Below, in pieces: positions 1 through 64,000 of a stretch of DNA of 64,000 nt. This DNA comes from a virus: IMG/VR virus record IMGVR_UViG_3300031746_000001. One strand, written 5' to 3'. The position numbers were made by a program, and so were the translations under genes. Within the stretch, counting starts at the first letter, position 1, and the number at the start of each line of letters is the position of its first letter. Below the pieces are notes generated by a model. It saw only the letters and a list, made by a program, of their open reading frames with translations. It was not told where the DNA came from and did no database searches.

Positions 1-155
1 TTCAGCCGGAGGGCGTCCCCCTCGGGATCCTCCGAGTCGAACTTCTCTCTTTGGTTCCGGAATACGTCCTTTGCTAAAACTCCCCACCACTTGCGGAGGT
101 GGATTAGCAGATCCCGTTCACGCCTTTGGGAGCGGTCTGTTTTGATCAGTGACAT
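1..155 (-). CDS. Hypothetical protein, 5' part only (runs off the window)
   Basis: Read by hand: GAGGAGG RBS, then ATG at 155, giving MSLIKTDRSQRRERDLLIHLRKWWGVLAKDVF..., open to the window edge. Overlaps the end of the radical SAM gene. Not in the ORF track. Confidence 0.6.
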   Translation of the reverse strand, partial: MSLIKTDRSQRRERDLLIHLRKWWGVLAKDVFRNQREKFDSEDPEGDALRL

Positions 156-870
156 TGATCCTCCTCGCATTCTCACATGAACGACACAGTAAATCCGAGC
201 TCATGGCTCCGGATAGTTTCCGGATGCCTTCCCGGTCCAGGGACTCCCACGACTGATTCAGGAGATTCCCGATCTTGTGCTTCAGGCCGTAGTCCATGCA
301 ACACAGGTAGACGTTCCCGTTCGGTAGGACTTCGTTGTGATCGAACTGGTCCCCGCAGACCCCGCAGTGAAGGGGCCCTTCTATCGGGGTGATCCCGGCA
401 TACAGGTTTCCGGCCCGGGAGACGGGAGAGTGAACCCGATCATCGAGGTTCTTGATCTTGGCGTCCACGGCCACCATCAGGGCATCCCGCTTCTTCTTGA
501 ACCAGTCGTCCGTGAGCTCCGGGGAGGCCGTCCGGTGGATGACTATGATGTCAAACATCATCCCCTGGATGATGGCCACGTCCTTCTCGGTCATGCCGAC
601 CATCGTCGTGTAGAGGGCTACCGGATGCCCGGCCAGACCTGCGGCTCTCATCATCCGGGACCCTTCCGGATTCAGGAAGGGCTCCGAGAACCCGGAGAAG
701 TCGACCCGGACGGTCTTGGGAACCGTGGAGATGATGGTATCGAAGTCGGCAAACGCCATCTCCTTCGGTTGCTTCGCCTGCAGGTGGTAATTGTAGACCA
801 GCTTCTTCTGCGGGCAGTATTTACACCGGTTAACACAGCCGATCACTGTGGTTATTTCAAGGGTGTTCAT
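118..870 (-). CDS. Radical SAM enzyme with C-terminal SPASM/twitch domain
   Basis: CxxxCxxC motif (CVNRCKYC), FSGFSEP motif, and a C-terminal Cys cluster (CGVC...GNVYLCCMDY...IGNL...CRSC). Start set at MNTLEI (870), which forms an ATGA overlap with the upstream stop. Confidence 0.85.
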   Translation of the reverse strand: MNTLEITTVIGCVNRCKYCPQKKLVYNYHLQAKQPKEMAFADFDTIISTVPKTVRVDFSGFSEPFLNPEGSRMMRAAGLAGHPVALYTTMVGMTEKDVAIIQGMMFDIIVIHRTASPELTDDWFKKKRDALMVAVDAKIKNLDDRVHSPVSRAGNLYAGITPIEGPLHCGVCGDQFDHNEVLPNGNVYLCCMDYGLKHKIGNLLNQSWESLDREGIRKLSGAMSSDLLCRSCENARRINVTDQNRPLPKA

Positions 871-1100
871 CTCGCATCCTCCACGGGTTGGTAGGTCTCT
901 TCGAAGATCTCCTTCTTGCACGGGTACACCTCACCCCGGACCCCGATCAGCAGATAGTCTCCGGCTTCTCCCTTCATCGTTCCCTCGAGCGTCTGGACCT
1001 CGAAGGGCTCGTCGATCCGTGCCGCACTGATAGGAATCGGCTTCTTCATGAACTTCCTGAACGTCTCGTCGATCATCACCCCTTGCCTAAAATACTTCAT
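867..1100 (-). CDS. Small PGDYG-like phage protein
   Basis: KKPIPISA...QTLEGTMKGEAGDYLLIGVRGEVYPCKKEIFEETY matches the common phage TLEG...GDY...GE.YPC..DIF..TY pattern; GGAGG RBS. Confidence 0.7.
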   Translation of the reverse strand: MKYFRQGVMIDETFRKFMKKPIPISAARIDEPFEVQTLEGTMKGEAGDYLLIGVRGEVYPCKKEIFEETYQPVEDAR

Positions 1101-1111
1101 GCATCCCTCCT

Positions 1112-4100
1112 TTAGAGATATTCAACCAAAATCGTTCCATTCCAGTTCTCATTACGCTTGTCAGAAAATGAATAAGTGGTCGAAAAGACCGATTGCACGG
1201 AACCATTCTTGTGAACTTCAAGAACGGTATCCGACATCCCGACATAATTGATATAACAAGATATTTCATCCCCCTCAACAAAGTAGACGGGAGCGACATT
1301 CTTTATCGCTGTCGTTTCCCCGGTAGTAGACCCCCTGAACTGGCATCCGATAATCCTACCCGGAGAAAGCATCTGAACTGAATACTGATTTCCCACTTCA
1401 GTTCCGGCAGAGAAGTATCTACTTGACACACTCGCCGCAGTTCCAAGAGATAAGTGGTCTATGTTCTTTAGACCGTGTGCTCCAACAACCCCAATCCAAT
1501 CAAAGCTGATTCCTACGACAGTATCGCCCGAGAACACATGAACAGGCAACCAGACATTCGCTGGAATATGAGTCGTATGCGAAGCAACCAACTGACCATT
1601 GACATATAGACGACAGACATTTGGGTCCCATTGAATTTCAATCAGATTCCAAGTTCTGGCCGGGATAGCAACGGCTGTCTGTGTTACCGTCCCGTCGTAA
1701 GTTTCAAAGTTTCCGTCGTTATACCGGACATAATAGGATCCGCCGGAATCCCAAAAACCAACAGCGTTTCTGAACACACCAGACCTATCATAATCATCCT
1801 TAACGAACATAGACAATCTACCATACAGCCATGTTCTCTTCGTATACATCTCGCCATAAGAACCTCCGGCGTTCAGAATACTTATCATACTGGACGCAAC
1901 AGAATAGGTTGCACTTGCACCAACCTTAGTCCAGACATTCGTATCAAGGGCATTACCATCAAAATGGTCGATAAAACCCGGAAATCCTTCATAACTAATT
2001 ACCGGAGTTTCTATCGGAGCAATTTCAGAGAACTCAATGTCTGGATGTAGTCTTGTAGCAATATTATCAAGCAACACACCATAATACCCACCCATCGCAG
2101 TAGCATAGGCGGCAGTCGTTCCCCTCCAATAAAATTTCCCGTCACAATAAACATCGAACACATTAACTTTACTTCCGAGACTATTATACAAATAAACTTC
2201 AAGAGTATGCCATTCCCCTGTAGTCAATGTGACTGTAAAGACGCCATCTGTCAAACTACCATAACTTCCGGCATTATCATATCCTACCGTTAGATTAGCT
2301 CCCGACCCTGTGTAATACCAGAATAATCCATGAGCGGTAGCATGATTAAGAGCATCAAACCCAAAACATATCCCGTAGTTATCCGTAGAAGCATTCGGCT
2401 TGAACTTCATCCGAATACGAAGTCCACCGGATGCATTTGCATTGAGAGGAGCCTGACAAAGATAGAATCTTTCACCGGCTGTTCTCGCTACAGGAGCATA
2501 CCATCCGGCAGTATCACTTACCAGATACTCCGCATTTGTGTAGTTTCTATACAAAGCAGGAGAAGGATAACCACTATATCCCGACGCCCCACTGGCACCA
2601 GAGGCCCCTGAGGCGCCTGAAGCACCAGAAAGTCCAGATGCCCCCGTGAACCCACTGAATCCGGAGTACCCTGATAGGCCACTTGCCCCGCTAGCTCCAC
2701 TGGCGCCTGAAGCTCCTCCTGCTCCGGACAGCCCGCTGAAGCCGGATCGTCCGCTGTATCCTGAGTACCCCGACTGACCACTAGCGCCTGAAGCTCCTCC
2801 TGCTCCGGACAGCCCGGAGGCACCCGTGAATCCCGAGAAGCCAGAATATCCAGAGAGTCCGGAAGCTCCACTTGCTCCCGAAAGTCCGGATGCGCCAGTA
2901 GCCCCGGTAAATCCAGAGAAGCCGGAGTAACCTGAAAGACCAGACGCCCCGCTGGCGCCACTCGCTCCGCTGGCTCCCGAAAGCCCTGTAAATCCCGAGA
3001 ACCCGGAATATCCACTTAGACCTGAAGCACCAGACGCACCGCTCGCGCCGGAAGCCCCGCTGAGTCCTGTGAACCCACTGAAACCCGAGTAGCCGCTTAG
3101 TCCGGATGCACCACTTGCGCCTGAAAGTCCCGAAGCCCCTGAAGCTCCGGACAGGCCACTGGCTCCGGTGAAGCCGGAGAAACCCGAGTAACCGGAGAGG
3201 CCAGATGCCCCAGACGCTCCACTAGCCCCACTCGCTCCTGACAAGCCCGTGAACCCGCTGAAGCCGGAGTAACCCGATTGGCCACTAGCTCCGCTCGCCC
3301 CACTAGCCCCGCTGAGACCTGATGCCCCAGTAAATCCCGAAAAGCCGCTATAACCTGACAGTCCACTTGCCCCGGACGCGCCGGAAAGTCCGCTGGCCCC
3401 ACTGGCTCCCGTAAATCCGCTGAAACCTGAGTAGCCACTTTGTCCGGAGGCTCCCGACGCTCCGCTGGCACCGGAAAGACCGGAAGCTCCGCTGGCACCG
3501 GAAAACCCGCTGAGACCGCTATACCCAGACTGACCGGATGCTCCGCTCGCACCACTGGCTCCGCTAAGACCCGAGGCTCCGGACAGCCCTGTGAAGCCGG
3601 AAAATCCCGAGTAGCCGGAAAGTCCAGACGCCCCACTGGCACCGCTGAGCCCAGAGGCTCCCGAAGCTCCGGTGAAACCAGAGAATCCAGAGTACCCGCT
3701 CTGACCGCTGGCTCCACTCGCTCCCGAAGCCCCACTGAGTCCGGAAGCACCAGTGAAGCCAGAAAATCCGGAATATCCGGATTGTCCGCTGGCCCCGCTT
3801 GCTCCCGATGCCCCACTAAGCCCAGAGGCGCCGGTAAAACCACTGAACCCGGAGTACCCGCTTAATCCGCTGGCTCCCGATGCTCCTGAGAGTCCCGATG
3901 CTCCCGATGCGCCTGAGGCGCCAGAGAGTCCAGAAAAGCCAGAGAGTCCGCTATAGCCTGATTGTCCAACAGCCCCGGACGCTCCGCTCGCGCCGGACGC
4001 TCCCGAGAGTCCGGTAAAGCCGCTGAAGCCCGAGTAACCGGATTGGCCGCTGGCGCCGGATGCTCCCGAGGCTCCTGAGAGGCCACTAGCCCCAGTGAAT

Positions 4101-7100
4101 CCCGAAAAGCCTGAGTATCCACTTTGACCGGAAGCTCCGGAAGCACCGGAGGCGCCGGAAAGTCCCGAAGCCCCCGTAAATCCACTGAATCCGCTATACC
4201 CGCTCTGTCCGCTAGCTCCGGAAGCACCACTGGCACCAGAGGCTCCTGAAAGTCCGGAAGCTCCACTAAGCCCTGTGAAGCCGCTGAATCCGGAATAACC
4301 CGATAGACCAGAGGCCCCAGAAGCTCCGCTGGCACCACTAGCTCCGGATGCCCCAGTGAACCCACTGAACCCGGAGTAACCACTGAGGCCGCTGGCACCT
4401 AAAGCTCCACTTGCTCCACTTGCCCCGCTAAGTCCGCTAAACCCGCTGAAGCCGGAGTAGCCGCTTTGACCAGACGCCCCGCTGGCGCCAGAAGTTCCGC
4501 TAAGACCGGAAGCCCCGGTAAATCCCGAGAATCCGGAATACCCGCTGAGCCCGCTGGCTCCACTAAGGCCGCTGGCACCGGAAGCTCCTGAAGCCCCGAC
4601 AGCTCCCGAGAATCCGGAGAGCCCGGAATAACCAGACTGTCCCGAGGCGCCGGAAGTTCCGCTAAGCCCCGACGCTCCCGAAGCTCCGGTAAAGCCCGAG
4701 AAGCCAGAATATCCCGACTGCCCACTCGCTCCGCTGGCGCCGGACGCTCCACTGAGACCACTTTGTCCCGTGAAGCCAGAGAATCCTGAATAACCACTCT
4801 GTCCGCTGGCCCCACTGGCTCCGGAGGCGCCACTCGTTCCAGATAACCCCGAAAATCCGCTGTAACCACTTTGTCCGGAAGCTCCACTTGCTCCGGACGC
4901 ACCAGACGCTCCAACCGCCCCGCTGAATCCGCTAAGACCGCTGTAGCCTGAGAGTCCAGAGGCACCCGAAGATCCACTCGCACCTGAGGCTCCGGACGCT
5001 CCGGATGCTCCGGTGAAACCAGAGAATCCAGAGTACCCGCTCTGACCGCTGGCTCCAGATGCTCCACTCGCACCAGAAAGACCTGATTGCCCGATCGCAC
5101 CGCTGAACCCACTAAATCCTGAATAACCAGACGCGCCTGAAAGTCCCACCGCTCCAGAAAGACCACTGATACCTGAGTACCCACTTTGTCCACTCTCTCC
5201 CGAGGCCCCCGATGCTCCTGAAGTTCCGCTGAGTCCCGATGCTCCGGTGAATCCGGAGAATCCGGAGTAGCCCGATAGTCCCGATGCTCCGGATGCGCCG
5301 GAGGCCCCTGAGGCGCCTGAAGCACCAGTGAAACCAGAAAACCCGCTGTAGCCACTTTGTCCAGATGCCCCAGACGCGCCTGAAGCACCCGAAGCGCCAG
5401 AAAGACCTGTAAAGCCCGAGAACCCGGAATAACCGGACTGTCCGGACGCCCCGCTCGCTCCCGATAGACCAGACGCACCGCTTAGTCCACTGGCCCCGGA
5501 CAAACCCGTGAAGCCTGAAAAACCAGAATATCCGGACTGCCCTGAAGCACCAGACGCACCGCTCGCGCCTGACGCTCCGGATAGGCCGGAAAATCCTGAG
5601 AAGCCCGAATAACCCGACTGACCGCTGGCACCCGAAGCTCCACTGGCTCCCGAAAGACCCGAGGCTCCCGAAGCCCCGGATTGTCCCGTGAACCCACTGA
5701 AACCAGAATAACCGGACTGACCGGATGATCCTACGAAGGACTCTCCGGAAAACCCGCTAAGACCTGAGTAACCAGACTGGCCGGATGCGCCGGAAGCCCC
5801 GCTGGCTCCTGAAGATCCACTGGCACCTGTGAATCCGGAAAATCCGCTATAACCGGATTGACCGCTAGCTCCCGAGGTTCCCGAGGCGCCGGACGCTCCC
5901 GAGGCTCCACTCAGCCCGGAGAATCCGCTGAACCCTGAATATCCTGATTGACCGCTTGCCCCGCTTGCTCCGGAAGCTCCTCCGGCGCCGGAGGCTCCCG
6001 TGAAACCTGAGAAACCGCTGTAGCCGGATGCTCCCGATGTTCCCGACGCACCTGACGCGCCAGAAAGTCCAGAAAGTCCCGAGTAGCCCGACTGGCCAGA
6101 AGCACCCGAAAGACCACTAGCTCCGGATGCCCCTTCTGCTCCGGATTGTCCGCTGAATCCGGAGAAACCAGAGTAACCAGAAGCACCTGAAGTTCCAGAT
6201 GCTCCTGAGGCTCCTGAAGCTCCGCTAGCACCCGAGAGCCCGGTGAATCCAGAGAACCCAGAATACCCAGACTGACCGCTGGCCCCAGATGCACCAGATG
6301 CTCCTGAAGTCCCAGATAGTCCACTGAGACCTGAGAGACCGCTGTAGCCTGATTGTCCCGATGCACCCGAAGTTCCACTTGCACCTGACGCCCCGGATTC
6401 TCCGCTGAACCCGCTGAATCCGGAATACCCCGACTGTCCTGATTGGCCTGATGCACCACTCGCTCCACTCTGCCCTGATGCTCCTGTGAACCCGGAAAAC
6501 CCGCTGTAACCCGATTGTCCCGAGGCTCCGCTGGTCCCGGAGGCACCAGACGCCCCGGACTCCCCCGTGAACCCCGAGAACCCCGAGTATCCCGACTGGC
6601 CGGAGGCTCCACTGGCACCCGATGCTCCGGATAGGCCGGAAGCCCCAGTAAAGCCGGAAAAGCCGGAATACCCGCTCTGCCCACTCGCGCCTGACGTTCC
6701 TGACCCCCCAGAAGCCCCAGAAAGGCCACTCTGGCCTGAGAACCCGCTGGCTCCCGAGTAACCGGACTCCCCTGACGTCCCGGATGCACCTGAGGCCCCT
6801 GAGGCGCCTGACAGGCCGGAGGCCCCGGACTCCCCCGAGAATCCTGAGAACCCGCTGTAACCGCTGGCCCCCGATACCCCCGTAGCCTCCCCACTGAACC
6901 CCGAGAATCCCGAGTAACCCGACGCTCCACTGGGCCCCGACCCTCCCGATTCTCCGCTGTAACCAGAAAGGCCGGAATAACCGGACGCTCCGGTCCCTCC
7001 CGCCCCACTGAAGGTGATCGTCTGGCCGTCCTGGGTAACGTCGACACCGCTATACCCCTGAAAGAGAACATTCCCGGTTGCGGGAGGAGGCGCAATAGGA

Positions 7101-7315
7101 GAAACAAGCCCGATCGAGTGGACCCCCTCGTGGACGTGATCCCTCCGGCTGACCTGTCTCTCATCTCCGGAATAGCCGGACTGACCGACAGGCTCCGGGA
7201 GTCCCCGCCCGTAGATCTCGTTATTCAGGTGCCAGCTAAATACGGAAGACGGAAGAGATTTCGATATGCCATCCGGGCTCTTCCGTTCTCCGCGAATGTC
7301 TCGTGGATCAGCCAT
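1112..7315 (-). CDS. Giant Gly-X-Ser repeat (collagen-like) fibre protein with C-terminal beta-sandwich/lectin-like domains
   Basis: 2067 aa: about 100-aa N-terminus (SRRDHVH motif), about 1480 aa of Gly-every-third-residue repeat, and about 480-aa C-terminus with two ConA/LamG-like segments (WHTLEVY...FDVYCDGK; DHFDGNALDTNVW...WNLIEIQW...LYVNGQLVASH). Confidence 0.8.
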   Translation of the reverse strand: MADPRDIRGERKSPDGISKSLPSSVFSWHLNNEIYGRGLPEPVGQSGYSGDERQVSRRDHVHEGVHSIGLVSPIAPPPATGNVLFQGYSGVDVTQDGQTITFSGAGGTGASGYSGLSGYSGESGGSGPSGASGYSGFSGFSGEATGVSGASGYSGFSGFSGESGASGLSGASGASGASGTSGESGYSGASGFSGQSGLSGASGGSGTSGASGQSGYSGFSGFTGASGLSGASGASGASGQSGYSGFSGFTGESGASGASGTSGASGQSGYSGFSGFTGASGQSGASGASGQSGQSGYSGFSGFSGESGASGASGTSGASGQSGYSGLSGLSGLSGTSGASGASGASGQSGYSGFSGFTGLSGASGASGASGASGTSGASGYSGFSGFSGQSGAEGASGASGLSGASGQSGYSGLSGLSGASGASGTSGASGYSGFSGFTGASGAGGASGASGASGQSGYSGFSGFSGLSGASGASGASGTSGASGQSGYSGFSGFTGASGSSGASGASGASGQSGYSGLSGFSGESFVGSSGQSGYSGFSGFTGQSGASGASGLSGASGASGASGQSGYSGFSGFSGLSGASGASGASGASGQSGYSGFSGFTGLSGASGLSGASGLSGASGASGQSGYSGFSGFTGLSGASGASGASGASGQSGYSGFSGFTGASGASGASGASGASGLSGYSGFSGFTGASGLSGTSGASGASGESGQSGYSGISGLSGAVGLSGASGYSGFSGFSGAIGQSGLSGASGASGASGQSGYSGFSGFTGASGASGASGASGSSGASGLSGYSGLSGFSGAVGASGASGASGASGQSGYSGFSGLSGTSGASGASGASGQSGYSGFSGFTGQSGLSGASGASGASGQSGYSGFSGFTGASGASGLSGTSGASGQSGYSGLSGFSGAVGASGASGASGLSGASGLSGYSGFSGFTGASGLSGTSGASGASGQSGYSGFSGFSGLSGASGASGALGASGLSGYSGFSGFTGASGASGASGASGASGLSGYSGFSGFTGLSGASGLSGASGASGASGASGQSGYSGFSGFTGASGLSGASGASGASGQSGYSGFSGFTGASGLSGASGASGASGQSGYSGFSGFTGLSGASGASGASGAVGQSGYSGLSGFSGLSGASGASGASGLSGASGASGLSGYSGFSGFTGASGLSGASGASGASGQSGYSGFSGFTGASGLSGASGASGASGQSGYSGFSGFTGASGASGLSGASGASGLSGYSGFSGFTGLSGASGLSGASGASGASGQSGYSGLSGFSGASGASGLSGASGASGASGQSGYSGFSGFTGASGASGLSGASGASGLSGYSGFSGFTGASGLSGASGASGASGQSGYSGFSGFTGLSGASGASGASGASGLSGYSGFSGFTGASGLSGASGASGLSGASGASGLSGYSGFSGFTGLSGASGASGASGASGLSGYSGFSGFTGLSGASGASGASGASGLSGYSGFSGFTGATGASGLSGASGASGLSGYSGFSGFTGASGLSGAGGASGASGQSGYSGYSGRSGFSGLSGAGGASGASGASGASGLSGYSGFSGFTGASGLSGASGASGASGASGASGYSGYPSPALYRNYTNAEYLVSDTAGWYAPVARTAGERFYLCQAPLNANASGGLRIRMKFKPNASTDNYGICFGFDALNHATAHGLFWYYTGSGANLTVGYDNAGSYGSLTDGVFTVTLTTGEWHTLEVYLYNSLGSKVNVFDVYCDGKFYWRGTTAAYATAMGGYYGVLLDNIATRLHPDIEFSEIAPIETPVISYEGFPGFIDHFDGNALDTNVWTKVGASATYSVASSMISILNAGGSYGEMYTKRTWLYGRLSMFVKDDYDRSGVFRNAVGFWDSGGSYYVRYNDGNFETYDGTVTQTAVAIPARTWNLIEIQWDPNVCRLYVNGQLVASHTTHIPANVWLPVHVFSGDTVVGISFDWIGVVGAHGLKNIDHLSLGTAASVSSRYFSAGTEVGNQYSVQMLSPGRIIGCQFRGSTTGETTAIKNVAPVYFVEGDEISCYINYVGMSDTVLEVHKNGSVQSVFSTTYSFSDKRNENWNGTILVEYL
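2570..7006 (-). repeat. Coding 9-bp-period repeat, about 490 Gly-X-Ser/Thr triplets, with a higher-order unit (SGA/L/Q)n-SGY-SGF-SGF-TG
   Basis: Visible in the translation. One register break noticed (GESFVG, near 5730). Synonymous codons are strongly shuffled, with occasional exact DNA duplicates (e.g. 2703-2735 vs 2784-2816). Confidence 0.95.
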
Positions 7316-7326
7316 TCAAATCGGCT

Positions 7327-7725
7327 TTAGTTATGTCCGTTACCGTTCCTTGGAGTATAGATTCGCATCCCTCGACAGGATACGCACTTGAGCTTGCCGC
7401 GCCGCTTCAGCTCCGTCAAAATCGTGGAAGCCTTGGGGATCGTCAATCCCAGATGAAGGGCAAACTGGGTTGGCGTAATTCCCCCTCGCTCCGCCATCCT
7501 CAATGCGGCTACGTGGACAAAAAACTCCTTCACCCGGGAGGAGCTTTTGAGCCTTGCCCGAAGAGCCCGAGTGATCATGTCGTCGTCTACGGGTAGAATC
7601 TCGCTCCAGATCGTCTCGCGATAGCCCTTAAGGAAGTTCTTCGCCTCGCCATCATCATACCGCCCAGCTGAAATCAGAGCATTAGAAACAAGCTCGTAGG
7701 ACAACGTCTTGAAGCCGTTTCGCAT
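7327..7725 (-). CDS. Winged-helix DNA-binding protein
   Basis: C-terminal ITPTQFALHLGLTIPKASTILTELKRRGKL has a wHTH pattern. Start moved to MRNGFK (7725), after GAGGG and clear of the upstream gene. Confidence 0.6.
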   Translation of the reverse strand: MRNGFKTLSYELVSNALISAGRYDDGEAKNFLKGYRETIWSEILPVDDDMITRALRARLKSSSRVKEFFVHVAALRMAERGGITPTQFALHLGLTIPKASTILTELKRRGKLKCVSCRGMRIYTPRNGNGHN

Positions 7726-7744
7726 ATCGCATCCCTCACTTTCT

Positions 7745-8425
7745 CTAATACGAAGTGAACTTCTCTCTTCCCAACCACCTGACCGTTCCGGAATACTGTG
7801 AAATCTCTGTAAACGTAAGCTCCACAGACGCCAGTCTCGGCGTTCCGTCCTCAAACCAAGCCTTGTAGCCGATCGAGCAATTCGTCATGACACACGGCAG
7901 GATATCCGCTCCCTGCTTAGGAAGGATTCGAAGGTGGGTCTTTGGAAAGTAAAGAAGCAGGAGAGGCGGCGACTGAATGGGCAGGTTGCCGTCGCCGGTG
8001 TCGTAACGCCCCGTTTTCATCGACCGGAGAATCTTGATGTGCTGGTTAATATCTACGTTATACTTGCTCTCCTTCTCGGGAGATAGATCAAAAGAGGAAC
8101 GGTTGACCTCCCGGTACAGCACCGCAGCGAAGGAGACCGTCCGCTCCCCTCCTCCCGTCCACTGGTAGATCGGCACGGGGGCAAAAGGAACATCGATGCC
8201 AGCCCAGGTGACCCCACCGCCGTCGTCGGTCAGGGTCTCAGGGAAGAACTGAAGTTTCAAAACCAGATTGTCGGCGTTGTAGAATTTTCTCTCAAGAGCC
8301 CGGGTCATTTGAAGGGTTTGACCTCCCCCCTGCTTGCTCAGGATGTAAACATTAGCCAGCTTCCTTCTTCGCTTGAGGAAGTAACCCTTAAACGCCGAGG
8401 AAGCAATGCTACCGAGGTCAGGCAT
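7745..8425 (-). CDS. Tail tube initiator / CIS-tube-like (Afp7-type) baseplate protein
   Basis: LQFFPETL...W...PIYQWTGGGERTVSF...PPLLLLYF...CVMTNCSIGY..WFEDGTPRLASVELTFTE follows the contractile-injection-system tube/initiator pattern. Confidence 0.7.
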   Translation of the reverse strand: MPDLGSIASSAFKGYFLKRRRKLANVYILSKQGGGQTLQMTRALERKFYNADNLVLKLQFFPETLTDDGGGVTWAGIDVPFAPVPIYQWTGGGERTVSFAAVLYREVNRSSFDLSPEKESKYNVDINQHIKILRSMKTGRYDTGDGNLPIQSPPLLLLYFPKTHLRILPKQGADILPCVMTNCSIGYKAWFEDGTPRLASVELTFTEISQYSGTVRWLGREKFTSY

Positions 8426-10316
8426 TGGGTATCACCTCGTCGATACAGACCCGGAATCCCACGTCCGTACCTGGGGCATCATCAAATCCCTTCACGAACG
8501 ACAGGTAGTAGGGCGAGCGCCCGGACCCGTCACTCCACTTCATCCCCCGAATAGCCGCCCGGGATCCTGCCGGGGCGATAAAGATATCCTTCTCCGTGGA
8601 CGAGGCTCCGAGCGGAATGAGAAGCCCCTGAAGGAAGGCGTCGGTCATGAAGGACACCATCGACCCCCCGACATAAGGAGGGCTCGTGAGTGGATGGTTA
8701 GTCATCTGCGGACAGAGAGCCACGACGGGCGTACCGAGCGCATGGACAGTTCCGGTCGTCCCGTTGTAAGCCCGCTCCACGTAGAGAGTCCAAGCCCCGC
8801 CTCCCATGCCGGAAGGTGCTGTCACCAGCATCTGCTCGTTCTCCACCTGCAGGATATCGCCGGTGAGAAACTCCTGTCCGGCAGTCCTGTTCGAGATGAC
8901 GTTATTCACCCGGATAACGTCCCCGTCGATAGGCTCTTCCATTCCCCACTGGTAGAGAATCCCCCGGGATCCGCTAGGCATGCACAGGAAGGTCTCGGCG
9001 ATGTACCCCTGATCTCCTACGGAATAGCTTATTCCCAGAGGAGCAGTCGTGAACCGGAGGACCTTGCTCCCTAGGTTCTCGGCATCCGTGAAGGCCACGT
9101 TCTCCGTAGCCCCCACAGCGTTCGCAAGGGTAAGGCTTCCCGTCACCTGCAGTCCGTCGATGTAATCGAGTCGCATCGAAACCTCCGTGCCCCCCGAAGG
9201 CGCCGAGGCGACGAACCGCCCATGACGGTAGACGGTCAGAAGAGACGAGCTGATCGTAAGATCGATGAGCTCCCGCACGTTCCCGAAGAAGTCGGAGATC
9301 CCAGGAACCCGGTTGTTGTGTGCCCACTTAGTCGGTCCGGACCCGGTCAGGAGCCGGTTCATCCGGTATGCCCCTCCGGAGAACTCAAGACCGAGGGCCG
9401 CCCCGTAGGTCGGGTCGGGGATCCCGTAACTGTCCGGAACAGCCGAATCCCCGTAATCCCTCCCGTAGTAGTTCGACCCCTTCTGATCGGCTCCAAAGAT
9501 GACGTTGAGCCACAAGATCGTCGCCCACTCGTAGCCGTTCATAAGATGGCCGAACCGCCCGTTGATATTTCGTCTCGCGGCCGTCTGCCTGGCGGCATTG
9601 TAGCTGAGATTGCACCACGGCGGGACGCCCTGCCGAGAGGTTGGAACATGGATGGCCGACCCGACAGAAGCCGTCCACGGAGAAGCTGTCGGCATGCTAT
9701 TTTCGTAAGCATCCACCCAGAACCCGCCCAGGTTGAGAGTCTGCGAAGGGAAGCATGGCGATCCACTAATCAGCGACCCTGAAGGAATCGCGAACGGAGG
9801 GATATAGACCATCGTGCTCTCCACAACCGGTCCGGACTCGACCCTGGACCCCGAGGGGACCGACGTCCCATAACCGCTCACCCATAACGTCGTAGGATGT
9901 CCGTCAATGGGAAGGGGATTGTAAGCCCCTGTCCCCCAGATATGCTCGATCCGGCACACTTTCCCGTTGATAGCGATCGCTTCGCCAAACCCATATTCAG
10001 TTCTCAGGTCTTGGGTATTAATCTTAACGGACGACCACTTCATGGAGGCCTCGTAACTTCCAGAGGCATCGGTCTTCACGCACTTCGAATAGTGCGGGAA
10101 AGTCTTAATCTGGACCTCGGACAACAGCCTCTGCCGGAGCCACCGGGAATTGTCCGAGATGTTTCGTCCGACCCGGTTCAAGACGTCCGCTTCGATTCCC
10201 TCCGTCGTGCCGTCCCATGCCACCAGAGGCTCCCCGTTCATCATCCAGTAGAGAGCCATAAGAGCAGAGTCGAAAAAGTCTAAACTCCCCTTCTCGAGAA
10301 CCGATTTATCAGACAT
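8418..10316 (-). CDS. Tail fibre / receptor-binding protein with Mtd-like (FGE-sulfatase / C-type lectin) domain
   Basis: N-terminal fibre-attachment-like motif (GEP...VLNR...DNSRWLRQ); CLec hallmarks FWVDAYE, SRQGVPPW, HLMNGYEW, GISDFFGNVRE and terminal VGFRVC. Confidence 0.7.
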   Translation of the reverse strand: MSDKSVLEKGSLDFFDSALMALYWMMNGEPLVAWDGTTEGIEADVLNRVGRNISDNSRWLRQRLLSEVQIKTFPHYSKCVKTDASGSYEASMKWSSVKINTQDLRTEYGFGEAIAINGKVCRIEHIWGTGAYNPLPIDGHPTTLWVSGYGTSVPSGSRVESGPVVESTMVYIPPFAIPSGSLISGSPCFPSQTLNLGGFWVDAYENSMPTASPWTASVGSAIHVPTSRQGVPPWCNLSYNAARQTAARRNINGRFGHLMNGYEWATILWLNVIFGADQKGSNYYGRDYGDSAVPDSYGIPDPTYGAALGLEFSGGAYRMNRLLTGSGPTKWAHNNRVPGISDFFGNVRELIDLTISSSLLTVYRHGRFVASAPSGGTEVSMRLDYIDGLQVTGSLTLANAVGATENVAFTDAENLGSKVLRFTTAPLGISYSVGDQGYIAETFLCMPSGSRGILYQWGMEEPIDGDVIRVNNVISNRTAGQEFLTGDILQVENEQMLVTAPSGMGGGAWTLYVERAYNGTTGTVHALGTPVVALCPQMTNHPLTSPPYVGGSMVSFMTDAFLQGLLIPLGASSTEKDIFIAPAGSRAAIRGMKWSDGSGRSPYYLSFVKGFDDAPGTDVGFRVCIDEVIPNA

Positions 10317-10325
10317 GATGATCTC

Positions 10326-10811
10326 CTATAGCGTGAGAGTCCAGATGTAAGTAAGCGTGATGGCCCCCGTCTTGACAGGGGGAGGAACGAACACTGCCCG
10401 GGCGAACATCCTTTGACCTGACGTCCCGAAGTCTGGATCCGAAGAAACCGTATCGCTAAAAATTCCGGCCTCCCCGATGGCCTTATCGTTCAAGGCATCC
10501 GAAAGGGGAATGGTATAAGTAACCTGAACCTGCGTCCCACTCGGATACGTCGGGGAATCCACGGCCCTATTCTCTCCATAGTCTCCGGCAAGAGCGGTAT
10601 TGCTAACCCCCAGACCACTCGTAGAGCTTCCAAACCGGATATACTTAATCGCAGGCAACGCTCCCAGAGCATCGTTTCCAAGACGCCTGCGAACGAGCGT
10701 TCGTAAAACGTCCACGATCATGTTGCTGACTACCCGGCGCCACACCTCTTCGCCGGTGGCATTCCGGGCAACGACCTCAACAGTCCCCCGCATCCTCAAA
10801 TGATCTTCCAT
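10326..10811 (-). CDS. Tail-collar / fibre-attachment (DUF3751-like) protein
   Basis: YIRFGSS...TAL...IGEAGIF...MFARAVF..PVKT...YIWTLTL pattern; lies between the tail protein I-like gene and the fibre gene. Confidence 0.6.
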   Translation of the reverse strand: MEDHLRMRGTVEVVARNATGEEVWRRVVSNMIVDVLRTLVRRRLGNDALGALPAIKYIRFGSSTSGLGVSNTALAGDYGENRAVDSPTYPSGTQVQVTYTIPLSDALNDKAIGEAGIFSDTVSSDPDFGTSGQRMFARAVFVPPPVKTGAITLTYIWTLTL

Positions 10812-10823
10812 GATTCCTTCTCC

Positions 10824-11594
10824 TTATGATGGAATGGCACTGACGGTATCGGATGCCAACAGGCTGTCGTTAATCTCGTAGGTCACCCGAACCCGAGGGA
10901 TCGAAACGTGAGCGGGGTGAATCCATCCGATTAGGCGCCTCAGCATCTTGAAATCGCCCACACCCCACTCCGCCCGTTTCCGGGGACTGCGTTCCGTGAT
11001 GTCGAGCCGGATCTTGCTCAACGGGACGCCCTCCCGATCGGGAGGAAGCTCCTCGAGCGCCACCCAGTTTCCGGATCCCGCAAAGTAGATGATGTACTCG
11101 TCAAACCCTTCGTTCACTCCGGCCACAGCCTCGTAGCCCGCCCGCAGGAGATAATAAGACGCCGGATCGCCCCGCTGGACCTGAATCTCGTAGAGGTCTT
11201 TGACCGTAACGTCCAGCCCGGTCATCCGCAGGACAAAGTTATAGCACCAGATCTCCCCCTTACGGAGAGTCCAGTAACCATAGGAGTCCAGGAACGCCCG
11301 AAGGAATTCGTCTGACCACCGGACGTCTACGTCAATGGCGAACATCTCGGCCAAGTAGTGGAGGAGATCAGGTCGGACAGACGTAGGATCCCGCAGACTC
11401 ATGAAGCCGTCGGCGGCCACCTTGAGACGCTCGATAGGGGTTGCGGCTATATCGAAAAAGTCCTTGAGGACACCCCCCCGATCGTCGTCCTTGTCCCTAT
11501 AGATTCCGGGCACTCCGTTCCATAAGGCCGGAAAGCCGAAGGCCGCCCGACCAAACGGGTCCAGCCCGAACCTATCCTGACCAAACCCAGGCAT
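10824..11594 (-). CDS. Baseplate wedge / P2 gpI-like tail protein
   Basis: VPGIYRDKD...LKDF...RDP..VRPDLLHYLA.MF...RKG...IHPAH is the tail protein I pattern. Confidence 0.7.
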   Translation of the reverse strand: MPGFGQDRFGLDPFGRAAFGFPALWNGVPGIYRDKDDDRGGVLKDFFDIAATPIERLKVAADGFMSLRDPTSVRPDLLHYLAEMFAIDVDVRWSDEFLRAFLDSYGYWTLRKGEIWCYNFVLRMTGLDVTVKDLYEIQVQRGDPASYYLLRAGYEAVAGVNEGFDEYIIYFAGSGNWVALEELPPDREGVPLSKIRLDITERSPRKRAEWGVGDFKMLRRLIGWIHPAHVSIPRVRVTYEINDSLLASDTVSAIPS

Positions 11595-11618
11595 CGACCT
11601 GATCTCCTCCTGTCAAAG

Positions 11619-11927
11619 TTACTTCTTCCCGTTGTTCGGGTTCGCCTTGCTCAACAGGTCTCCTATCGTCTTGTAACCTCCGGACGCCAGGAACCCGCCG
11701 ATCAACCCGACCGCCACGATAAGCCACATCTTCGGTGGCACCCCGTAGAACGGGTCCATGAAGTAATAGGCTCGAACTGCGGCCGCTCCGACCCCTACAA
11801 TGAGATCGGCTATCACCGCCACCTGGCCGGTGATAAACTTTCCGATGTAAGGGAGGTTTTTCAGAATTGGAAGAGCTCCCAAGCAAACCCCCGTGATCAG
11901 CAACAGCTGTGCATCCCATCCGTTCAT
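11619..11927 (-). CDS. Holin-like membrane protein
   Basis: 102 aa with about three hydrophobic segments, a GFLASGGY motif and a basic C-terminus; adjacent to the spanin-like gene. Confidence 0.65.
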   Translation of the reverse strand: MNGWDAQLLLITGVCLGALPILKNLPYIGKFITGQVAVIADLIVGVGAAAVRAYYFMDPFYGVPPKMWLIVAVGLIGGFLASGGYKTIGDLLSKANPNNGKK

Positions 11928-11940
11928 TCTCTCTCACCTC

Positions 11941-12540
11941 CTATCGCAGTGGAATAGAAACCCCAGCGAAGGCGCATGGCGGGCCTTTATAAAGCCAGCC
12001 CACGCCGAACGTCGCTTCCACGTTGGGAGTCAGATGGTAGGCCGGGGCAAACCCGGCGTAGCTCTGAGTCCCGACCACTCCCCAGTTCCACTTTCGGTTG
12101 AACATAAACTTAAGCCGTCCCCCGATCCGGTACTTCGCCCTCGTGTCGAAGCCTCCGTAGACTTCCGGGATAAGACACCATCCCCTCTGCTGGACCTGAA
12201 GGGTCGGGGGCTGTTGGATGACCACCATCGTCGTCTCCTTGGTGGTCGAATTGTAGACCCAGGTCGTCTCGGCCTTGCCTGGGATGATCGTCACGTGCCC
12301 CTCGGGTGGCTTCTGGATGATCACCTGCGTTCCGTTGCTCTGAAGGGCAATCACCTTGTCGTTTAGAATCTGGATGGTCGCCAGAAGGCTATCCAGCTTC
12401 ACGGTCGAGGTTGTGTCCGGGCCGACGGTCACCACCTGCGGGCCGTTATTCCCCTTCGAGAACATCATGACGAGCATCACCAAGATTAAGGCGATGACGG
12501 CATGGTTCGAGTTAAGTTTAAGGTTTTTGAGGTCTATCAT
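11941..12540 (-). CDS. Spanin-like protein (N-terminal TM, coiled coil, C-terminal amphipathic beta strands)
   Basis: AVIALILVMLVMMF TM segment, short coiled coil, Thr/Val-rich linker, then Gly/aromatic alternating strands ending FAGVSIPLR; next to the holin-like gene. Confidence 0.5.
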   Translation of the reverse strand: MIDLKNLKLNSNHAVIALILVMLVMMFSKGNNGPQVVTVGPDTTSTVKLDSLLATIQILNDKVIALQSNGTQVIIQKPPEGHVTIIPGKAETTWVYNSTTKETTMVVIQQPPTLQVQQRGWCLIPEVYGGFDTRAKYRIGGRLKFMFNRKWNWGVVGTQSYAGFAPAYHLTPNVEATFGVGWLYKGPPCAFAGVSIPLR

Positions 12541-15500
12541 ATAGCCTCATAAAGAGCTACGCTTCCCGTGAGACTCGGGATGACCCCCCCGCCGTTAATG
12601 TAGAAACTACCATCATAGTAGTTAGCATTCTCGAACACACACTGGGTTATCCTCAGATACTGCATAGCAGACCCGAGATTTCTAAGGCAATACTGCCCAC
12701 CGCCGTATGCTCCGTAAGGGTAGCACCGAATTTTGCATCGGTAGAACCACTGCTTCTCCCAGACTCCTCCCCCGAGATCGATGTCCGTGAGCGCGTCCCA
12801 CACGATCCCATCCAACAGCCCGGAATCGGACAGGATGCCAGGATCGAACTCACAGTGTTGCCACCAGAACTTGGTAGGAGGCAAAGCATCCGGGTAGTAA
12901 ATGATCTTCAGGGCGTTGTTGTTGTAGGGGAACAGCCTCAGATACCCAGCATCGATGTCGGCAAGGATGTCCGGTATGCCCGCCGTCCCGCCCGAGCAGT
13001 AAATCAGCATGGCCTCGCAGACAGAACTCGTCTGATAAACGTCGACGTTCCGGATATACAGGCTTTGCTTCGTGGGGTAGATCGACCCCGAGGGATAGCA
13101 CACCTCGTAATCGATGCCGTAAGAAGGGTTGATATTGTAGACCTGAAGGTTTAAGAGCCCGACCTCCGGAGTGTAGACCTGGCCGGACGGCAGGCAGGTA
13201 GTCCGAAGAACCGTAACGTCCCCCTTGATAATCGTCGTCTTGGGGTCGAGCCCCACGACGTAAACTCCATCGAGGTTCTCGAGAAGCAGGTCGGACTGGT
13301 ATATCCCCGGGTACAGAATGACAACATAGGGGTTGTCTTTGGAGGCCGGAATCGACGCAGACTTAATGTCATTGATCGCCGCTTGCGGGTCAGAGAACTG
13401 TGCTCCTTCCTTCGCCACGATCCTCGTAAACCCCGGGGCAAACCCTCCCTGAGCGGCGGCGGCTTCCAAGCGTTCCCCAATCGATGCGAACGTCCCTCTG
13501 GCACTCACAACCTCAGCGGCCGCCACCTGTGTCGTCTCGAGTGATGCGACTATTTCGGTCTTCAGTTTGGCATAGATCTCGCCGTCCGCGACGTGATCCA
13601 TCGTGATGGGATCGGCCTGCAAAGTGATGACGTCCGTCTGGTCACCCGCCTGCCCTCCCGAGTCGAAAGCCCTGATTCTCGCCTTGAACGTCGGCGGGAT
13701 AGGAGACACCCCCGAGATCTGTGCAAGGTCGGCCCCCAACCAGACCCTCGTCCCGATCGTGTGCATGATGAACGAGTTGCCCGAGTTGTAATCCGGAGTC
13801 GACCCATCCTTCGTCCACGCTATCTCGTAGCCCTTCGCATTTACCACGCCGTTCCAGCTCAGGTCAACCCCGCCGACCCGCTTGATCATGTAGCCACCCG
13901 TAGGCATGGCTAGCTTAGTTTTGGCTCCAGCGATGATGCTTACCCACGAAGTCCAGGCGCTCTTCTGTGCCGGGGAGGGCCCGTTGGACGACCGGACCCG
14001 CATCCGGTACTTGACTCCAACAACCAACCCGTGCTTGGTATAATACATCGGCGTCCACTTGGCGGCATCCAGAGGGTCGCCGCTCGGATCGACCCTAAAG
14101 AGTTCCTCCTCTTCGTCTACCCCGGTAACACCCCCCGAGTTCATCGGCTGTAGCTGGACATCGTAGCCAAGAGCCCCGGGGCCCACGGAGTAAGACCCGT
14201 CCGCCCCCGTTGATCCAGACGGAACGACCAGAACGGTATCGGCGTTGTCGAGTACGCTCAACCGTTTCCCTGCAGAATCGGTCACCAGCTGTCCGATCCA
14301 GTAGTCCGGACTCCACGCCTTTCCCCCGTCCGTGAGAATATTCAAAGCCCACGTGCCGCTTCCGGTATCTCCCCACTTGAGCTTAACCCAAGCAGTCTTC
14401 GGAATTTGCTTAGACTGGGAGGACATCGGAAATTCGATCTCCGGCTGTTTCTGATCTTCATCAATCCCGGTCGTGATGGCAATGCCCTTTGGAATCGGGG
14501 GACTGTCGCTAGCCGTGGTCTTAGTGACGACATCGGAAATGTCGCTCGAGACGCTGAATCTCTGGGCGATGACGTAGACTTGGTACTTGGTATTCACCAG
14601 CAGGCCCCGGACGTAGCGCTCGTTAGATACGATTTTGGTCTGCGAGGGCGGGTAGCCATTGACCGGAAACTCGGGAGAGGGGACCGAAACAAAGGATGGA
14701 TTCTCGAAAACCTCCGTGAGCTCATCGACCGTAGTCGTCCCACCTTGACTGAACGGAGTGACGTAAACCTTCATCTGGCAGTCTTTCGGCAAGATATAGA
14801 AGGTCTTGTTCGTTCCGGAACCGCCGACTCCCTCGACGATGACCGTCGTATCGGTATTAGAAAGAATCTTGTGATAAACGTTTCCGGCTACATCATAGAG
14901 ATACCAGGCATCATCTTGACCGGAGGCCGCCCACTCGTTGGTCGAGTAAGCCCCGCACCTGGTGGTGTCGATTGTAAAGAGAGTCCCGTTCCAGTGCCCA
15001 ACACCCTTGTCCCCCCAGACCACACGGATGTAAGCATGTGGACCGACGTTCCGGTTCGTCCCTGGCTGATTGAGCTTATCAGGAGGAATATCCCGGTCTA
15101 GCCCGGTCTCCGGGACGGAAACATGTCGCGGCTTCGGGGGCTTAAATAATCCCCGACCCGTTCCCTCCCTGAACACCAGGACATTCCGGTAGCGGACATC
15201 CCGCATGGCAATAGGAGCCCCTCCGGCGATATCGACCTCCGCAAGCTGAACGACATCGGTGTCAGATGGCCCGAATGATGCGGCCACGACGATCTCATAA
15301 CTGTTGTGATTGTAGGTGTGGCCGTCCGGGCTGTAAGTCTCGTCGTAGGTCACGTCCTCGGCAGGATTGTTGTAGACCTTGTAACGCAGGGCAATGACCC
15401 ACGTCCCGTTCCCTGTGGGATAAGAATTTCCCGTTATCCCGCCCGAGGGAACGCAGATCACGTTCCCGTTCTGCGTAAGAGCATAGCCGGGCTTTATCGT

Positions 15501-15704
15501 GTAGGATGTCCACGATCCAACGTCGACCACCTGCAGGTCGGAATAGGGGGCCCCCGAGGTATCATACGACGTGATCGCCACGCCATAGGTCTTGACGTAG
15601 GCGCCGAGAAGGGCCGTGAGGTTGGCTACCTCAGCTTGCTCAATGAGAGCAACGACATCCTGGATGCTTTCGATAAACCCAGTTTTATAAGTCGCCTTCT
15701 CCAT
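12537..15704 (-). CDS. Large tail/baseplate fibre protein (FN3-like domains, coiled coil, C-terminal beta-helix-like region)
   Basis: 1055 aa. N-terminal IKPGYALTQNGNVI...LAEV...DVR baseplate-anchoring pattern; FN3-like segments (GLLVNTKYQVYV, GLVVGVKYRMRVRS, LSWNGV..AKGYEI); FSDPQAAINDI...VVILYPGIY tailspike-like cap. Confidence 0.65.
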   Translation of the reverse strand: MEKATYKTGFIESIQDVVALIEQAEVANLTALLGAYVKTYGVAITSYDTSGAPYSDLQVVDVGSWTSYTIKPGYALTQNGNVICVPSGGITGNSYPTGNGTWVIALRYKVYNNPAEDVTYDETYSPDGHTYNHNSYEIVVAASFGPSDTDVVQLAEVDIAGGAPIAMRDVRYRNVLVFREGTGRGLFKPPKPRHVSVPETGLDRDIPPDKLNQPGTNRNVGPHAYIRVVWGDKGVGHWNGTLFTIDTTRCGAYSTNEWAASGQDDAWYLYDVAGNVYHKILSNTDTTVIVEGVGGSGTNKTFYILPKDCQMKVYVTPFSQGGTTTVDELTEVFENPSFVSVPSPEFPVNGYPPSQTKIVSNERYVRGLLVNTKYQVYVIAQRFSVSSDISDVVTKTTASDSPPIPKGIAITTGIDEDQKQPEIEFPMSSQSKQIPKTAWVKLKWGDTGSGTWALNILTDGGKAWSPDYWIGQLVTDSAGKRLSVLDNADTVLVVPSGSTGADGSYSVGPGALGYDVQLQPMNSGGVTGVDEEEELFRVDPSGDPLDAAKWTPMYYTKHGLVVGVKYRMRVRSSNGPSPAQKSAWTSWVSIIAGAKTKLAMPTGGYMIKRVGGVDLSWNGVVNAKGYEIAWTKDGSTPDYNSGNSFIMHTIGTRVWLGADLAQISGVSPIPPTFKARIRAFDSGGQAGDQTDVITLQADPITMDHVADGEIYAKLKTEIVASLETTQVAAAEVVSARGTFASIGERLEAAAAQGGFAPGFTRIVAKEGAQFSDPQAAINDIKSASIPASKDNPYVVILYPGIYQSDLLLENLDGVYVVGLDPKTTIIKGDVTVLRTTCLPSGQVYTPEVGLLNLQVYNINPSYGIDYEVCYPSGSIYPTKQSLYIRNVDVYQTSSVCEAMLIYCSGGTAGIPDILADIDAGYLRLFPYNNNALKIIYYPDALPPTKFWWQHCEFDPGILSDSGLLDGIVWDALTDIDLGGGVWEKQWFYRCKIRCYPYGAYGGGQYCLRNLGSAMQYLRITQCVFENANYYDGSFYINGGGVIPSLTGSVALYEAI

Positions 15705-16257
15705 AATACACCCCCATGATTTGTTCGATGTTCGGCTCCTGGGCCTTCAGGTCGGCTCGGAACTTATCCATATCCCAGTTTACTCCGGGACATTGCTTCT
15801 CGACAGGCTTGTTGAGCATCACGAACGTCTCCCTGTGGCCGACGACGTTCTTGAATGGGATCCCGGACAGGAAGCACGTAGCGAAAACCATCTTGAGCAT
15901 CCCGTACCACACGAGATCCGGAACGAGGTTATGATCGTAATCTCCAATCACCACGAAGCCCACGCTCCGATCGTTGAACCCGAGGGCATGGCTCCCCCCA
16001 ACCCAAAAACTTCTTCCCCGGCGCCAGCAGAGCTTTCCGTCGACGAACTCCAAGCCGCCGTGGTAGCCGATATCCGACCAGGGACCCTCGACATGCTTCC
16101 CCTGCGCCTGGAGCTGTTTCCCGATCTCCGGGGTAACGATCTTCCCTTCGAATCGCCAGCTCTTGTGATACCTCCTGATCCCCTCCCAGTCGGCGGTAAT
16201 GTTGTTGTCCGGGGAGAACGAGTGATGCAGAACGATATACTCGGCAATGTTTAACAT
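15685..16257 (-). CDS. N-acetylmuramoyl-L-alanine amidase (T7-lysozyme/PGRP type endolysin)
   Basis: YIVLHHS, WSDIGYH, GSHALGFN, SVGFVVIGDY, VVGHRE and CPG motifs. Start MLNIAE (16257) follows AGGAGG. Confidence 0.9.
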   Translation of the reverse strand: MLNIAEYIVLHHSFSPDNNITADWEGIRRYHKSWRFEGKIVTPEIGKQLQAQGKHVEGPWSDIGYHGGLEFVDGKLCWRRGRSFWVGGSHALGFNDRSVGFVVIGDYDHNLVPDLVWYGMLKMVFATCFLSGIPFKNVVGHRETFVMLNKPVEKQCPGVNWDMDKFRADLKAQEPNIEQIMGVYYGEGDL

Positions 16258-16268
16258 GGCTCCTCCTG

Positions 16269-16691
16269 TTAGGGCCCGGGAAGACTTGTAACTCCCAGAC
16301 GACCTGGAAGCACGAAGAAGGTGTTCCCCCATCGGACGCCCAGAACGTAGACTGTGCTTTCGACCAGGATGACGGATCCCGCATACATGACGACGGACGT
16401 ATCGTAGACCTTAAAGTAGAGGCACTGCCCGTCCTCGACGGCAAGGCTTCCTGCGGCAAGAGTCAAGACCTGTCCGCTGAATGGATTGAACCACTTGGCC
16501 TCCGTCCACGCCACCGTTGCGGCCCCGCTCGAGTAGGTAAAGCCCCCGTCCTGAATCGGGATGAGGCCGTGATTGCGGTAACCCCCGTAGGTGAACTGGT
16601 CGAAGGCCGCAAAGAGGTTCGACAAAGTAGAATACGACGATGTGTCTCCCTCCGGGGGGTAGACGAAACTGCATTTCTGTGTAGTCGGCAT
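16269..16691 (-). CDS. Hypothetical baseplate-region protein
   Basis: 140 aa, GGGAGG RBS, directly downstream of the baseplate J-like gene. Confidence 0.6.
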   Translation of the reverse strand: MPTTQKCSFVYPPEGDTSSYSTLSNLFAAFDQFTYGGYRNHGLIPIQDGGFTYSSGAATVAWTEAKWFNPFSGQVLTLAAGSLAVEDGQCLYFKVYDTSVVMYAGSVILVESTVYVLGVRWGNTFFVLPGRLGVTSLPGP

Positions 16692-16703
16692 TCTCCCTCC
16701 CTG

Positions 16704-18479
16704 TTAGTAAGTCGCCCTGATATCCCGAGGCGGCTGGGTGTTTCGCGGCCTGGTTGTCCCGGTAATGGTGACCGTCCCCGCAACCAAGATATACTGCGGC
16801 TTAGGAACGGCGTCCCCGCTCTCCATTGTCACTCCGGTCGTCCCCGATGGAAGACTGAGTGTGACCCGAACGTAGTCCACGCCTGTAACCTCCTGGGCGA
16901 CGTCGTAAATGTGGGACGCCCGCAAGGCAACCCCGAAGTTTCTGTTCTTGAGAAGCTCCTGCACGGCGGTATTCACTGCGGAGATCACGTCCCCGGCGTT
17001 GTAGTTATCAAGCACCCCGACCTGGATGGTGATATTCACAGGACGCAGGAGGCTCGATCCGGCTACGATCTGGACCACGACCGTGGCGACTTTCTTGGTC
17101 TCGAGATGGTCGGACAGGCGGTTCATGAAGTCCGTCGATGGGTTGACGTAATTCCCGTCGCCGTCCAGGGACAGGACGTAGAGCTTAATGAGGTTCACAT
17201 CCCGACCCGAGGCAATGATCCCCGTCAGGTAGTTCGTGAGGGCCGTCTTGGTCCCGACGTCCGTGATCAAATCCAAAAGCCCCTGCAGGTAGGCGTCATC
17301 CAGAACCTGCTTGATCACCACGCCCCGGACTCTCGCCAGGCTTCCCTCTGGATCGACGTAGTTCATGGCGATGGTCTCGTAGTCCCCGATCGTGACCGCC
17401 CGGTCCTTCGTGAGGAATATCCGGGGAGCATAGACCTTGACGTGGCGGGTGTCCTCTTCGTCGGCGCCTCCCGAAGCCCCAAGAACGTTGTTGAGGGTAG
17501 CCCTAATCTCCGTTCCTTTGACGTAGACAGGGGACTTGAAGGACGTGATGGAGGCACTCTTCGCGTTGCCCAAAGCTCCGGAACAAGCCCTCCATGAGAC
17601 TTCAATCTGCGCCCCGTCCCGGGGGATAGGGGCGCTAACCCCATCTCCGAACTTGAGCGTCGGCGGTGAATCATTGTAGTCCACGATGTAATGATTCGAC
17701 CCGTCGAACGTCCAGTAGTCCTGTTCCGTCCAGGGAACGCCGTCGACCGTAACCAGCATCGTCCCCTGTGCTACAAACATTTCGGTAGGGTGATCGGAGA
17801 GAGGGAACTTCTGGTTGGAACTCTCATCCGAGATGAAAGACATGCGAACGATCTTCCCCTCGGTTACGATAGCCTTCTCCACCTCTACGGGACGGAGGGT
17901 CAGCTCCCCGGTATAGAACTTCAGATCGTCGTTGAGGGTGAACTCCAAGTCATTCGGACCCGCACAGGCCGTCCCGCTCGGAATGACCACGTCGAAGGAG
18001 TAAGGCTGAGACAGAGTGACCGTTATCGCTGTCCGGGCGGCCACAGCCCTGCCGACCCGGTAGCCAAGATTCCAAGCTCCCCGGCCAACGTTCTTGCGGA
18101 GGGTTGCCGTCCCGATAAATGCTTCCGATGCCTTGAAGTCCTGATACCACGACAGGTTGTCCCCGACGAAGGCAAACAATTGCATGAGCATCACGCCCAT
18201 GTCGCTATCCAGGAAGTCCTGGTAGGTGTCCTGATACTTCACCTTCAGCCACGCCTGCATCTCGTCGAGGATCGTCTGGTAGTCCCTCCCGTAGTAAGCG
18301 ACCCTCGTAAGGGCATCCCGCACCTGAAACGCACTCGGGAGCCGGGCGTCGAACTCCTTCTCGACCCAGCCCGTCCCCGAAACATACACGTAGGTCGTCC
18401 CGGATGGGGCAAGATAAACGATGTCGTAATCCTGGGGATTATCTGGGAGGGTATCGAGCTCTAAGACATCTATGATCAT
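16704..18479 (-). CDS. Baseplate wedge protein (baseplate J / T4 gp6-like)
   Basis: YYGRDYQTI...YQDFLDSDMGVMLMQLFAFVGDNLSWYQD...LGY; LKFGDGV...P; GGADEE...APR...DRAVTIGDYE. Confidence 0.9.
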   Translation of the reverse strand: MIIDVLELDTLPDNPQDYDIVYLAPSGTTYVYVSGTGWVEKEFDARLPSAFQVRDALTRVAYYGRDYQTILDEMQAWLKVKYQDTYQDFLDSDMGVMLMQLFAFVGDNLSWYQDFKASEAFIGTATLRKNVGRGAWNLGYRVGRAVAARTAITVTLSQPYSFDVVIPSGTACAGPNDLEFTLNDDLKFYTGELTLRPVEVEKAIVTEGKIVRMSFISDESSNQKFPLSDHPTEMFVAQGTMLVTVDGVPWTEQDYWTFDGSNHYIVDYNDSPPTLKFGDGVSAPIPRDGAQIEVSWRACSGALGNAKSASITSFKSPVYVKGTEIRATLNNVLGASGGADEEDTRHVKVYAPRIFLTKDRAVTIGDYETIAMNYVDPEGSLARVRGVVIKQVLDDAYLQGLLDLITDVGTKTALTNYLTGIIASGRDVNLIKLYVLSLDGDGNYVNPSTDFMNRLSDHLETKKVATVVVQIVAGSSLLRPVNITIQVGVLDNYNAGDVISAVNTAVQELLKNRNFGVALRASHIYDVAQEVTGVDYVRVTLSLPSGTTGVTMESGDAVPKPQYILVAGTVTITGTTRPRNTQPPRDIRATY

Positions 18480-18850
18480 ACCACCACCGACCTTTCTACG
18501 GTAAGGTTATTGCCGTATCGGTTCCCGGCGACTTCATATTCGATCACAAAATTGACGTAGCCCGTATTAGGATCGGACTTCCCTTCGACGTCGATGATAA
18601 CGATCCGAGGCTCCCACCTGGAAAGGGCTTCCTTAATCTCAAAGACCCCCAGGTCGACGGCCATGTCATCGTCGTTGTTCTCAAAGACGATATCCTGAAG
18701 GTTGGACCCGAACTCCGGGTTCATCACCCGCTCGCCTCTCCGAGTGAGAAGAATCTGCTGGATGCTTTCCCAGATGTGGCTATCCCCTTGGCTGGCCGGG
18801 GGAAACCCATCCCCGGCCTTCCGGAACGGGAACGAGATGCCATTCCACAT
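18476..18850 (-). CDS. Baseplate wedge protein, gp25/GPW-like
   Basis: GISFPF...SIQQILLTRRGERVMNPEFGSNL..IVFE...WEPRI. Confidence 0.92.
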   Translation of the reverse strand: MWNGISFPFRKAGDGFPPASQGDSHIWESIQQILLTRRGERVMNPEFGSNLQDIVFENNDDDMAVDLGVFEIKEALSRWEPRIVIIDVEGKSDPNTGYVNFVIEYEVAGNRYGNNLTVERSVVV

Positions 18851-18852
18851 TG

Positions 18853-19335
18853 CTACTTCCCTTTGCCCTCAAGCCGGTCCTTGATATCTCGCAGGACGGC
18901 GTAGAGGTGCTTACAGAGATACTTCCGCTTGCCGGGATTTCTCACGACGGGATCCGCACCGTTGCTATAGGCGATCACACTGGCATTGTCCTGCGTTAAG
19001 GCGACCTCGAGGTGGTAGGTGAAGTAAGGACAGTCACACCACACGAGGACATCCTGTGCCATGCTCTTGAGGGACTTCTCCCCCGGAGGAAAGGACATCA
19101 CCCAGCACTGGTGGGTGTTCCCGTTCGCCAGGGTAACCGTTTTGTAGATATACCGCCCGTCCCTGGTGACCGTCTGAATCATGGGAATGATATCTGCCGC
19201 CCGACCCCGGATCTTCTTCGGGGTGACGTCCCGTAGCTCCTTCAGCGATCGCTCCTCGAGCAGAAGGAACATTCTCGCCGGGTTTTCTCCGGAGAGGAGG
19301 TTCGTCATGTAACGGATATCGTTTGCCAACAGCAT
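18853..19335 (-). CDS. SWIM-type zinc-finger protein
   Basis: VWCDCPYF...RNP...LCKHLYAVL (CxC...CxH). Confidence 0.75.
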   Translation of the reverse strand: MLLANDIRYMTNLLSGENPARMFLLLEERSLKELRDVTPKKIRGRAADIIPMIQTVTRDGRYIYKTVTLANGNTHQCWVMSFPPGEKSLKSMAQDVLVWCDCPYFTYHLEVALTQDNASVIAYSNGADPVVRNPGKRKYLCKHLYAVLRDIKDRLEGKGK

Positions 19336-19610
19336 TAAATCCTCCGAATCGTTTGGGCAGTCGACGGAATTGTGCTGTTGTTATAGTCAGTCAGAAGCTG
19401 GTTATACTGGTCGACGAGCTCGTTCACTTTGTCCTTCAGGGCGATCCCATCGTTATTATGAGCGTCCACAATGGCTTCAAGAATGGCATCCATGCCCTTA
19501 TCCGTTCCCCAGGCATACCCGGAGGAACTGAGGCCGAGCCTCGTCCACTGCTCTCCCCGGGAATCGACTAACGTCTTGATCGCCTGAATGAGATCAGCCT
19601 TGATCATCAT
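19335..19610 (-). CDS. Hypothetical protein (helical)
   Basis: Coupled on both sides (ATGA and TAATG overlaps) within the baseplate operon. Confidence 0.6.
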   Translation of the reverse strand: MMIKADLIQAIKTLVDSRGEQWTRLGLSSSGYAWGTDKGMDAILEAIVDAHNNDGIALKDKVNELVDQYNQLLTDYNNSTIPSTAQTIRRI

Positions 19611-19876
19611 TTGACACATCCCTCCGGAAGAATCACCTGAGCCGGGGCAACCGTCGTCCCCTGGATCGGTCCGGGAACGCCTCCTCCGGCTCCGGTTATC
19701 GCGGCAAGCACTGTTCCGGTCGTCTGGATTTCTGCATGGGCATTGATCTCCTCAACAACAGCCTGGGCTATGGCCAATCCAAGCTGTCCAAGCACCTCTT
19801 CGATGCTTGCACCGCCGGAAACACCCACCATCTTGGTCTTCAGTGCTTCTCCGAGACGGGCGCTATTGAGTGCCAT
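19607..19876 (-). CDS. Small protein downstream of the spike gene (possible spike-tip or accessory protein)
   Basis: Start MALNSARLGEALK (19876) overlaps the spike stop (TGATG); LAIAQAVVEEINAHAEI pattern; Gly-rich C-terminus. Confidence 0.55.
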   Translation of the reverse strand: MALNSARLGEALKTKMVGVSGGASIEEVLGQLGLAIAQAVVEEINAHAEIQTTGTVLAAITGAGGGVPGPIQGTTVAPAQVILPEGCVK

Positions 19877-20682
19877 CAGTCCACCGCCTTCGCCGGTACA
19901 GACCCAACCGGAATCGGAGGAATCTGGATAGGCGCCTTGTTGTGACCCTGCTTCGTTATCGGGCACTTAAACTTATCCATGTCCTTATACCTCAGAATCC
20001 TCTCTTGGGAAGTAGCCGAGTCACCACCGAGAATGACATTGGGGCTCACGATATACGCCTTGCCGCTGGCGTGAACCGCAGAAGTCTTGCAAACCACCTT
20101 CGTTACCCCGTTGGACATCGTGAGAGTATCCCCTCCGGCATCCGTGACCGTTATCCTCTTGGCCTTATCCTCAAAGAGCATCTTCATGCCCTTAACCGTC
20201 TTGATCAGGATGGTCTCGGCAATCTCGTCCACCTGGATGATGTGGCCTTTGGACGTCCGGAGCTCGACCTTGAGCTTGGCGGGATCGTCCTCAAAGAGAA
20301 GCTGGTGCCCGGCCTTCGTCCTGATCCCCCGGGCAGTCGGCGGGCTCTTGGCAAAGTCCGCAGGCATCGCACCCTTAATCCACCATTGAAAGGCATACAG
20401 GGGGTAGTCCTTATGCCCATGCTCGAAAGTAATGTAGACGCCCTCATCGATCTCCGGCACGAAGAAGTATCCATGATCTTTCCCAGCATAGGGAGACATG
20501 GGAAGAACCCACTGCGGGAGATTGGTATTGGGATCGATATAAGGACAATTCACTTTGATCCGTCCTCTGAACTCGGGATCCTTATTGTCCACCACTCGAG
20601 CCCGGTAGTAGCTATAATACCGCCCGAAGGCTTCAAGCCCCCGATCGACAATCATGTTAAAGAATTCGCCGACTGCTCCCAT
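19876..20682 (-). CDS. Baseplate central spike (gp5/gpV/VgrG OB fold plus beta repeats)
   Basis: YRARVVDNKDPEFRGRIKV..P...W..P.SPYAGKDHGYFFVPEIDEGVYITFEHG...P; repeats TKAGH/TSKGH/TVKG. Confidence 0.92.
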   Translation of the reverse strand: MGAVGEFFNMIVDRGLEAFGRYYSYYRARVVDNKDPEFRGRIKVNCPYIDPNTNLPQWVLPMSPYAGKDHGYFFVPEIDEGVYITFEHGHKDYPLYAFQWWIKGAMPADFAKSPPTARGIRTKAGHQLLFEDDPAKLKVELRTSKGHIIQVDEIAETILIKTVKGMKMLFEDKAKRITVTDAGGDTLTMSNGVTKVVCKTSAVHASGKAYIVSPNVILGGDSATSQERILRYKDMDKFKCPITKQGHNKAPIQIPPIPVGSVPAKAVD

Positions 20683-20684
20683 TG

Positions 20685-21965
20685 CTATGGCTTCGGGGGA
20701 CCGTATTGTGGACGGTTCTCCGCAGAGATTGACTCCATCCAGGATGGCCTTGAAAGGATATGAACCCGGCTCTTAAAACCGCTCTTGGCAAGAGTATGCT
20801 CAATATTCCAAACCTGCCAGATGCCCTTTGTCCCACCGATAAAGTTATTCCCGATCATTAACCCGACCTTATCCCCAACCTGAAGGTTGGGAAGGGTCGG
20901 AATGGTCACCTTGACATTAAAAACAAGCCCGGCCTCCCCAAATTTCTGTGCGTTCTCGTCGCTTATTTTAAGTCCTGCATTATTGCGAATCGGGGATCCA
21001 GAAACCCTTATCCGAGCCGCCCGAGCTGTCGCGGCGTCTTTTTTAGCTTGGAGTAAAGTTCCCATCTCCTCGGAAATGTCGCTCGGTCCTTTAAGCATCG
21101 CGAACGCCCGGGTGTGGAAGTTCCAGTTCGTCTCGGCCTCAAAGTCTTCAATCGGCAACACAGGAGGATCGGCCTGCAGATTAATCGGCCTTCCCCAAAC
21201 GAACTCAACTTCCGGCTTCGGGATGGATTGATCTTTTTTGGATGGACGGTTAATGATCCGAAGAACGGGATTATCATCCTCTTTTTCTCCGGGTGAAATA
21301 GTATAATCGAGAGTCGAAGCAAACGTCGTAAGGAAGTTATTCATTAACGACTTAATAGTAGTCGAACCCGCTGGATAATTTCTTGGACTGATGGTTATCG
21401 TATTCGACAGGATTCCACTGTCGGCGTCTCTAAATATCGCATCTACTTTGAACATCTCGGCGATCTCCATAATACAATCATCAATCCGCTTCTCTCCCTC
21501 AAGAACCAATCCCTCATCAAGCATAATACCATCCCCCATATAGGCGAACTTAAATCCGATGTCCGGATTCAATCCAAGACTTCCAGTGGGGTGAGTGGCA
21601 AAGGCCGTAAAAGGCTTCGTAGCGGCGTTCGGGCTCGTCCCCCGATAGCCGAAGCGGATTTTGATCCCAGTCATGTATTTCCACCACGTGTCATTGTCGG
21701 TCATGAACTTCTGGGTCGTTGCGATATCTGGTCGGAGGGAAATGGACCCATCAAATATCCCCCCATATAGGCCGTCCGAGAACCTATAATTTACACGAAT
21801 TTCATCGATGAACTTCCGGAATGAAGGAAAATCATCTTTTCCTACGTTCCACCGTTCCTCGTTTTTGAACCTCCGGGGAGAATCAACCGCCTCGTTGTTC
21901 CCGATCACGGGACGGAGGAAACTAACCTCCCAGAAAGGCGTAGTGAAGTCGTAGTCAATCTTCAT
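20685..21965 (-). CDS. Baseplate hub protein (gp27/gpD-like)
   Basis: Sits between the LysM-like and spike genes; IKIRFGY and C-terminal PNLQVGDKV...GIWQVWNIEHTL..SGFKS hub-type motifs. Confidence 0.65.
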   Translation of the reverse strand: MKIDYDFTTPFWEVSFLRPVIGNNEAVDSPRRFKNEERWNVGKDDFPSFRKFIDEIRVNYRFSDGLYGGIFDGSISLRPDIATTQKFMTDNDTWWKYMTGIKIRFGYRGTSPNAATKPFTAFATHPTGSLGLNPDIGFKFAYMGDGIMLDEGLVLEGEKRIDDCIMEIAEMFKVDAIFRDADSGILSNTITISPRNYPAGSTTIKSLMNNFLTTFASTLDYTISPGEKEDDNPVLRIINRPSKKDQSIPKPEVEFVWGRPINLQADPPVLPIEDFEAETNWNFHTRAFAMLKGPSDISEEMGTLLQAKKDAATARAARIRVSGSPIRNNAGLKISDENAQKFGEAGLVFNVKVTIPTLPNLQVGDKVGLMIGNNFIGGTKGIWQVWNIEHTLAKSGFKSRVHILSRPSWMESISAENRPQYGPPKP

Positions 21966-22249
21966 AATGCCCCGAACTTCTCAAAGGACGGGATCCGCAG
22001 AAGATCTCCTGGTTGCAAATCGGTCACCGGAAGCTGAATCCTGTTTAGCGATGCGATCACCCACCAGCCGTGGACGGTCCCGTAGGCCCGGCTTGCGATA
22101 TAGTCGAGCCGGTCTCCTCCGGTGAAGGCCAGGAAGAGATCGTCCGTATTCCCGGCCACGTCGACGAAGTCTGCATCCCAGAAGGCCACGCCCCCCTCCG
22201 TCATGTAGGTCGCCTTGTTAAGCCTGGATCCGAAGGGCATGGACTTCAT
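21962..22249 (-). CDS. LysM-like baseplate wedge protein (tail X / gp53-like)
   Basis: GDRLDYIASRAYG...WWVIASLN...DLQPGDLLRIP. Confidence 0.85.
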   Translation of the reverse strand: MKSMPFGSRLNKATYMTEGGVAFWDADFVDVAGNTDDLFLAFTGGDRLDYIASRAYGTVHGWWVIASLNRIQLPVTDLQPGDLLRIPSFEKFGAL

Positions 22250-23571
22250 GCTTCCTCCACGCTCCGCAGTAGATCGTCATCGAAATAGCCGAGCTTCTTG
22301 AGCCGCTCACCGGCGTAGGTCACCCGCATGCCGATATCGTTCCGGTAGTGGCCATCGTTCACCTTGACGTAATCGAAAGCATCGAGCGCATTTCGCCGGG
22401 CCACCGGAAGCCTCTCATCTACCCCGTTCGAGCAGAGAATCCGCCCCATGCCGGGAAGGACTTTGTAGATCCCGTCCTCGAGGACGAGTCCGAAGGGTTG
22501 TATGTCACACCCGTTCTCCTCGGCCTCCGGAATCCCGTTCACGACCTCCCAGTCGTATTGCTCGAAGCACTCATCGAAGGGATAAGACCCGATGTTGAGA
22601 GTCACCCCGACCGCCCAACCCCTCATGATCTGGGGGCTGATATCTTTCTCCCCGAAGGCGCACTTCATGAGCAGATCTCCGACCCCGTCCTTATGGAGGG
22701 CCATCTGGATGAGGAGCAGGGGATACCCGAACCGTGCCGTGAACTCTATCCCGAAAATCCCGTCCTCGTTCACGATCGCATTGATATCAAAGTAGCCCCG
22801 GAAGCGATCGCCCTCAGCTAGAATCCCCTCGAGCTTTGCCAGGGTCTCGTCGAAGAACTTACCGCCCATCACGTACCGGAGGCTGGTCCCCATCTCCCCC
22901 GTGAGGGCCCCCTGCCCTCCGGCCACGAGCCTCTTCTCCTCGAAGTTTAGGCAGAGAGGTTGGATGAACTTCTTGCCGTCGAAGAATCCCCCGATCGCCA
23001 TCTCCACACCTTCGATCTTCTCCTCGAGGATAAGCTCGGCCTTGTCCCCGGCCTTCTCCTTCACTTTTTCAAGGTAATCAAGCGTGTCCTGCGGTGCCCT
23101 CCCAACATACGTCCCCTTAGCCATCATCTCGGAAACCTTGACGCAGTAGCCCACTTTGCCGTTCTGGACGGTCTGGATGGCCTTTTTGACGTCCTGGAAG
23201 GCTTCTGAGTGGGGTGTCTGGATCCCTGCGTCCCGCATTACCTGCTTCCCGACCTTCCGGTCGAGTTCTAGCCGGGCGACCCCCGCCCCGGCCCCAAAGA
23301 CCTTGATCCCGTCTTCCCGGAGGCCGTCCACGTCCTGACCGAAGCCGACGTCCGTGGAAACCACGCAGTCTACCGACTTGGCGATGTCGAGAAAACCTTC
23401 CACCTTCTTGACCCCCCACTCTTCGAAGAGGCCCTTTCCGTAGGTCGTCTCGTAAATCTCCGGGTGAGCCCGGGCCCAGTTCACCCAGTAGAAGACCTTG
23501 TGGCCTTCATCCCGAAGCCTCCTGGCGAGCGCCATCGCCAGGGCCGTGTCCATGATCAGAAAGCTAGCCAT
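22246..23571 (-). CDS. PurD-like ATP-grasp ligase, paralogue A (441 aa)
   Basis: ARLELDRKVGK.VM..AGI.TP, LEEKIEGVE, NFEEKRL.AGGQGALTGEMG, FRGYFDIN, IEFTARFGYP, YRNDIG. Lacks the canonical PurD GxGGREHA and EFN.RFGDPE signatures. Confidence 0.8.
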   Translation of the reverse strand: MASFLIMDTALAMALARRLRDEGHKVFYWVNWARAHPEIYETTYGKGLFEEWGVKKVEGFLDIAKSVDCVVSTDVGFGQDVDGLREDGIKVFGAGAGVARLELDRKVGKQVMRDAGIQTPHSEAFQDVKKAIQTVQNGKVGYCVKVSEMMAKGTYVGRAPQDTLDYLEKVKEKAGDKAELILEEKIEGVEMAIGGFFDGKKFIQPLCLNFEEKRLVAGGQGALTGEMGTSLRYVMGGKFFDETLAKLEGILAEGDRFRGYFDINAIVNEDGIFGIEFTARFGYPLLLIQMALHKDGVGDLLMKCAFGEKDISPQIMRGWAVGVTLNIGSYPFDECFEQYDWEVVNGIPEAEENGCDIQPFGLVLEDGIYKVLPGMGRILCSNGVDERLPVARRNALDAFDYVKVNDGHYRNDIGMRVTYAGERLKKLGYFDDDLLRSVEEA

Positions 23572-24011
23572 CAGAAATCAAAAAGTTTTGTTATCTTCGA
23601 GTACAAGTTAACTATTTCAACGACAACAAGGTGAACCGTTCGAGAAACAATGGAAGCCACAGCGGAAACAGATACTGAGAGCACCTGAACGAATATCCGG
23701 GCGGTCCTCAAAACCGGAATGGCTACCTCCGAAACGCTCAGCTCCTTCGATATCAATCTTTGGATGCGAGATACCGATACGGAGATGGCCCCCAGGACTT
23801 TCTGCACGAACCGACTGAGGGTGGCCTGGACAGACGAAACAGCTAATAAAGACTTCCCGGTCATCCGCCTGATCGTAGTAATGGACGTCTCGACCACCAT
23901 CATGGACTTTAAAATCCCACGATGGATGGATGGAACACTCACCTCCGTGACGGCCAAAAGTTTCCGAATTACTTCCGGCCACCACATCATGTCTATGAGC
24001 GGATGGATCAT
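23571..24011 (-). CDS. Hypothetical Ser/Val-rich protein with short internal repeats
   Basis: Repeated K.L.V.EVS/TS units of about 17 aa; coupled to both neighbours. Confidence 0.55.
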   Translation of the reverse strand: MIHPLIDMMWWPEVIRKLLAVTEVSVPSIHRGILKSMMVVETSITTIRRMTGKSLLAVSSVQATLSRFVQKVLGAISVSVSRIQRLISKELSVSEVAIPVLRTARIFVQVLSVSVSAVASIVSRTVHLVVVEIVNLYSKITKLFDF

Positions 24012-24487
24012 CTAAACGTAACATACCTTATGAAATCCAAAAGCTTCTTTCCTACCCTTTCCCCGAACGTCCCGGGGGTCTGGTGGGACGAGACCATCTG
24101 GTCCCAGACCCCCGATGCAGTTATCGCTTCAACGACAGTAGCCTGAGAGGAAACCCGGAACACAGCCTCGACATTCCCACTATCCGGCAGAACCATTAGC
24201 GGGCTCTCATCGTCCGTGATTATCGTCCCCGTAATCAAGATCTGGTAGTTTCCAGACCAGGGCTTGATCTTCCATCCATCCGATGCGTTGATGATGAAGA
24301 TCGAGTCGGAATAGACCCCGCCTCCCATCCCAAACCTCCCCACCGCAGACATCGGAGGGCCAAAAACCAAGTTAGAGAGCTCATCCCCCCAATCCATCGC
24401 CTCGCTGTATATCTCGAGAGCCGAGATATTGGTCGTCGGCGACGTGATCTTAATCCACTTATTGTAAGGATCGAACTCGACACCCAC
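24008..24487 (-). CDS. Hypothetical structural protein
   Basis: 159 aa; IYS...DW, GWKIKPW, and a C-terminal VWD....H..PGTFG motif of the kind seen in phage fibre-associated proteins. Confidence 0.6.
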   Translation of the reverse strand: MGVEFDPYNKWIKITSPTTNISALEIYSEAMDWGDELSNLVFGPPMSAVGRFGMGGGVYSDSIFIINASDGWKIKPWSGNYQILITGTIITDDESPLMVLPDSGNVEAVFRVSSQATVVEAITASGVWDQMVSSHQTPGTFGERVGKKLLDFIRYVTFR

Positions 24488-24492
24488 AAGCC

Positions 24493-24681
24493 CTATCCCT
24501 TTCCGACCAGAGCCTTCTGCTCCTCTTCGTATTTCTCATGCTGAAGGATATAACCCTCCATGAGCTTCTTACGCTCCTCCTCCTGCACGATGGCCTTCCG
24601 GAAAGCCTCAATGTTCTTCTCGCATTGGGACACGGCTTTATACAGAGCAGACAACTCGTAGGTCGGTTTCTCTGTTGCCAT
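24493..24681 (-). CDS. Small coiled-coil protein (possible fibre chaperone)
   Basis: Start MATEKP (24681), immediately after the upstream stop; charged heptad-like sequence. Confidence 0.55.
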   Translation of the reverse strand: MATEKPTYELSALYKAVSQCEKNIEAFRKAIVQEEERKKLMEGYILQHEKYEEEQKALVGKG

Positions 24682-24682
24682 G

Positions 24683-27127
24683 TTAGGTGACAATCCCGTC
24701 CGGAGTCCTGATGGCCGTGGCGGCATATCCGGTTAACCCGATGGACCCTTTCGTCCGGAACGGGAGGATACTGTCCCCGGGCGGCGTTAGCCCGTCATAG
24801 CGCCTTACGACTGCCATCACAGTTCTCGCCGCCGTATACGTCACCTGAACCGTCACGGAAGTTCCAGCGGCCGCCTCGTCGATGTAAGGAACGTAAGCAG
24901 TGTCATCGGAGTCATACGCCTGAGTCGTTGACTCATCGAGAACAAAGGTGCTATACGTTGGCTGGTCAGTGTTGTTCCAGCTCGTGTAGTGATACCTTTG
25001 CTCCGCCGTAATCACCCCACCAGTCTTCTGACAGACCCGGATATACCCCTCCAACGGAGTGTCGTTCGGGATGGCCTCGACCACTCTTACATAGGTCTGA
25101 GCAGTGATCTGACCGTAGCAGGTGAACTGGCTCTTGTCGATGATGTAGTTGTCCCCGGTCGTCTCGAACACAGCGACCTTGTCTCCCGCAACAACAGAAC
25201 CAACAACGATGTTGACCATGTTCGGCGGGTTCCTTACTTCTCCATCGGCATCGGTCAGGGAGTAGTTCTTGATGTCCCCAGAGTCCATATCCTCGATCCA
25301 GACACCTCTCGCACCGAAGTAGACACCCCCAGCGAACGCACCGAGAGGAGAAGCCTTGACGGGCGAATAACCCGGGAACGTGATGACGTATTCTGCGCCA
25401 TCCTGGGGTGCCGAACACGAAGCCCCAGTCGTTGTCCCAGCTCCAGTTCCCGAAGTGATTGTGATGGCTTCGACCTGATCGAACAGGTCATCGGAGGCTG
25501 GAACCCCGGTGCAGGCGTCCATCTTGACGTACCACTTCCGGGTGCTGTTGTTGTAAGACAACAGCTTGCCGCTGTCGGTGGTGCTTCCACCTACGACTGC
25601 CTTTCCGACATCCGACTCCACGCAGGAGACATAGCCTCCAGCCGCAAATTCCAAGATGCGGATCGAACTGTTGTAGTTGTAGAGCGCAAAGGTCTGTGCT
25701 TCTCGAGTGATATACTTCAGGTAATTGTAGAAGTCGAGAAGCAGGTCGCCATTCAGATCGATCACCACGTTATACGGAAAGGCTGTCCCCAGAGGGTAAG
25801 CCTTGTTCACCGTCGTGACAGTCGGGTCCAGCGTTCCATTGGCATCCGCAGAACCCGTACCGGTGTCCGTGATGAGCTCGTTATCCTGGAACGTCCCGAT
25901 GACGTTTCCAAGAACAAGCGTTCCAGTCACCCCAGCATCCGTGATAGCCAGGATGACCCCGGTAGCCCCGGATGTCCCGCCAGTCACGGTCAGGCCAACG
26001 GCAAAGTTTCCAGTCTCTGCGTTGTAGTCCAGCTCTCCGGAGACCGTGTAGACCAGGATCTTCCCGGAGCCGCCGTAGCCAGCGACCACGTTGACGAAGG
26101 CGGTAGAAGCATCGTTTGTGGTCTGGTCGCCCGTGTCCCCCGACGCAAGACCATTGGTCGTCTCCTTCAGGGTCTCGGAAGTCTGGAACGTCCCCTTGAC
26201 CGTTCCGAGATAGAACCTATTCGGAGTATCGGCAGTGGCCATGAGCTCCCCGTAAGCTCCACTCGTCACGCCGCGAACGAAGTTCCCTACGACAAATCCT
26301 GTCGTAGCGGCGGGAATCAGGTAAAGCTCCGACTGCGTGAGCCCATCGTCGTTGTTAAGGTCGGTCGCCGTCGCCAAAGGCACGGCGTTACGACCACCAG
26401 CAGACAGGTCGATCTCGTAATGATCGAACAAGTCTCCATACTGGCGGTTGAAGACCGCGACAACCCCGCCGGCGATCTCCGACCCAGACTCCTTGACCTT
26501 GAGGAGCACGTCGATGTGTCCCCTCGGCCACCACCCCGCCAGGAGTTCGTCATACTGGTAGACGTAGATCAACGCATAGGGATTCGTTGCGATCGTTCCA
26601 AGCGTGTAGATGTTCGACCACAGGTCTTCCCCAGACGTGCTCGGCCCAATCGTAGTCCCTGCGCCTGTCCCAGGCCCGGTGATGCCCTCAGCAACATCGA
26701 ACAGGTCATCTGCGGCATCCATCCGGACCCACCACTCCCTCGTGGTGTTGTTGTAATCCACCAAGACACCAGTGTCCCCGGTGCTACCCCCAAGAACGAC
26801 ATCACCGATATCGCCAGCAACGCAGGGCGTGTAAGCCGTGGCGGACATCTTGAGAATCCGGACAGCCCCGCTATAACCATCCGTCGTGATGGCTCCAGTC
26901 TTGAGGAACTGGAAGGACGCATCGTCCATGAACCATCCATTGATGAGCTTATAGTCATAGGGCGTCTGGGCGGACATCGGCACATCGTCGTCCATCTGCG
27001 CCTGCTCATCGAACTCATCCATCAACCATGAGTAGAAGGCATTTGCAGTATAGACGGTCGAGCCAGAAAAGTGTCTAATTCTCTTCTGGGTATAGCTTTC
27101 GACATGGAAATCGTCGTAGATAGCCAT
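24683..27127 (-). CDS. Large structural (fibre/spike-like) protein with internal domain duplications
   Basis: 814 aa, acidic and Thr/Gly-rich; two copies each of two beta-rich modules (see findings). Confidence 0.65.
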   Translation of the reverse strand: MAIYDDFHVESYTQKRIRHFSGSTVYTANAFYSWLMDEFDEQAQMDDDVPMSAQTPYDYKLINGWFMDDASFQFLKTGAITTDGYSGAVRILKMSATAYTPCVAGDIGDVVLGGSTGDTGVLVDYNNTTREWWVRMDAADDLFDVAEGITGPGTGAGTTIGPSTSGEDLWSNIYTLGTIATNPYALIYVYQYDELLAGWWPRGHIDVLLKVKESGSEIAGGVVAVFNRQYGDLFDHYEIDLSAGGRNAVPLATATDLNNDDGLTQSELYLIPAATTGFVVGNFVRGVTSGAYGELMATADTPNRFYLGTVKGTFQTSETLKETTNGLASGDTGDQTTNDASTAFVNVVAGYGGSGKILVYTVSGELDYNAETGNFAVGLTVTGGTSGATGVILAITDAGVTGTLVLGNVIGTFQDNELITDTGTGSADANGTLDPTVTTVNKAYPLGTAFPYNVVIDLNGDLLLDFYNYLKYITREAQTFALYNYNSSIRILEFAAGGYVSCVESDVGKAVVGGSTTDSGKLLSYNNSTRKWYVKMDACTGVPASDDLFDQVEAITITSGTGAGTTTGASCSAPQDGAEYVITFPGYSPVKASPLGAFAGGVYFGARGVWIEDMDSGDIKNYSLTDADGEVRNPPNMVNIVVGSVVAGDKVAVFETTGDNYIIDKSQFTCYGQITAQTYVRVVEAIPNDTPLEGYIRVCQKTGGVITAEQRYHYTSWNNTDQPTYSTFVLDESTTQAYDSDDTAYVPYIDEAAAGTSVTVQVTYTAARTVMAVVRRYDGLTPPGDSILPFRTKGSIGLTGYAATAIRTPDGIVT

Positions 27128-27129
27128 CG

Positions 27130-27363
27130 CTACTTACTCCCTTTCTTCCTTTTGATTTCAAGCCTCTCCCTTGCCACCACAGACGGAGGCAGGTCCATCA
27201 CCTCCGGGCAAGACTTTCCGGTGAGAACTCCACCATACTTGATCCTCTCTTCATCGGAAAGCCATCCTTGCTTCCGAACGAGAAACCCCCTGTCCTCCTC
27301 GGAGAGCTCCTCCATCGGCTTGGCGAGGATGGACTTCATCCGTGAGATGTTTCCACTTGGCAT
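27130..27363 (-). CDS. Hypothetical small protein
   Basis: 77 aa, AAGGAG RBS; fills the gap between two larger genes. Confidence 0.55.
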   Translation of the reverse strand: MPSGNISRMKSILAKPMEELSEEDRGFLVRKQGWLSDEERIKYGGVLTGKSCPEVMDLPPSVVARERLEIKRKKGSK

Positions 27364-27384
27364 TTCTTCTCCTTTAAGTTAACT

Positions 27385-28950
27385 TTACACTGAATAGTTC
27401 GGATCTACCTGCCAAACAGCCGTGACATCCAGACCAGTAGAAGGTATCGTCACAGTCGTTTCAAACGGCAGATAACCCTTTTCTCGTGCTTTTACCTTCA
27501 CAGCTATTCCTGTCACCGTATACGATACCGATGCCTTATAATATCCGGGGTTCTGGTCATCGGCTGTTGACGCATTAGCATTCATAAGTTCGGTCCCATC
27601 AGACACCTTGTAAATAGCACATCTGACATATTCCGAAGGCTCACTTCCGGTTTTCACATGCCGGACAACCAACGTAACGGATGTCTGAAAGGTAATCGTA
27701 TCCCCGGCAGGGTCGTATGACGAGGGTGCTGGACTACAGTATTGGTCATAGTTGACAGTAATCGCACTTCCATAGTTACTATATCCATCATAAGTGTTCC
27801 CCAGGAAATCCAAATTACTGAACGTGAATGGCCCAGCAACCGTAATATGAATCGCCCTCGGACATGAGATGAACGAGCAATCCGTAATATTATGCGAAGT
27901 GCTACTCATCCGAATCGCAGAAGACGTCGAACTGATAAAATTGCAGTTCTTGACCACTCCGGTGGAGGGTATCATCTCCGCACCGGCAATGAAGTTCGAG
28001 TTCAAAAACTCCTGGTTGGCGTTATAAGCTTGCCCCTCAATGGTGTCCGCATAAACAAAGGTGCATCCATAAAATCCGAACTTCGTTATATTCGTATCGG
28101 TCATTGTCAGCTTCCACTTTGAAGTAGACGGAGCACGAACAAAGCAACCACCAATCCCCGCCGTCCCAGACTTAGACCCGAAGTATATTTCTGTCGCTCC
28201 CGTTCCGTTCCCTTGCCCTTTTATCTCGTAAAAGCCAGTCGGGTTGCCCTTCATTGATTTGAATTGAACTACCTGATTTGAGCCCTTAAAATATGTAGCG
28301 GAAGTTCCACTTCCATCCCCCATGCGGAGTATCCCCTGAACAAAGTAGGCTCCATTATACTTTTCAACCACTCCATAGGCGAAGGTAGCCTCTGCTGTAA
28401 CAAAGTCCTCAAATGTCGCCGGAGCCCCGGAAGTTCCGGCCTTGATGTCCAAGCCGTATCCGTACCTCACAGCATCCCAGTAAATATAAACCTTTGCAGA
28501 GACTGTATCGCATCGCCAGTCCACATATCGCACAGCAGTCAAAATCAATGTTCCACTCGTCGTGTCGGGTGTCACGCTCGTATGCAGAGCCCACGGTATC
28601 CATCCCCCATGCGGTAGCGTGGATGCCGTGAACATATTCCACTCGCTATAATTTCCGGAAGTATCGGTCAACCTAATCCTCATCGGGTTTGCTCCATAAT
28701 TTTTCTTACTGAAAGCAAACCAAAAAAGAACCATCTTTCCGGACAGGCTTGTTCCGCCTGCACCCAAATCCCAGCGTGCTCCTCTGTTAGCAGAGGATGC
28801 CTTATAATCCCCAAGGCAATAAGTTCCTTCTATAGCATCAAAGACTGATGTATCATTTTGAGCCTGTGTGCCAGTCCCAACATTAGTCCAACCCGTAGTG
28901 GACTCACACATACTGATGTCGGTCATATTTGCAGTTACTGTTCCAGCCAT
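27385..28950 (-). CDS. Tailspike-like protein (carbohydrate-binding-like N-terminus, beta-helix-like middle)
   Basis: N-terminal CESTTGW...W...WD jelly-roll-like region; repeated GCTF/NSNF/NCNF/DCSF/NLDF rungs; C-terminal KAREKGYLPF Ig-like end. Confidence 0.6.
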   Translation of the reverse strand: MAGTVTANMTDISMCESTTGWTNVGTGTQAQNDTSVFDAIEGTYCLGDYKASSANRGARWDLGAGGTSLSGKMVLFWFAFSKKNYGANPMRIRLTDTSGNYSEWNMFTASTLPHGGWIPWALHTSVTPDTTSGTLILTAVRYVDWRCDTVSAKVYIYWDAVRYGYGLDIKAGTSGAPATFEDFVTAEATFAYGVVEKYNGAYFVQGILRMGDGSGTSATYFKGSNQVVQFKSMKGNPTGFYEIKGQGNGTGATEIYFGSKSGTAGIGGCFVRAPSTSKWKLTMTDTNITKFGFYGCTFVYADTIEGQAYNANQEFLNSNFIAGAEMIPSTGVVKNCNFISSTSSAIRMSSTSHNITDCSFISCPRAIHITVAGPFTFSNLDFLGNTYDGYSNYGSAITVNYDQYCSPAPSSYDPAGDTITFQTSVTLVVRHVKTGSEPSEYVRCAIYKVSDGTELMNANASTADDQNPGYYKASVSYTVTGIAVKVKAREKGYLPFETTVTIPSTGLDVTAVWQVDPNYSV

Positions 28951-28953
28951 AAC

Positions 28954-29301
28954 TTATGAATACACCACTGTGGTTGCTCTGTCGTCCCAGACGTTATCAA
29001 AGTTCTCGTTCCCATCAGCCCAAAGCACCGTAGTCACCGCCCCGGAGACAATCATCTTTCTAAGCCTCCAAGATGACGCACTTCCAGCCGTCCCGGTAGG
29101 AGCCTCGCCGATATAGGTCACGTCACTACTGGCTTCATCAACCCTCATCGCAAGACCTGCGTAGGGATCAAGACCATTCGGGCGGACTCCGATGATAAAT
29201 TGCTCGTGAACCTCGTTCCCGGAGACGTCCCGAACATTCGTCCGGGTTTTCTTCCCCGCCCCATCGGTAGGAACCTGTATGAATCCGGGGCCTTCAGCCA
29301 T
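28954..29301 (-). CDS. Hypothetical phage protein
   Basis: Start MAEGPG (29301) overlaps the upstream stop (TGATG); TYIGEA..G.......WR...WADG...FD.VWDDR motif. Confidence 0.6.
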   Translation of the reverse strand: MAEGPGFIQVPTDGAGKKTRTNVRDVSGNEVHEQFIIGVRPNGLDPYAGLAMRVDEASSDVTYIGEAPTGTAGSASSWRLRKMIVSGAVTTVLWADGNENFDNVWDDRATTVVYS

Positions 29302-29660
29302 CAGGTAATCTCCAAATCGATCGTGAACTCCATTCGGTCCCCCAAAGATAATGGAACCCCAGTAAAGTCTCCATGAACGACTAGCGTCCCTCCTGCGGCA
29401 AGAGTGAAGTTCCCCGCATTCGTAATCGTCTTTGGGGCATCGGCCTGTAGTATTCCAACCCACCGAATCTTGTTGGTCGCAGGCTGGGACCGGGAAGCCA
29501 CGACCCTAGCCTCGCTCGCTTCGACAAAGAGAGCAAGATCGTTCTTATCCGCCGTCCCAGGACCGGTTCCCCAAGCGATGTATTCAGCCGTGGTCTGAAC
29601 TACTTCGTCCAGCTTATCGACAATCCAATTCTCGCCGACATGCGTCAGAACGGTAGCCAT
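29301..29660 (-). CDS. Tail-collar / fibre-attachment-like protein (second copy)
   Basis: YIAWGTG....D.AL..E...ITNAGNF.....G....HGDF....L..GD..EFT; resembles 10326..10811. Confidence 0.6.
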   Translation of the reverse strand: MATVLTHVGENWIVDKLDEVVQTTAEYIAWGTGPGTADKNDLALFVEASEARVVASRSQPATNKIRWVGILQADAPKTITNAGNFTLAAGGTLVVHGDFTGVPLSLGDRMEFTIDLEIT

Positions 29661-29667
29661 AATTCCT

Positions 29668-29826
29668 CTACTTAGAGATTATCCCTAAATCTTCCCACTT
29701 TCCAGTGGAAGCACGATAGACCCTAGCTCTTATCACAGGCTTCTTGACCTTAGCCTTGGCACTTACCGAAAACCTAGGCTTAGATAACAGAAACCGTAAA
29801 AACCTGAAGAATAGCCTCTTCACCAT
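29668..29826 (-). CDS. Small basic protein (52 aa), missed by the ORF track
   Basis: Read by hand: MVKRLFFRFLRFLLSKPRFSVSAKAKVKKPVIRARVYRASTGKWEDLGIISK. Fills an otherwise empty gap and ends at the RBS of the next gene. Confidence 0.5.
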   Translation of the reverse strand: MVKRLFFRFLRFLLSKPRFSVSAKAKVKKPVIRARVYRASTGKWEDLGIISK

Positions 29827-30076
29827 AAGCAATCCTATCGTCGGAAAACTTCACGTAAGCCTGCACGACATAATTTCCGAACTCATTCAAATAAGTGGCA
29901 GAGGTTACATCGTAGTAGATAATCCCAGTGACCGGATCTTCCACAGTAGCAGTCTCGGTAACCCGAGATCCGTTCGGCCTCTTAATCACGATCTTTACCT
30001 CCTTCGCCCCGGCGAGACTAACTCCCGTCGTCACCCGAATCCTGAGAGCCGTCTGTCCCACATATACCTTACCCAT
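29780..30076 (-). CDS. Ig-like (BppU N-terminal-like) structural protein
   Basis: SLAGA..VKIVIKRPNG...GIIYY......LNEFGNYVVQAYVKF. Confidence 0.6.
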   Translation of the reverse strand: MGKVYVGQTALRIRVTTGVSLAGAKEVKIVIKRPNGSRVTETATVEDPVTGIIYYDVTSATYLNEFGNYVVQAYVKFSDDRIAYGEEAILQVFTVSVI

Positions 30077-30239
30077 CGTAGGGAATCCTCGAAGTTAAAA
30101 GAATTTGGCTTGAAATTGTTCCATCAAAGGCAAACCGGATTATTATCATCCCGTCAGAGTCGAAAAGATTAACGATCCCGGAACTCCCATCGAAAACCCG
30201 GTTTACGGACGAGGAAAGGGTCACTACATCTTCAAGCAT
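30069..30239 (-). CDS. Hypothetical small protein
   Basis: Start moved to MLEDVV (30239), just after the ATP-grasp stop; 56 aa. Confidence 0.4.
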   Translation of the reverse strand: MLEDVVTLSSSVNRVFDGSSGIVNLFDSDGMIIIRFAFDGTISSQILLTSRIPYDG

Positions 30240-30244
30240 TGGTC

Positions 30245-32635
30245 TTAGCGGAAGCTCTTCGCCCAGTCCTTGTCGACGTAACCCCACTCGAGAAGCTTCT
30301 GCCCCTCGGCGATCGTGCGGGCTCCGATATCGTAGCGGTAGAAGCCGTCCGGGATCCATATCTTCCGGGCGCTGTCGTTCATGTCCTGCATGGCCTGGGA
30401 GATCGTCTGCCCCTGTCCCGTGATGCAGACCGTCCGGCCATAGTCCGGGAGGGCGATATACTTACCATCCTCCTTGACCACCCCGAAGAAGCCGACCCGG
30501 GCCCCTTCCTCAATCGCCTTGTCTATGCCGTAGACGATCGACCAGTCACCGCCCCGGGCCTTCATGACCTCCGTGTAGGGGTAGCCGTTCACGCACCAGC
30601 ACGTCCCGATCGCCCAGCGGTGCTTCAAGATATCCCACTTCGGCCTGTACCGTGGATCCAGAAGGGTCCCGTAGGCGATCCCCGAGAGCACCTCCCCGAA
30701 GCGTTTGTGGAGCGTCATCTGAATCATGTAGACCGGATAGCCGAATCTGCAATTGCCAGAGAAAAACGCCTTCCCGTTTCTTCTCACCAGCATTGCGTGA
30801 TAATCCTCCACCTCTACATCCCAAACCTTACCTGTATAGTGCTCTCGACCCATCACGCGCTTGTCCACAGAATAATCAAGTTTCTTCTCTCGAACGCTCA
30901 GAGAATAACCATCACTCCTTCGAGTATAGCCGCCAATGCCTACCGTTCCCTTAACCTTGCAAGGCTTGATATTTGCCACTCGACCCGTCTTAAATAGCAC
31001 CTCCTGGAAATCATCCGCCAGAAGTTTTGAAGTCGTATAGAGACTCAGTTGGCCATTCCTCTTATGCCAGCATCCATCGCCAAGGGCAAAGCCATGAACC
31101 AGGGCTTCTAAAAGCCGAGGTGAAAAGTTCTTAAAAGCTAAGGGGATCGTCTTAAATGAAGCTGTCTTATCTAACCCGAGGGATTCGAGAAAACCACATA
31201 GTTGCCGAGAATTGATTTGATAATGACCGCCATTCTTCTGGACCGAAAAATCAAATCCAAAGTTCTTCAATATCTCCTCGATCTCGCCCCTCCTCTTGGA
31301 ACCCCAGCTTTGGGATATGGTCAGGTGATATTTCTTCCCGTTCTTTCTCCGTCCCCCAAAACATCCCTCCGACAGATACAATCCCAAAAACTGCATAAAG
31401 ACATGGGTATCAAGCTTCCGGGCTGGATGAACGAGGTATATCTTTTTCTTGGACTTTCCAAGACAATGTTCTTCAATATACTCGGGAATTTCAATATACC
31501 TTTTGTCAGTCCCAAACCACGACCCGCTCCGGACTATAGACCAATTCCACTCCGGCATCTCCCCAGCCTTGACAATCTTATTCTTCCCGCTCTTGGTAAT
31601 CAATAAATTATGGTCAGGAGTGACCAGAATATCCAAAGCCTTGTTCCCGATCCTTACCATCTCGCCATCATAGTCCCGCACCCGCTTACCCACAATTTTC
31701 TTCCACTCTATCTCCCGGCTTTGGGGATTGATAGCTAAGGCCATATCTCCAACCACAACCTCCGTATACTTCAGCCAGCCCCGTTGGGTCAGGATTTCGG
31801 TCTTCTCGTCGAAACAGGTGAACTCAATGACGTGCGTCCCGCTCTCGTTGGCGATGCAGGAGACCTCCACGTAGCCCCGGTAGCCGACCATCCGCAGGAA
31901 GGGCTCAATCTTCTGTAGGGTCTCCGCAAACGCCTTCCCTCCGGTGTCATCGTAATACATTGCCGTTCCGATCTCCGAGTTCATCGGCCCGAGATCCCCG
32001 GGGAAGGTCTTGTTATACTCAAAAGAGATCAGCTTGGGCCCCAGGAACTCCTGCCCGTTGAAAAACCCTCCGCAGGCGATCTCCACGCCCTCAATGAACT
32101 TCTCGAGCCGGATCGGAGCGGAGGAGGACAGGCCGGACAGAAACTTGATCATGGCCTCCGGAGATTTGGTCACGAAGGTCTTTTTGTTGCGGGACTCGTC
32201 CGACTTGTAGGCGTAGCCGGAAGGGTTCTGTTTGATATGCTGAACGGCGTCCTCTTTGGTGTTATGAACCGTGACCTCCGGGACCTTCACCCCGTAACCT
32301 GCCAGGGTCTCTCTGCCGAACTCCCGGTCCGTCTCGAGCCTCTCCCCGAGGAACGGGGCCCCGTAGACCAGAGTCCCCTTCTTCCGGAAGTAGTCGAGAT
32401 GCTTCCCGTAGCCGATATCCGTCGCCACGACGTAGTCGACGTAGCTTAGGATGGAATCATACATGTCGATCCGCTTGACCCCCCACTCTTCAAAGAGGCC
32501 TTTGCCGTAAAGGGCTTCGGACTCGTCCGGGTAGTTCCTGATCTTGTTGAGGTAATAGTAGACCTCATCTCCCTCCTGCGCCAGTCTCCTGGCTAGATCA
32601 AGGGCAAGACCAGTGTCGAGAATCAAGACCCTCAT
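30245..32635 (-). CDS. PurD-like ATP-grasp ligase, paralogue B, containing an intein (441 aa after splicing)
   Basis: Colinear with 22246..23571 (both have YGKGLFEEWGVK, IEGVE, GGFF.G, RGY, EFT.RFGYP, YR.DIG.R); 355-aa insertion between IEFT and CRFGYP. Confidence 0.85.
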   Translation of the reverse strand: MRVLILDTGLALDLARRLAQEGDEVYYYLNKIRNYPDESEALYGKGLFEEWGVKRIDMYDSILSYVDYVVATDIGYGKHLDYFRKKGTLVYGAPFLGERLETDREFGRETLAGYGVKVPEVTVHNTKEDAVQHIKQNPSGYAYKSDESRNKKTFVTKSPEAMIKFLSGLSSSAPIRLEKFIEGVEIACGGFFNGQEFLGPKLISFEYNKTFPGDLGPMNSEIGTAMYYDDTGGKAFAETLQKIEPFLRMVGYRGYVEVSCIANESGTHVIEFTCFDEKTEILTQRGWLKYTEVVVGDMALAINPQSREIEWKKIVGKRVRDYDGEMVRIGNKALDILVTPDHNLLITKSGKNKIVKAGEMPEWNWSIVRSGSWFGTDKRYIEIPEYIEEHCLGKSKKKIYLVHPARKLDTHVFMQFLGLYLSEGCFGGRRKNGKKYHLTISQSWGSKRRGEIEEILKNFGFDFSVQKNGGHYQINSRQLCGFLESLGLDKTASFKTIPLAFKNFSPRLLEALVHGFALGDGCWHKRNGQLSLYTTSKLLADDFQEVLFKTGRVANIKPCKVKGTVGIGGYTRRSDGYSLSVREKKLDYSVDKRVMGREHYTGKVWDVEVEDYHAMLVRRNGKAFFSGNCRFGYPVYMIQMTLHKRFGEVLSGIAYGTLLDPRYRPKWDILKHRWAIGTCWCVNGYPYTEVMKARGGDWSIVYGIDKAIEEGARVGFFGVVKEDGKYIALPDYGRTVCITGQGQTISQAMQDMNDSARKIWIPDGFYRYDIGARTIAEGQKLLEWGYVDKDWAKSFR
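30752..31816 (-). mobile_element. Intein with LAGLIDADG homing endonuclease
   Basis: Begins CFDEKTEILTQRGW; block B VTPDHNL; LAGLIDADG-like FLGLYLSEG and HGFALGDG; ends VWDVEV...FFSGN followed by +1 Cys. DNA is more AT-rich than its flanks. Confidence 0.93.
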
Positions 32636-32718
32636 CGGGGCGATCCTGGTAGCTCCCGAAACTGCCCCGGTGGAACTAACTCCCCTGAAAAATCAAAATT
32701 ATCATGACTTATGTACCC

Positions 32719-32734
32719 CTGCTGGCGCCAGCAG
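32719..32734. other. Perfect 16-bp palindrome immediately after the tape measure stop
   Basis: CTGCTGGCGCCAGCAG. No U-tract follows directly, so its function is unclear. Confidence 0.35.
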
Positions 32735-35700
32735 TTATCCACGAGTCGACACTCCTTCCCGAATCTCAGCCTCGACCTTCTCTCGGATGTTTCCCCATAC
32801 GACCTCACCGATCTTCTTACCGTCCATAAAGACATCCCCCTTGAGGCGCCGTAGGGCATCCACGATCGACCCGAGGACGCCTTCGACTTTTCCCCCAATT
32901 CCCGCCGTGATCCCTCCCCCTCCACCTGTGTATTTGATCTCCGGGGATTCATATTCGGAAAGGCCCCCGGCCTCAGTCAGTCCAACATCCCCTCCTGTCA
33001 TCAAAGAAGCTCCCTCCACCGCCGTAGTCGGAGTCGTAATAGGAACCTTTCCGTAAGACATAATGTCCTCGCCGGGAGCAACGGCGGAAACGTAATCAAC
33101 CGTCTCCTTCGGTGGAATTGGAAACGCGCCTCTAAACTTCCTTCCCGCAAGGAAGGCATCTAGTTTTCCCTCTCCCCAATTGTAAGCGGCGGCAATCAAG
33201 GCTTCATTACCGTTGTATTTTTTGTAGAGCTGATCCACAAGTCCGGCCCCAAGAGCCGTAGAAACTTTAGGGCGGGTTTTAAGGTACTCAGTCGCTTGAG
33301 CCAACTTTTGGATTATCTCTTCTTTGCCGAGCTTCTTCAAAGAAACCCCTTGCATTCCAAGAGCCACAGAAGGCAGAATCTGAGATGGACCAATCGCCCT
33401 CTCCTTAAAGTCATGCTTCCCTATCCGGGTTGTAACCTCCCTCGTACCAAGAATATTCTGTCCTCGGGATTCCCTCTGGACGATCTTTTGAAAGAGGGCT
33501 TCCTGTGGGGTTGCTCCCGGCTTGGTCATGTCTCCCCAATCCTTATAAATACCCTCACCGCCCGTCTCTTCGTAAGCCGTAAGATGCGGAGCCCGCTCTT
33601 TGAACCAGGCAACAAGGGCATCGAGGTATTGCTTCACCGGGCCAAACACCTTATCCCAGATTCCCTTGATCCACCCCAGGTTCTGTTCGATCCACTTCAT
33701 CGGGACCCGAATGATATCCTTGATCCACTCCATCGCATCTTTGGCCACCTTCTCAATCGGGCCACCTATCCATGCCAAAACCTTCGCCCCGAATCCTCCG
33801 AAAGCCTTTCCAACGGCAAACTCCCATCCCCAAACAGCCTTGTCGAGTGACCAGAGATTCTGAACAGCCCATCCGATTGCTCCCCCGATTCCCTTCAGGA
33901 TGGTCCAGACGACCTTCAGCGGCCTGGCTACGTTGACGTCCCAACCGAACTTTACAATTCTCGCCCCGATGGTTACGACGGTCTTGAGTATCTTCCCCAC
34001 CTGCCCCATGAGGTTAGAGAAGAACTTCGGAAGGAACTTGAGGAGAAAATCATCACCCAGGAATCGACGGATGTAGCCCCAGATATCGATATACTTGTAA
34101 AGACCGAAAGTGAGATCGTTCAAGACCTGAGATACTGTGTCAGCATAGGCTACTCCGGTCTTCCAACCCTTCTCCCAGATCGTCCCGCCCTCTTTCCAGA
34201 TACCGACGAATCTCGGGATCCCACGCCCGAGGAAATCCACGGCCGCGATGATCGCAGTGAGAACGACGGATATCTTACCGACGACCCCTAGGAATCCACC
34301 GAATCCACCTGCTCCTCTAGCTACTCCCAGACCAGCCCTTCCAGCTCCTGCCGCCTTGGCCGCTCCTGCTCCCGCCCTTCCAGCCCCGAGGCTAGCCTTC
34401 GTCATGCCCATTATTCCACCGGAAACATCAACCCCTCTCCCAGCTCCGGCAAGCCCAGCACCAGCCCCCAGACCTCGTGCTCCAGCCCCCGCTCCCTTCC
34501 CCATCCCAAGTAGACCCTTGAGCCATCCGAGCGGCTGGATCCCTCCCAGCTTCCCGGCCACTCCTCCGAAGAGCCCGACTCCCCGACCCATTCCCCCGAC
34601 GCCCGTCAGTAACCCAGCGATAATCGCCCCGGGGATCCCGAGGGTCGGGATAAGCCCGGCGAAACCCCCGCCACGCCTGCCCCCGGCGAACTCCATCATC
34701 TGCTTGCCGACGACGTATTTTGAAATCCACTCCATAATCTTCTTGTGAGAGGCCGCCCAACCCGTCGTCTTCCGGGCGATCTTGTCCTGAGCATCGGCAT
34801 ACTTGTTGAGCTGTTTCACATACTCCCCGACGAAAAGGGACCCTTCCTGGAAGAGCTTTATCTGCTCTGCCATTCTCGCTTTATTCTCTGCCCGGGTCGC
34901 GGTGGCCATGACGTCCTCAATGGACTTCCCCATCTCCCCGAAGTTCGCCGTCTGCGACTTGGCGGCATTCCCCATCTCCTTCTGCATCTTGTCGCCCAGG
35001 CGGACCACGGAATTAGCCACGTCCTCCCCGAAGGCATCCTCCACGGTAAACCGGAACCTCTCGACCGCAGACTTATCCCCTTCGATCGTTTTGTAGAAAC
35101 CCTGCAGTCGCTTAATGACGTTGCTCGTGTCCTGATCCATGAGCAGGGAAAAGGCGAAGTCGGCGTCCCCCACACCCCGGGAGAGCTCCGTCACCTGATC
35201 CATGACGTTATCGATGTCCCCGCCGAGGCCGAGACGAAACTTCTCCATCTCCTTCCGGCGATCCGCAGTTTTCTTGACCATGTTCTCCACGGCCCGGGAT
35301 GCGGCATCGATCCCTCCCTTGAGCACCTTGGACATGGCCGCAGTCGCCCGCATCATGCTCTTCACCATGCTCATGGACTTCTCGGGAGCCAGACCGAAGG
35401 TCATCGATATGTCCCTGGTCGTGTCCGACAGCTCCATCATCTGCTTTAGGAAATCCTTCGGAAGCCCCATCTTCTTGGTCATGGACGCCGACGTATCCAG
35501 AAGGTCGGTCATGTCCCTCTGCGTCATCCCAATGACCTCCGACGTCCCGACCCAGTTTGCATACGTCGACGGAGGAATATCAAAGGCTTCCTTCAGTCCC
35601 ACCGCCCGCTTCATCTCCCGGACTGCCTCATCGGACGTCAGGTTATCACGGAGATCTTCCCACGCCCCACTGGCCTCCCGAATGCTGATCCCCGTCCGTC

Positions 35701-36199
35701 GCATCTGCGTAACAATGGACCCGGCCATTCTTGAGACTGACTTCTCGGATATTCCCGCCGTCTCCTTGAAGCTCGAACTCCACTCCACGTTCTTGTCGAT
35801 CATGTCACCGAAGTCCCCGGCGAGACCAGTAAAAATACTGCCCCCGGCTCTACCCAAACCTTTGAGCTTTTCCCCGATGTCCTTGATATCGAAGCCGAGG
35901 AACCCGTATTTATCCCCACCACGACCGCCACGCCCCCCGTAGCGGCCACCGCCCATGCCCTCCCGGGAACTCTTCCCAGCATCCCTCCACGATCTGCCAA
36001 TATCCCGAGAGCTCCTATGAACGGCGTCGGCCATCTTCCGGGCGCCCATGACCGTCCGGTCGGCAACGTCGTCGGCTGTGTCCCCAAGACCTCGGAAGCT
36101 CTTCTTGGTGCCCTCGAGCTCACTGCGAGTGTCCTTTAGGAACTTGCCCGTCCCCCGATCGACAATTCCGAGACCAACTAGGAAATTCCAGGTGGGCAT
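32735..36199 (-). CDS. Tail tape measure protein with C-terminal lytic transglycosylase domain
   Basis: 1154 aa, helical and Gly/Ala-rich, with Trp-periodic repeats; follows the chaperone genes; SLT motifs IVQRESRG, AIGPSQILP, YNGNEALIAAAYNWGEG, ETVDYV. Confidence 0.9.
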   Translation of the reverse strand: MPTWNFLVGLGIVDRGTGKFLKDTRSELEGTKKSFRGLGDTADDVADRTVMGARKMADAVHRSSRDIGRSWRDAGKSSREGMGGGRYGGRGGRGGDKYGFLGFDIKDIGEKLKGLGRAGGSIFTGLAGDFGDMIDKNVEWSSSFKETAGISEKSVSRMAGSIVTQMRRTGISIREASGAWEDLRDNLTSDEAVREMKRAVGLKEAFDIPPSTYANWVGTSEVIGMTQRDMTDLLDTSASMTKKMGLPKDFLKQMMELSDTTRDISMTFGLAPEKSMSMVKSMMRATAAMSKVLKGGIDAASRAVENMVKKTADRRKEMEKFRLGLGGDIDNVMDQVTELSRGVGDADFAFSLLMDQDTSNVIKRLQGFYKTIEGDKSAVERFRFTVEDAFGEDVANSVVRLGDKMQKEMGNAAKSQTANFGEMGKSIEDVMATATRAENKARMAEQIKLFQEGSLFVGEYVKQLNKYADAQDKIARKTTGWAASHKKIMEWISKYVVGKQMMEFAGGRRGGGFAGLIPTLGIPGAIIAGLLTGVGGMGRGVGLFGGVAGKLGGIQPLGWLKGLLGMGKGAGAGARGLGAGAGLAGAGRGVDVSGGIMGMTKASLGAGRAGAGAAKAAGAGRAGLGVARGAGGFGGFLGVVGKISVVLTAIIAAVDFLGRGIPRFVGIWKEGGTIWEKGWKTGVAYADTVSQVLNDLTFGLYKYIDIWGYIRRFLGDDFLLKFLPKFFSNLMGQVGKILKTVVTIGARIVKFGWDVNVARPLKVVWTILKGIGGAIGWAVQNLWSLDKAVWGWEFAVGKAFGGFGAKVLAWIGGPIEKVAKDAMEWIKDIIRVPMKWIEQNLGWIKGIWDKVFGPVKQYLDALVAWFKERAPHLTAYEETGGEGIYKDWGDMTKPGATPQEALFQKIVQRESRGQNILGTREVTTRIGKHDFKERAIGPSQILPSVALGMQGVSLKKLGKEEIIQKLAQATEYLKTRPKVSTALGAGLVDQLYKKYNGNEALIAAAYNWGEGKLDAFLAGRKFRGAFPIPPKETVDYVSAVAPGEDIMSYGKVPITTPTTAVEGASLMTGGDVGLTEAGGLSEYESPEIKYTGGGGGITAGIGGKVEGVLGSIVDALRRLKGDVFMDGKKIGEVVWGNIREKVEAEIREGVSTRG

Positions 36200-36202
36200 G
36201 GG

Positions 36203-36391
36203 TTACTTCAATTCCTCTGGTAAGATGGGGAAGTCCTTTCCCTTCTTCCTCATTTCCGTTCTCAATTCGATCAAGCGTTGGCGCCTAGAGTATGGAATAG
36301 CCATAACGTCCCCGTAGGGCATCCTCCACGCTTCAAGGAAAAACATGAGATCGTGCTCGAGGTGCTCTAGGTCGCCGAGGGGAAGAAAAAA
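36203..36391 (-). CDS. Tail assembly chaperone extension (gpT-like), reached by -1 frameshift
   Basis: The -1 frame ORF FFLPLGDLEHLEHDLMFF...VMAIPYSRRQRLIE... overlaps the chaperone end at a T-TTT-TTC heptamer and stops 3 nt before the tape measure ATG. Confidence 0.75.
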   Translation of the reverse strand, partial: FFLPLGDLEHLEHDLMFFLEAWRMPYGDVMAIPYSRRQRLIELRTEMRKKGKDFPILPEELK

Positions 36392-37113
36392 TCTTTCTGC
36401 GCGATATCCAGGATGACCGTCGAGTCCCGCCCGCACTTGTCGCAGGTGATGTCGACGTCCGTGTTGACCCCGCCCTCGTGTTCCTCGAAGGCCGACCGCA
36501 GTTTGTTGCGATCCTTCAGGGACAGGGCCTTGACCTGCTGGACGTTCTTGACGGGCGCCCCGTCGATCTCCACCAGACGAAGCCCGATGGCATGGCTCAG
36601 GAAGTCCTGATCGTTCCGCTTCGCCGTCAAGAGACCCTCTTCCCGTCCGGTCATGATCTTGAGCTTCGCCTTCGATCCGGAAGGAAGCTCAACCGTGTAT
36701 TCCCGAACCATCTTGTTCGGGAGAGCCTTGATCTCGAGGTCGTCGAGGTTGACCTCGTAGTTCCCCGGCTCCCCGCACTCCGGGCAGTTTACCCGCATGG
36801 GGAATATCGGGCCGAGGGACGCCTTCCGAATGAGCAACATCAGGACGACCCGATCCCCGACCGTCATGTCCTGGACGGCCTCGAGCATCCCGTTCTGATC
36901 GAGGATTCCGTCAATCTTCTCTCCGTCCGCACTCTCCAAGCTCGTGATGCAGTGCGACATGACGAGATTCATCCGGCGACCAACCGAGATCTTCCGATCG
37001 GTCATGACGTCCTCCTCCACGCCCGTCATCTCGCGGAGAAAAACCAGGTCATACAGCTTCCCTTCTTTGATCACTCCCCCGGGAAGGATTTGTCTATCTA
37101 CCTGCGTGTCCAT
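36367..37113 (-). CDS. Tail assembly chaperone (gpG-like / T4 gp26-gp51-like, two CxxC motifs)
   Basis: LREMTGVEED, MTVGDRV.LMLLIR..SLG, CPECG, ELPSG, CDKCG, terminal DFFFP; directly upstream of the tape measure gene. Confidence 0.8.
   Translation of the reverse strand: MDTQVDRQILPGGVIKEGKLYDLVFLREMTGVEEDVMTDRKISVGRRMNLVMSHCITSLESADGEKIDGILDQNGMLEAVQDMTVGDRVVLMLLIRKASLGPIFPMRVNCPECGEPGNYEVNLDDLEIKALPNKMVREYTVELPSGSKAKLKIMTGREEGLLTAKRNDQDFLSHAIGLRLVEIDGAPVKNVQQVKALSLKDRNKLRSAFEEHEGGVNTDVDITCDKCGRDSTVILDIAQKDFFFPSAT
36385..36391 (-). promoter_or_regulatory. -1 ribosomal frameshift slippery site (T TTT TTC)
   Basis: Zero-frame codons AAA GAT TTT TTC TTC give a canonical X XXY YYZ heptamer. Confidence 0.8.
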
Positions 37114-37164
37114 TGCTCCGACTCCTTTCTGCATCGAAAGTTATGGGCCTCTTTGCTGGCGCCA

Positions 37165-37569
37165 TCATACCACCAGCGTCTTGTCCCCGTTCTCGCTAGA
37201 AACGATCCTACGAACGTCTTCCAGAAACGCATTCGGTTTGAACGCCGGAGTCCCCTTCGTGATGAACTTCCGAATGCCCATTAAAAGGCTTCGCTTCTCG
37301 GGCTTGAGATCGGCCTCCTTTAAGGCCGTCAGAACAATCACCGGCACGTTTCTCATCTCATCGTCCCGCTTCATCTGCTCGAACACTGTGAACCCGTCCA
37401 TATCCGGCATCATAAGGTCCAAAACTACGAGCTGTGGTTTGATCTCCCTGATCTTCTGCAATCCCGACACCCCTCCATCCGCCAGAGCTACAGTATACCC
37501 GTTATGCTCGAGGAGGTCTTTCAGCATCTCCCTAACGAACATGTTGTCGTCCACGATTAGGATACTCAT
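37165..37569 (-). CDS. Single-domain response regulator (CheY-like receiver)
   Basis: ILIVDD, LVVLDLMMPDMDGF (phosphoacceptor Asp), VPVIVLTA and FITK are all present; no output domain. Confidence 0.92.
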   Translation of the reverse strand: MSILIVDDNMFVREMLKDLLEHNGYTVALADGGVSGLQKIREIKPQLVVLDLMMPDMDGFTVFEQMKRDDEMRNVPVIVLTALKEADLKPEKRSLLMGIRKFITKGTPAFKPNAFLEDVRRIVSSENGDKTLVV

Positions 37570-37983
37570 TCATTGTAGCTTTTCAAGCCTGCGGTCAATA
37601 CTCACCATCCGTTCAGCGATTACTCCATGTTGCGATACAGCAGTAGCCAGAGCCTCGTCCTGCTTTCTTTGGTGAGCTAGGCACCCCTCCTCTCTTCGGT
37701 TTATGCTATCAACCAAAGACTGCAAAACCCTCGTATTCTCTATCGTCACTGCTCGGTAGTCCGAAGTTACTCTTTCCAGGGAGGCCAGAAACTTCTCGGT
37801 CAACGACTTCCTTTCCTCGGTAGCCTTATTGCTCTGATCAGTTTTATCTTCGATCAGCTTGTTGAGCGTCCTCATCGCGAACCAGAGAGCCCCGATGATG
37901 ACGACGATGGAAACGACGGTCAGAGCTCCGTATTTCGATACCGCCTCCCAGAAAGCCGGGCTGAACGGGCCGAAGGAATTCAT
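37570..37983 (-). CDS. Single-TM coiled-coil membrane protein (holin/antiholin-like)
   Basis: YGALTVVSIVVIIGALWFAM TM segment followed by a long coiled coil. Confidence 0.55.
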   Translation of the reverse strand: MNSFGPFSPAFWEAVSKYGALTVVSIVVIIGALWFAMRTLNKLIEDKTDQSNKATEERKSLTEKFLASLERVTSDYRAVTIENTRVLQSLVDSINRREEGCLAHQRKQDEALATAVSQHGVIAERMVSIDRRLEKLQ

Positions 37984-38009
37984 AAGATCATCTCATCCAG
38001 ACTAAAAGG

Positions 38010-38366
38010 TTATCTCCGAAGGTGCGCTGGTCTGAGTTCCCGGTCAAGCAGGTCCCGGATGAACTCGCTGGCGCTGATGTTCTGTGCTCGAGCAGTTTCA
38101 ATAAGAAGTTCTCTCTGCCCCCGGGAAAGCAAGAAGTTCGCCCGCACGGGGATCTTGTTCCCAAACCGCTTCCTCCCCTTTTCGCTCTCGGCGACAAAAT
38201 CGCAGTACTCGCAGAGAAGGACGTACCCAATGGCCTGTCCGTTGGCCTCCGGATCGACCTTGTGCATCACAAAGTTCCGATCTCCCCCGCAGTGCTGGCA
38301 GACCTTATCCCTAGCGACCACCTCGGCTTTGATCTGGTAAAAAGTCTCCTCATCTACATACGCCAT
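38010..38366 (-). CDS. Degenerate HNH-like Zn module fused to a ribbon-helix-helix domain
   Basis: RDKVCQHCG....MH...LLCEYC, then NFLLSRGQRELLIETARAQNISASEFIRDLLDREL; GGAGGT RBS. Confidence 0.6.
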   Translation of the reverse strand: MAYVDEETFYQIKAEVVARDKVCQHCGGDRNFVMHKVDPEANGQAIGYVLLCEYCDFVAESEKGRKRFGNKIPVRANFLLSRGQRELLIETARAQNISASEFIRDLLDRELRPAHLRR

Positions 38367-38385
38367 AAGTTACACACCTCCGTTC

Positions 38386-38415
38386 AAAAAAATTAGAGAG
38401 AAGCGATCGCTATCT
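38386..38415 (-). terminator. Possible intrinsic terminator at the end of the second tube gene
   Basis: Imperfect GAGATAGCGATCGCTTCTCTC stem followed by TAATTTTTT. Confidence 0.3.
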
Positions 38416-38974
38416 CGTCGAAGTTCTCCATCGACAGCTCAACCTCGGCTATCGATATCTCCCCAGACTGGGAGTCGAAGTCCGACCCAACCTTGTAACG
38501 GGTCGGGATCGTGTTCTCGAGCATCCACAGCTTGGCCGGGAAGATGTTTAACGCCCGATCCCAACCCCGGAAGGGAAGGAAGAACTTCATGGCGTTCGGA
38601 ACGCCCCGCAGGAACTGAATCAAGAACAGGTCTTTGCGAAACCCGCTCTTGAGCCCGAACATCCCGATATCGAGGCCGAAGGTTTTTGCGCCAACCGCCG
38701 CCCGGCTCGTCCATCGCCAGAAGTCGCTGTCGTAAAACGTGACTCCCTTTGATAAGGTCAGCGTGTTGACTGAGGCTCCGGTAATAAGCTTGCGCTTGAA
38801 TGGCCAATTCCCCTCCTTGATTTCCTCGGTGTCGAGCGTGATTTCCGGCGCGGTTACGCTCCGAAAACCAGCCTGGATGAGCTGAGCCAACATGCTCGTC
38901 TCCCCCAGGGAATAATCCAAGAGATAGAAAACGTTCGGTTGAAGGTATTCGGCAAATCTGCGCCTGCCCACCAA
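38393..38974 (-). CDS. Tail tube protein 2 (T4 gp19 / Afp-like)
   Basis: GFRSVTAPEITLDTEEIKEGNW...LTLSKGV...DFWRW...RKDL...W.LEN..PTRYK..SDFDSQSGEISIAEVEL. Confidence 0.88.
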   Translation of the reverse strand: MVGRRRFAEYLQPNVFYLLDYSLGETSMLAQLIQAGFRSVTAPEITLDTEEIKEGNWPFKRKLITGASVNTLTLSKGVTFYDSDFWRWTSRAAVGAKTFGLDIGMFGLKSGFRKDLFLIQFLRGVPNAMKFFLPFRGWDRALNIFPAKLWMLENTIPTRYKVGSDFDSQSGEISIAEVELSMENFDEIAIASL

Positions 38975-39003
38975 TCACCTCCGGCCTCTACTCGGAATGT
39001 CGA

Positions 39004-39531
39004 TTACCCGACGCTGAGCTCCATCCACTCGAAGGCGAGGTCGATGGATTCCACGGAGATCTCTCCGGACGTGGCGTCGAAGTCCGACGCCAGCTTGCAA
39101 CGGATCGGGAAGGCCTCGTGAAGCTTGATCCTCCGGTTGGCCGATCCCGTGTTAACCTGCCAAGGGTCCGGATGCTGGGCGTCGCTCTTCCAGTCATCCC
39201 GGTGGAAGTGGAAGATGACCAGATCGGTACGGTAGTCCTGGCCGTTGATCTTCTTCACGATCCAGTCATAGAACCCGTTGTTGCTCTTCACCACGCCCCG
39301 CTCGAGGGAGCAGTCCGTGACCGTCGTGTTCCCGGGGTACTTCCTCTCCATCCTCCAAATGCCTTCCTTGTAGGTCACTGCGTCCGTGTTGAACTCCGGG
39401 AAAGAGCATGTCCGGAATCCGCCGTGTGGCTCCTTGAAGGCGTTCTTGATATACGCCGGGGCCCCTTCGTCGCAGGTTACGTGGAAGCGATATGCTTGGA
39501 GGAAGTCTGTTACCTGTGCTCTTGCACCCAT
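39004..39531 (-). CDS. Tail tube protein 1 (T4 gp19 / Afp-like)
   Basis: D.LQAYRFHV, GGF..CS.PE.....YKEG....KYPG......LERGV....FYDW, YR.DL.I, EAFP....SDFDATSGEISVESIDLAFE. Confidence 0.92.
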   Translation of the reverse strand: MGARAQVTDFLQAYRFHVTCDEGAPAYIKNAFKEPHGGFRTCSFPEFNTDAVTYKEGIWRMERKYPGNTTVTDCSLERGVVKSNNGFYDWIVKKINGQDYRTDLVIFHFHRDDWKSDAQHPDPWQVNTGSANRRIKLHEAFPIRCKLASDFDATSGEISVESIDLAFEWMELSVG

Positions 39532-39543
39532 GTTTAAGTCCTC

Positions 39544-39720
39544 CTATTGATCTTCACGTTCATCGTCATCATCGGGAGTAGGAACGCGCCGTACCATAAC
39601 AATCGGAAACGGTGGAACCCCCATGTGCGGGGCAACGTTCCCTGTCGTCGTGGCGCTCTCTACCGGAGTCCACTCCGCAGGGCCACCGTCCGGCTTCTGT
39701 GCGGCGCGTCCCTTATCCAT
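39544..39720 (-). CDS. Small 58-aa protein, missed by the ORF track
   Basis: Read by hand: AGGTG RBS, MDKGRAAQKPDGGPAEWTPVESATTTGNVAPHMGVPPFPIVMVRRVPTPDDDDEREDQ; its stop overlaps the tube-gene RBS. Confidence 0.6.
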   Translation of the reverse strand: MDKGRAAQKPDGGPAEWTPVESATTTGNVAPHMGVPPFPIVMVRRVPTPDDDDEREDQ

Positions 39721-39727
39721 GATTCAC

Positions 39728-39769
39728 CTATTGGGCCTTCGTCGTCTTCTGCATGAACTGGAACACGAC
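39728..39769 (-). pseudogene. Displaced duplicate of the tail sheath 3' end (VVFQFMQKTTKAQ-stop)
   Basis: Encodes the same 13 residues plus stop as 40563..40604, but 12 of 14 codons differ synonymously. Confidence 0.9.
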
Positions 39770-40560
39770 TACGCGGCCCACTTGTAGCCGTAAAAAGGTT
39801 GAATCTCATTTGGACAACAACCAATGTAAGACAGGAAACTATTCGTCGAAGAATCTGAAATTCCTATCACATTGTTTGACTTCTGCCGAGAAGCTTTAAA
39901 TCCTAAATTATGGATTTTCCTAACGAGCAACTCGACATCATCAACAGAAAAACCCTGCGTAGACAATAGTATTTTGCGACGGCGTCCTCCTGGACGGTGA
40001 AGCAAGTATCCGTCTCCGATATACCACTGTCTTACAACCAGAGGTTTTAAGTCGACATCCAAAGGAACGATCTTTCTTCCGTTGTCGTAAAACATTTTGT
40101 GCAATGAGAGTAGCTCGGGATACCTCAGAGATGCATAGTGATGAACTACACTTATGGCTCCACTTTTCCAGACCGTTCTGGTCTTTTGTATTTTCCCAGA
40201 TCGATACAGTCCGAAGCCTCTGAAGGTCTTGTCCAACCATTGGATATACCCCAGGTGCTTAGAACCACTCTGAAATCTTGCCGATCTCTCATTATCGGAG
40301 TGAAGATGCCCATCTCCCAGAAGCTCTCCGACCAAAAATTGAATCGCTTCTTCCGAGAGGCTAACGTGTTTCTCTCTTGTAAGATAGATAGCGTCCGCAC
40401 ACGACCTTCTTGGGATGCCAAACTTCACCATCCACATTTGAATGGCGTTGCTGGTCACCCCAAGATCGACCGCGATTTGATGGAGAGACTTCCTGCCCGA
40501 TACGTATTGGCTCCGAAGCCAATCTTCAGTCATCCATTTATAGAGCGGACGCCGATCCAT
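39769..40560 (-). mobile_element. Free-standing LAGLIDADG homing endonuclease with N-terminal HTH
   Basis: SLHQIAVDLGVTSNAIQMWM (HTH), FLVGELLGDGHL and RQWYIGDGY motifs, GRKIVP, LSTQGF; AT-rich relative to the sheath gene. Confidence 0.9.
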
Positions 40561-40562
40561 TC

Positions 40563-42134
40563 TTACTGAGCCTTGGTTGTTTTTTGCATAAATTGAAAGA
40601 CCACGAACTCGGCTGGTCTCTGCGGTGCGATCCCCACCTTGATATAGAGGAATCCGGCCTCCACAGCCTCCGATGGGTTGTTGGTCTCGTCGCAGACCAC
40701 GAAGAAGGCTTCCTCCGGGGTATTCCCTGCGAAGTAGCCCTCGTTGTAGTGGAACAACAGGAAGCTCTCCATCTGGAGCTTGGCCTTCAGCCGGGTCCCG
40801 GCGTCGTTATTCTCGAACACGATCCAGTGCGTGGCATCGAACGTGCTCTTCTCGAGGTACTGGAAAGTCCGCACGACCGACACGTAACGCCACAGGGTAT
40901 CGAGGGAACCCGTCCGGGCGCCCCAGACACAGCGGCCCGTCTGAGGGGTGCTGATCAGGGGGTTGATCCGTGCGGGGTAAATCAGATCCCGCTCGGCCTT
41001 CGTCAGCGTCCGCTCGAGATCGATGATCCCGGACAATGCCCCATCCGTGATCCCGGCAGGCGCCTTCGCCACGTTCCGGTTGTTGTCCGTCGCGGCATAG
41101 ACCCCGGCGACCAGCCCGACGTTCGGGAACAGCTTCGGCCTGCCGAGGTTGAGCGGGTCCTGAATCTTCACCCAGGGATAGTAGACGGCATACCGCTGGG
41201 AGTTCTTGTTGAGGGTCGTCCGCATGAACGTCAGGGAGTCCTGCGGAGAAAGCCCGCTCGGGGTCTGGCAGATGGCGAAGACATACTTGCGGTAGTCGGC
41301 GTAGTCGATCAACGCCCCCTGCACTGCCGCCGCTGTCGCGCCATCGGTATACCACATCTGGTCCGGAGCCACGAGCATGAACATCTCGTCGATGCTGTTG
41401 AGGCTTGCGAGAGCCCCGGACTGCGATGTCCCCCAGATGGCCTGGGTGGGCGCCGTCCCCTCCGTTCCGCCCGAGCAGGACGTTCCGGAAGGAAGCGCCG
41501 CGGGCACTCCACCGATCCCCTTCTCCACCCAGATGAAGTTCGACCCGGCGTTGATCACCTCCGGGAAATACTGCGGAGAAGCGGCATCGACGAAGTCGAC
41601 TGCTGTGAACGCCTCGACCTGCAAGACCTCCGAGGCTGGGGCGTCCTGGTAGAACACAGCCACGTCATACTTGAGCGGGCTGTAGTCCTCGTTCGGGGTG
41701 ACCGTGATCACGATCCGGTTGCCCCACTTCCCGGGCTCCTTGAGAGTGGTCTTCCCGTACCACTTCCCAGCCCAGATCGTCCACTCGTTGGACGGGGTGA
41801 CGTGCTTGGCTGTTATGGCGTCCGCTCCGACCAGCCGGGCGATATAAGCCCGCAGACCGCCCTTGTTGAAGAACATGGCCACCGACTGGGGCAGGTCGAA
41901 GAACTCGTAGACCGTGCCGCCGTCGGTGTAGCGGTTCATTCTGCCGAACTTGGTCTCGTAGTCGGCATAGCCCGTGATGAACAACGGGTACGGAGCGTTG
42001 CTGATAAGAGCGTCGACCGGGCCCCGCTCAGCGATACCAGGGAACACGCAGGTGGACGTCCCGACACCAGCTATCGCCCTGGCGCCTTCGCTCTTTTCCT
42101 GGATATAGATTCCAGGCGACAGATATTCGGGCAT
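40563..42134 (-). CDS. Contractile tail sheath protein
   Basis: MPEYLSPGIYIQE, GIAERGP, FFNKGG.RAYIAR, YAVYYPWVK, VAKAPAG, RINPL, VWGART, WRYVSVVR, WIVFENN, AFFVVCDETNN, GIAPQRPAEFVVF. Confidence 0.97.
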   Translation of the reverse strand: MPEYLSPGIYIQEKSEGARAIAGVGTSTCVFPGIAERGPVDALISNAPYPLFITGYADYETKFGRMNRYTDGGTVYEFFDLPQSVAMFFNKGGLRAYIARLVGADAITAKHVTPSNEWTIWAGKWYGKTTLKEPGKWGNRIVITVTPNEDYSPLKYDVAVFYQDAPASEVLQVEAFTAVDFVDAASPQYFPEVINAGSNFIWVEKGIGGVPAALPSGTSCSGGTEGTAPTQAIWGTSQSGALASLNSIDEMFMLVAPDQMWYTDGATAAAVQGALIDYADYRKYVFAICQTPSGLSPQDSLTFMRTTLNKNSQRYAVYYPWVKIQDPLNLGRPKLFPNVGLVAGVYAATDNNRNVAKAPAGITDGALSGIIDLERTLTKAERDLIYPARINPLISTPQTGRCVWGARTGSLDTLWRYVSVVRTFQYLEKSTFDATHWIVFENNDAGTRLKAKLQMESFLLFHYNEGYFAGNTPEEAFFVVCDETNNPSEAVEAGFLYIKVGIAPQRPAEFVVFQFMQKTTKAQ

Positions 42135-42137
42135 GAC

Positions 42138-42524
42138 TTATCCTCCTCCTCTCAGTTTTCTGTTCTCGGTCTTTGTTTCATGCGGTCTGGTTGGCGGGAC
42201 TTCCACTCTCACGGTCTCCTCAGCCTTCAAGGCGCCCGGTTCGACCTTCGGCTCGGGCGGCGGTGTGGGCTTCAGAGGTGGAGGTGTTACGTCCGGCTTT
42301 CTCTCGTGCGGCACGTGTTGTGCGACGCCGACCACCAGGGTTTCGCCTTCGATCTCCCCGACATACACAAGCCGACCACAGTCGAGCAGAGGCTTGTTCG
42401 GAGCGAAGGACGGCGGCGTCGTGGTCTGGTGGTTTCCATAATGCCGGATGTAGCAAACCGTCCCGTCCTTCTCCGTAAACTTAACGACTTGTGGTGTCGT
42501 CGATGTGTATCGATATTTTTTCAT
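42138..42524 (-). CDS. Hypothetical protein with Pro-rich C-terminus
   Basis: 128 aa, coupled between the terminator-like gene and the sheath gene. Confidence 0.6.
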   Translation of the reverse strand: MKKYRYTSTTPQVVKFTEKDGTVCYIRHYGNHQTTTPPSFAPNKPLLDCGRLVYVGEIEGETLVVGVAQHVPHERKPDVTPPPLKPTPPPEPKVEPGALKAEETVRVEVPPTRPHETKTENRKLRGGG

Positions 42525-43267
42525 GACGGTTGAGCCCCCTGATCAAAGGTTAAGTCTACTTCTCCCACGCCTCTCTCCTCTCTTTCTGGATGGAGATCGA
42601 ACTCCCCCTGCACCCGAATGCTCGCACCGAAGGCAACGTCTCTCTTGGCTAACGACACGAGGTTGGTCAAATCCTCCACGCCCTCGAGGATGAAGTCGTA
42701 GCCTCGTTCCGCTCCGATGGAGTCCCACACGGAGATTGCCCCGAGGGGATGGAACTTCCTGAGCATAAAACGGAACATGATCGCCCCCTGCCCCTGATTC
42801 CGAGCATGTCCCTGGATGCTGTAGGGGATATCCCACTGATATGACGCATCCCTCTCTGCGTAATGAGAATACCCCACCCCGGAGGGCACACCCCCGGAGG
42901 CCGGGACCCGGAAGGCCAGCTTCCCGACTTCGAACCGATCCATCGCCAGAACAGGGCTTCCCCGCTTGACCACGTAGGACGGGATGATGTAATCCCGCAG
43001 GGCCGTCTCCGGGTTGGTGACGTGAATCAAAACCTCGAGGGACCCTCCCCCCTGCCCCAACCCCGGAACGACCACAGTGTAGCACGATCCCCCAGAAGGC
43101 ACGACCGGAGTCCTGGCTAGGTCGATCCCCATCGAAGTCGCCCTTGCCGGAGTCATTAAAACGACCGTCCCGCCGAGGCTCCTCGCCACGCCCTCGTCGA
43201 AGTGCCTTAGAAAAACATCCCCAATCCTGTTCCCGATGATATGCGGGTCTGTGGGCACCCACGGCAC
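42521..43267 (-). CDS. Probable tail terminator / completion protein
   Basis: Position upstream of the sheath; PSYVVKR...WDIPYSIQ..AR...IRVQGEFDL beta/alpha pattern. Confidence 0.5.
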   Translation of the reverse strand: MPWVPTDPHIIGNRIGDVFLRHFDEGVARSLGGTVVLMTPARATSMGIDLARTPVVPSGGSCYTVVVPGLGQGGGSLEVLIHVTNPETALRDYIIPSYVVKRGSPVLAMDRFEVGKLAFRVPASGGVPSGVGYSHYAERDASYQWDIPYSIQGHARNQGQGAIMFRFMLRKFHPLGAISVWDSIGAERGYDFILEGVEDLTNLVSLAKRDVAFGASIRVQGEFDLHPEREERGVGEVDLTFDQGAQPS

Positions 43268-43277
43268 GTTCTTTCTC

Positions 43278-44084
43278 CTATGCTCCGATCAGCATCTTGA
43301 CGAACTCCTCAGACTCCTCCATCAGCTCTGCCGGAACCGCATTGGAGTCGACCTTAAGGTCATGCATCGAATAGTTACCGTCTTCCAGAATCGCATCCCG
43401 AAGTTTCGGGTCCCTCGCGATGATCCTGCGAACGAGAACCGGAACCATCGAGGTCATCAGCTTCCAGTGGTCGATGTATCGCTCCCCGGCCAACCCGAAC
43501 TCGGTCTGAACAGCCTTATAGCCGAGATCCATGTAGATCGGGCGTCCCGATCCGATCAACCCCCAGCGAAGGGGGACCCCGTTAATAAACATCAGGTCGG
43601 CTACGTCTTTGGCGGTCGGGATGAGCTGTTCTCTTCGGACGACGACGTCATCAGGTGTCGTAGTGCGATAGAGAACCTTGTAGAACTCGAGGTCAGGGAT
43701 AACAGGAACCTGATCCATCGTCCACGGCTGATAATGTTCGTAGACTCCTCCCCATGCGGGGACCGTGGTTCCTTTGAGCTCGAAGTAGAGGAGGGTTGTG
43801 ACGGCGTCCTTGTCATTGATGTTCTCCTCTTTCGCCTCACCATAGATCCCGGCGGCGATGACGTTATCTTCGATCATGTCTCTGTCTGGCTTTATGTCCC
43901 GCACCGAAAAGGCATCCCGGTAAAGGTCAAACTCCCCCTCCGGAAGAGCCCGCTTCAGAACTTTGAGACATTCCCTTGCGAGCTCCCGGATGAAGTGTCT
44001 CTTGAACGCATCGAAACGCTGGTCGGCCTCCTGGAAGAAGGCCGCTATCCGAGCGTGGTCTGGACCTAAGAACTTGACAGGCAT
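43278..44084 (-). CDS. Hypothetical neck/tail-completion region protein
   Basis: 268 aa, in operon order between the neck and terminator-like genes. Confidence 0.55.
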   Translation of the reverse strand: MPVKFLGPDHARIAAFFQEADQRFDAFKRHFIRELARECLKVLKRALPEGEFDLYRDAFSVRDIKPDRDMIEDNVIAAGIYGEAKEENINDKDAVTTLLYFELKGTTVPAWGGVYEHYQPWTMDQVPVIPDLEFYKVLYRTTTPDDVVVRREQLIPTAKDVADLMFINGVPLRWGLIGSGRPIYMDLGYKAVQTEFGLAGERYIDHWKLMTSMVPVLVRRIIARDPKLRDAILEDGNYSMHDLKVDSNAVPAELMEESEEFVKMLIGA

Positions 44085-44087
44085 CGG

Positions 44088-44474
44088 TTACCTTAACTCC
44101 GGAAGACTTCCCATGAGCTCGAGTTCCTTCGCCCTATCCTGAGCACGGAGCTTGCCTTCAGCGGCCGTGATGATCATCCAAAGCTGGTAGTCCTTGAATG
44201 ATCCCTCCCGCCAATGGTATTGATTACGCTTGATCCCCTTCCAGGTCAACAGGATTCTCCCGCCGTAATTTTTAAGGTATCCATATTTCAGAAGCTGAGC
44301 AAACGTTATCTTCTGGGCCGCCTGAAGCCGATCGAGATAGGGCTCCCCTTTCAAGGCCTTCGCCGTTAAGAAGATCGCCCTGATCATGTGCGCCAGAAGA
44401 GGAGGAACCTTCCTGAGCTTCTTGAGGTAAGCGAAGGTAACGTCCGACCCTGGATACTTGATCTCTCCTGGCAC
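44088..44474 (-). CDS. Hypothetical basic protein
   Basis: 128 aa; closely packed on the coding strand. Confidence 0.55.
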   Translation of the reverse strand: MPGEIKYPGSDVTFAYLKKLRKVPPLLAHMIRAIFLTAKALKGEPYLDRLQAAQKITFAQLLKYGYLKNYGGRILLTWKGIKRNQYHWREGSFKDYQLWMIITAAEGKLRAQDRAKELELMGSLPELR

Positions 44475-44483
44475 TCACAGACC

Positions 44484-44795
44484 CTACCACTGATCGGTGA
44501 TATCGGTAAGGGCGACGATCATAACGCTGGCTCTCCGGACGGCGTCCCGGAAGTTATTCGCTATCCGGGTTACCCGCTTGACATCCACAAGGCCCCGGCC
44601 TTTCACCTGTTCGTTGTAGAGATCATTGGCGAGCTTCTTGATCTCGTCCGTGATCTTCACGAGCTTCGAGACATTCTCTGCAATCTCGGCCTGTAGCTCT
44701 TCGGGATCCCTGCTCCGGAGCCCCGCTTCCCCGGGAGAGACGGCAGACTTCAAGGTCTCCTCTGTCAATGCGACCGACTTAAGCAGGTCGTTCAT
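44484..44795 (-). CDS. Leader-bearing small protein
   Basis: True start MNDLLKSVALT at 44795 (ATGA overlap, GAGGTG RBS); coiled coil. Confidence 0.7.
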   Translation of the reverse strand: MNDLLKSVALTEETLKSAVSPGEAGLRSRDPEELQAEIAENVSKLVKITDEIKKLANDLYNEQVKGRGLVDVKRVTRIANNFRDAVRRASVMIVALTDITDQW

Positions 44796-45112
44796 TTGGT
44801 CACCTCGTTGAAAATGTCCATGAGGCCCTTCACCTGCCCGGCAAGGGTGATCCCGGACTTCATGCCCTTCCGGTGAAGCCGAGACTCCTTCTCCTTGCGG
44901 GACCTCGAGCGCATGGTGAGGCCGAGGTCGGACTTCACGACCCTCCGGGTAGCCCTGCGGGCGTCCCTGCTGAACGGGGACACAACCCTTCCTGACTGCA
45001 CCGCGACCTTCCGGTAAGGGACCCGCTTCCACTGCTTGAGATGGGTCTTCTCTCCGGAGACGACCGCAGACGTCAACGCCTGCACTCCACTCAACAAGAC
45101 TTTCATGCTCAT
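44792..45112 (-). CDS. Leader-bearing small basic protein
   Basis: MSMKVLLSGVQAL...; very Arg/Lys-rich. Confidence 0.65.
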   Translation of the reverse strand: MSMKVLLSGVQALTSAVVSGEKTHLKQWKRVPYRKVAVQSGRVVSPFSRDARRATRRVVKSDLGLTMRSRSRKEKESRLHRKGMKSGITLAGQVKGLMDIFNEVTK

Positions 45113-45591
45113 GGTATTTTCTGCTCCCCTGGCGCATCGGCATGCCGTTTAAGTTCACAAGTCCAAAACATGTGGTCACCCGTCCCCCAGTAGAACTCCG
45201 TCGGTGTGACCTTCACAATATCATACTTCGTAAATAAGGGCTGTGGTGTATTCCAAACTAACAGGATATCTCCCCGCTTCGGAAGAGGCCAGCTATTGTC
45301 CTCAATGCTCTTCCGGGGCAGGTGGGCGAGCGCATCGATCTCCCCGATCCCTCCAACCTCGTTCTCCTCCCACGACCAGGTCGGCACTTCAAGATTCCCG
45401 ATGATGTCGTAGGGTCCGGCAAAGACGAAGTCGGACTCCGTCGTGGGCTCCTGATACAGCGGGTCCTGAATCGAGGCCGCCCGATTGATCGAATAGAAGG
45501 AGATATGAAACCCGCTGAGGGCGGGAACCTCCTGGGCGACACCGTCGAACATCCTCCGATCACGTGGATTTTCAAAGAATCTATCGGCCAT
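45109..45591 (-). CDS. Head closure / neck protein (T4 gp14-like)
   Basis: Start MADRFF; E...LSG..I.FYSI......DPLYQE...PKRGDI...YDIV pattern. Confidence 0.65.
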   Translation of the reverse strand: MADRFFENPRDRRMFDGVAQEVPALSGFHISFYSINRAASIQDPLYQEPTTESDFVFAGPYDIIGNLEVPTWSWEENEVGGIGEIDALAHLPRKSIEDNSWPLPKRGDILLVWNTPQPLFTKYDIVKVTPTEFYWGTGDHMFWTCELKRHADAPGEQKIP

Positions 45592-46171
45592 GTGAAAGCA
45601 GTTCCAGGATGTGCTCGAGGTGGCTGTCAATCCCCACAGTGAAGTAAGGGCTGTCGATCGGCTTCAGGTGAACGGGGTCATCGTAAGACTGCTCCTTATC
45701 CTGCCGGATGGTCTCCCACTCCCCCGTCCCTTGAGCCTTCTCAACCTGCACGAGATAGGCGACATCGTTCAGCATCCCGAGGACCCGATTGAACTGCTCC
45801 GTGGAGGTCTCATCGGAGAGCTCCCGGGCGATCTCCAACATATCCTTCTTCGGAACGTAGTAGCGGTATCGCTTCTTGTCTGCCCGCTGAACTTCAAAGA
45901 ACGGATCGCCCGAGTCGGGCTCGATCAAACGGACGCTGAACGAATCCTCGGTCTTGAGGTGATCCCCGACTTCCTTCTGCCCACTCGCCCGTTTCTTGAG
46001 GGTCTCAATTCCCTTCGCCTTGTCGAACCGGAAATCATCGAGAAAGCTCTTAGTGAACCGCTGGCTGGGAAACCAGTATTGAGTGAGCCCGCCGTCTTTG
46101 TCCTGCAGGACGACGAACCAGCCCTTGCTGTCCGACCCGACTTCGTGAAGAGTGAGCCCTTCGGGATCCAC
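45581..46171 (-). CDS. Hypothetical protein
   Basis: 196 aa, coupled on the coding strand. Confidence 0.6.
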   Translation of the reverse strand: MDPEGLTLHEVGSDSKGWFVVLQDKDGGLTQYWFPSQRFTKSFLDDFRFDKAKGIETLKKRASGQKEVGDHLKTEDSFSVRLIEPDSGDPFFEVQRADKKRYRYYVPKKDMLEIARELSDETSTEQFNRVLGMLNDVAYLVQVEKAQGTGEWETIRQDKEQSYDDPVHLKPIDSPYFTVGIDSHLEHILELLSHGR

Positions 46172-46684
46172 TCATTTCCCCCGCTTCTCGTAGGATTCGT
46201 AGGAGATCGCTTCCAGGTTGGAATTCCCCCGAATGAACCGCTCGGCCTCAAAGCCAGTCATGATAACGGCGTCCTCGGGATCCTCCGTATAGTTACCCGG
46301 CCCCTTCGGGGTAAGCCACAGGCCCCGCCCGATCAGCCGAACCATATACTCATCCTGACCACGAAGGCGATTCCCAAAGGCATCCCTCGTCACGAGGTTC
46401 TCGAGCTTCTCATCATCCGTCACCCTCATGGCGTGGGGACGCTGTTTGATCGTGTCCAGAACCCCGAGCGTGTCGTCCACGATCTTCCTGAGATTGTCCA
46501 ACCCTAATCCTCCTCCCCCTCTACGAAACCGAACCGTGAAACCGATCCCTTGTAGATCATCATCTGCGGGCGTGTGTCCTGCTTCATCTGCCTTGTCGAC
46601 AAACCGAACAGCAGGGGCGGGGAGCTTGGCCGGGGTTTCTAGGAGCTCTCGAAGGGAGGTGAGAGCTGGAGCAATGGAACCCAT
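46172..46684 (-). CDS. Hypothetical protein
   Basis: Probable start MGSIAPALTSLRELLE (leader-like helix). Confidence 0.55.
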   Translation of the reverse strand: MGSIAPALTSLRELLETPAKLPAPAVRFVDKADEAGHTPADDDLQGIGFTVRFRRGGGGLGLDNLRKIVDDTLGVLDTIKQRPHAMRVTDDEKLENLVTRDAFGNRLRGQDEYMVRLIGRGLWLTPKGPGNYTEDPEDAVIMTGFEAERFIRGNSNLEAISYESYEKRGK

Positions 46685-46711
46685 GAAGAAGACCCCCCGC
46701 CCCAAAACTGT

Positions 46712-47056
46712 TTAGGTGATCGTAAGGTAGAAGCCCGTCATGACCAGGATGGCGATCACGAAGGACATCGTACCGGCGTAGGCATCGAGCCCCACCGTCG
46801 CGATATCACCCTGAGCCGCGATGACGGCGTCCAGGTACGTCTTGAGGGCGCCCGTCACGGTGGCGTCGATCGCCACCACGAGAGCGGCCATGTTCGCCAC
46901 GGCAACCGTGGTGTCCGGAGCCAGGTACTGCTTGACAGCCGGAACGAGATCGCCGAGACGGAAGTCCAGCGTCTCCTGCCCCACGTGGACGGCCTGGTAG
47001 GCTCCGCCTGGGGCGTATTTGCCACCGATCTGACCCTGCACTACTGTGAACGTCAT
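46712..47056 (-). CDS. Hypothetical Ala/Val/Thr-rich protein, probably structural
   Basis: Strong AAGGAGG RBS and strongly GC3-biased codons like the MCP and sheath genes. Confidence 0.65.
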   Translation of the reverse strand: MTFTVVQGQIGGKYAPGGAYQAVHVGQETLDFRLGDLVPAVKQYLAPDTTVAVANMAALVVAIDATVTGALKTYLDAVIAAQGDIATVGLDAYAGTMSFVIAILVMTGFYLTIT

Positions 47057-47080
47057 TTCATCCTCCTTTTGGTTAAGTGA

Positions 47081-47794
47081 CTACCCCGTTAAAAACGGGA
47101 TTTGTGAAGCCCTACTCAGGCTATCCTCTTCGGTCTCCTTGAGTTCTTCAGAGGATTCTTCCAACAACCTGTCGGCGTCCATCTCGACTGGACCGCCTGG
47201 CCCAGGGTACTGCTTATACTTCCCCCTGATCCTTCCGAGCATCTGCTTACATCGCGCTGTCACCCTCCGAGCGTAGAGATCAATATCTGCGGCCGCTTGA
47301 AGGTCCTCGATCTTCGTTGCCAGGATCCAGGCGTCGTAAAACAACGTGCCGATCGTCTGTGGGAGCTTCCAGGTCCGCAGAATCCTGGTCCCGGGGTCAT
47401 ACTCCCATCCGGTGCCTCCGGCGATCCGCCCGAGCGTCTCGGAGTGCTGAAGGTAGAGAACGAGAGCGGAAAACCGATGCCCCAACCTCCGGTAGTCGTG
47501 CCCGACCTGCCAGAGAACGAATCCCGGGAGATCGAACGAGAACTGACCGAGGTAATCCAAACCCGCATAGACGTTGCTCACCCCGATCGTCCCACTCGGC
47601 AGGGTATGCTCCTCATACGCCCAGTTCCCGACCGGGATTTCCAGAGACAGAACCTCCGATCCCAGCCTCGTGTTGAACCACCGCAGGGCATCCCTCAAAG
47701 CCGCCTGCCAGTGTTCCTCCTCGAGCTCGACGGCGACCTTCGTCCCGAACCCGAGCTTGGCGAATACTTCCTGCTTGAGCTCGGCCTCGGTCAT
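47081..47794 (-). CDS. Neck / head-tail adaptor protein (T4 gp13-like)
   Basis: LG...VAVEL......A..DAL..F N-terminus; A.CK.MLGRIRGKY...PGPGG.VEMDAD.L..E...E...P..TG C-terminus. Confidence 0.8.
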   Translation of the reverse strand: MTEAELKQEVFAKLGFGTKVAVELEEEHWQAALRDALRWFNTRLGSEVLSLEIPVGNWAYEEHTLPSGTIGVSNVYAGLDYLGQFSFDLPGFVLWQVGHDYRRLGHRFSALVLYLQHSETLGRIAGGTGWEYDPGTRILRTWKLPQTIGTLFYDAWILATKIEDLQAAADIDLYARRVTARCKQMLGRIRGKYKQYPGPGGPVEMDADRLLEESSEELKETEEDSLSRASQIPFLTG

Positions 47795-47815
47795 CTCTGC
47801 TGGCGCCAGCGGAGG

Positions 47816-48472
47816 TTAAACATACGCCGTACCCCGCCCGCCTTTCTTGCTGTGTGTCTTGGAGGCCACCTGGACGGGCTTCGTCCCGGGTTTGTCCGGC
47901 TTGACCGGGGAACCCGCCTTCTGACCGGGTTTGGGAGGCACGGGAGCCTCTTTCTTACCCCCCTGGGCTTCACCAGGGGCTTCTGGTGGGGTTTTGGCCC
48001 CCGACCCGGCCTCCGACCCCTCCGTCCCGGCCTTCCCCTCCTTTGGGGGCTTTCCCCCCTCAGCCTTCGGCGCCTCCGGAGCATGCGTGTGGAGTGGCGT
48101 TTCCACGGCCTCGGTCATCGCTGACTGTAGGCCATCCCCGACCCCTAAAACGACTTCCTGCGGAGGTTCGGACGCAGGCGACATGGCGGGAGCCGGAGTT
48201 ACCGGAGGCGCAGGCTGAGGTATAGGCGACGCCCCAGAGGAGCCTATCCCTTCGACAGGTCCAGGAACCGGCTCGTCGGATGCCGGAACCTGTTGCACAG
48301 GAGGTGGAGGTGCCGACAAGGGATTGCCGGAGGCGTCGCATTCTATCAAACGGTCATCCGGAGGGATCGCATAGATCGCCCAGTGGTCGCCTTCGATGAC
48401 CATGCCGGAGGAGAACATATTCCCCCCGCAGGAGATCTGGCCGTATTTTGAATTCTTCTTCCAGTATCTCAT
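47816..48472 (-). CDS. Pro/Ala/Gly-rich, largely disordered protein
   Basis: Short globular N-terminus followed by about 160 aa of low complexity and a basic tail. Confidence 0.65.
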   Translation of the reverse strand: MRYWKKNSKYGQISCGGNMFSSGMVIEGDHWAIYAIPPDDRLIECDASGNPLSAPPPPVQQVPASDEPVPGPVEGIGSSGASPIPQPAPPVTPAPAMSPASEPPQEVVLGVGDGLQSAMTEAVETPLHTHAPEAPKAEGGKPPKEGKAGTEGSEAGSGAKTPPEAPGEAQGGKKEAPVPPKPGQKAGSPVKPDKPGTKPVQVASKTHSKKGGRGTAYV

Positions 48473-48475
48473 CCC

Positions 48476-48793
48476 CTAAACCCTTTCTATCACGTCGGGA
48501 AGAATGTCTTTCACGGCATCGGCAATCGCCTGGATGTCGGATCGTGGAATCTTCTCCGCGACCCGATCCCCGATCCGTCTCGACTTTCCACGGAGCTCGT
48601 CCACGCCCTCGAGATGATAGCCGATCCCCGAGGCGATCCATATCTTCACGGAGTCGGGAGAGGCGAGCCACCGCAAGATAGAGTTAATATCCACGGCACT
48701 CTGGACCGGATTCTCCTTCACGGGATACCCCAGAAACCTTGCCCCTCCGACCATCTGATCGATCGAAGTTACTGCCAAGAGAAGTTCATTCAT
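48476..48793 (-). CDS. Leader-bearing small protein
   Basis: MNELLLAVTSI; GGAGG RBS. Confidence 0.7.
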   Translation of the reverse strand: MNELLLAVTSIDQMVGGARFLGYPVKENPVQSAVDINSILRWLASPDSVKIWIASGIGYHLEGVDELRGKSRRIGDRVAEKIPRSDIQAIADAVKDILPDVIERV

Positions 48794-48801
48794 AAGTCCT
48801 C

Positions 48802-49077
48802 CTATGCCGTCATTGAGGCCCGAACAAGGTCCAGAAGCAGGGACTGGTTATTCGCCAGATCATGGAGCTTCTGCCGAGTCCCTTCCAGGTACTGCACGTC
48901 TATAAGTGCTACCAACCGATGGGATAATTTCACGCTCACCTTCTGATCAACCCCGGCGAACCTGAGATCGTTGGAAATGCCTCCCGAAAGCATCCCCACG
49001 ATGTTGTGAAAGTCTATTCCCCGAAGGTAGTGCTCGACCTTCTGAACAACCCTTGCTTCCTCCGGTGTCATGTCCAT
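48802..49077 (-). CDS. Hypothetical small protein
   Basis: 91 aa, GAGGG RBS; no clear leader. Confidence 0.6.
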   Translation of the reverse strand: MDMTPEEARVVQKVEHYLRGIDFHNIVGMLSGGISNDLRFAGVDQKVSVKLSHRLVALIDVQYLEGTRQKLHDLANNQSLLLDLVRASMTA

Positions 49078-49086
49078 AGCACCCTC

Positions 49087-49494
49087 TCATTGGGATTTGC
49101 TCCGAAACAGCTTCTTGATCTGAGCGTCGGTGTAGTGCTTGACCTTATACATCGCGAGGTCATCGAGGGCCCCGTTGATCGAATGGTAGTTCTCGTTCTC
49201 GAGGATCTCCCACACCCGCTCCGAAAGGGAGCTAGGCTTAACCCCGAGCCTCCTAACGGCAACCTCTACGTTCTCCTTATAACCGTCCCAGTCCCCCCAG
49301 GGCCCCGAGGCGTCGTCCCAACCCTTGCTCCGCCAGATGTCCTCGTCGATCTTCATGAGCTCGGTCGCCAGCTTCTTGTCCCGCTGTGGCGTATCCTTCA
49401 GCCGGGCGTAAAACGGAGACTCCCCGAGGTCGTCCGTTGTGCGGACGCTTAGGAGCCCAGCAAGGGACCGAATCGCTTCAAGCAGGGTTCTCAT
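49087..49494 (-). CDS. Leader-bearing small protein
   Basis: MRTLLEAIRSLAGLLSVR. Confidence 0.7.
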   Translation of the reverse strand: MRTLLEAIRSLAGLLSVRTTDDLGESPFYARLKDTPQRDKKLATELMKIDEDIWRSKGWDDASGPWGDWDGYKENVEVAVRRLGVKPSSLSERVWEILENENYHSINGALDDLAMYKVKHYTDAQIKKLFRSKSQ

Positions 49495-49497
49495 GGT

Positions 49498-49938
49498 CTA
49501 CATGAAGAACTTCGTGAACTCGGGATCCTCGAGGGCGTTCGTATAGGCTCCCTCTTCCTCCGAGATCCGGCGAACTTCCTTCGGGTTGATCGCCTGCTTC
49601 TTGATGATCTGGATGGCCTGCTCTTTGGTCATGTTCTCGTCTTCCAGCATGTCACCGATGTGCCTGGCATCTCTGAAGTCCCCGTAGAGGACGATCGCCA
49701 GGTCAGAGTAACCCTTCTGCCGGAGGGCTTCGATCCACGCATCGGCGAGCTCTGGGTTCGTGGCGAGGGCCGAGTGACCCCAGAAGCCGAACCCTCCCGA
49801 GATGTAACGGCCAGCCCGCAGGAACTCCTTCGTGGAGAGCTTGTTCTTGATGTCCCAGATCGACCTCTCCCGAGCGTCAAAGAGCTCCTCCCCGCACATC
49901 GAAGCCAGAAGCTGAACGGCTCGAGTTTCCTTTTTCAT
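49498..49938 (-). CDS. Leader-bearing small protein (CGE subclass)
   Basis: MKKETRAVQLLASMCGEELFDAR. Confidence 0.7.
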   Translation of the reverse strand: MKKETRAVQLLASMCGEELFDARERSIWDIKNKLSTKEFLRAGRYISGGFGFWGHSALATNPELADAWIEALRQKGYSDLAIVLYGDFRDARHIGDMLEDENMTKEQAIQIIKKQAINPKEVRRISEEEGAYTNALEDPEFTKFFM

Positions 49939-49939
49939 G

Positions 49940-51085
49940 TCAGTCCTCCTTGTGGTGCGGTTTGTCGCCCCGGCTTTTCATCCAGTAGGAGTTATGCGAG
50001 AAAACCCCTGCGGATATGGCGAACGTATGAATTCCCTTAACAGCGACATCATACATCGGAATGATGGTATCGAGAAAATCGATCTTAACTATAAAGTGGT
50101 TCTGAGCCTCTCGAGCTTCCCGGGCCCTTCGCTTTCCTTCGCCGACCTTTTTCCCATGATCCGAACCATAGTTTCTCCGAAGATTTGCCTGCCTAATCTT
50201 CTCTATCGCATCCGCAGACTGAGAAGTTCCGAACGGACGACCGCCAAGCAAACCACTCCTGTAAGACTGATCCCTGAGAAGTCCCGACCGACGTTCTCGC
50301 TCTTCGGGAGACATTTCGGCCCATTGCTTCAACGTAGTCTCTTTGGACTTTTTCGTATGCAACCTTCTGAATTCCGGGTCCGATCTCCACTTTTTATCCC
50401 ACGCTAACCGCATCGCCTGAACCTTGTCCTTTCCATGATGCTTATTATGGAAATCCCGCAACATCCAAACTAAGTTTTCAGGGCGGTTATCTCGAGGGTC
50501 TTCATTGAGATGGTGCCCGACATGCTCGGCGGAGGGACAGCCTAAACCCATCTCCCGCATTACAGCCCAATGCGTAAGGCCATAGCACCCGAGGCCGGGA
50601 TGGTAAACCATCTCATGCCCCACAATTCCACGAGCCATTCTTGATTTTGACACACTGCTTGTCGTCCTGAATGGCATCAGAGAATCATCTACGTTCAGAG
50701 CCTTCGTTTCGACGAAAGACCCATCACGTTTGACCCAGCGGTGCTCCGGAGAACAGGTTAGAATCTCACCGTTATCAAGCGCAATTTCCACGGCAGGACG
50801 CACCCCGACATACTTTACCCGGGCAAGACCGGGAACGACTATCCCTGTCGGGTCAACGGAGTAAAGCCAGAACTCGGCATTAGCCTCTGCAAGTGCATGC
50901 AGTGACCTGATTTTTCCGTCCAAACATGGAACCTCCGTATCACCTCCTAGACACAAAGCGAAGGGGTTGTCGATGTCCTTGTGCTTCTTCATCGCCCGGA
51001 CGGTCCCGCCCCAGCCCGGGGGAGACACGTTCACGAGCTTGAAGCTCTGCGAGAGATCGACGACGGCGGTCAATAATTCCTTCAT
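49940..51085 (-). CDS. Leader-bearing 60-aa protein interrupted by an intein
   Basis: N-extein MKELLTAVVDL...VSPPGWGGTVRAMKKHKDIDNPFAL (44 aa); C-extein SYWMKSRGDKPHHKED (16 aa). Confidence 0.85.
   Translation of the reverse strand: MKELLTAVVDLSQSFKLVNVSPPGWGGTVRAMKKHKDIDNPFALCLGGDTEVPCLDGKIRSLHALAEANAEFWLYSVDPTGIVVPGLARVKYVGVRPAVEIALDNGEILTCSPEHRWVKRDGSFVETKALNVDDSLMPFRTTSSVSKSRMARGIVGHEMVYHPGLGCYGLTHWAVMREMGLGCPSAEHVGHHLNEDPRDNRPENLVWMLRDFHNKHHGKDKVQAMRLAWDKKWRSDPEFRRLHTKKSKETTLKQWAEMSPEERERRSGLLRDQSYRSGLLGGRPFGTSQSADAIEKIRQANLRRNYGSDHGKKVGEGKRRAREAREAQNHFIVKIDFLDTIIPMYDVAVKGIHTFAISAGVFSHNSYWMKSRGDKPHHKED
49991..50953 (-). mobile_element. Intein with HNH endonuclease
   Basis: Begins CLGGDTEVPCLDG; block B LDNGEILTCSPEHRW; HNH motif HHLNEDPRDNRPENL......HNKHH; ends MYDVAV.GIHTFAISAGVFSHN followed by +1 Ser. 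Confidence 0.93.
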
Positions 51086-51094
51086 GATATCCTC

Positions 51095-51724
51095 CTACGC
51101 GGCCTTCAGCCCAACCTGCCGGGCGTATTCTTTCCAGGTATCCCCGTCCACCAGAATGTCGGCCACATCGTTGTTGGCAATCATGTCCCCGTACTCGTCC
51201 TGCAGGGTCCCGAGCATCTCTTCCACGATCCCCTGGATGAACTCCGTCAGGTCGGCCCCGCCGAGGAACGGAGGGACGCAGGAGTAGCCCCGGGTCGAGA
51301 AGGCGATGCTCACAGGAGAACGACGATCGTTCAGTGCTTTCTGGACCTCTGGATCGTTCGGGTCTGCCCCGGCCTCCTTGAGAAAGAGCCTGACGTCCTT
51401 GACCACTGCGTTCTTGAGCACGAGGCGCTCGGGCCTGAAGTAGTAGTCCGGGCTGTCTCCCTCGGGATCCTTCCAGCTCATCTTCGGGCTCACCCAGAGG
51501 ACATCCTCACATTGGATCCCGTAATCCGACAGGCGGCTCCGGAAGTGCGCCTTCAGGTTGCGATCGAAGTCCCCGTAGACCCGATCTCTGCGGAAGAGCT
51601 CCATCATCATGAACTGCGTGGACAGCTCGAGGTCCTGAAAATCCTTCTCCCGGTTGGGATCGAGATAGAGCCCCAGGAAGATCCCGCTGGTTAAGGTATT
51701 CACAGCTTCGAGCAAGTCCCTCAC
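51095..51724 (-). CDS. Leader-bearing protein
   Basis: MRDLLEAVNTLTSG; GTGA overlap. Confidence 0.7.
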   Translation of the reverse strand: MRDLLEAVNTLTSGIFLGLYLDPNREKDFQDLELSTQFMMMELFRRDRVYGDFDRNLKAHFRSRLSDYGIQCEDVLWVSPKMSWKDPEGDSPDYYFRPERLVLKNAVVKDVRLFLKEAGADPNDPEVQKALNDRRSPVSIAFSTRGYSCVPPFLGGADLTEFIQGIVEEMLGTLQDEYGDMIANNDVADILVDGDTWKEYARQVGLKAA

Positions 51725-52092
51725 GGCTCCCTTAAGCCAAAGGGGTCTTCCTCTGCGAGATCACGGACGACCTCCTGCAATTTATCCGTAATCAATCCCA
51801 TGCCCTTCTGGATGTCGGAATTGTCCCGCAGGTACTGAAAGAGCACGTCCACGACCTGTGCAACGACTTTGGAATCTCCGGAATGCCCGACCGCATCCTT
51901 GATGAACTTCAGCACGTACTCGGACAGCTTCTCGGGGTCGCCCAAGACTCCCCCGTTCGCCACCTGAAGGGCAGTCTTCTGAAGGACAGCGGGATCCACG
52001 CCTTTGTAGCCCAAGACCCTGGTCCCTGTGGACAAGATCGGTTCCCCGCACAACTCGGCAAGGATTAAAACGGCTTTATTCTCTTGGCTCAT
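51721..52092 (-). CDS. Leader-bearing small protein (CGE subclass)
   Basis: True start MSQENKAVLILAELCGE at 52092, after AAAGGA. Confidence 0.7.
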   Translation of the reverse strand: MSQENKAVLILAELCGEPILSTGTRVLGYKGVDPAVLQKTALQVANGGVLGDPEKLSEYVLKFIKDAVGHSGDSKVVAQVVDVLFQYLRDNSDIQKGMGLITDKLQEVVRDLAEEDPFGLREP

Positions 52093-52093
52093 G

Positions 52094-52591
52094 CTATCCT
52101 TTCTCGCCCACGGCGGTGTAGATCGCCTCGTAGACCGCATCCGCATCGTCCCGGTCTTTGGCGGCATATTCAAAAGCCCCGACGATGATATTATAGGCCT
52201 TCGATCCATCCGAAAGGGTCTCCTCCACATACTGCAGGTTCGGCTTGCCCCGATCGTCCATCAGGGTCTTCATGAGAACCTTCGTGTTCCTAAGACCACT
52301 CTCCAACGGCTTCCCCTCCCGAGAGCTCCCCATCGGCCAACCCCTCCTCTCGAGGATCTGTGCAATCTCGGAAGTGACATCTCGGCCCTTCAGAGCCTTC
52401 TGCCGGAGCCGAACAAAGTCCCAGGCTATCTCATTGGAGACCTTCCCTTCTTTCTTGAAATGGTCTGCCATCTCGGAATCCGAGGACGCCTCATCGTTGA
52501 CCAGGATGGCGGCGACCCAATTTACTAAATCGTCCGAGGGCTTCACCGCGGCCTCGAGCTCCTGCAGGGCTTTGATTACTTGGCTTCTCAT
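52094..52591 (-). CDS. Small protein with leader-like helix
   Basis: Probable start MRSQVIKALQEL (52591; 52597 is an alternative). Confidence 0.65.
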   Translation of the reverse strand: MRSQVIKALQELEAAVKPSDDLVNWVAAILVNDEASSDSEMADHFKKEGKVSNEIAWDFVRLRQKALKGRDVTSEIAQILERRGWPMGSSREGKPLESGLRNTKVLMKTLMDDRGKPNLQYVEETLSDGSKAYNIIVGAFEYAAKDRDDADAVYEAIYTAVGEKG

Positions 52592-52598
52592 GGTCATC

Positions 52599-52949
52599 CT
52601 AAGCCCAGTCCCGGTTCTCGAGGTTCTCCTGTGACTTCTTCGCTTCGAAATACATCTCGCTAGCGGCACCAGCGGCCGTGCGGAGAGACTGCACGACCTT
52701 CTTGATCTCCTGGGTATACTTGGGATCGAACTGCTTGATGGCATACTCCACGTTCCCGGCCAGCTCGTTCAGGAACTGCTCGGCGGCTTTCCCCCACCTC
52801 ATCGTCTCCTTGAGCTTATCCATGTCATCGTCTGACATGAAAATCGCATCGGGGTCGCGGGCGGCCATCAGCCTATCCCCGATCTCCGTCCCGTCGTCCT
52901 CCCCACATAGGACACCCAGCCAGTCCACCGCTTGCTTGAGATTGTCCAT
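52599..52949 (-). CDS. Leader-bearing small protein (CGE subclass)
   Basis: True start MDNLKQAVDWLGVLCGE at 52949 (TGATG overlap). Confidence 0.7.
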   Translation of the reverse strand: MDNLKQAVDWLGVLCGEDDGTEIGDRLMAARDPDAIFMSDDDMDKLKETMRWGKAAEQFLNELAGNVEYAIKQFDPKYTQEIKKVVQSLRTAAGAASEMYFEAKKSQENLENRDWA

Positions 52950-53902
52950 CACTTCTTCCCCCATTCTCTTGCGAGAGCATGCCACACTTCATCGACGGCA
53001 TCCTGGATGGACCGAAGGGCGTTGCCGAGCTCCCCGGAAGCCGACGTCCTTCCCCCCATCGTCTCTTCGAATGCGTCTCCGGCTATCCGGGCCAAATCCT
53101 TCGGGTTACTCTTGTTGATCATCCGGGCCTTCTCATCGATCTCCGGCCACACCTTCTCCTTGATCACAGAGAGGATATCCTGCCGGAGATCGCCGGGCTT
53201 AACGGCCCCCGTCATCAGCCCGGCGAGGGTGTAGAGCTCTTCCTTGTGGGTAGCCGTCGGGTCCTCCCCGGCGTTGGTAAGCTTCTCGGCCATGACCCGG
53301 CCCCGCTTGTCGTAGCCCCAGATCTTCAGGTAGTTCCGGGCCGAGTCCGCCAGCTCTTTGTAATCCTTCCCCTGATCGCTGTTCACCCCGTAGATGTCGA
53401 CCTGCTTCTCGAGGGCGTAGATAAAGGCATACATCTTCTCCGGCTTCCCGATCTTCGTGATGCGGGTCCTGAGAGCTGGGATGCTCATGGTTTCGATCCG
53501 CATGAACTCGTGGTCGACCTCCCGGTAGGATGGGCTCTCGAGATCGCCGGTGGGACCCACCTTCGAGTAGATACCTTCGACCCCGGCGGCCCTCATCCCC
53601 CCGTGCTTCCTCGAGTAGGTGATGAAGTCGGTGTCAATGGCCTCGTTCCCGTGATCGCTCACCATCCAGACGCTCGGCCAGAACTTGTTCTTATTCATCC
53701 AGCCCAGGATTTCCTTGTAGAACTTGTCCCAGTCATCCCCGTCTAAGGTAGCGATTTCCTTCTGACTCTGATAGGCCGCAGTTCCGCCACCCCGCTCGTC
53801 CTGGATGAAGACATCTTCCTCGTCGGGCTCCAAGTCGTCCTCAAACCTCGAGAGGACGAGAACCTTGCGGAGCGAATCTAAGGATTCCAAAAGGGTATTC
53901 AT
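52949..53902 (-). CDS. Leader-bearing multi-segment protein
   Basis: True start MNTLLESLDSL at 53902 after AGGAGG; contains FWPSVWMVSDHGN and helical C-terminal segments. Confidence 0.7.
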   Translation of the reverse strand: MNTLLESLDSLRKVLVLSRFEDDLEPDEEDVFIQDERGGGTAAYQSQKEIATLDGDDWDKFYKEILGWMNKNKFWPSVWMVSDHGNEAIDTDFITYSRKHGGMRAAGVEGIYSKVGPTGDLESPSYREVDHEFMRIETMSIPALRTRITKIGKPEKMYAFIYALEKQVDIYGVNSDQGKDYKELADSARNYLKIWGYDKRGRVMAEKLTNAGEDPTATHKEELYTLAGLMTGAVKPGDLRQDILSVIKEKVWPEIDEKARMINKSNPKDLARIAGDAFEETMGGRTSASGELGNALRSIQDAVDEVWHALAREWGKK

Positions 53903-53909
53903 GATCCTC

Positions 53910-54263
53910 CTATCGGGATAACGCCTTTTTCTGGTAATACTCGGCCTTCTTCGAGAACTGATTCCACATGGCCTCCATGTTCCGCCCGAGGCTTTCGATA
54001 TCCGCCAAGACCTTCTTTGCCAGGGGATCGTTGTCCCACGCCCACCACAGGATTCCCGCAACCTCCGGAGCGGCGTCTCCCCCGATATCTTTGAAGAGTA
54101 TCTCGCTGAAGTAGCCCTCCATCATCCAATCCTTGAACCGACGAGCCTCCTCAGTAAAGGTTGCCAGCTCCCTCTGGATCTCCGGGATGGAATGATCGTC
54201 ACCCCGGGCGGAGACCACCAGACCACGATCGATGCCCTGTGTAGCTTCCAGAAGGGCTCTCAC
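53910..54263 (-). CDS. Leader-bearing small protein
   Basis: GTG start at 54263 (GTGA overlap): MRALLEATQGIDRGLVVSAR. Confidence 0.7.
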   Translation of the reverse strand: MRALLEATQGIDRGLVVSARGDDHSIPEIQRELATFTEEARRFKDWMMEGYFSEILFKDIGGDAAPEVAGILWWAWDNDPLAKKVLADIESLGRNMEAMWNQFSKKAEYYQKKALSR

Positions 54264-54523
54264 ACCTTCCTCCCCAAGTCCCCGTTGATCTGACCGATCA
54301 GCCTCGACGTGATCCGGGTGTGCTTGTCCTCGTCGGCGAAGTTCTCGATCATGTCGCCGTAGGGATCGATCTTCTCGAGTTGGTTGAGAAGCTTGTCGAT
54401 CTGGACGAGGAGGTCCCTGCACTTCTCGGCCCGGGCGGCGAAGTCTCCCCGCAACGTATCCGTTGACCGGGCGGAGACCAGTCCCGTCTCGACGGCCTGC
54501 ATAGCTTCTAGTAAGGTTCTCAT
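54260..54523 (-). CDS. Leader-bearing small protein
   Basis: MRTLLEAMQAVETGLVSAR. Confidence 0.7.
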   Translation of the reverse strand: MRTLLEAMQAVETGLVSARSTDTLRGDFAARAEKCRDLLVQIDKLLNQLEKIDPYGDMIENFADEDKHTRITSRLIGQINGDLGRKV

Positions 54524-54837
54524 CTGAGGCTCCTTTCGATTGACCGCAGAGACGTCACCAGATCGTTCATCGGCCCGCTTTCCGAGCTCTTAACGTAGGT
54601 GTCGACATCCACACCCCCGCACTTCGGGCACCCGTCATTCGCCGCCCGCTCGGCAGAAGCTGTCGTGTAGAACTTCTTCCCGCACTCCTGGCACATGAAC
54701 AAGGGCTCTCCGGCAGACTGGACGACCTGCTTGGTCTGGACCGGAACCACTGCGGCAGACACCGGATCGTGGGCGGCTATTCCAGGGAACAGAATTTGCT
54801 CCAACCGTCCAAAGGCTTCTTTGAATTCCTTGTCCAT
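54520..54837 (-). CDS. Zinc-ribbon protein with a leader-like C-terminus
   Basis: CQECGKKF...CPKCGG; ends MNDLVTSLRSIERSLR. Confidence 0.7.
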   Translation of the reverse strand: MDKEFKEAFGRLEQILFPGIAAHDPVSAAVVPVQTKQVVQSAGEPLFMCQECGKKFYTTASAERAANDGCPKCGGVDVDTYVKSSESGPMNDLVTSLRSIERSLR

Positions 54838-55715
54838 CAGCCCTCCCTCGGCTTGATAATCCCGCCCGCTTCTTCGAACATCTTTCTCGGGTTCTTGGCG
54901 ATCTGCTTGGCGTCCTCCAATTCGCCCTTAAGAAACTCCTTGATCCTGCGGAGCTGTCCGTTCTCCCCTCCCGTCTGACGGTTCAGGATATGGTAGAACA
55001 CGTCGACCAAACCCGACCATCCGATATCACCCTTCGATGGGGGCATCAGCTCATCGGCAATCTTTCCTACGGCATCGTCGTAGGCATCCTTGATGGCATC
55101 GACCATATCCGGATCGGTTAAGGCTTTGGCGTAGCCCTCAGCGTAGTTCCCGAGAGCCTTCACCTCATCGTCGGAGTCCAGCCAGATATCGCCCCGGGCC
55201 GAGTTCAGCCTCCGACCACGCATGATCCGGGAGTCCTCCAAGTCATCATCGTCCTGCTCTTCGATCCCCTCCACAAACCGCAGGAAGTCCCTCTTGATCC
55301 GGTCGCGGTTCTTGTCGTCGATGATATACTTCTCTTTGCGGAGGTTCTCGGCAATGAATTCAAGTTGCCATGAATCCCTGCCAACCGTCTTGTGGGCGAA
55401 GTATTTCTCCTGATCGGGGATCGTGATCTTATACCGTTCCCACATCTCATCATCCCCAAGTTCATGCTCGAGATAGACGTAGCTGTTGGGACCCGTGATA
55501 TCCTCCGGAACGACCCCGCCCGTGGAGACCGTAAGAGTATCCCCCTTCTTGACCCATTGATTCTCATCATACATCACCACGAAGGTGATGCCCCCGAACT
55601 GGTCGTAGAAGGAATGCGTCCACCTCCGGGCGGTGTCATCGTCTACGCCACCACGTGCAGACTGCAGGCCCACCTGGGAGGCTACGTCCTTGACCGCTTG
55701 AAGCAGGTTATTCAT
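54837..55715 (-). CDS. Leader-bearing two-segment protein
   Basis: MNNLLQAVKDVASQVGLQSAR; an internal LNSAR precedes the second segment. Confidence 0.7.
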   Translation of the reverse strand: MNNLLQAVKDVASQVGLQSARGGVDDDTARRWTHSFYDQFGGITFVVMYDENQWVKKGDTLTVSTGGVVPEDITGPNSYVYLEHELGDDEMWERYKITIPDQEKYFAHKTVGRDSWQLEFIAENLRKEKYIIDDKNRDRIKRDFLRFVEGIEEQDDDDLEDSRIMRGRRLNSARGDIWLDSDDEVKALGNYAEGYAKALTDPDMVDAIKDAYDDAVGKIADELMPPSKGDIGWSGLVDVFYHILNRQTGGENGQLRRIKEFLKGELEDAKQIAKNPRKMFEEAGGIIKPREG

Positions 55716-55716
55716 C

Positions 55717-55950
55717 TCAATTCACCCCCGCGATTTTGGTAACGAACTTGGCGATCCGGTCGAGTTCTTCGACGTTCCTCTCAAGCTCCCTTTTTATGCT
55801 ACTATCCTTCTTGAAATGGTCCTGAAGGCCAATGAGCCCGCCCGCCGCCGCTTCGGTATTGTCAAAGGCGTCCTGCGCCTTTCTTAAAAAATCAGCGTCC
55901 TCGTCCATCTTGGACTGCAGGGCTTCAACCGCAGACAGAAGGTTTCTCAT
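55717..55950 (-). CDS. Leader-bearing small helical protein
   Basis: MRNLLSAVEALQSK. Confidence 0.7.
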   Translation of the reverse strand: MRNLLSAVEALQSKMDEDADFLRKAQDAFDNTEAAAGGLIGLQDHFKKDSSIKRELERNVEELDRIAKFVTKIAGVN

Positions 55951-56333
55951 CCCTTCCTCCTTTCGATGTCTTTCATGATCGACTCGGCCCGATCCGAGAA
56001 CTCCTTCGCATGGTTAGCGAAGCCTGCGGCCTCGTCCTTGAGCTGGGCGATCAGGATAAGCTCATCGTCCGAGGCCTTCCGGGCTACGTTCGCCCCGCCG
56101 ATGTAGCCGGACGTATTTCCCCGGAGAGCTTCGACATCATAATGCCTTTCCGGTTTTGCGAACGTGAAGGACGAGGTAAGACGCCCTGACCGGACGGCGT
56201 CCTTCTTCTCATTGTCCCGCTTCTCCATCCGCTTTCGGGTCTCGTCGTCGGGCACGTCCTTCGTCGGGGAGGCGGGGGACATCGGCGCTAGGGAAGGCAT
56301 GGCGGCATTGACCAACCGAATAAGTTCTTTCAT
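55947..56333 (-). CDS. Leader-bearing small protein
   Basis: MKELIRLVNAA; internal RLTSSF. Confidence 0.65.
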   Translation of the reverse strand: MKELIRLVNAAMPSLAPMSPASPTKDVPDDETRKRMEKRDNEKKDAVRSGRLTSSFTFAKPERHYDVEALRGNTSGYIGGANVARKASDDELILIAQLKDEAAGFANHAKEFSDRAESIMKDIERRKG

Positions 56334-56566
56334 GTCAAATCTCCATATCTGGATGTGAATTGAAACTCCCCAGTCTTCCCGAGCTCCTGAAACATCTCGA
56401 GAATTTCCTCAAGCTCGCTCTTGGAATCTACTCTCGACGGGACCCGGGAGGCATTCGGATATCCGGCGACCTTCCGATCCTGCTCATCCTCCGAACGCTT
56501 CACGGTGCGGGCTTGGAACCGGAGCTCAGGTCCAACCTGTGCGATCAGTCGAAGCAGTTCGTTCAC
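56330..56566 (-). CDS. Leader-bearing small protein
   Basis: MNELLRLIAQVGPELRFQAR. Confidence 0.65.
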   Translation of the reverse strand: MNELLRLIAQVGPELRFQARTVKRSEDEQDRKVAGYPNASRVPSRVDSKSELEEILEMFQELGKTGEFQFTSRYGDLT

Positions 56567-56567
56567 C

Positions 56568-56909
56568 CTATAACCTCAACGTCAAAGAAAAGATATCTCG
56601 GGATGCCTTCTTGAACCTCTCGGGATCGATTAGCTGTCCCATCTCAGCAAGGGCATCCAAAGCCTGTCCGGTCTGGGAAAGTATGTCCTTAATGCTCTCA
56701 AGCATATCCGCTCCGGCCATCTCGCGCCTCTTAGGGTTTGGATCAGAGGCCTTCTTGACGGCTTCCAAAACATGATCAGCGAAGTGAGCTATGAGGTTAG
56801 CGCGACCCCTAAGTTCATCGAGTGCACCTAATGGATAACGATCCTCACGGTTCCATACGGCCATCAAAGAGCCTTCAACCAGAACAAGAGAAGATAGAAG
56901 CTCCCTCAT
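56568..56909 (-). CDS. Leader-bearing small protein
   Basis: MRELLSSLVLV. Confidence 0.65.
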   Translation of the reverse strand: MRELLSSLVLVEGSLMAVWNREDRYPLGALDELRGRANLIAHFADHVLEAVKKASDPNPKRREMAGADMLESIKDILSQTGQALDALAEMGQLIDPERFKKASRDIFSLTLRL

Positions 56910-57226
56910 CGGCGTGGCGACACTCCCTGAGTAGTGGACTCCCCGGGCTTGCCTGTTCGCATCATCACATCCCCTCGAGTAAGAAACTCCCCGTTCTTCA
57001 TGATAAACCCGTCGACGAAGCCCGCCTCATCGGGATCCTCCATCAGATCGTAATACCGATCCACCACGCTGGCGGGTAACCGGGCTAACAGCCGAGCATG
57101 GGTCTCCCCCGGCCTGCCCTGGTAGACCCGACCGTCTATCTCGAAGGCCACAGCGTGAACCTGCTTCGCCGGAACCAGATCGACCGCCGAGTAAACCCTC
57201 CGTGTGCATATGAGGAGACAATTCAA
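56906..57226 (-). CDS. Small protein with GF...GEFLTR motif
   Basis: MNCLLICTRRVYSAV; H...DGFIMKNGEFLTR. Confidence 0.6.
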   Translation of the reverse strand: MNCLLICTRRVYSAVDLVPAKQVHAVAFEIDGRVYQGRPGETHARLLARLPASVVDRYYDLMEDPDEAGFVDGFIMKNGEFLTRGDVMMRTGKPGESTTQGVSPRR

Positions 57227-57489
57227 TCCAATCCCGCTTGTTTGAGCCTGGTGTAGTAGTCGGGGTGATCTTTGAGATGCGCCAGGGCGATATGCCCCGT
57301 GGTCACGAGATCCCCGCCGGTGACGTCGTAGTGTTCAAGCTCGTCCGCAAGCCCCATCCGGAACTGCTCCGGATCGACGTCGAAGTCCGGGGCGATATCC
57401 TCAAGCACCTGCTGGGCGATCGCCTGCGATATCTCCTGGTTGATCAGAACCCTTCCTATGCGATTAACGGAGGCCAGAAGCAGGTCCAT
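57223..57489 (-). CDS. DUF5661-like small protein
   Basis: EQFRMGLADELEH...IALAHLKDHPDYYTRLK; start MDLLLASV at 57489 (TGATG overlap). Confidence 0.75.
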   Translation of the reverse strand: MDLLLASVNRIGRVLINQEISQAIAQQVLEDIAPDFDVDPEQFRMGLADELEHYDVTGGDLVTTGHIALAHLKDHPDYYTRLKQAGLD

Positions 57490-57917
57490 CAGTCCCACCA
57501 GAGGCGGATCTCGTTGTTCTCGGCGTTAACCTCGTCGGCCCCGACTTTCCGGGAGTCTTCGATCATCTCGGCAATTTCCTCGAGGGGTCTCTTCCCGCCA
57601 CGGACGTAAACGCACGGCGATCCCTCCCGAGCAAGCTGGACCTCGAGCTTGGGTTCGATCCGCTTCAGGGCTCGGATGCTGTTCGGGGTGAACTCGTTGT
57701 ATGAGTCGATCCCCGCATGTTCGAACTCCCGAGCGGCGTCATCGATGGAAAGCCATCTCGAGTCGCGCCACTCGTAGACCTCCTTCGTGCGCTTGAGATC
57801 GCCCCGCCCCATCCCGTAGACGTCCTTGAGGCTTGTGGCGCTCGAGAGCCGGACCCTCTTGGGCTCTCCAGCCAGGGACTCAAGGCAGGAGTTAATGACG
57901 TTCAAAAGATAGTCCAT
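57489..57917 (-). CDS. Leader-bearing small protein
   Basis: MDYLLNVINSC; AREGSPCVYV...ADEV...IRLWWD; AAGGAGG RBS. Confidence 0.7.
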   Translation of the reverse strand: MDYLLNVINSCLESLAGEPKRVRLSSATSLKDVYGMGRGDLKRTKEVYEWRDSRWLSIDDAAREFEHAGIDSYNEFTPNSIRALKRIEPKLEVQLAREGSPCVYVRGGKRPLEEIAEMIEDSRKVGADEVNAENNEIRLWWD

Positions 57918-57926
57918 GTGGCCTCC

Positions 57927-58334
57927 TTATAAGGTGACACCCGCCCGCTTCGCCATCGAGACGGGATTCTGTGCGGTAGCCTTGCAAGCCGAGATGAGCC
58001 GATCGAGGACGCCATAGAGTGCGGCCTCCATCCCTCCCTGAGTATGCTCGGCCTGCCAATCGACTATGTTCTCTGTGATCGCCAGGATATCGACATCGTC
58101 TCTAAGCCCGGCCTTCTTCATGGCTCCCTCCCACCGCTCCCCGATCGCCTCCATAAGCATCGTATAGAAGTCGCCCTTCTCGGCTTCTATTTTAGTCGCC
58201 ATCTCTGTGGCGAGCTTCGCGACGTTATCCGACATTTCCTGATCGAATCCCGATCCCCGCTGGGACTGCACGGGCGGTCTGGCATTCAGAAAACCCTCGA
58301 GCTCCGATATCGCATTCATCAGAACCTTACTCAT
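57927..58334 (-). CDS. Leader-bearing small helical protein (first gene of the array)
   Basis: True start MSKVLMNAISELEGFLNAR at 58334, after AGGAGG. Confidence 0.7.
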   Translation of the reverse strand: MSKVLMNAISELEGFLNARPPVQSQRGSGFDQEMSDNVAKLATEMATKIEAEKGDFYTMLMEAIGERWEGAMKKAGLRDDVDILAITENIVDWQAEHTQGGMEAALYGVLDRLISACKATAQNPVSMAKRAGVTL

Positions 58335-58358
58335 GAGCCCTCCTATAAAGACAAGAAT

Positions 58359-58390
58359 CCCCAAGCCCTGTTTTCGGCAGGTCTCTGGGG
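58359..58390 (-). terminator. Probable (leaky) intrinsic terminator downstream of the MCP gene
   Basis: Imperfect hairpin CCCCAGAGACCTG-ccgaaaa-CAGGGCTTGGGG followed by the U-rich ATTCTTGTCTTT. Confidence 0.5.
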
Positions 58391-58414
58391 AAGCATGATG
58401 ATGATTTCCTTAGA

Positions 58415-58472
58415 CTGGCGGGGCCGTGTTACAGGCCCCTTCTTATCGCAGAGCTTTGGACGGCCCCGCCAG
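58415..58472 (-). promoter_or_regulatory. GC-rich 13-bp inverted repeat / structured RNA element after the MCP gene
   Basis: CTGGCGGGGCCGT (58415-58427) and ACGGCCCCGCCAG (58460-58472) pair perfectly around a 32-nt loop. Confidence 0.6.
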
Positions 58473-58505
58473 GTTTCCTTGTGAGTTCTCTCTAGTCCCT
58501 CGTGA

Positions 58506-59951
58506 TTACATGTTGAGGACTGTGACGAGGGCGTAGTACTCGGTATAGATGAGCTTCGTGGCATACCGAGTACGGAGACCCTTCTTCAACCCGAAGTCCG
58601 TCGGGTCCATGAACGTCGGGGTCATCTGGATCGGGATATACGGGGCGTAAACGTAGCCCGCATCCATCCAGTAATCCCCCTTCAGGCCCAGCAGAACCTT
58701 GGTCGATGTGAAGTAGGGGTCTACGTAGACCGCCCACTTGGACTGCAGAGTCCCGGCGAAGTAGATCCCGGGTCTCCGAGGCGGGGTCACTGGGACGCCC
58801 GTCTCCGGGACGGAACCGACCGCTGGCCGGAACAGCTGGTGCGTGGCGAACTGGTCGAACAGGGCCGCCACGTCGGGCGAGGTCACGATCCAGTTCGCGG
58901 GCGAACGGAGCGTCCGCTTGTGGATCGCATTCGACGCCGTCGACAAGACGGTTAGGATCGACCGGATGTGATCGATGTCCGAGATGCCGGACGGCACGGT
59001 GCGGTCCCAGTTATACTTCACGACCGCATCGACGTGGGTGTAGATGTCGTTGATGATCTCGCGGTCGACTTCCAAGCCGATCTGGCTGGAAACCCCGGCC
59101 ACGAGTTCCGACTCCACGTCGATTCCGTGCAGGGCCCGCAGGTCTTCTGCGGACTCCGTGGACCAGACGGCCTTGAGCTTGCGGCTCCGCGCCCGAACCT
59201 CGGCGATCTCCACGGCCACGTCCACTTCCGGGACCGCCGTGTTGAGCTCGCTGTTGTATTCGTAGAACGCGGTGACCACGCCCACCTTCTGCGAGGTCAA
59301 AGACGGAATGACCATGGCGAAGGCGCCGTTGGTGTAATTGATCGACCCCGAGGCTCCGACTGCGTCACCGACCAGGGTGCCCGACCCGTTGGCGTCGGTG
59401 TAGCGGATCGTCCGGGGGGACGTCTCGTTGGTCACGACGGTGATGATCGGCCCTGCGGCTCCGGCGTCGGTCGCCTTCTTCACAGGGGTGAAATCCAGCG
59501 AAGCGGAGTAGGTCAGGTCCCCGCCGCCTCCGGCTGGGGTCGTCCCGACTGCCTCGTTGCTGATCGTCTCCGACGAGTAATACATGTCGAAGTTTGCGAT
59601 CATCTCCGTGCCCTTCGTGGTGGCGCCCTTCTCGGTCCCGTATTTGACCTTGAAGTAGGACACGGCGCCCACGGGGGCATTCATGGGCTGGACGGACACA
59701 ATCTCGTTGGAGATCAGGAACGGCCAGACCCTCCGAACCACCGGGAACACGTGCTTCGTGTAGTAGCCCGCATCTCCGGTCGTCGTGCTCCCGGCGTTAG
59801 CCAGGTAGATCAAGTGGTCCATCTCGTTCTCGAGGAGCCGGGACACGCAGAACTTCCGGTACGGCTCCTTGATCGAGCGAGTGAGACGGTGCCACTTGCT
59901 CATCAAAGCCTGGGCTTCGGGAGTTTTCCAGGCTGTCAGCAACTGTTCCAT
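58506..59951 (-). CDS. Major capsid protein (T4 gp23-like)
   Basis: LLEN, FPVVRRV, VSVQPMNAPVG, RSRKLKAVWSTESAEDLRALHGIDVESEL......EVDREII, ANWIVTSP, YAPYIP, DF..KKGLRTRY. Confidence 0.97.
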   Translation of the reverse strand: MEQLLTAWKTPEAQALMSKWHRLTRSIKEPYRKFCVSRLLENEMDHLIYLANAGSTTTGDAGYYTKHVFPVVRRVWPFLISNEIVSVQPMNAPVGAVSYFKVKYGTEKGATTKGTEMIANFDMYYSSETISNEAVGTTPAGGGGDLTYSASLDFTPVKKATDAGAAGPIITVVTNETSPRTIRYTDANGSGTLVGDAVGASGSINYTNGAFAMVIPSLTSQKVGVVTAFYEYNSELNTAVPEVDVAVEIAEVRARSRKLKAVWSTESAEDLRALHGIDVESELVAGVSSQIGLEVDREIINDIYTHVDAVVKYNWDRTVPSGISDIDHIRSILTVLSTASNAIHKRTLRSPANWIVTSPDVAALFDQFATHQLFRPAVGSVPETGVPVTPPRRPGIYFAGTLQSKWAVYVDPYFTSTKVLLGLKGDYWMDAGYVYAPYIPIQMTPTFMDPTDFGLKKGLRTRYATKLIYTEYYALVTVLNM

Positions 59952-60012
59952 GCTCTAACTCCTTATGTGTGTGCTTGTTGTGTGACGGTATCGGCCATCT
60001 TAGATAGCCGAA

Positions 60013-61536
60013 TTACTCTTCGCCCGACAATTGGGCGATTCTTTCCATCGACATCCCCGTGAGCTGTTCGATTGCCGTCCCCCGCCCGGTTCCCCGGGAT
60101 TCGAGAACGACGTCCTCGTTCAGCAACGTGGCTCCTCTCCGCATGCCCTGTTGGACACGCTGAAGAAGGGCCCCGGGGGAGTCCGGGGAACGGTCCACCC
60201 ACTCCCTTAACTGCACGGCTGTGGAGATGTCGCCGGATTCGACGAGCATCCCCAGTTTGTTTCGAAGGTTGATTACGTCAGACCGATGAGAGATCTGCCT
60301 CTCAGCTTCCAGCATTAACTGCACCCTCTTCGCACGAGCAAGGGCAGACGTGGCGCTTTCCTTCTCGATGGCCACCTGGTTCCTGAGAACATCCACCTCC
60401 CCACGAGTGATCTTCAAGTCCTTCGTCAGCTTGGCCACCTCGGACGTAAGCTCGGCTTCCTTCTCGTCGGCCTCCCCCACGCCCCGCTTGATGACCTCGA
60501 GCTGTTCCTGGGCTTTCGCGATCACGCCTTTGGCCTGCTCCAACTCGGCACTCTTGCCCGTGAGCTCGACCTCCAGCTTTTTCTTGTCATCGGCGGCTCC
60601 GGCCTTCTCCTTCTCGTCCACCTCGTCGGTCTTCTCGATCCCCATCGCTTCGGCGACCTGCTGGGCGGTCTTGGTCAGCTCGTTGATATCAGCGAATCTC
60701 CCCAGGTCACCCAGGGCGGCCATGAGAGCCCCGGCCTTCGGGCTCCGGCCATATTGCTGATTCAGGAAGAGCTTGAATCCCAGGTTCTTATACTCGTCGC
60801 GATAGGTGTTCGCGAGCTTGGTCAGGCGATCGACTTCTGCCTTCAGCGTGGCAACAGCTTTGTCCTTATCCGCTTCCAGCACGACCGCCTCCCCGACAGG
60901 CTTGATTTGAGTCAGCTTAACGCTTGCCGCGACCTCCTCGTGGAGCATCTCTTTCAGCTTGCCCGTAATCTCCTCGACCAGCTTTTTCCGAAGTTCGTCA
61001 TTTCCCATCAACATCTCCTCGTTAAAGATGATCTCTTCTGGCCAGGTAGAATCAGCGGGCTCGGAAACTGCATCAAACGTCAGGAGCCTGAAATCGTCGT
61101 TCACGTTAAATGTGTCACCCTCCTGCGCCAACGACCCGAATCCCCGGCTCGAGATCCCCACCTTCGCACCCGACTTAAGGATGCTCCGGAGGTTGTTCCC
61201 TCGCTCGGTATCCAGGACTTCGGCCTCTCCGATGACCTTCCCGCCGTCACAGCGGAGGTCCGTAATGATGTGGCTGACCTCGTTCAGGCGGGTCCGGCCA
61301 TCGGCAGGGTGGTCCAGGCATCCGAAGAGCTTCCGATCTTTCATCAACGGTCTTAGTCTCGAGATCTCACGCTCCCAGAGCGCATGGGGGTACACTCGGT
61401 TGTTCTTGTTCGGATTGTCCGCCAGAGCGAACTCCCCTCGCATGATCACCTTGCGAGCCCCACCGCCAGGCGCATCCTGCTCGACTAACTGCAAGCCTGG
61501 GGCGTCGTAGACTGTGGTTAAGAGTAACTTCTCCAT
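60013..61536 (-). CDS. Prohead protease (T4 gp21-like) fused to a coiled-coil scaffold domain
   Basis: N.N.RVYP, GCLDHP, VSHIITDL, GISSRGFGSL, FDAVSEP; followed by about 330 aa of charged coiled coil. Confidence 0.93.
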   Translation of the reverse strand: MEKLLLTTVYDAPGLQLVEQDAPGGGARKVIMRGEFALADNPNKNNRVYPHALWEREISRLRPLMKDRKLFGCLDHPADGRTRLNEVSHIITDLRCDGGKVIGEAEVLDTERGNNLRSILKSGAKVGISSRGFGSLAQEGDTFNVNDDFRLLTFDAVSEPADSTWPEEIIFNEEMLMGNDELRKKLVEEITGKLKEMLHEEVAASVKLTQIKPVGEAVVLEADKDKAVATLKAEVDRLTKLANTYRDEYKNLGFKLFLNQQYGRSPKAGALMAALGDLGRFADINELTKTAQQVAEAMGIEKTDEVDEKEKAGAADDKKKLEVELTGKSAELEQAKGVIAKAQEQLEVIKRGVGEADEKEAELTSEVAKLTKDLKITRGEVDVLRNQVAIEKESATSALARAKRVQLMLEAERQISHRSDVINLRNKLGMLVESGDISTAVQLREWVDRSPDSPGALLQRVQQGMRRGATLLNEDVVLESRGTGRGTAIEQLTGMSMERIAQLSGEE

Positions 61537-61570
61537 CCGAGCCTCTCCCTAAGACCGGGTTACTCCCGGC

Positions 61571-62293
61571 TTAGACCGGGATGTCTTCCGGATTGGGCTT
61601 CTTCTCGACCAGGGTCGGGTTGTCCGGATCGTCGGTGTCGTGGAGCTTCTTGGTCGTCCCTGCGGCCGGTCCCGGGCCGAGCGCCTGGTCGACTTCCTGG
61701 GCCACCTGCAGGAACCGATCCATCACGGCCAGCACGTCCTGGGTCGAGGACTTGATCTCCTCTTCCTCGGGCTTCTGAGCGGCCGCCTGCTTGGTGAGCT
61801 CCTTGTCCGCCGTGTCGAGATCGTCGGCGGCCATCGTCGCGTCCTTCTTGTCGATGACCCCCTCCTCCGACAGGATGCGGAACTTGCTGGACAGGACGCT
61901 GATCATCTTCTTGACGTTGACGATCACGTCTTCGGGCTTGTCCTTCACGGAGGCGCTGGACAGCCGACGTCCGAGGCGCACCCTTGCCGCCTCGAGACGC
62001 CACATCGTCTCGCGCTGTTCGCTGGACCCGAGCTCCAGCCGCTTGGCCGCACGGGCGCAGGCCACACGGCCCGTGCCGCTCGCCAGCCAGGCCTTCCGAT
62101 CGGCGCTGTTATTCAACGCCGGGCTCTTCTCGATCTCATCCCGACCTTTCGGGGGATCGTCATGTTCCTCCCCCGGGACCGGTGGATCGACGCCTGGTTC
62201 TTCTTGCCGGTCCTCTGCGACCAGCAATTTTCCCAGCCCGAGGATTTTCAAATCCTCCTCGAGCGTGGAGAGTCGTCCCGTCTTGTAAGGCAT
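61571..62293 (-). CDS. Acidic prohead core-like protein
   Basis: 240 aa, charged and helical, between portal and protease; AGGAGG RBS. Confidence 0.6.
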   Translation of the reverse strand: MPYKTGRLSTLEEDLKILGLGKLLVAEDRQEEPGVDPPVPGEEHDDPPKGRDEIEKSPALNNSADRKAWLASGTGRVACARAAKRLELGSSEQRETMWRLEAARVRLGRRLSSASVKDKPEDVIVNVKKMISVLSSKFRILSEEGVIDKKDATMAADDLDTADKELTKQAAAQKPEEEEIKSSTQDVLAVMDRFLQVAQEVDQALGPGPAAGTTKKLHDTDDPDNPTLVEKKPNPEDIPV

Positions 62294-62320
62294 TGTGGGT
62301 CCTCCTATCGTGTTAAACGG

Positions 62321-63190
62321 TTACTGAAGAAACCGGATGTCGACGGATATCGGTTTCTTGACTAACTTACTGATCAAACGCCCTACCACCTCTGCGGAGT
62401 AGAGCCAATTAACAAACTCATCGTGAAGTTTGCCAATCGCCTTTGAGGAGACCTGTTGGTTGTCCCCTTCATCATCCAGACCGAGATCACCGAAGCTTTC
62501 AATCACCTCCTCTACGTTATTCAGATAGTCGTGTCCAAACTTAGTTACCGCTTGAATCACAGTGTCCCGCTCCACGCTCATGAACGGCTTGATCGAGTAG
62601 TTCTCCTCGAAGTCCGCCGTCAGCCCGGCCACTCCGTCGTAGAGCTCCTTGAGCCGCTTCACTGCGGAGGACAAGCTCGACCGGATCTGCTTGCCCCACC
62701 AGGAAGCATAAACCTCCGGGATCCCCTCATCACAGATCGCCTGATACTTCGGACGCAGGCGATTGCTGTCGAGGTCCAGGAGGTCGTCCCGGAGATAGTC
62801 GCGAATCCTCTTCTCGTTGGTCTGAAAATACTGCACCCAGGAAACGTTCTTCTTTAATGAGCTCATGATCTTCCCGACCGACTCGACGTTGTCCTTCACG
62901 AGCTTCACTTCCTCTCCGAGCTTTTTCTGCGCCTCCGCAAGCGGCTTCACTTCCCCTAGCGTTGGTATGCCGGAGTCGTTCAACAGGATCGTTCCCTCGT
63001 AGCACAGATCGCCACTCGAGAATACCACTCTCTGAGCGGTCGTGGCCACCAGTGCGGGATCCCGATACCCCGCCTTCTCAATGGCCACCGAGACGTTCTC
63101 GAGGAGCTCTTCGATGGAGCCCTTTCCAACGCTATTCATGAGAGCAGACTGATACTCGTTTGCCGAACCTGTGAACCGTAAGATTTTCAT
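62321..63190 (-). CDS. Hypothetical head-module protein
   Basis: Probable start MKILRF (63190) after GGAG; lies between portal and protease. Confidence 0.65.
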   Translation of the reverse strand: MKILRFTGSANEYQSALMNSVGKGSIEELLENVSVAIEKAGYRDPALVATTAQRVVFSSGDLCYEGTILLNDSGIPTLGEVKPLAEAQKKLGEEVKLVKDNVESVGKIMSSLKKNVSWVQYFQTNEKRIRDYLRDDLLDLDSNRLRPKYQAICDEGIPEVYASWWGKQIRSSLSSAVKRLKELYDGVAGLTADFEENYSIKPFMSVERDTVIQAVTKFGHDYLNNVEEVIESFGDLGLDDEGDNQQVSSKAIGKLHDEFVNWLYSAEVVGRLISKLVKKPISVDIRFLQ

Positions 63191-63298
63191 CGATAACTCC
63201 GAGCTTGCGTTTTTCTCACAAAAAGACAGCCCAGGACTGTAATGCATCGTGGACTTTCGGGCTTGATCGACGGTTGGTGAGTCGGGTGCTACCTAACT

Positions 63299-63354
63299 AT
63301 TCTACCACAAAACCATTTATCGAAATCAAGAGGCTCCGATAAATCTTTATCGGA
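63299..63354 (-). promoter_or_regulatory. Candidate sigma70-like promoter with a palindromic operator
   Basis: TTGATT-N19-TAGAAT with a TGn extension; palindrome TCCGATAAA-N2-TTTATCGGA at 63335-63354; a third CGATAAA half-site lies in the spacer. Confidence 0.45.
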
Positions 63355-63357
63355 CCG

Positions 63358-64000
63358 TCATTTGCGACCCCCCTTCTTCATGTATTTACCATAGCCCCGC
63401 ACGGTCTCCCTGATCTCAAGCATGAGAGGCTTCAGTATCTTGACGGATTGCTGTAGCTCCTTGTTTTCAAGCAACGACCGGCGCATCTTGTTCTCAAGAA
63501 TGAGGTTCTGGCGGTTCGTCCCGTGAGGACCGAGAATGCGCTCGGACTGCTTCTGGAAGTCGACCTCCGTCTGCGGGGGAGTCTTGCTCTTCCACTCCTC
63601 CGGAGGAACCTCACCGGTGGCTCCGCCTTTGGCCACAGAGTAGTCCCTGATCTCCTCGTCGCTGAAGTGGAAGATGTTCTTAAGGAGCCACTCCATTGAG
63701 ACATACTCCCTCATCTGCGAGGCGACGTTCGCCCGGACGGAGAGCACGTCCATGTAGTTCTTCTCGAACACGAGCGACGGGACGGACATGTAGACGTCGA
63801 ACTCGGCGGTCTTATCCGGGTCGATCCCCCGGGCGGCCAGGTGGACCTTGCTCATGTGCTTGAAGCCTTCCCTGAGCGATCGCTGGATCCGCAGGATCGT
63901 GCGGGCAAACCGGACGTCCTCCGAGGCCAGGATGTTCTTCGCCGACACATCTTCCTCGAACCCCAAATAGCTCTTAGGAATCTTGATAGCGGCGTAGAGC
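63358..64000 (-). CDS. Portal protein (T4 gp20-like), C-terminal part
   Basis: Open from the window edge: LYAAIKIPKSYLGFEE.....LASEDVRFARTILRIQR...VHL...G...W..KNIFHFSDEE. Confidence 0.92.
   Translation of the reverse strand, partial: LYAAIKIPKSYLGFEEDVSAKNILASEDVRFARTILRIQRSLREGFKHMSKVHLAARGIDPDKTAEFDVYMSVPSLVFEKNYMDVLSVRANVASQMREYVSMEWLLKNIFHFSDEEIRDYSVAKGGATGEVPPEEWKSKTPPQTEVDFQKQSERILGPHGTNRQNLILENKMRRSLLENKELQQSVKILKPLMLEIRETVRGYGKYMKKGGRK

Follow-up and report, generated by a model that had tools for sequence, protein, structure and literature searches.

What does the reading frame at 49940-51085 of this viral DNA encode, and if it is an intein gene, what protein does the intein interrupt? 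The window, the whole 64,000-nucleotide stretch analysed here (IMG/VR record IMGVR_UViG_3300031746_000001), comes from an uncultured phage and carries at this position the gene for a 381-aa precursor. We very probably have here a canonical class-1 intein with an in-frame HNH homing endonuclease that recently homed into the gene for a 60-residue phage protein. The splicing mechanism is standard; the host is new.

The precursor and its intein-free alleles

The precursor is laid out as 44 + 321 + 16 residues (MKELL...NPFAL / CLGGDTEV...GVFSHN / SYWMKSRGDKPHHKED), which gives an intein-to-host size ratio of 5.35 (321 aa versus 60 aa). Its features are as follows.

49940..51085, minus strand: precursor open reading frame of 381 aa, made up of N-extein, HNH intein, C-extein and stop codon.
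51091..51096, minus strand: ribosome-binding site AGGAGG, 6-11 nt 5' of the ATG (the upstream 20-mer was read directly).
51029..51085, minus strand: N-terminal leader of the MxxLLxAV type, residues 1-19 (MKELLTAVVDLSQSFKLVN), a putative prohead-targeting propeptide.
50954..51028, minus strand: domain part of the N-extein, residues 20-44 (VSPPGWGGTVRAMKKHKDIDNPFAL), ending at the invariant Ala-Leu before the intein.
49991..50953, minus strand: intein, residues 45-365 (321 aa), with block A C45, block B S112-P-E-H115, block F Y345-D346 and block G H364-N365.
50435..50569, minus strand: HNH nuclease core within the intein, residues 173-217, with H191, H192, N200, N204, H213 and H217.
49943..49990, minus strand: C-extein (SYWMKSRGDKPHHKED, residues 366-381), carrying the rest of the conserved domain and, as splice nucleophile, the +1 Ser.

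A sequence-only reading of the locus had picked out Cys1, the block B His, the terminal His-Asn and the +1 Ser, and all of these were confirmed in the precursor. Block A starts with C45 directly after NPFAL, and the +1 residue of the C-extein is S366, one of the three residues (Cys, Ser or Thr) that class-1 inteins use there. When the window intein was aligned with four related inteins, C45, P113, H115, Y345, D346, H364 and N365 were invariant in 5/5, as were the HNH residues listed above, and the block A motif CLxGDT retained its C, L, G and T in all five sequences. Most inteins have Thr at the first position of block B, where the window intein has Ser; among the five aligned inteins, Ser was also found in that of the metagenomic protein P0164, and Thr in the remaining three.

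Pfam searches of the precursor detected a splicing domain at residues 61-365 (Intein_splicing PF14890, E 3.5e-9, 37.1 bits versus a cutoff of 35.8) and a nuclease at residues 173-208 (HNH_3 PF13392, E 3.5e-6, 27.0 bits versus a cutoff of 24.8), the latter also being matched by four PHROG HNH families. In the AlphaFold model of the precursor the Hint halves had a pLDDT of 75-88, and a Foldseek search of the PDB with this model returned 32 matches at E<=0.001; those listed were without exception inteins or intein-like Hint domains, including Npu DnaE (4kl5, E 1.5e-6) and Ssp DnaB (1mi8, TM 0.82 on the target). A phmmer search of the PDB matched the DnaE intein 7qil at E 5.7e-4. Judged from sequence and predicted fold together, the evidence for an intein in 49940-51085 is far beyond chance.

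The sequence-only reading would have been refuted by a lack of both intein-free homologues and splicing; two such homologues were found, both of 60 aa. P0001, from another metagenomic contig, is a colinear intein-free allele with 98% identity to the N-extein, after which it continues as ...NPFAL-GWWMKNRGDKPHYKED. The other colinear allele, L054:10001-10183, lies on a 160-kb viral contig of a syntenic sister phage, in which 26 of the 30 window proteins tested were matched and the gene order was kept. The two alleles read GWWMKNRGDKPH(H/Y)KED. Their +1 residue is Gly and that of the window is Ser, so the Ser must have come in with the intein. An ungapped comparison of the window and L054 DNA, anchored at the junction, showed differences at 9/23 nt from -6 to +17 versus 14/195 in the rest of the gene and the 3' flank (Fisher p 1e-4). 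The claim of a real 321-aa HNH-type intein within a 60-residue host is upheld by the complete set of splicing residues, the Hint fold of the model and the empty alleles.

The host domain and its genomic setting

The host protein contains a domain of ~40 aa with the consensus PPGWxGT..MKKH..I.NPxAL/AWWMK, the slash marking the intein site. The domain family comprised 1,539 cluster representatives at E<=1e-3 and 1,041 at E<=1e-10, nearly all of them viral; the representatives inspected were the best 150 of the 1,539. All of the family candidates compared with P0001 matched it (14/14). Pattern stretches were confirmed as family in 332 of 363 cases from IMG/VR and in 5 of 16 from the genome collection, all in metagenome-assembled genomes. 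A43 and L44 are invariant, and the intein follows directly after this Ala-Leu, interrupting the most conserved motif of the family in the middle of a predicted helix. The earlier suggestion that the interrupted motif is conserved and important is supported by the 1,539 representatives, by the invariant Ala-Leu at the insertion site and by related inteins in P0164 and P0166, described below.

Neither the 60-aa protein nor its domain had a match in Pfam or PHROG, and no sequence homology to gp67, gp68 or internal proteins was found in either collection. Fifteen family members searched against PHROGs and Pfam likewise gave nothing credible; AGS_C (0.0012) and Cas9 WED (0.0018), the best matches in 2 of the 15, were judged to be noise. 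P0001, P0058 and the L048 microprotein had no tblastn match in 50,697 GenBank phage records, a result to which the BLAST low-complexity filter may contribute. At the structural level, the microprotein model had no Foldseek match in the PDB at E<=0.001 and a single match in BFVD, to an unnamed 913-aa viral protein containing the same domain, and its ESM Atlas matches were only to viral clusters named 'hypothetical protein', with scores <0.9. Among the longer family members, 11/106 had any Pfam match, the partners being EF-hand, DUF5661, DUF6321, DUF7230 and DUF3175.

The host gene is located between a Gp23-type capsid gene, accompanied by an S77 protease gene, and a head-tail adaptor gene. The genes for the Gp23 capsid protein (PF07068, E 1e-68) and the S77 protease (PF03420, E 1.3e-16) are 7-10 kb away on the same strand, and the adaptor gene is 2 kb downstream of the host gene. 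A leader of the MxxLLxAV type occurs at 12 ATG and 2 GTG gene starts within 44795-61536, including those of the capsid protein and the protease; the motif was found three more times on this strand and twice on the other strand. The L054 allele carries the same leader type as the window gene. At six T4-like loci, a gene located between those for portal and protease encodes a protein of 102-110 aa that ends in the domain; the N-terminal part of these six proteins, which is absent from the window protein, matches phrog_683 (E 1.9e-7) and, weakly, the 'prohead' family phrog_1064 (E 4e-4). Since the leader is common to the capsid protein, the protease and ~12 neighbours, and since the T4-like relatives have the domain attached to a protein in the gp67 position, the host microprotein probably belongs to the prohead core or the head interior, a function read from this setting.

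In T4, gp67, gp68 and IPI-III are small head-interior proteins encoded beside the portal, protease and capsid genes; the core and internal proteins have N-terminal targeting peptides (~10 aa in IPI-III), and T4-type prohead proteases of the S77 class cut after Glu, strip such peptides and degrade gp67 and gp68 (PMC5694885, PMC9958956). Within the family studied here, the residue before the domain is Glu in 179/189 instances, and hydrophobic-x-Glu precedes the domain in 157/189. In the window, L054 and P0001, however, L-V-N stands before VSPPGW, so that P1 is Asn and not Glu, and trimming at this point in the window lineage is therefore unsupported by the known specificity of T4-type proteases. 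The sequence-only reading had put the mature product at ~40 aa if the leader were removed; the size estimate is in keeping with VSPPGW, which starts at the family-wide domain boundary, but the cut itself is left in doubt by the P1 Asn. The leader appears in the microprotein model as a low-confidence helix at residues 3-12. We propose that it would target the microprotein to the prohead and that trimming would probably leave a basic two-helix peptide of ~41 aa beginning at VSPPGW.

A broader proposal, which we put forward only tentatively, is that the ~40-aa module may be a very widespread, unrecognised core component of uncultured tailed phages, a small basic peptide that the prohead protease frees from leaders or polyproteins by cutting at hydrophobic-x-Glu and that is kept in the head with the DNA. 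High conservation of its coding sequence would also have made the module a homing hot spot, with inteins at two positions 19 residues from each other. Most family members are found outside head modules. A less likely alternative is that the intein is real but that the microprotein is a small basic nucleic-acid- or protein-binding module, serving replication, takeover or defence evasion, that lies in the head module by chance. Such a role would fit the finding that at 33 of 80 IMG/VR loci the domain-bearing gene and a phrog_3041/phrog_455 gene are no more than 5 kb apart. Gene-by-gene annotation of two of these loci (L022 and L051) placed the domain inside a 471- or 809-aa protein, whose neighbours include genes for primase, for endolysin and for thymidylate synthase or ribonucleotide reductase; at seven loci of large phages, the domain gene is beside primase. 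The fusion of the domain to many unrelated partners and a two-helix basic fold without an informative structural neighbour also agree with this alternative. It accounts poorly, however, for the leader that the window and L054 genes share with the capsid protein, the protease and ~12 head-module genes, for the six T4-like loci in which the domain lies exactly between portal and protease, fused to the gp67-position protein, and for the hydrophobic-x-Glu before the domain, which fits a prohead-protease site.

Related inteins, foreign composition and probable homing

Inteins related to that of the window were detected in four metagenomic proteins (P0164-P0167), with 27-43% identity over 72-96% of the query and with blocks A, B, F and G and the HNH motif shared. 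P0164 has a 43%-identical intein in the same domain and at the same site of a different host protein, whose N-terminal region is unlike that of the window protein and much longer. In P0166, a related intein is inserted in the same domain after PPGW, 19 residues upstream of the window site, and in P0165 and P0167 related inteins are found in gp25-like baseplate wedge proteins. More distant relatives are the inteins of the Aphanizomenon phage CL131 dCTP deaminase, of Bacillus phage SP-15 and of the Dickeya phage NrdA; the GenBank phage matches cover the intein part only, from query residue 42-45 onward. The exteins differ between the window intein and its nearest relatives in P0164-P0167 and GenBank phages, and the insertion point is common only to P0164. 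Related inteins have invaded the host domain at two different positions. Another locus, L118, was considered as a second intein-bearing locus since its match ran to query residue 106, and was rejected as an intein-free 411-aa protein.

The codon composition of the intein is foreign to the phage. Its GC3 was 0.52, versus 0.87 for the exteins and 0.67-0.86 for seven neighbouring phage genes, and that of a free-standing homing endonuclease gene at 39769-40560 was 0.485. Contigs of the sediment runs X2, X3 and X4 showed 0 differences within the intein, and their flanks differed at 15, 20 and 21 positions, from which one would predict 14-24 differences within the intein (p 7e-5 to 1e-7). That the intein is unchanged while its flanks have diverged suggests that homing may be ongoing in the natural sediment phage population. 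Among the contigs of the four runs X2-X5, no empty-site contig of the window's own strain and no contig joining across the intein position was found; short contigs in X4 and X5 matched only the 33-36 nt that precede the insertion point before running into unlike sequence. Read by eye past the insertion point, the short X4 contig looked like an intein-free family member of another phage.

We suggest the following course of events. Translation would give the 381-aa precursor, in which Cys45 and Ser366 would perform standard protein splicing, yielding an intein-nuclease of ~37 kDa and a ligated 60-aa protein reading ...NPFAL-SYWMK.... The free nuclease would then cut intein-less alleles of co-infecting relatives, and repair would copy the intein along with a short stretch of the flanking extein that includes the obligatory +1 Ser.

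It is very improbable that the 381-aa protein is instead a domesticated Hint-HNH fusion that functions without splicing and has the exteins as mere tails. The Ser in block B, in place of the usual Thr, would be compatible with lost splicing, but the catalytic positions are all intact and invariant in the five related inteins, colinear 60-aa alleles lacking the insert are found, including one in a syntenic genome, the insert is foreign in its codon usage and breaks the most conserved motif in mid-helix as predicted, and the same intein family occurs at the same site in the different host protein of P0164. Hardly credible is the earlier proposal that a fraction of the precursor is deliberately left unspliced so that the leader packages the HNH nuclease for delivery to the next cell: the leader type is common to head-module proteins, and in T4 an N-terminal targeting sequence suffices to load foreign proteins into the head (PMC9958956), but the sequence offers nothing that would slow splicing (the nucleophiles, block B His, block F Asp and His-Asn are canonical, and the nuclease is a homing module of the ordinary kind), P0164 has the same intein type behind a different and much longer N-terminal region, and inteins of the same kind occur in gp25-like proteins, which argues that the window intein is an ordinary homing element.

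Comparison with known systems and significance

In-frame HNH inteins of phages were first noted by Dalgaard et al. 1997 (cited in bioRxiv 10.1101/2025.01.02.630785), and examples are found in actinophage terminase, DNA polymerase, thymidylate synthase and minor capsid genes (bioRxiv 10.1101/2025.01.02.630785). The statement of the sequence-only reading that intein nucleases are usually of the LAGLIDADG type, HNH being rare, agrees with that paper. Like other phage HNH inteins, the window intein combines a class-1 Hint domain with an HNH nuclease in the same frame, is phage-borne and sporadic, with intein-free alleles, and has a composition unlike that of its host gene. It differs from them in that it interrupts a 60-aa protein from an uncharacterised family, instead of an enzyme or a large structural protein, in that it is 5.35 times the size of this host, and in that the ~40-aa domain it occupies has a second insertion site 19 residues away. 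We know of no smaller natural intein host. A non-exhaustive search of literature listings and abstracts found no intein in a protein so small, nor in a prohead-core or internal head protein.

The window resembles T4 in its S77 protease and its Gp23 capsid protein, and six T4-like relatives have the domain at the gp67 position. It departs from T4 in that the conserved domain has no significant similarity to any PHROG or Pfam family and in that the residue at the candidate cut is Asn, not Glu. Moreover, the core fragments of T4 reportedly exit the head, whereas the conservation of the window domain is that of a functional product.

The locus indicates that host size is no barrier to inteins, as 44 + 16 extein residues are enough, and it offers a natural minimal extein context that is directly comparable with the empty allele. 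On the usual view, inteins are retained at sites where losing them imprecisely would be lethal, so that two inteins 19 residues apart would mark the 40-aa module as functionally critical. As neither Pfam nor PHROG matches the module, and as three tblastn searches did not find it in GenBank phages although it has >1,500 metagenome representatives, the intein draws attention to a gap in phage annotation. If the module is indeed a widespread core peptide, it would be the smallest natural intein host, and the intein would provide a handle on the function of the peptide.

An HNH intein within a 60-residue phage protein

The precursor ORF is preceded by an AGGAGG ribosome-binding site 6-11 nt upstream of its ATG and is composed as follows.

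49940..51085, minus strand: precursor ORF, 381 residues, comprising N-extein, intein and C-extein
Precursor residues 1-44: N-extein, MKELLTAVVDLSQSFKLVNVSPPGWGGTVRAMKKHKDIDNPFAL
Precursor residues 45-365: intein insert, 321 residues, starting CLGGDTEV and ending GVFSHN
Precursor residues 366-381: C-extein, SYWMKSRGDKPHHKED

This partition into 44, 321 and 16 residues is exactly that proposed by the sequence-only reading, and the intein, described there as more than five times the size of its host, is 5.35 times as large as the 60-aa protein that it interrupts. The Pfam families Intein_splicing (37.1 bits, curated cutoff 35.8) and HNH_3 (27.0 bits, curated cutoff 24.8) matched the insert, as did four PHROG HNH families. 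A search of a 5.8-billion-protein collection (3,558 candidates) returned only five proteins of similar length to the precursor, including the window's own, and alignment of the window protein with the four other homologues showed invariant residues in block A (C45, L46, G48 and T50), block B (S-P-E-H, with P113 and H115 invariant), the HNH core (H191, H192, N200, N204, H213 and H217), block F (Y345-D346) and block G (H364-N365, followed by Ser or Cys). The AlphaFold model of the precursor had a pLDDT of 75-88 across both Hint halves and matched 32 PDB entries at E<=0.001; among the matches listed, all were inteins or intein-like Hint domains. The earlier identification of an HNH intein held in every particular. 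Judged by sequence and predicted structure, the insert is a genuine HNH intein, and it is probably active.

Searching short proteins with the N-extein only yielded two proteins out of four candidates: P0001, a metagenomic protein of exactly 60 aa that shares 98% identity with the N-extein and reads GWWMKNRGDKPHYKED after NPFAL, and P0002, a 97-aa relative. The IMG/VR scan turned up L054, which belongs to a 160-kb viral contig and on which 26 of the 30 window proteins tested had matches (39-99% identity) in the same gene order. A 60-aa ORF without insert (L054:10001-10183) lies there between the gene for a 209-aa protein (MRDLLEAV...) and the MKKETRAV... genes. Because this ORF is uninterrupted amid shared gene order, the intein-free allele is present in a syntenic sister genome. 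The intein reading hinged on the existence of intein-free homologues, and P0001 and L054 supply them. L054 also carries, between the microprotein gene and a 146-aa gene, an extra 94-aa gene (L054:10185-10469; MKKETRAVQLLSELCGE...) that is absent from the window and looks like a paralogue of the N-terminus of the next gene.

The host microdomain and its insertion sites

All 14 candidates from a search with P0001 matched, 332 of 363 pattern matches in IMG/VR were confirmed as domain stretches, and a profile run against 1.84 billion representatives found 1,539 proteins at E<=1e-3, 1,041 of them at E<=1e-10. The conserved unit spans ~40 residues, (V/K)(S/A)PPGWxGTVKAMKKHKDIDNPxAL-AWWMKNKGxKxH, and G24, G27, M32, I38, P41, A43, L44, K49 and H56 were invariant across 52 short members. 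The suggestion that the interrupted host motif is conserved was borne out, the insertion point lying directly after the invariant A43-L44. AlphaFold predicted two helices in the host protein (26-34 and 41-50; pLDDT 87-89), and the insertion point falls within the second.

Some members consist of the domain alone (56-60 aa) and others repeat it two to four times; it is also found within larger proteins, the longest of 1,069 aa. A scan of 106 longer members identified Pfam domains in only 11, among them EF-hands, DUF5661, DUF6321, DUF7230 and DUF3175, and none in the remaining 95. The family had no match in Pfam, PHROG or the GenBank phages (50,697 records), and no informative structural neighbour of the microprotein model was found. 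Among 185,579 species genomes there were only five confirmed domain hits, all in metagenome-assembled genomes. Neither Pfam nor PHROGs describe this host module, a phage microdomain that is both conserved and widespread.

The module also appears to be an intein hot spot, with two insertion sites in 40 aa. P0164, a 501-aa metagenomic protein whose N-terminal region is longer than and quite unlike that of the window host, contains an intein with 43% identity to that of the window, inserted at the identical position (...NPWAL / CLTGET...VFSHN / SWWLKNRG...), and P0166 (562 aa) contains a related intein 19 residues upstream, after PPGW (...VSPPGW / CLSGDT...VFVHN / SGTVKAMKKH...). The same type of HNH intein was found in P0165 and P0167, which are gp25-like baseplate wedge proteins (PF04965). 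Ser is naturally available at both insertion sites: among residues following NPxAL, Ala was the commonest (197 instances), then Ser (26), Gly (three) and Thr (one), and Ser followed PPGW in 40 of 218.

Probable mobility and recent spread of the intein

GC3 was 0.52 in the intein, lower than in the exteins (0.87) and in seven neighbouring phage genes (0.67-0.86). Around the junction (-6 to +17), 9 of 23 nt differed between the window and L054, compared with 14 of 195 across the remaining gene sequence and the 3' flank (p 1e-4). The three changes left of the insertion were all synonymous, and those on the right replaced G-W...N of L054 with S-Y...S. The +1 residue is Gly in the empty alleles and Ser in the window; since Gly provides no possible nucleophile, the +1 Ser must have arrived along with the intein, which is what co-conversion would produce.

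The intein-plus allele was also found on contigs of three other sediment-metagenome runs (X2, X3 and X4), and no contig in these runs bridged an empty site. The intein (49991-50953) showed no differences between the window and these contigs, and the covered parts of the flanks differed from the window at 15 (X2), 20 (X3) and 21 (X4) positions, so that the intein would have been expected to differ at 14-24 positions (p 7e-5 to 1e-7); the three runs are not fully independent, since they share year and habitat and may come from one campaign. In X3 and X4, the identical tract reached ~60-95 nt into both exteins. These comparisons suggest that the intein is a recent, mobile arrival that has recently spread.

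The window holds three homing elements, two inteins and a free-standing endonuclease. The second intein (30245-32635, minus strand) is a LAGLIDADG-type insert in a 796-aa ATP-grasp (GARS-like) protein, with junctions ...VIEFT / CFDEKTEIL ... FFSGN / CRFGYP..., whose last two residues are Gly-Asn in place of His-Asn; a 441-aa paralogue that lacks any interruption lies at 22246-23571. The free-standing LAGLIDADG_2 homing endonuclease (39769-40560, minus strand) directly follows the sheath gene, matches an HNH-family PHROG in its N-terminal part as well, and has a GC3 of 0.485, similarly low and just as foreign as that of the HNH intein.

Genomic setting and probable role of the microprotein

Gene content identifies the window as the structural module of a myophage with a T4-like capsid, encoded entirely on the minus strand, with a portal fragment, S77 prohead protease, Gp23 capsid protein, ~19 small genes, head-tail adaptor, sheath, tubes and baseplate. 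It also encodes a 2,067-aa protein (1112-7315, minus strand), probably a fibre, in which collagen triple-helix repeats score very strongly (E 2.9e-201) and the C-terminal domain is 3-keto-disaccharide hydrolase-like, a response-regulator receiver domain protein among the tail genes (37165-37569, minus strand; E 9.7e-24) and, at the low-coordinate end, a radical SAM/SPASM protein (118-921, minus strand).

As described for T4, core and internal proteins enter the head through N-terminal targeting peptides, which the S77 protease removes after Glu, also degrading gp67 and gp68 (PMC9958956, PMC5694885). The host protein leader, MKELLTAV, fits the motif M-x-x-[LI]-[LIM]-x-[ASTL]-[VILWT], which occurred 15 times on the minus strand of the window and twice on the plus strand. 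Twelve of the 15 were ATG gene starts between 44795 and 61536, including those of the capsid protein (MEQLLTAW) and protease (MEKLLLTT), and three lay elsewhere; two more genes of this head module that have the leader start with GTG.

Six T4-like loci (L014, L033, L036, L048, L052 and L063) carry the domain in a 102-110-aa protein, in the order sheath, tube, portal, domain-bearing protein, 133-aa protein, protease, scaffold and capsid. This position between portal and protease is, we take it, that of T4 gp67. The N-terminal part of these proteins matched phrog_683 (E 1.9e-7) and phrog_1064, 'prohead' (E 4e-4). At L048:3789-4121, L033:9845-10153 and L014:1004-1321, the microdomain forms the C-terminus of a small protein, after a V/I/M-x-E motif. 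Across the family, Glu preceded the domain in 179 of 189 distinct instances, 157 of them hydrophobic-x-Glu, a motif that looks like a prohead-protease site; T4 sites have Leu or Ile at P3. Because of the leader, the T4-like loci and the domain boundary taken together, we give slightly better than even chances to the microprotein being head-internal, a small basic peptide that would be released inside the prohead.

The main rival, that the microprotein has another binding role and is not head-internal, seems less likely, and it draws on the fact that most family members sit outside head modules: a phrog_3041/phrog_455 gene lies within 5 kb of the domain in 33 of 80 loci (two of which, annotated gene by gene, are also close to genes for primase, thymidylate synthase or RNR, and endolysin), and the domain stands beside primase in seven loci of large phages. 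Also counted against the head-internal reading, Leu-Val-Asn precedes the domain in the window (51026-51037, minus strand), L054 and P0001, where the family mostly has Glu.

To our knowledge, no natural host of an intein is smaller, and the literature covered here, in the form of listings and abstracts, contained no comparable case of an intein in so small a host. A preprint describes in-frame HNH inteins as rare and mostly phage-borne and also places inteins in structural (minor capsid) genes (bioRxiv 10.1101/2025.01.02.630785); because both are already known, the intein mechanism is standard. What is new relative to known HNH inteins is the 60-aa host, 5.35 times smaller than its intein and from a family without Pfam or PHROG match, and the presence of two insertion sites within one 40-aa module. 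The intein belongs to a known kind; what makes it of interest is chiefly its host module, together with the population signal.
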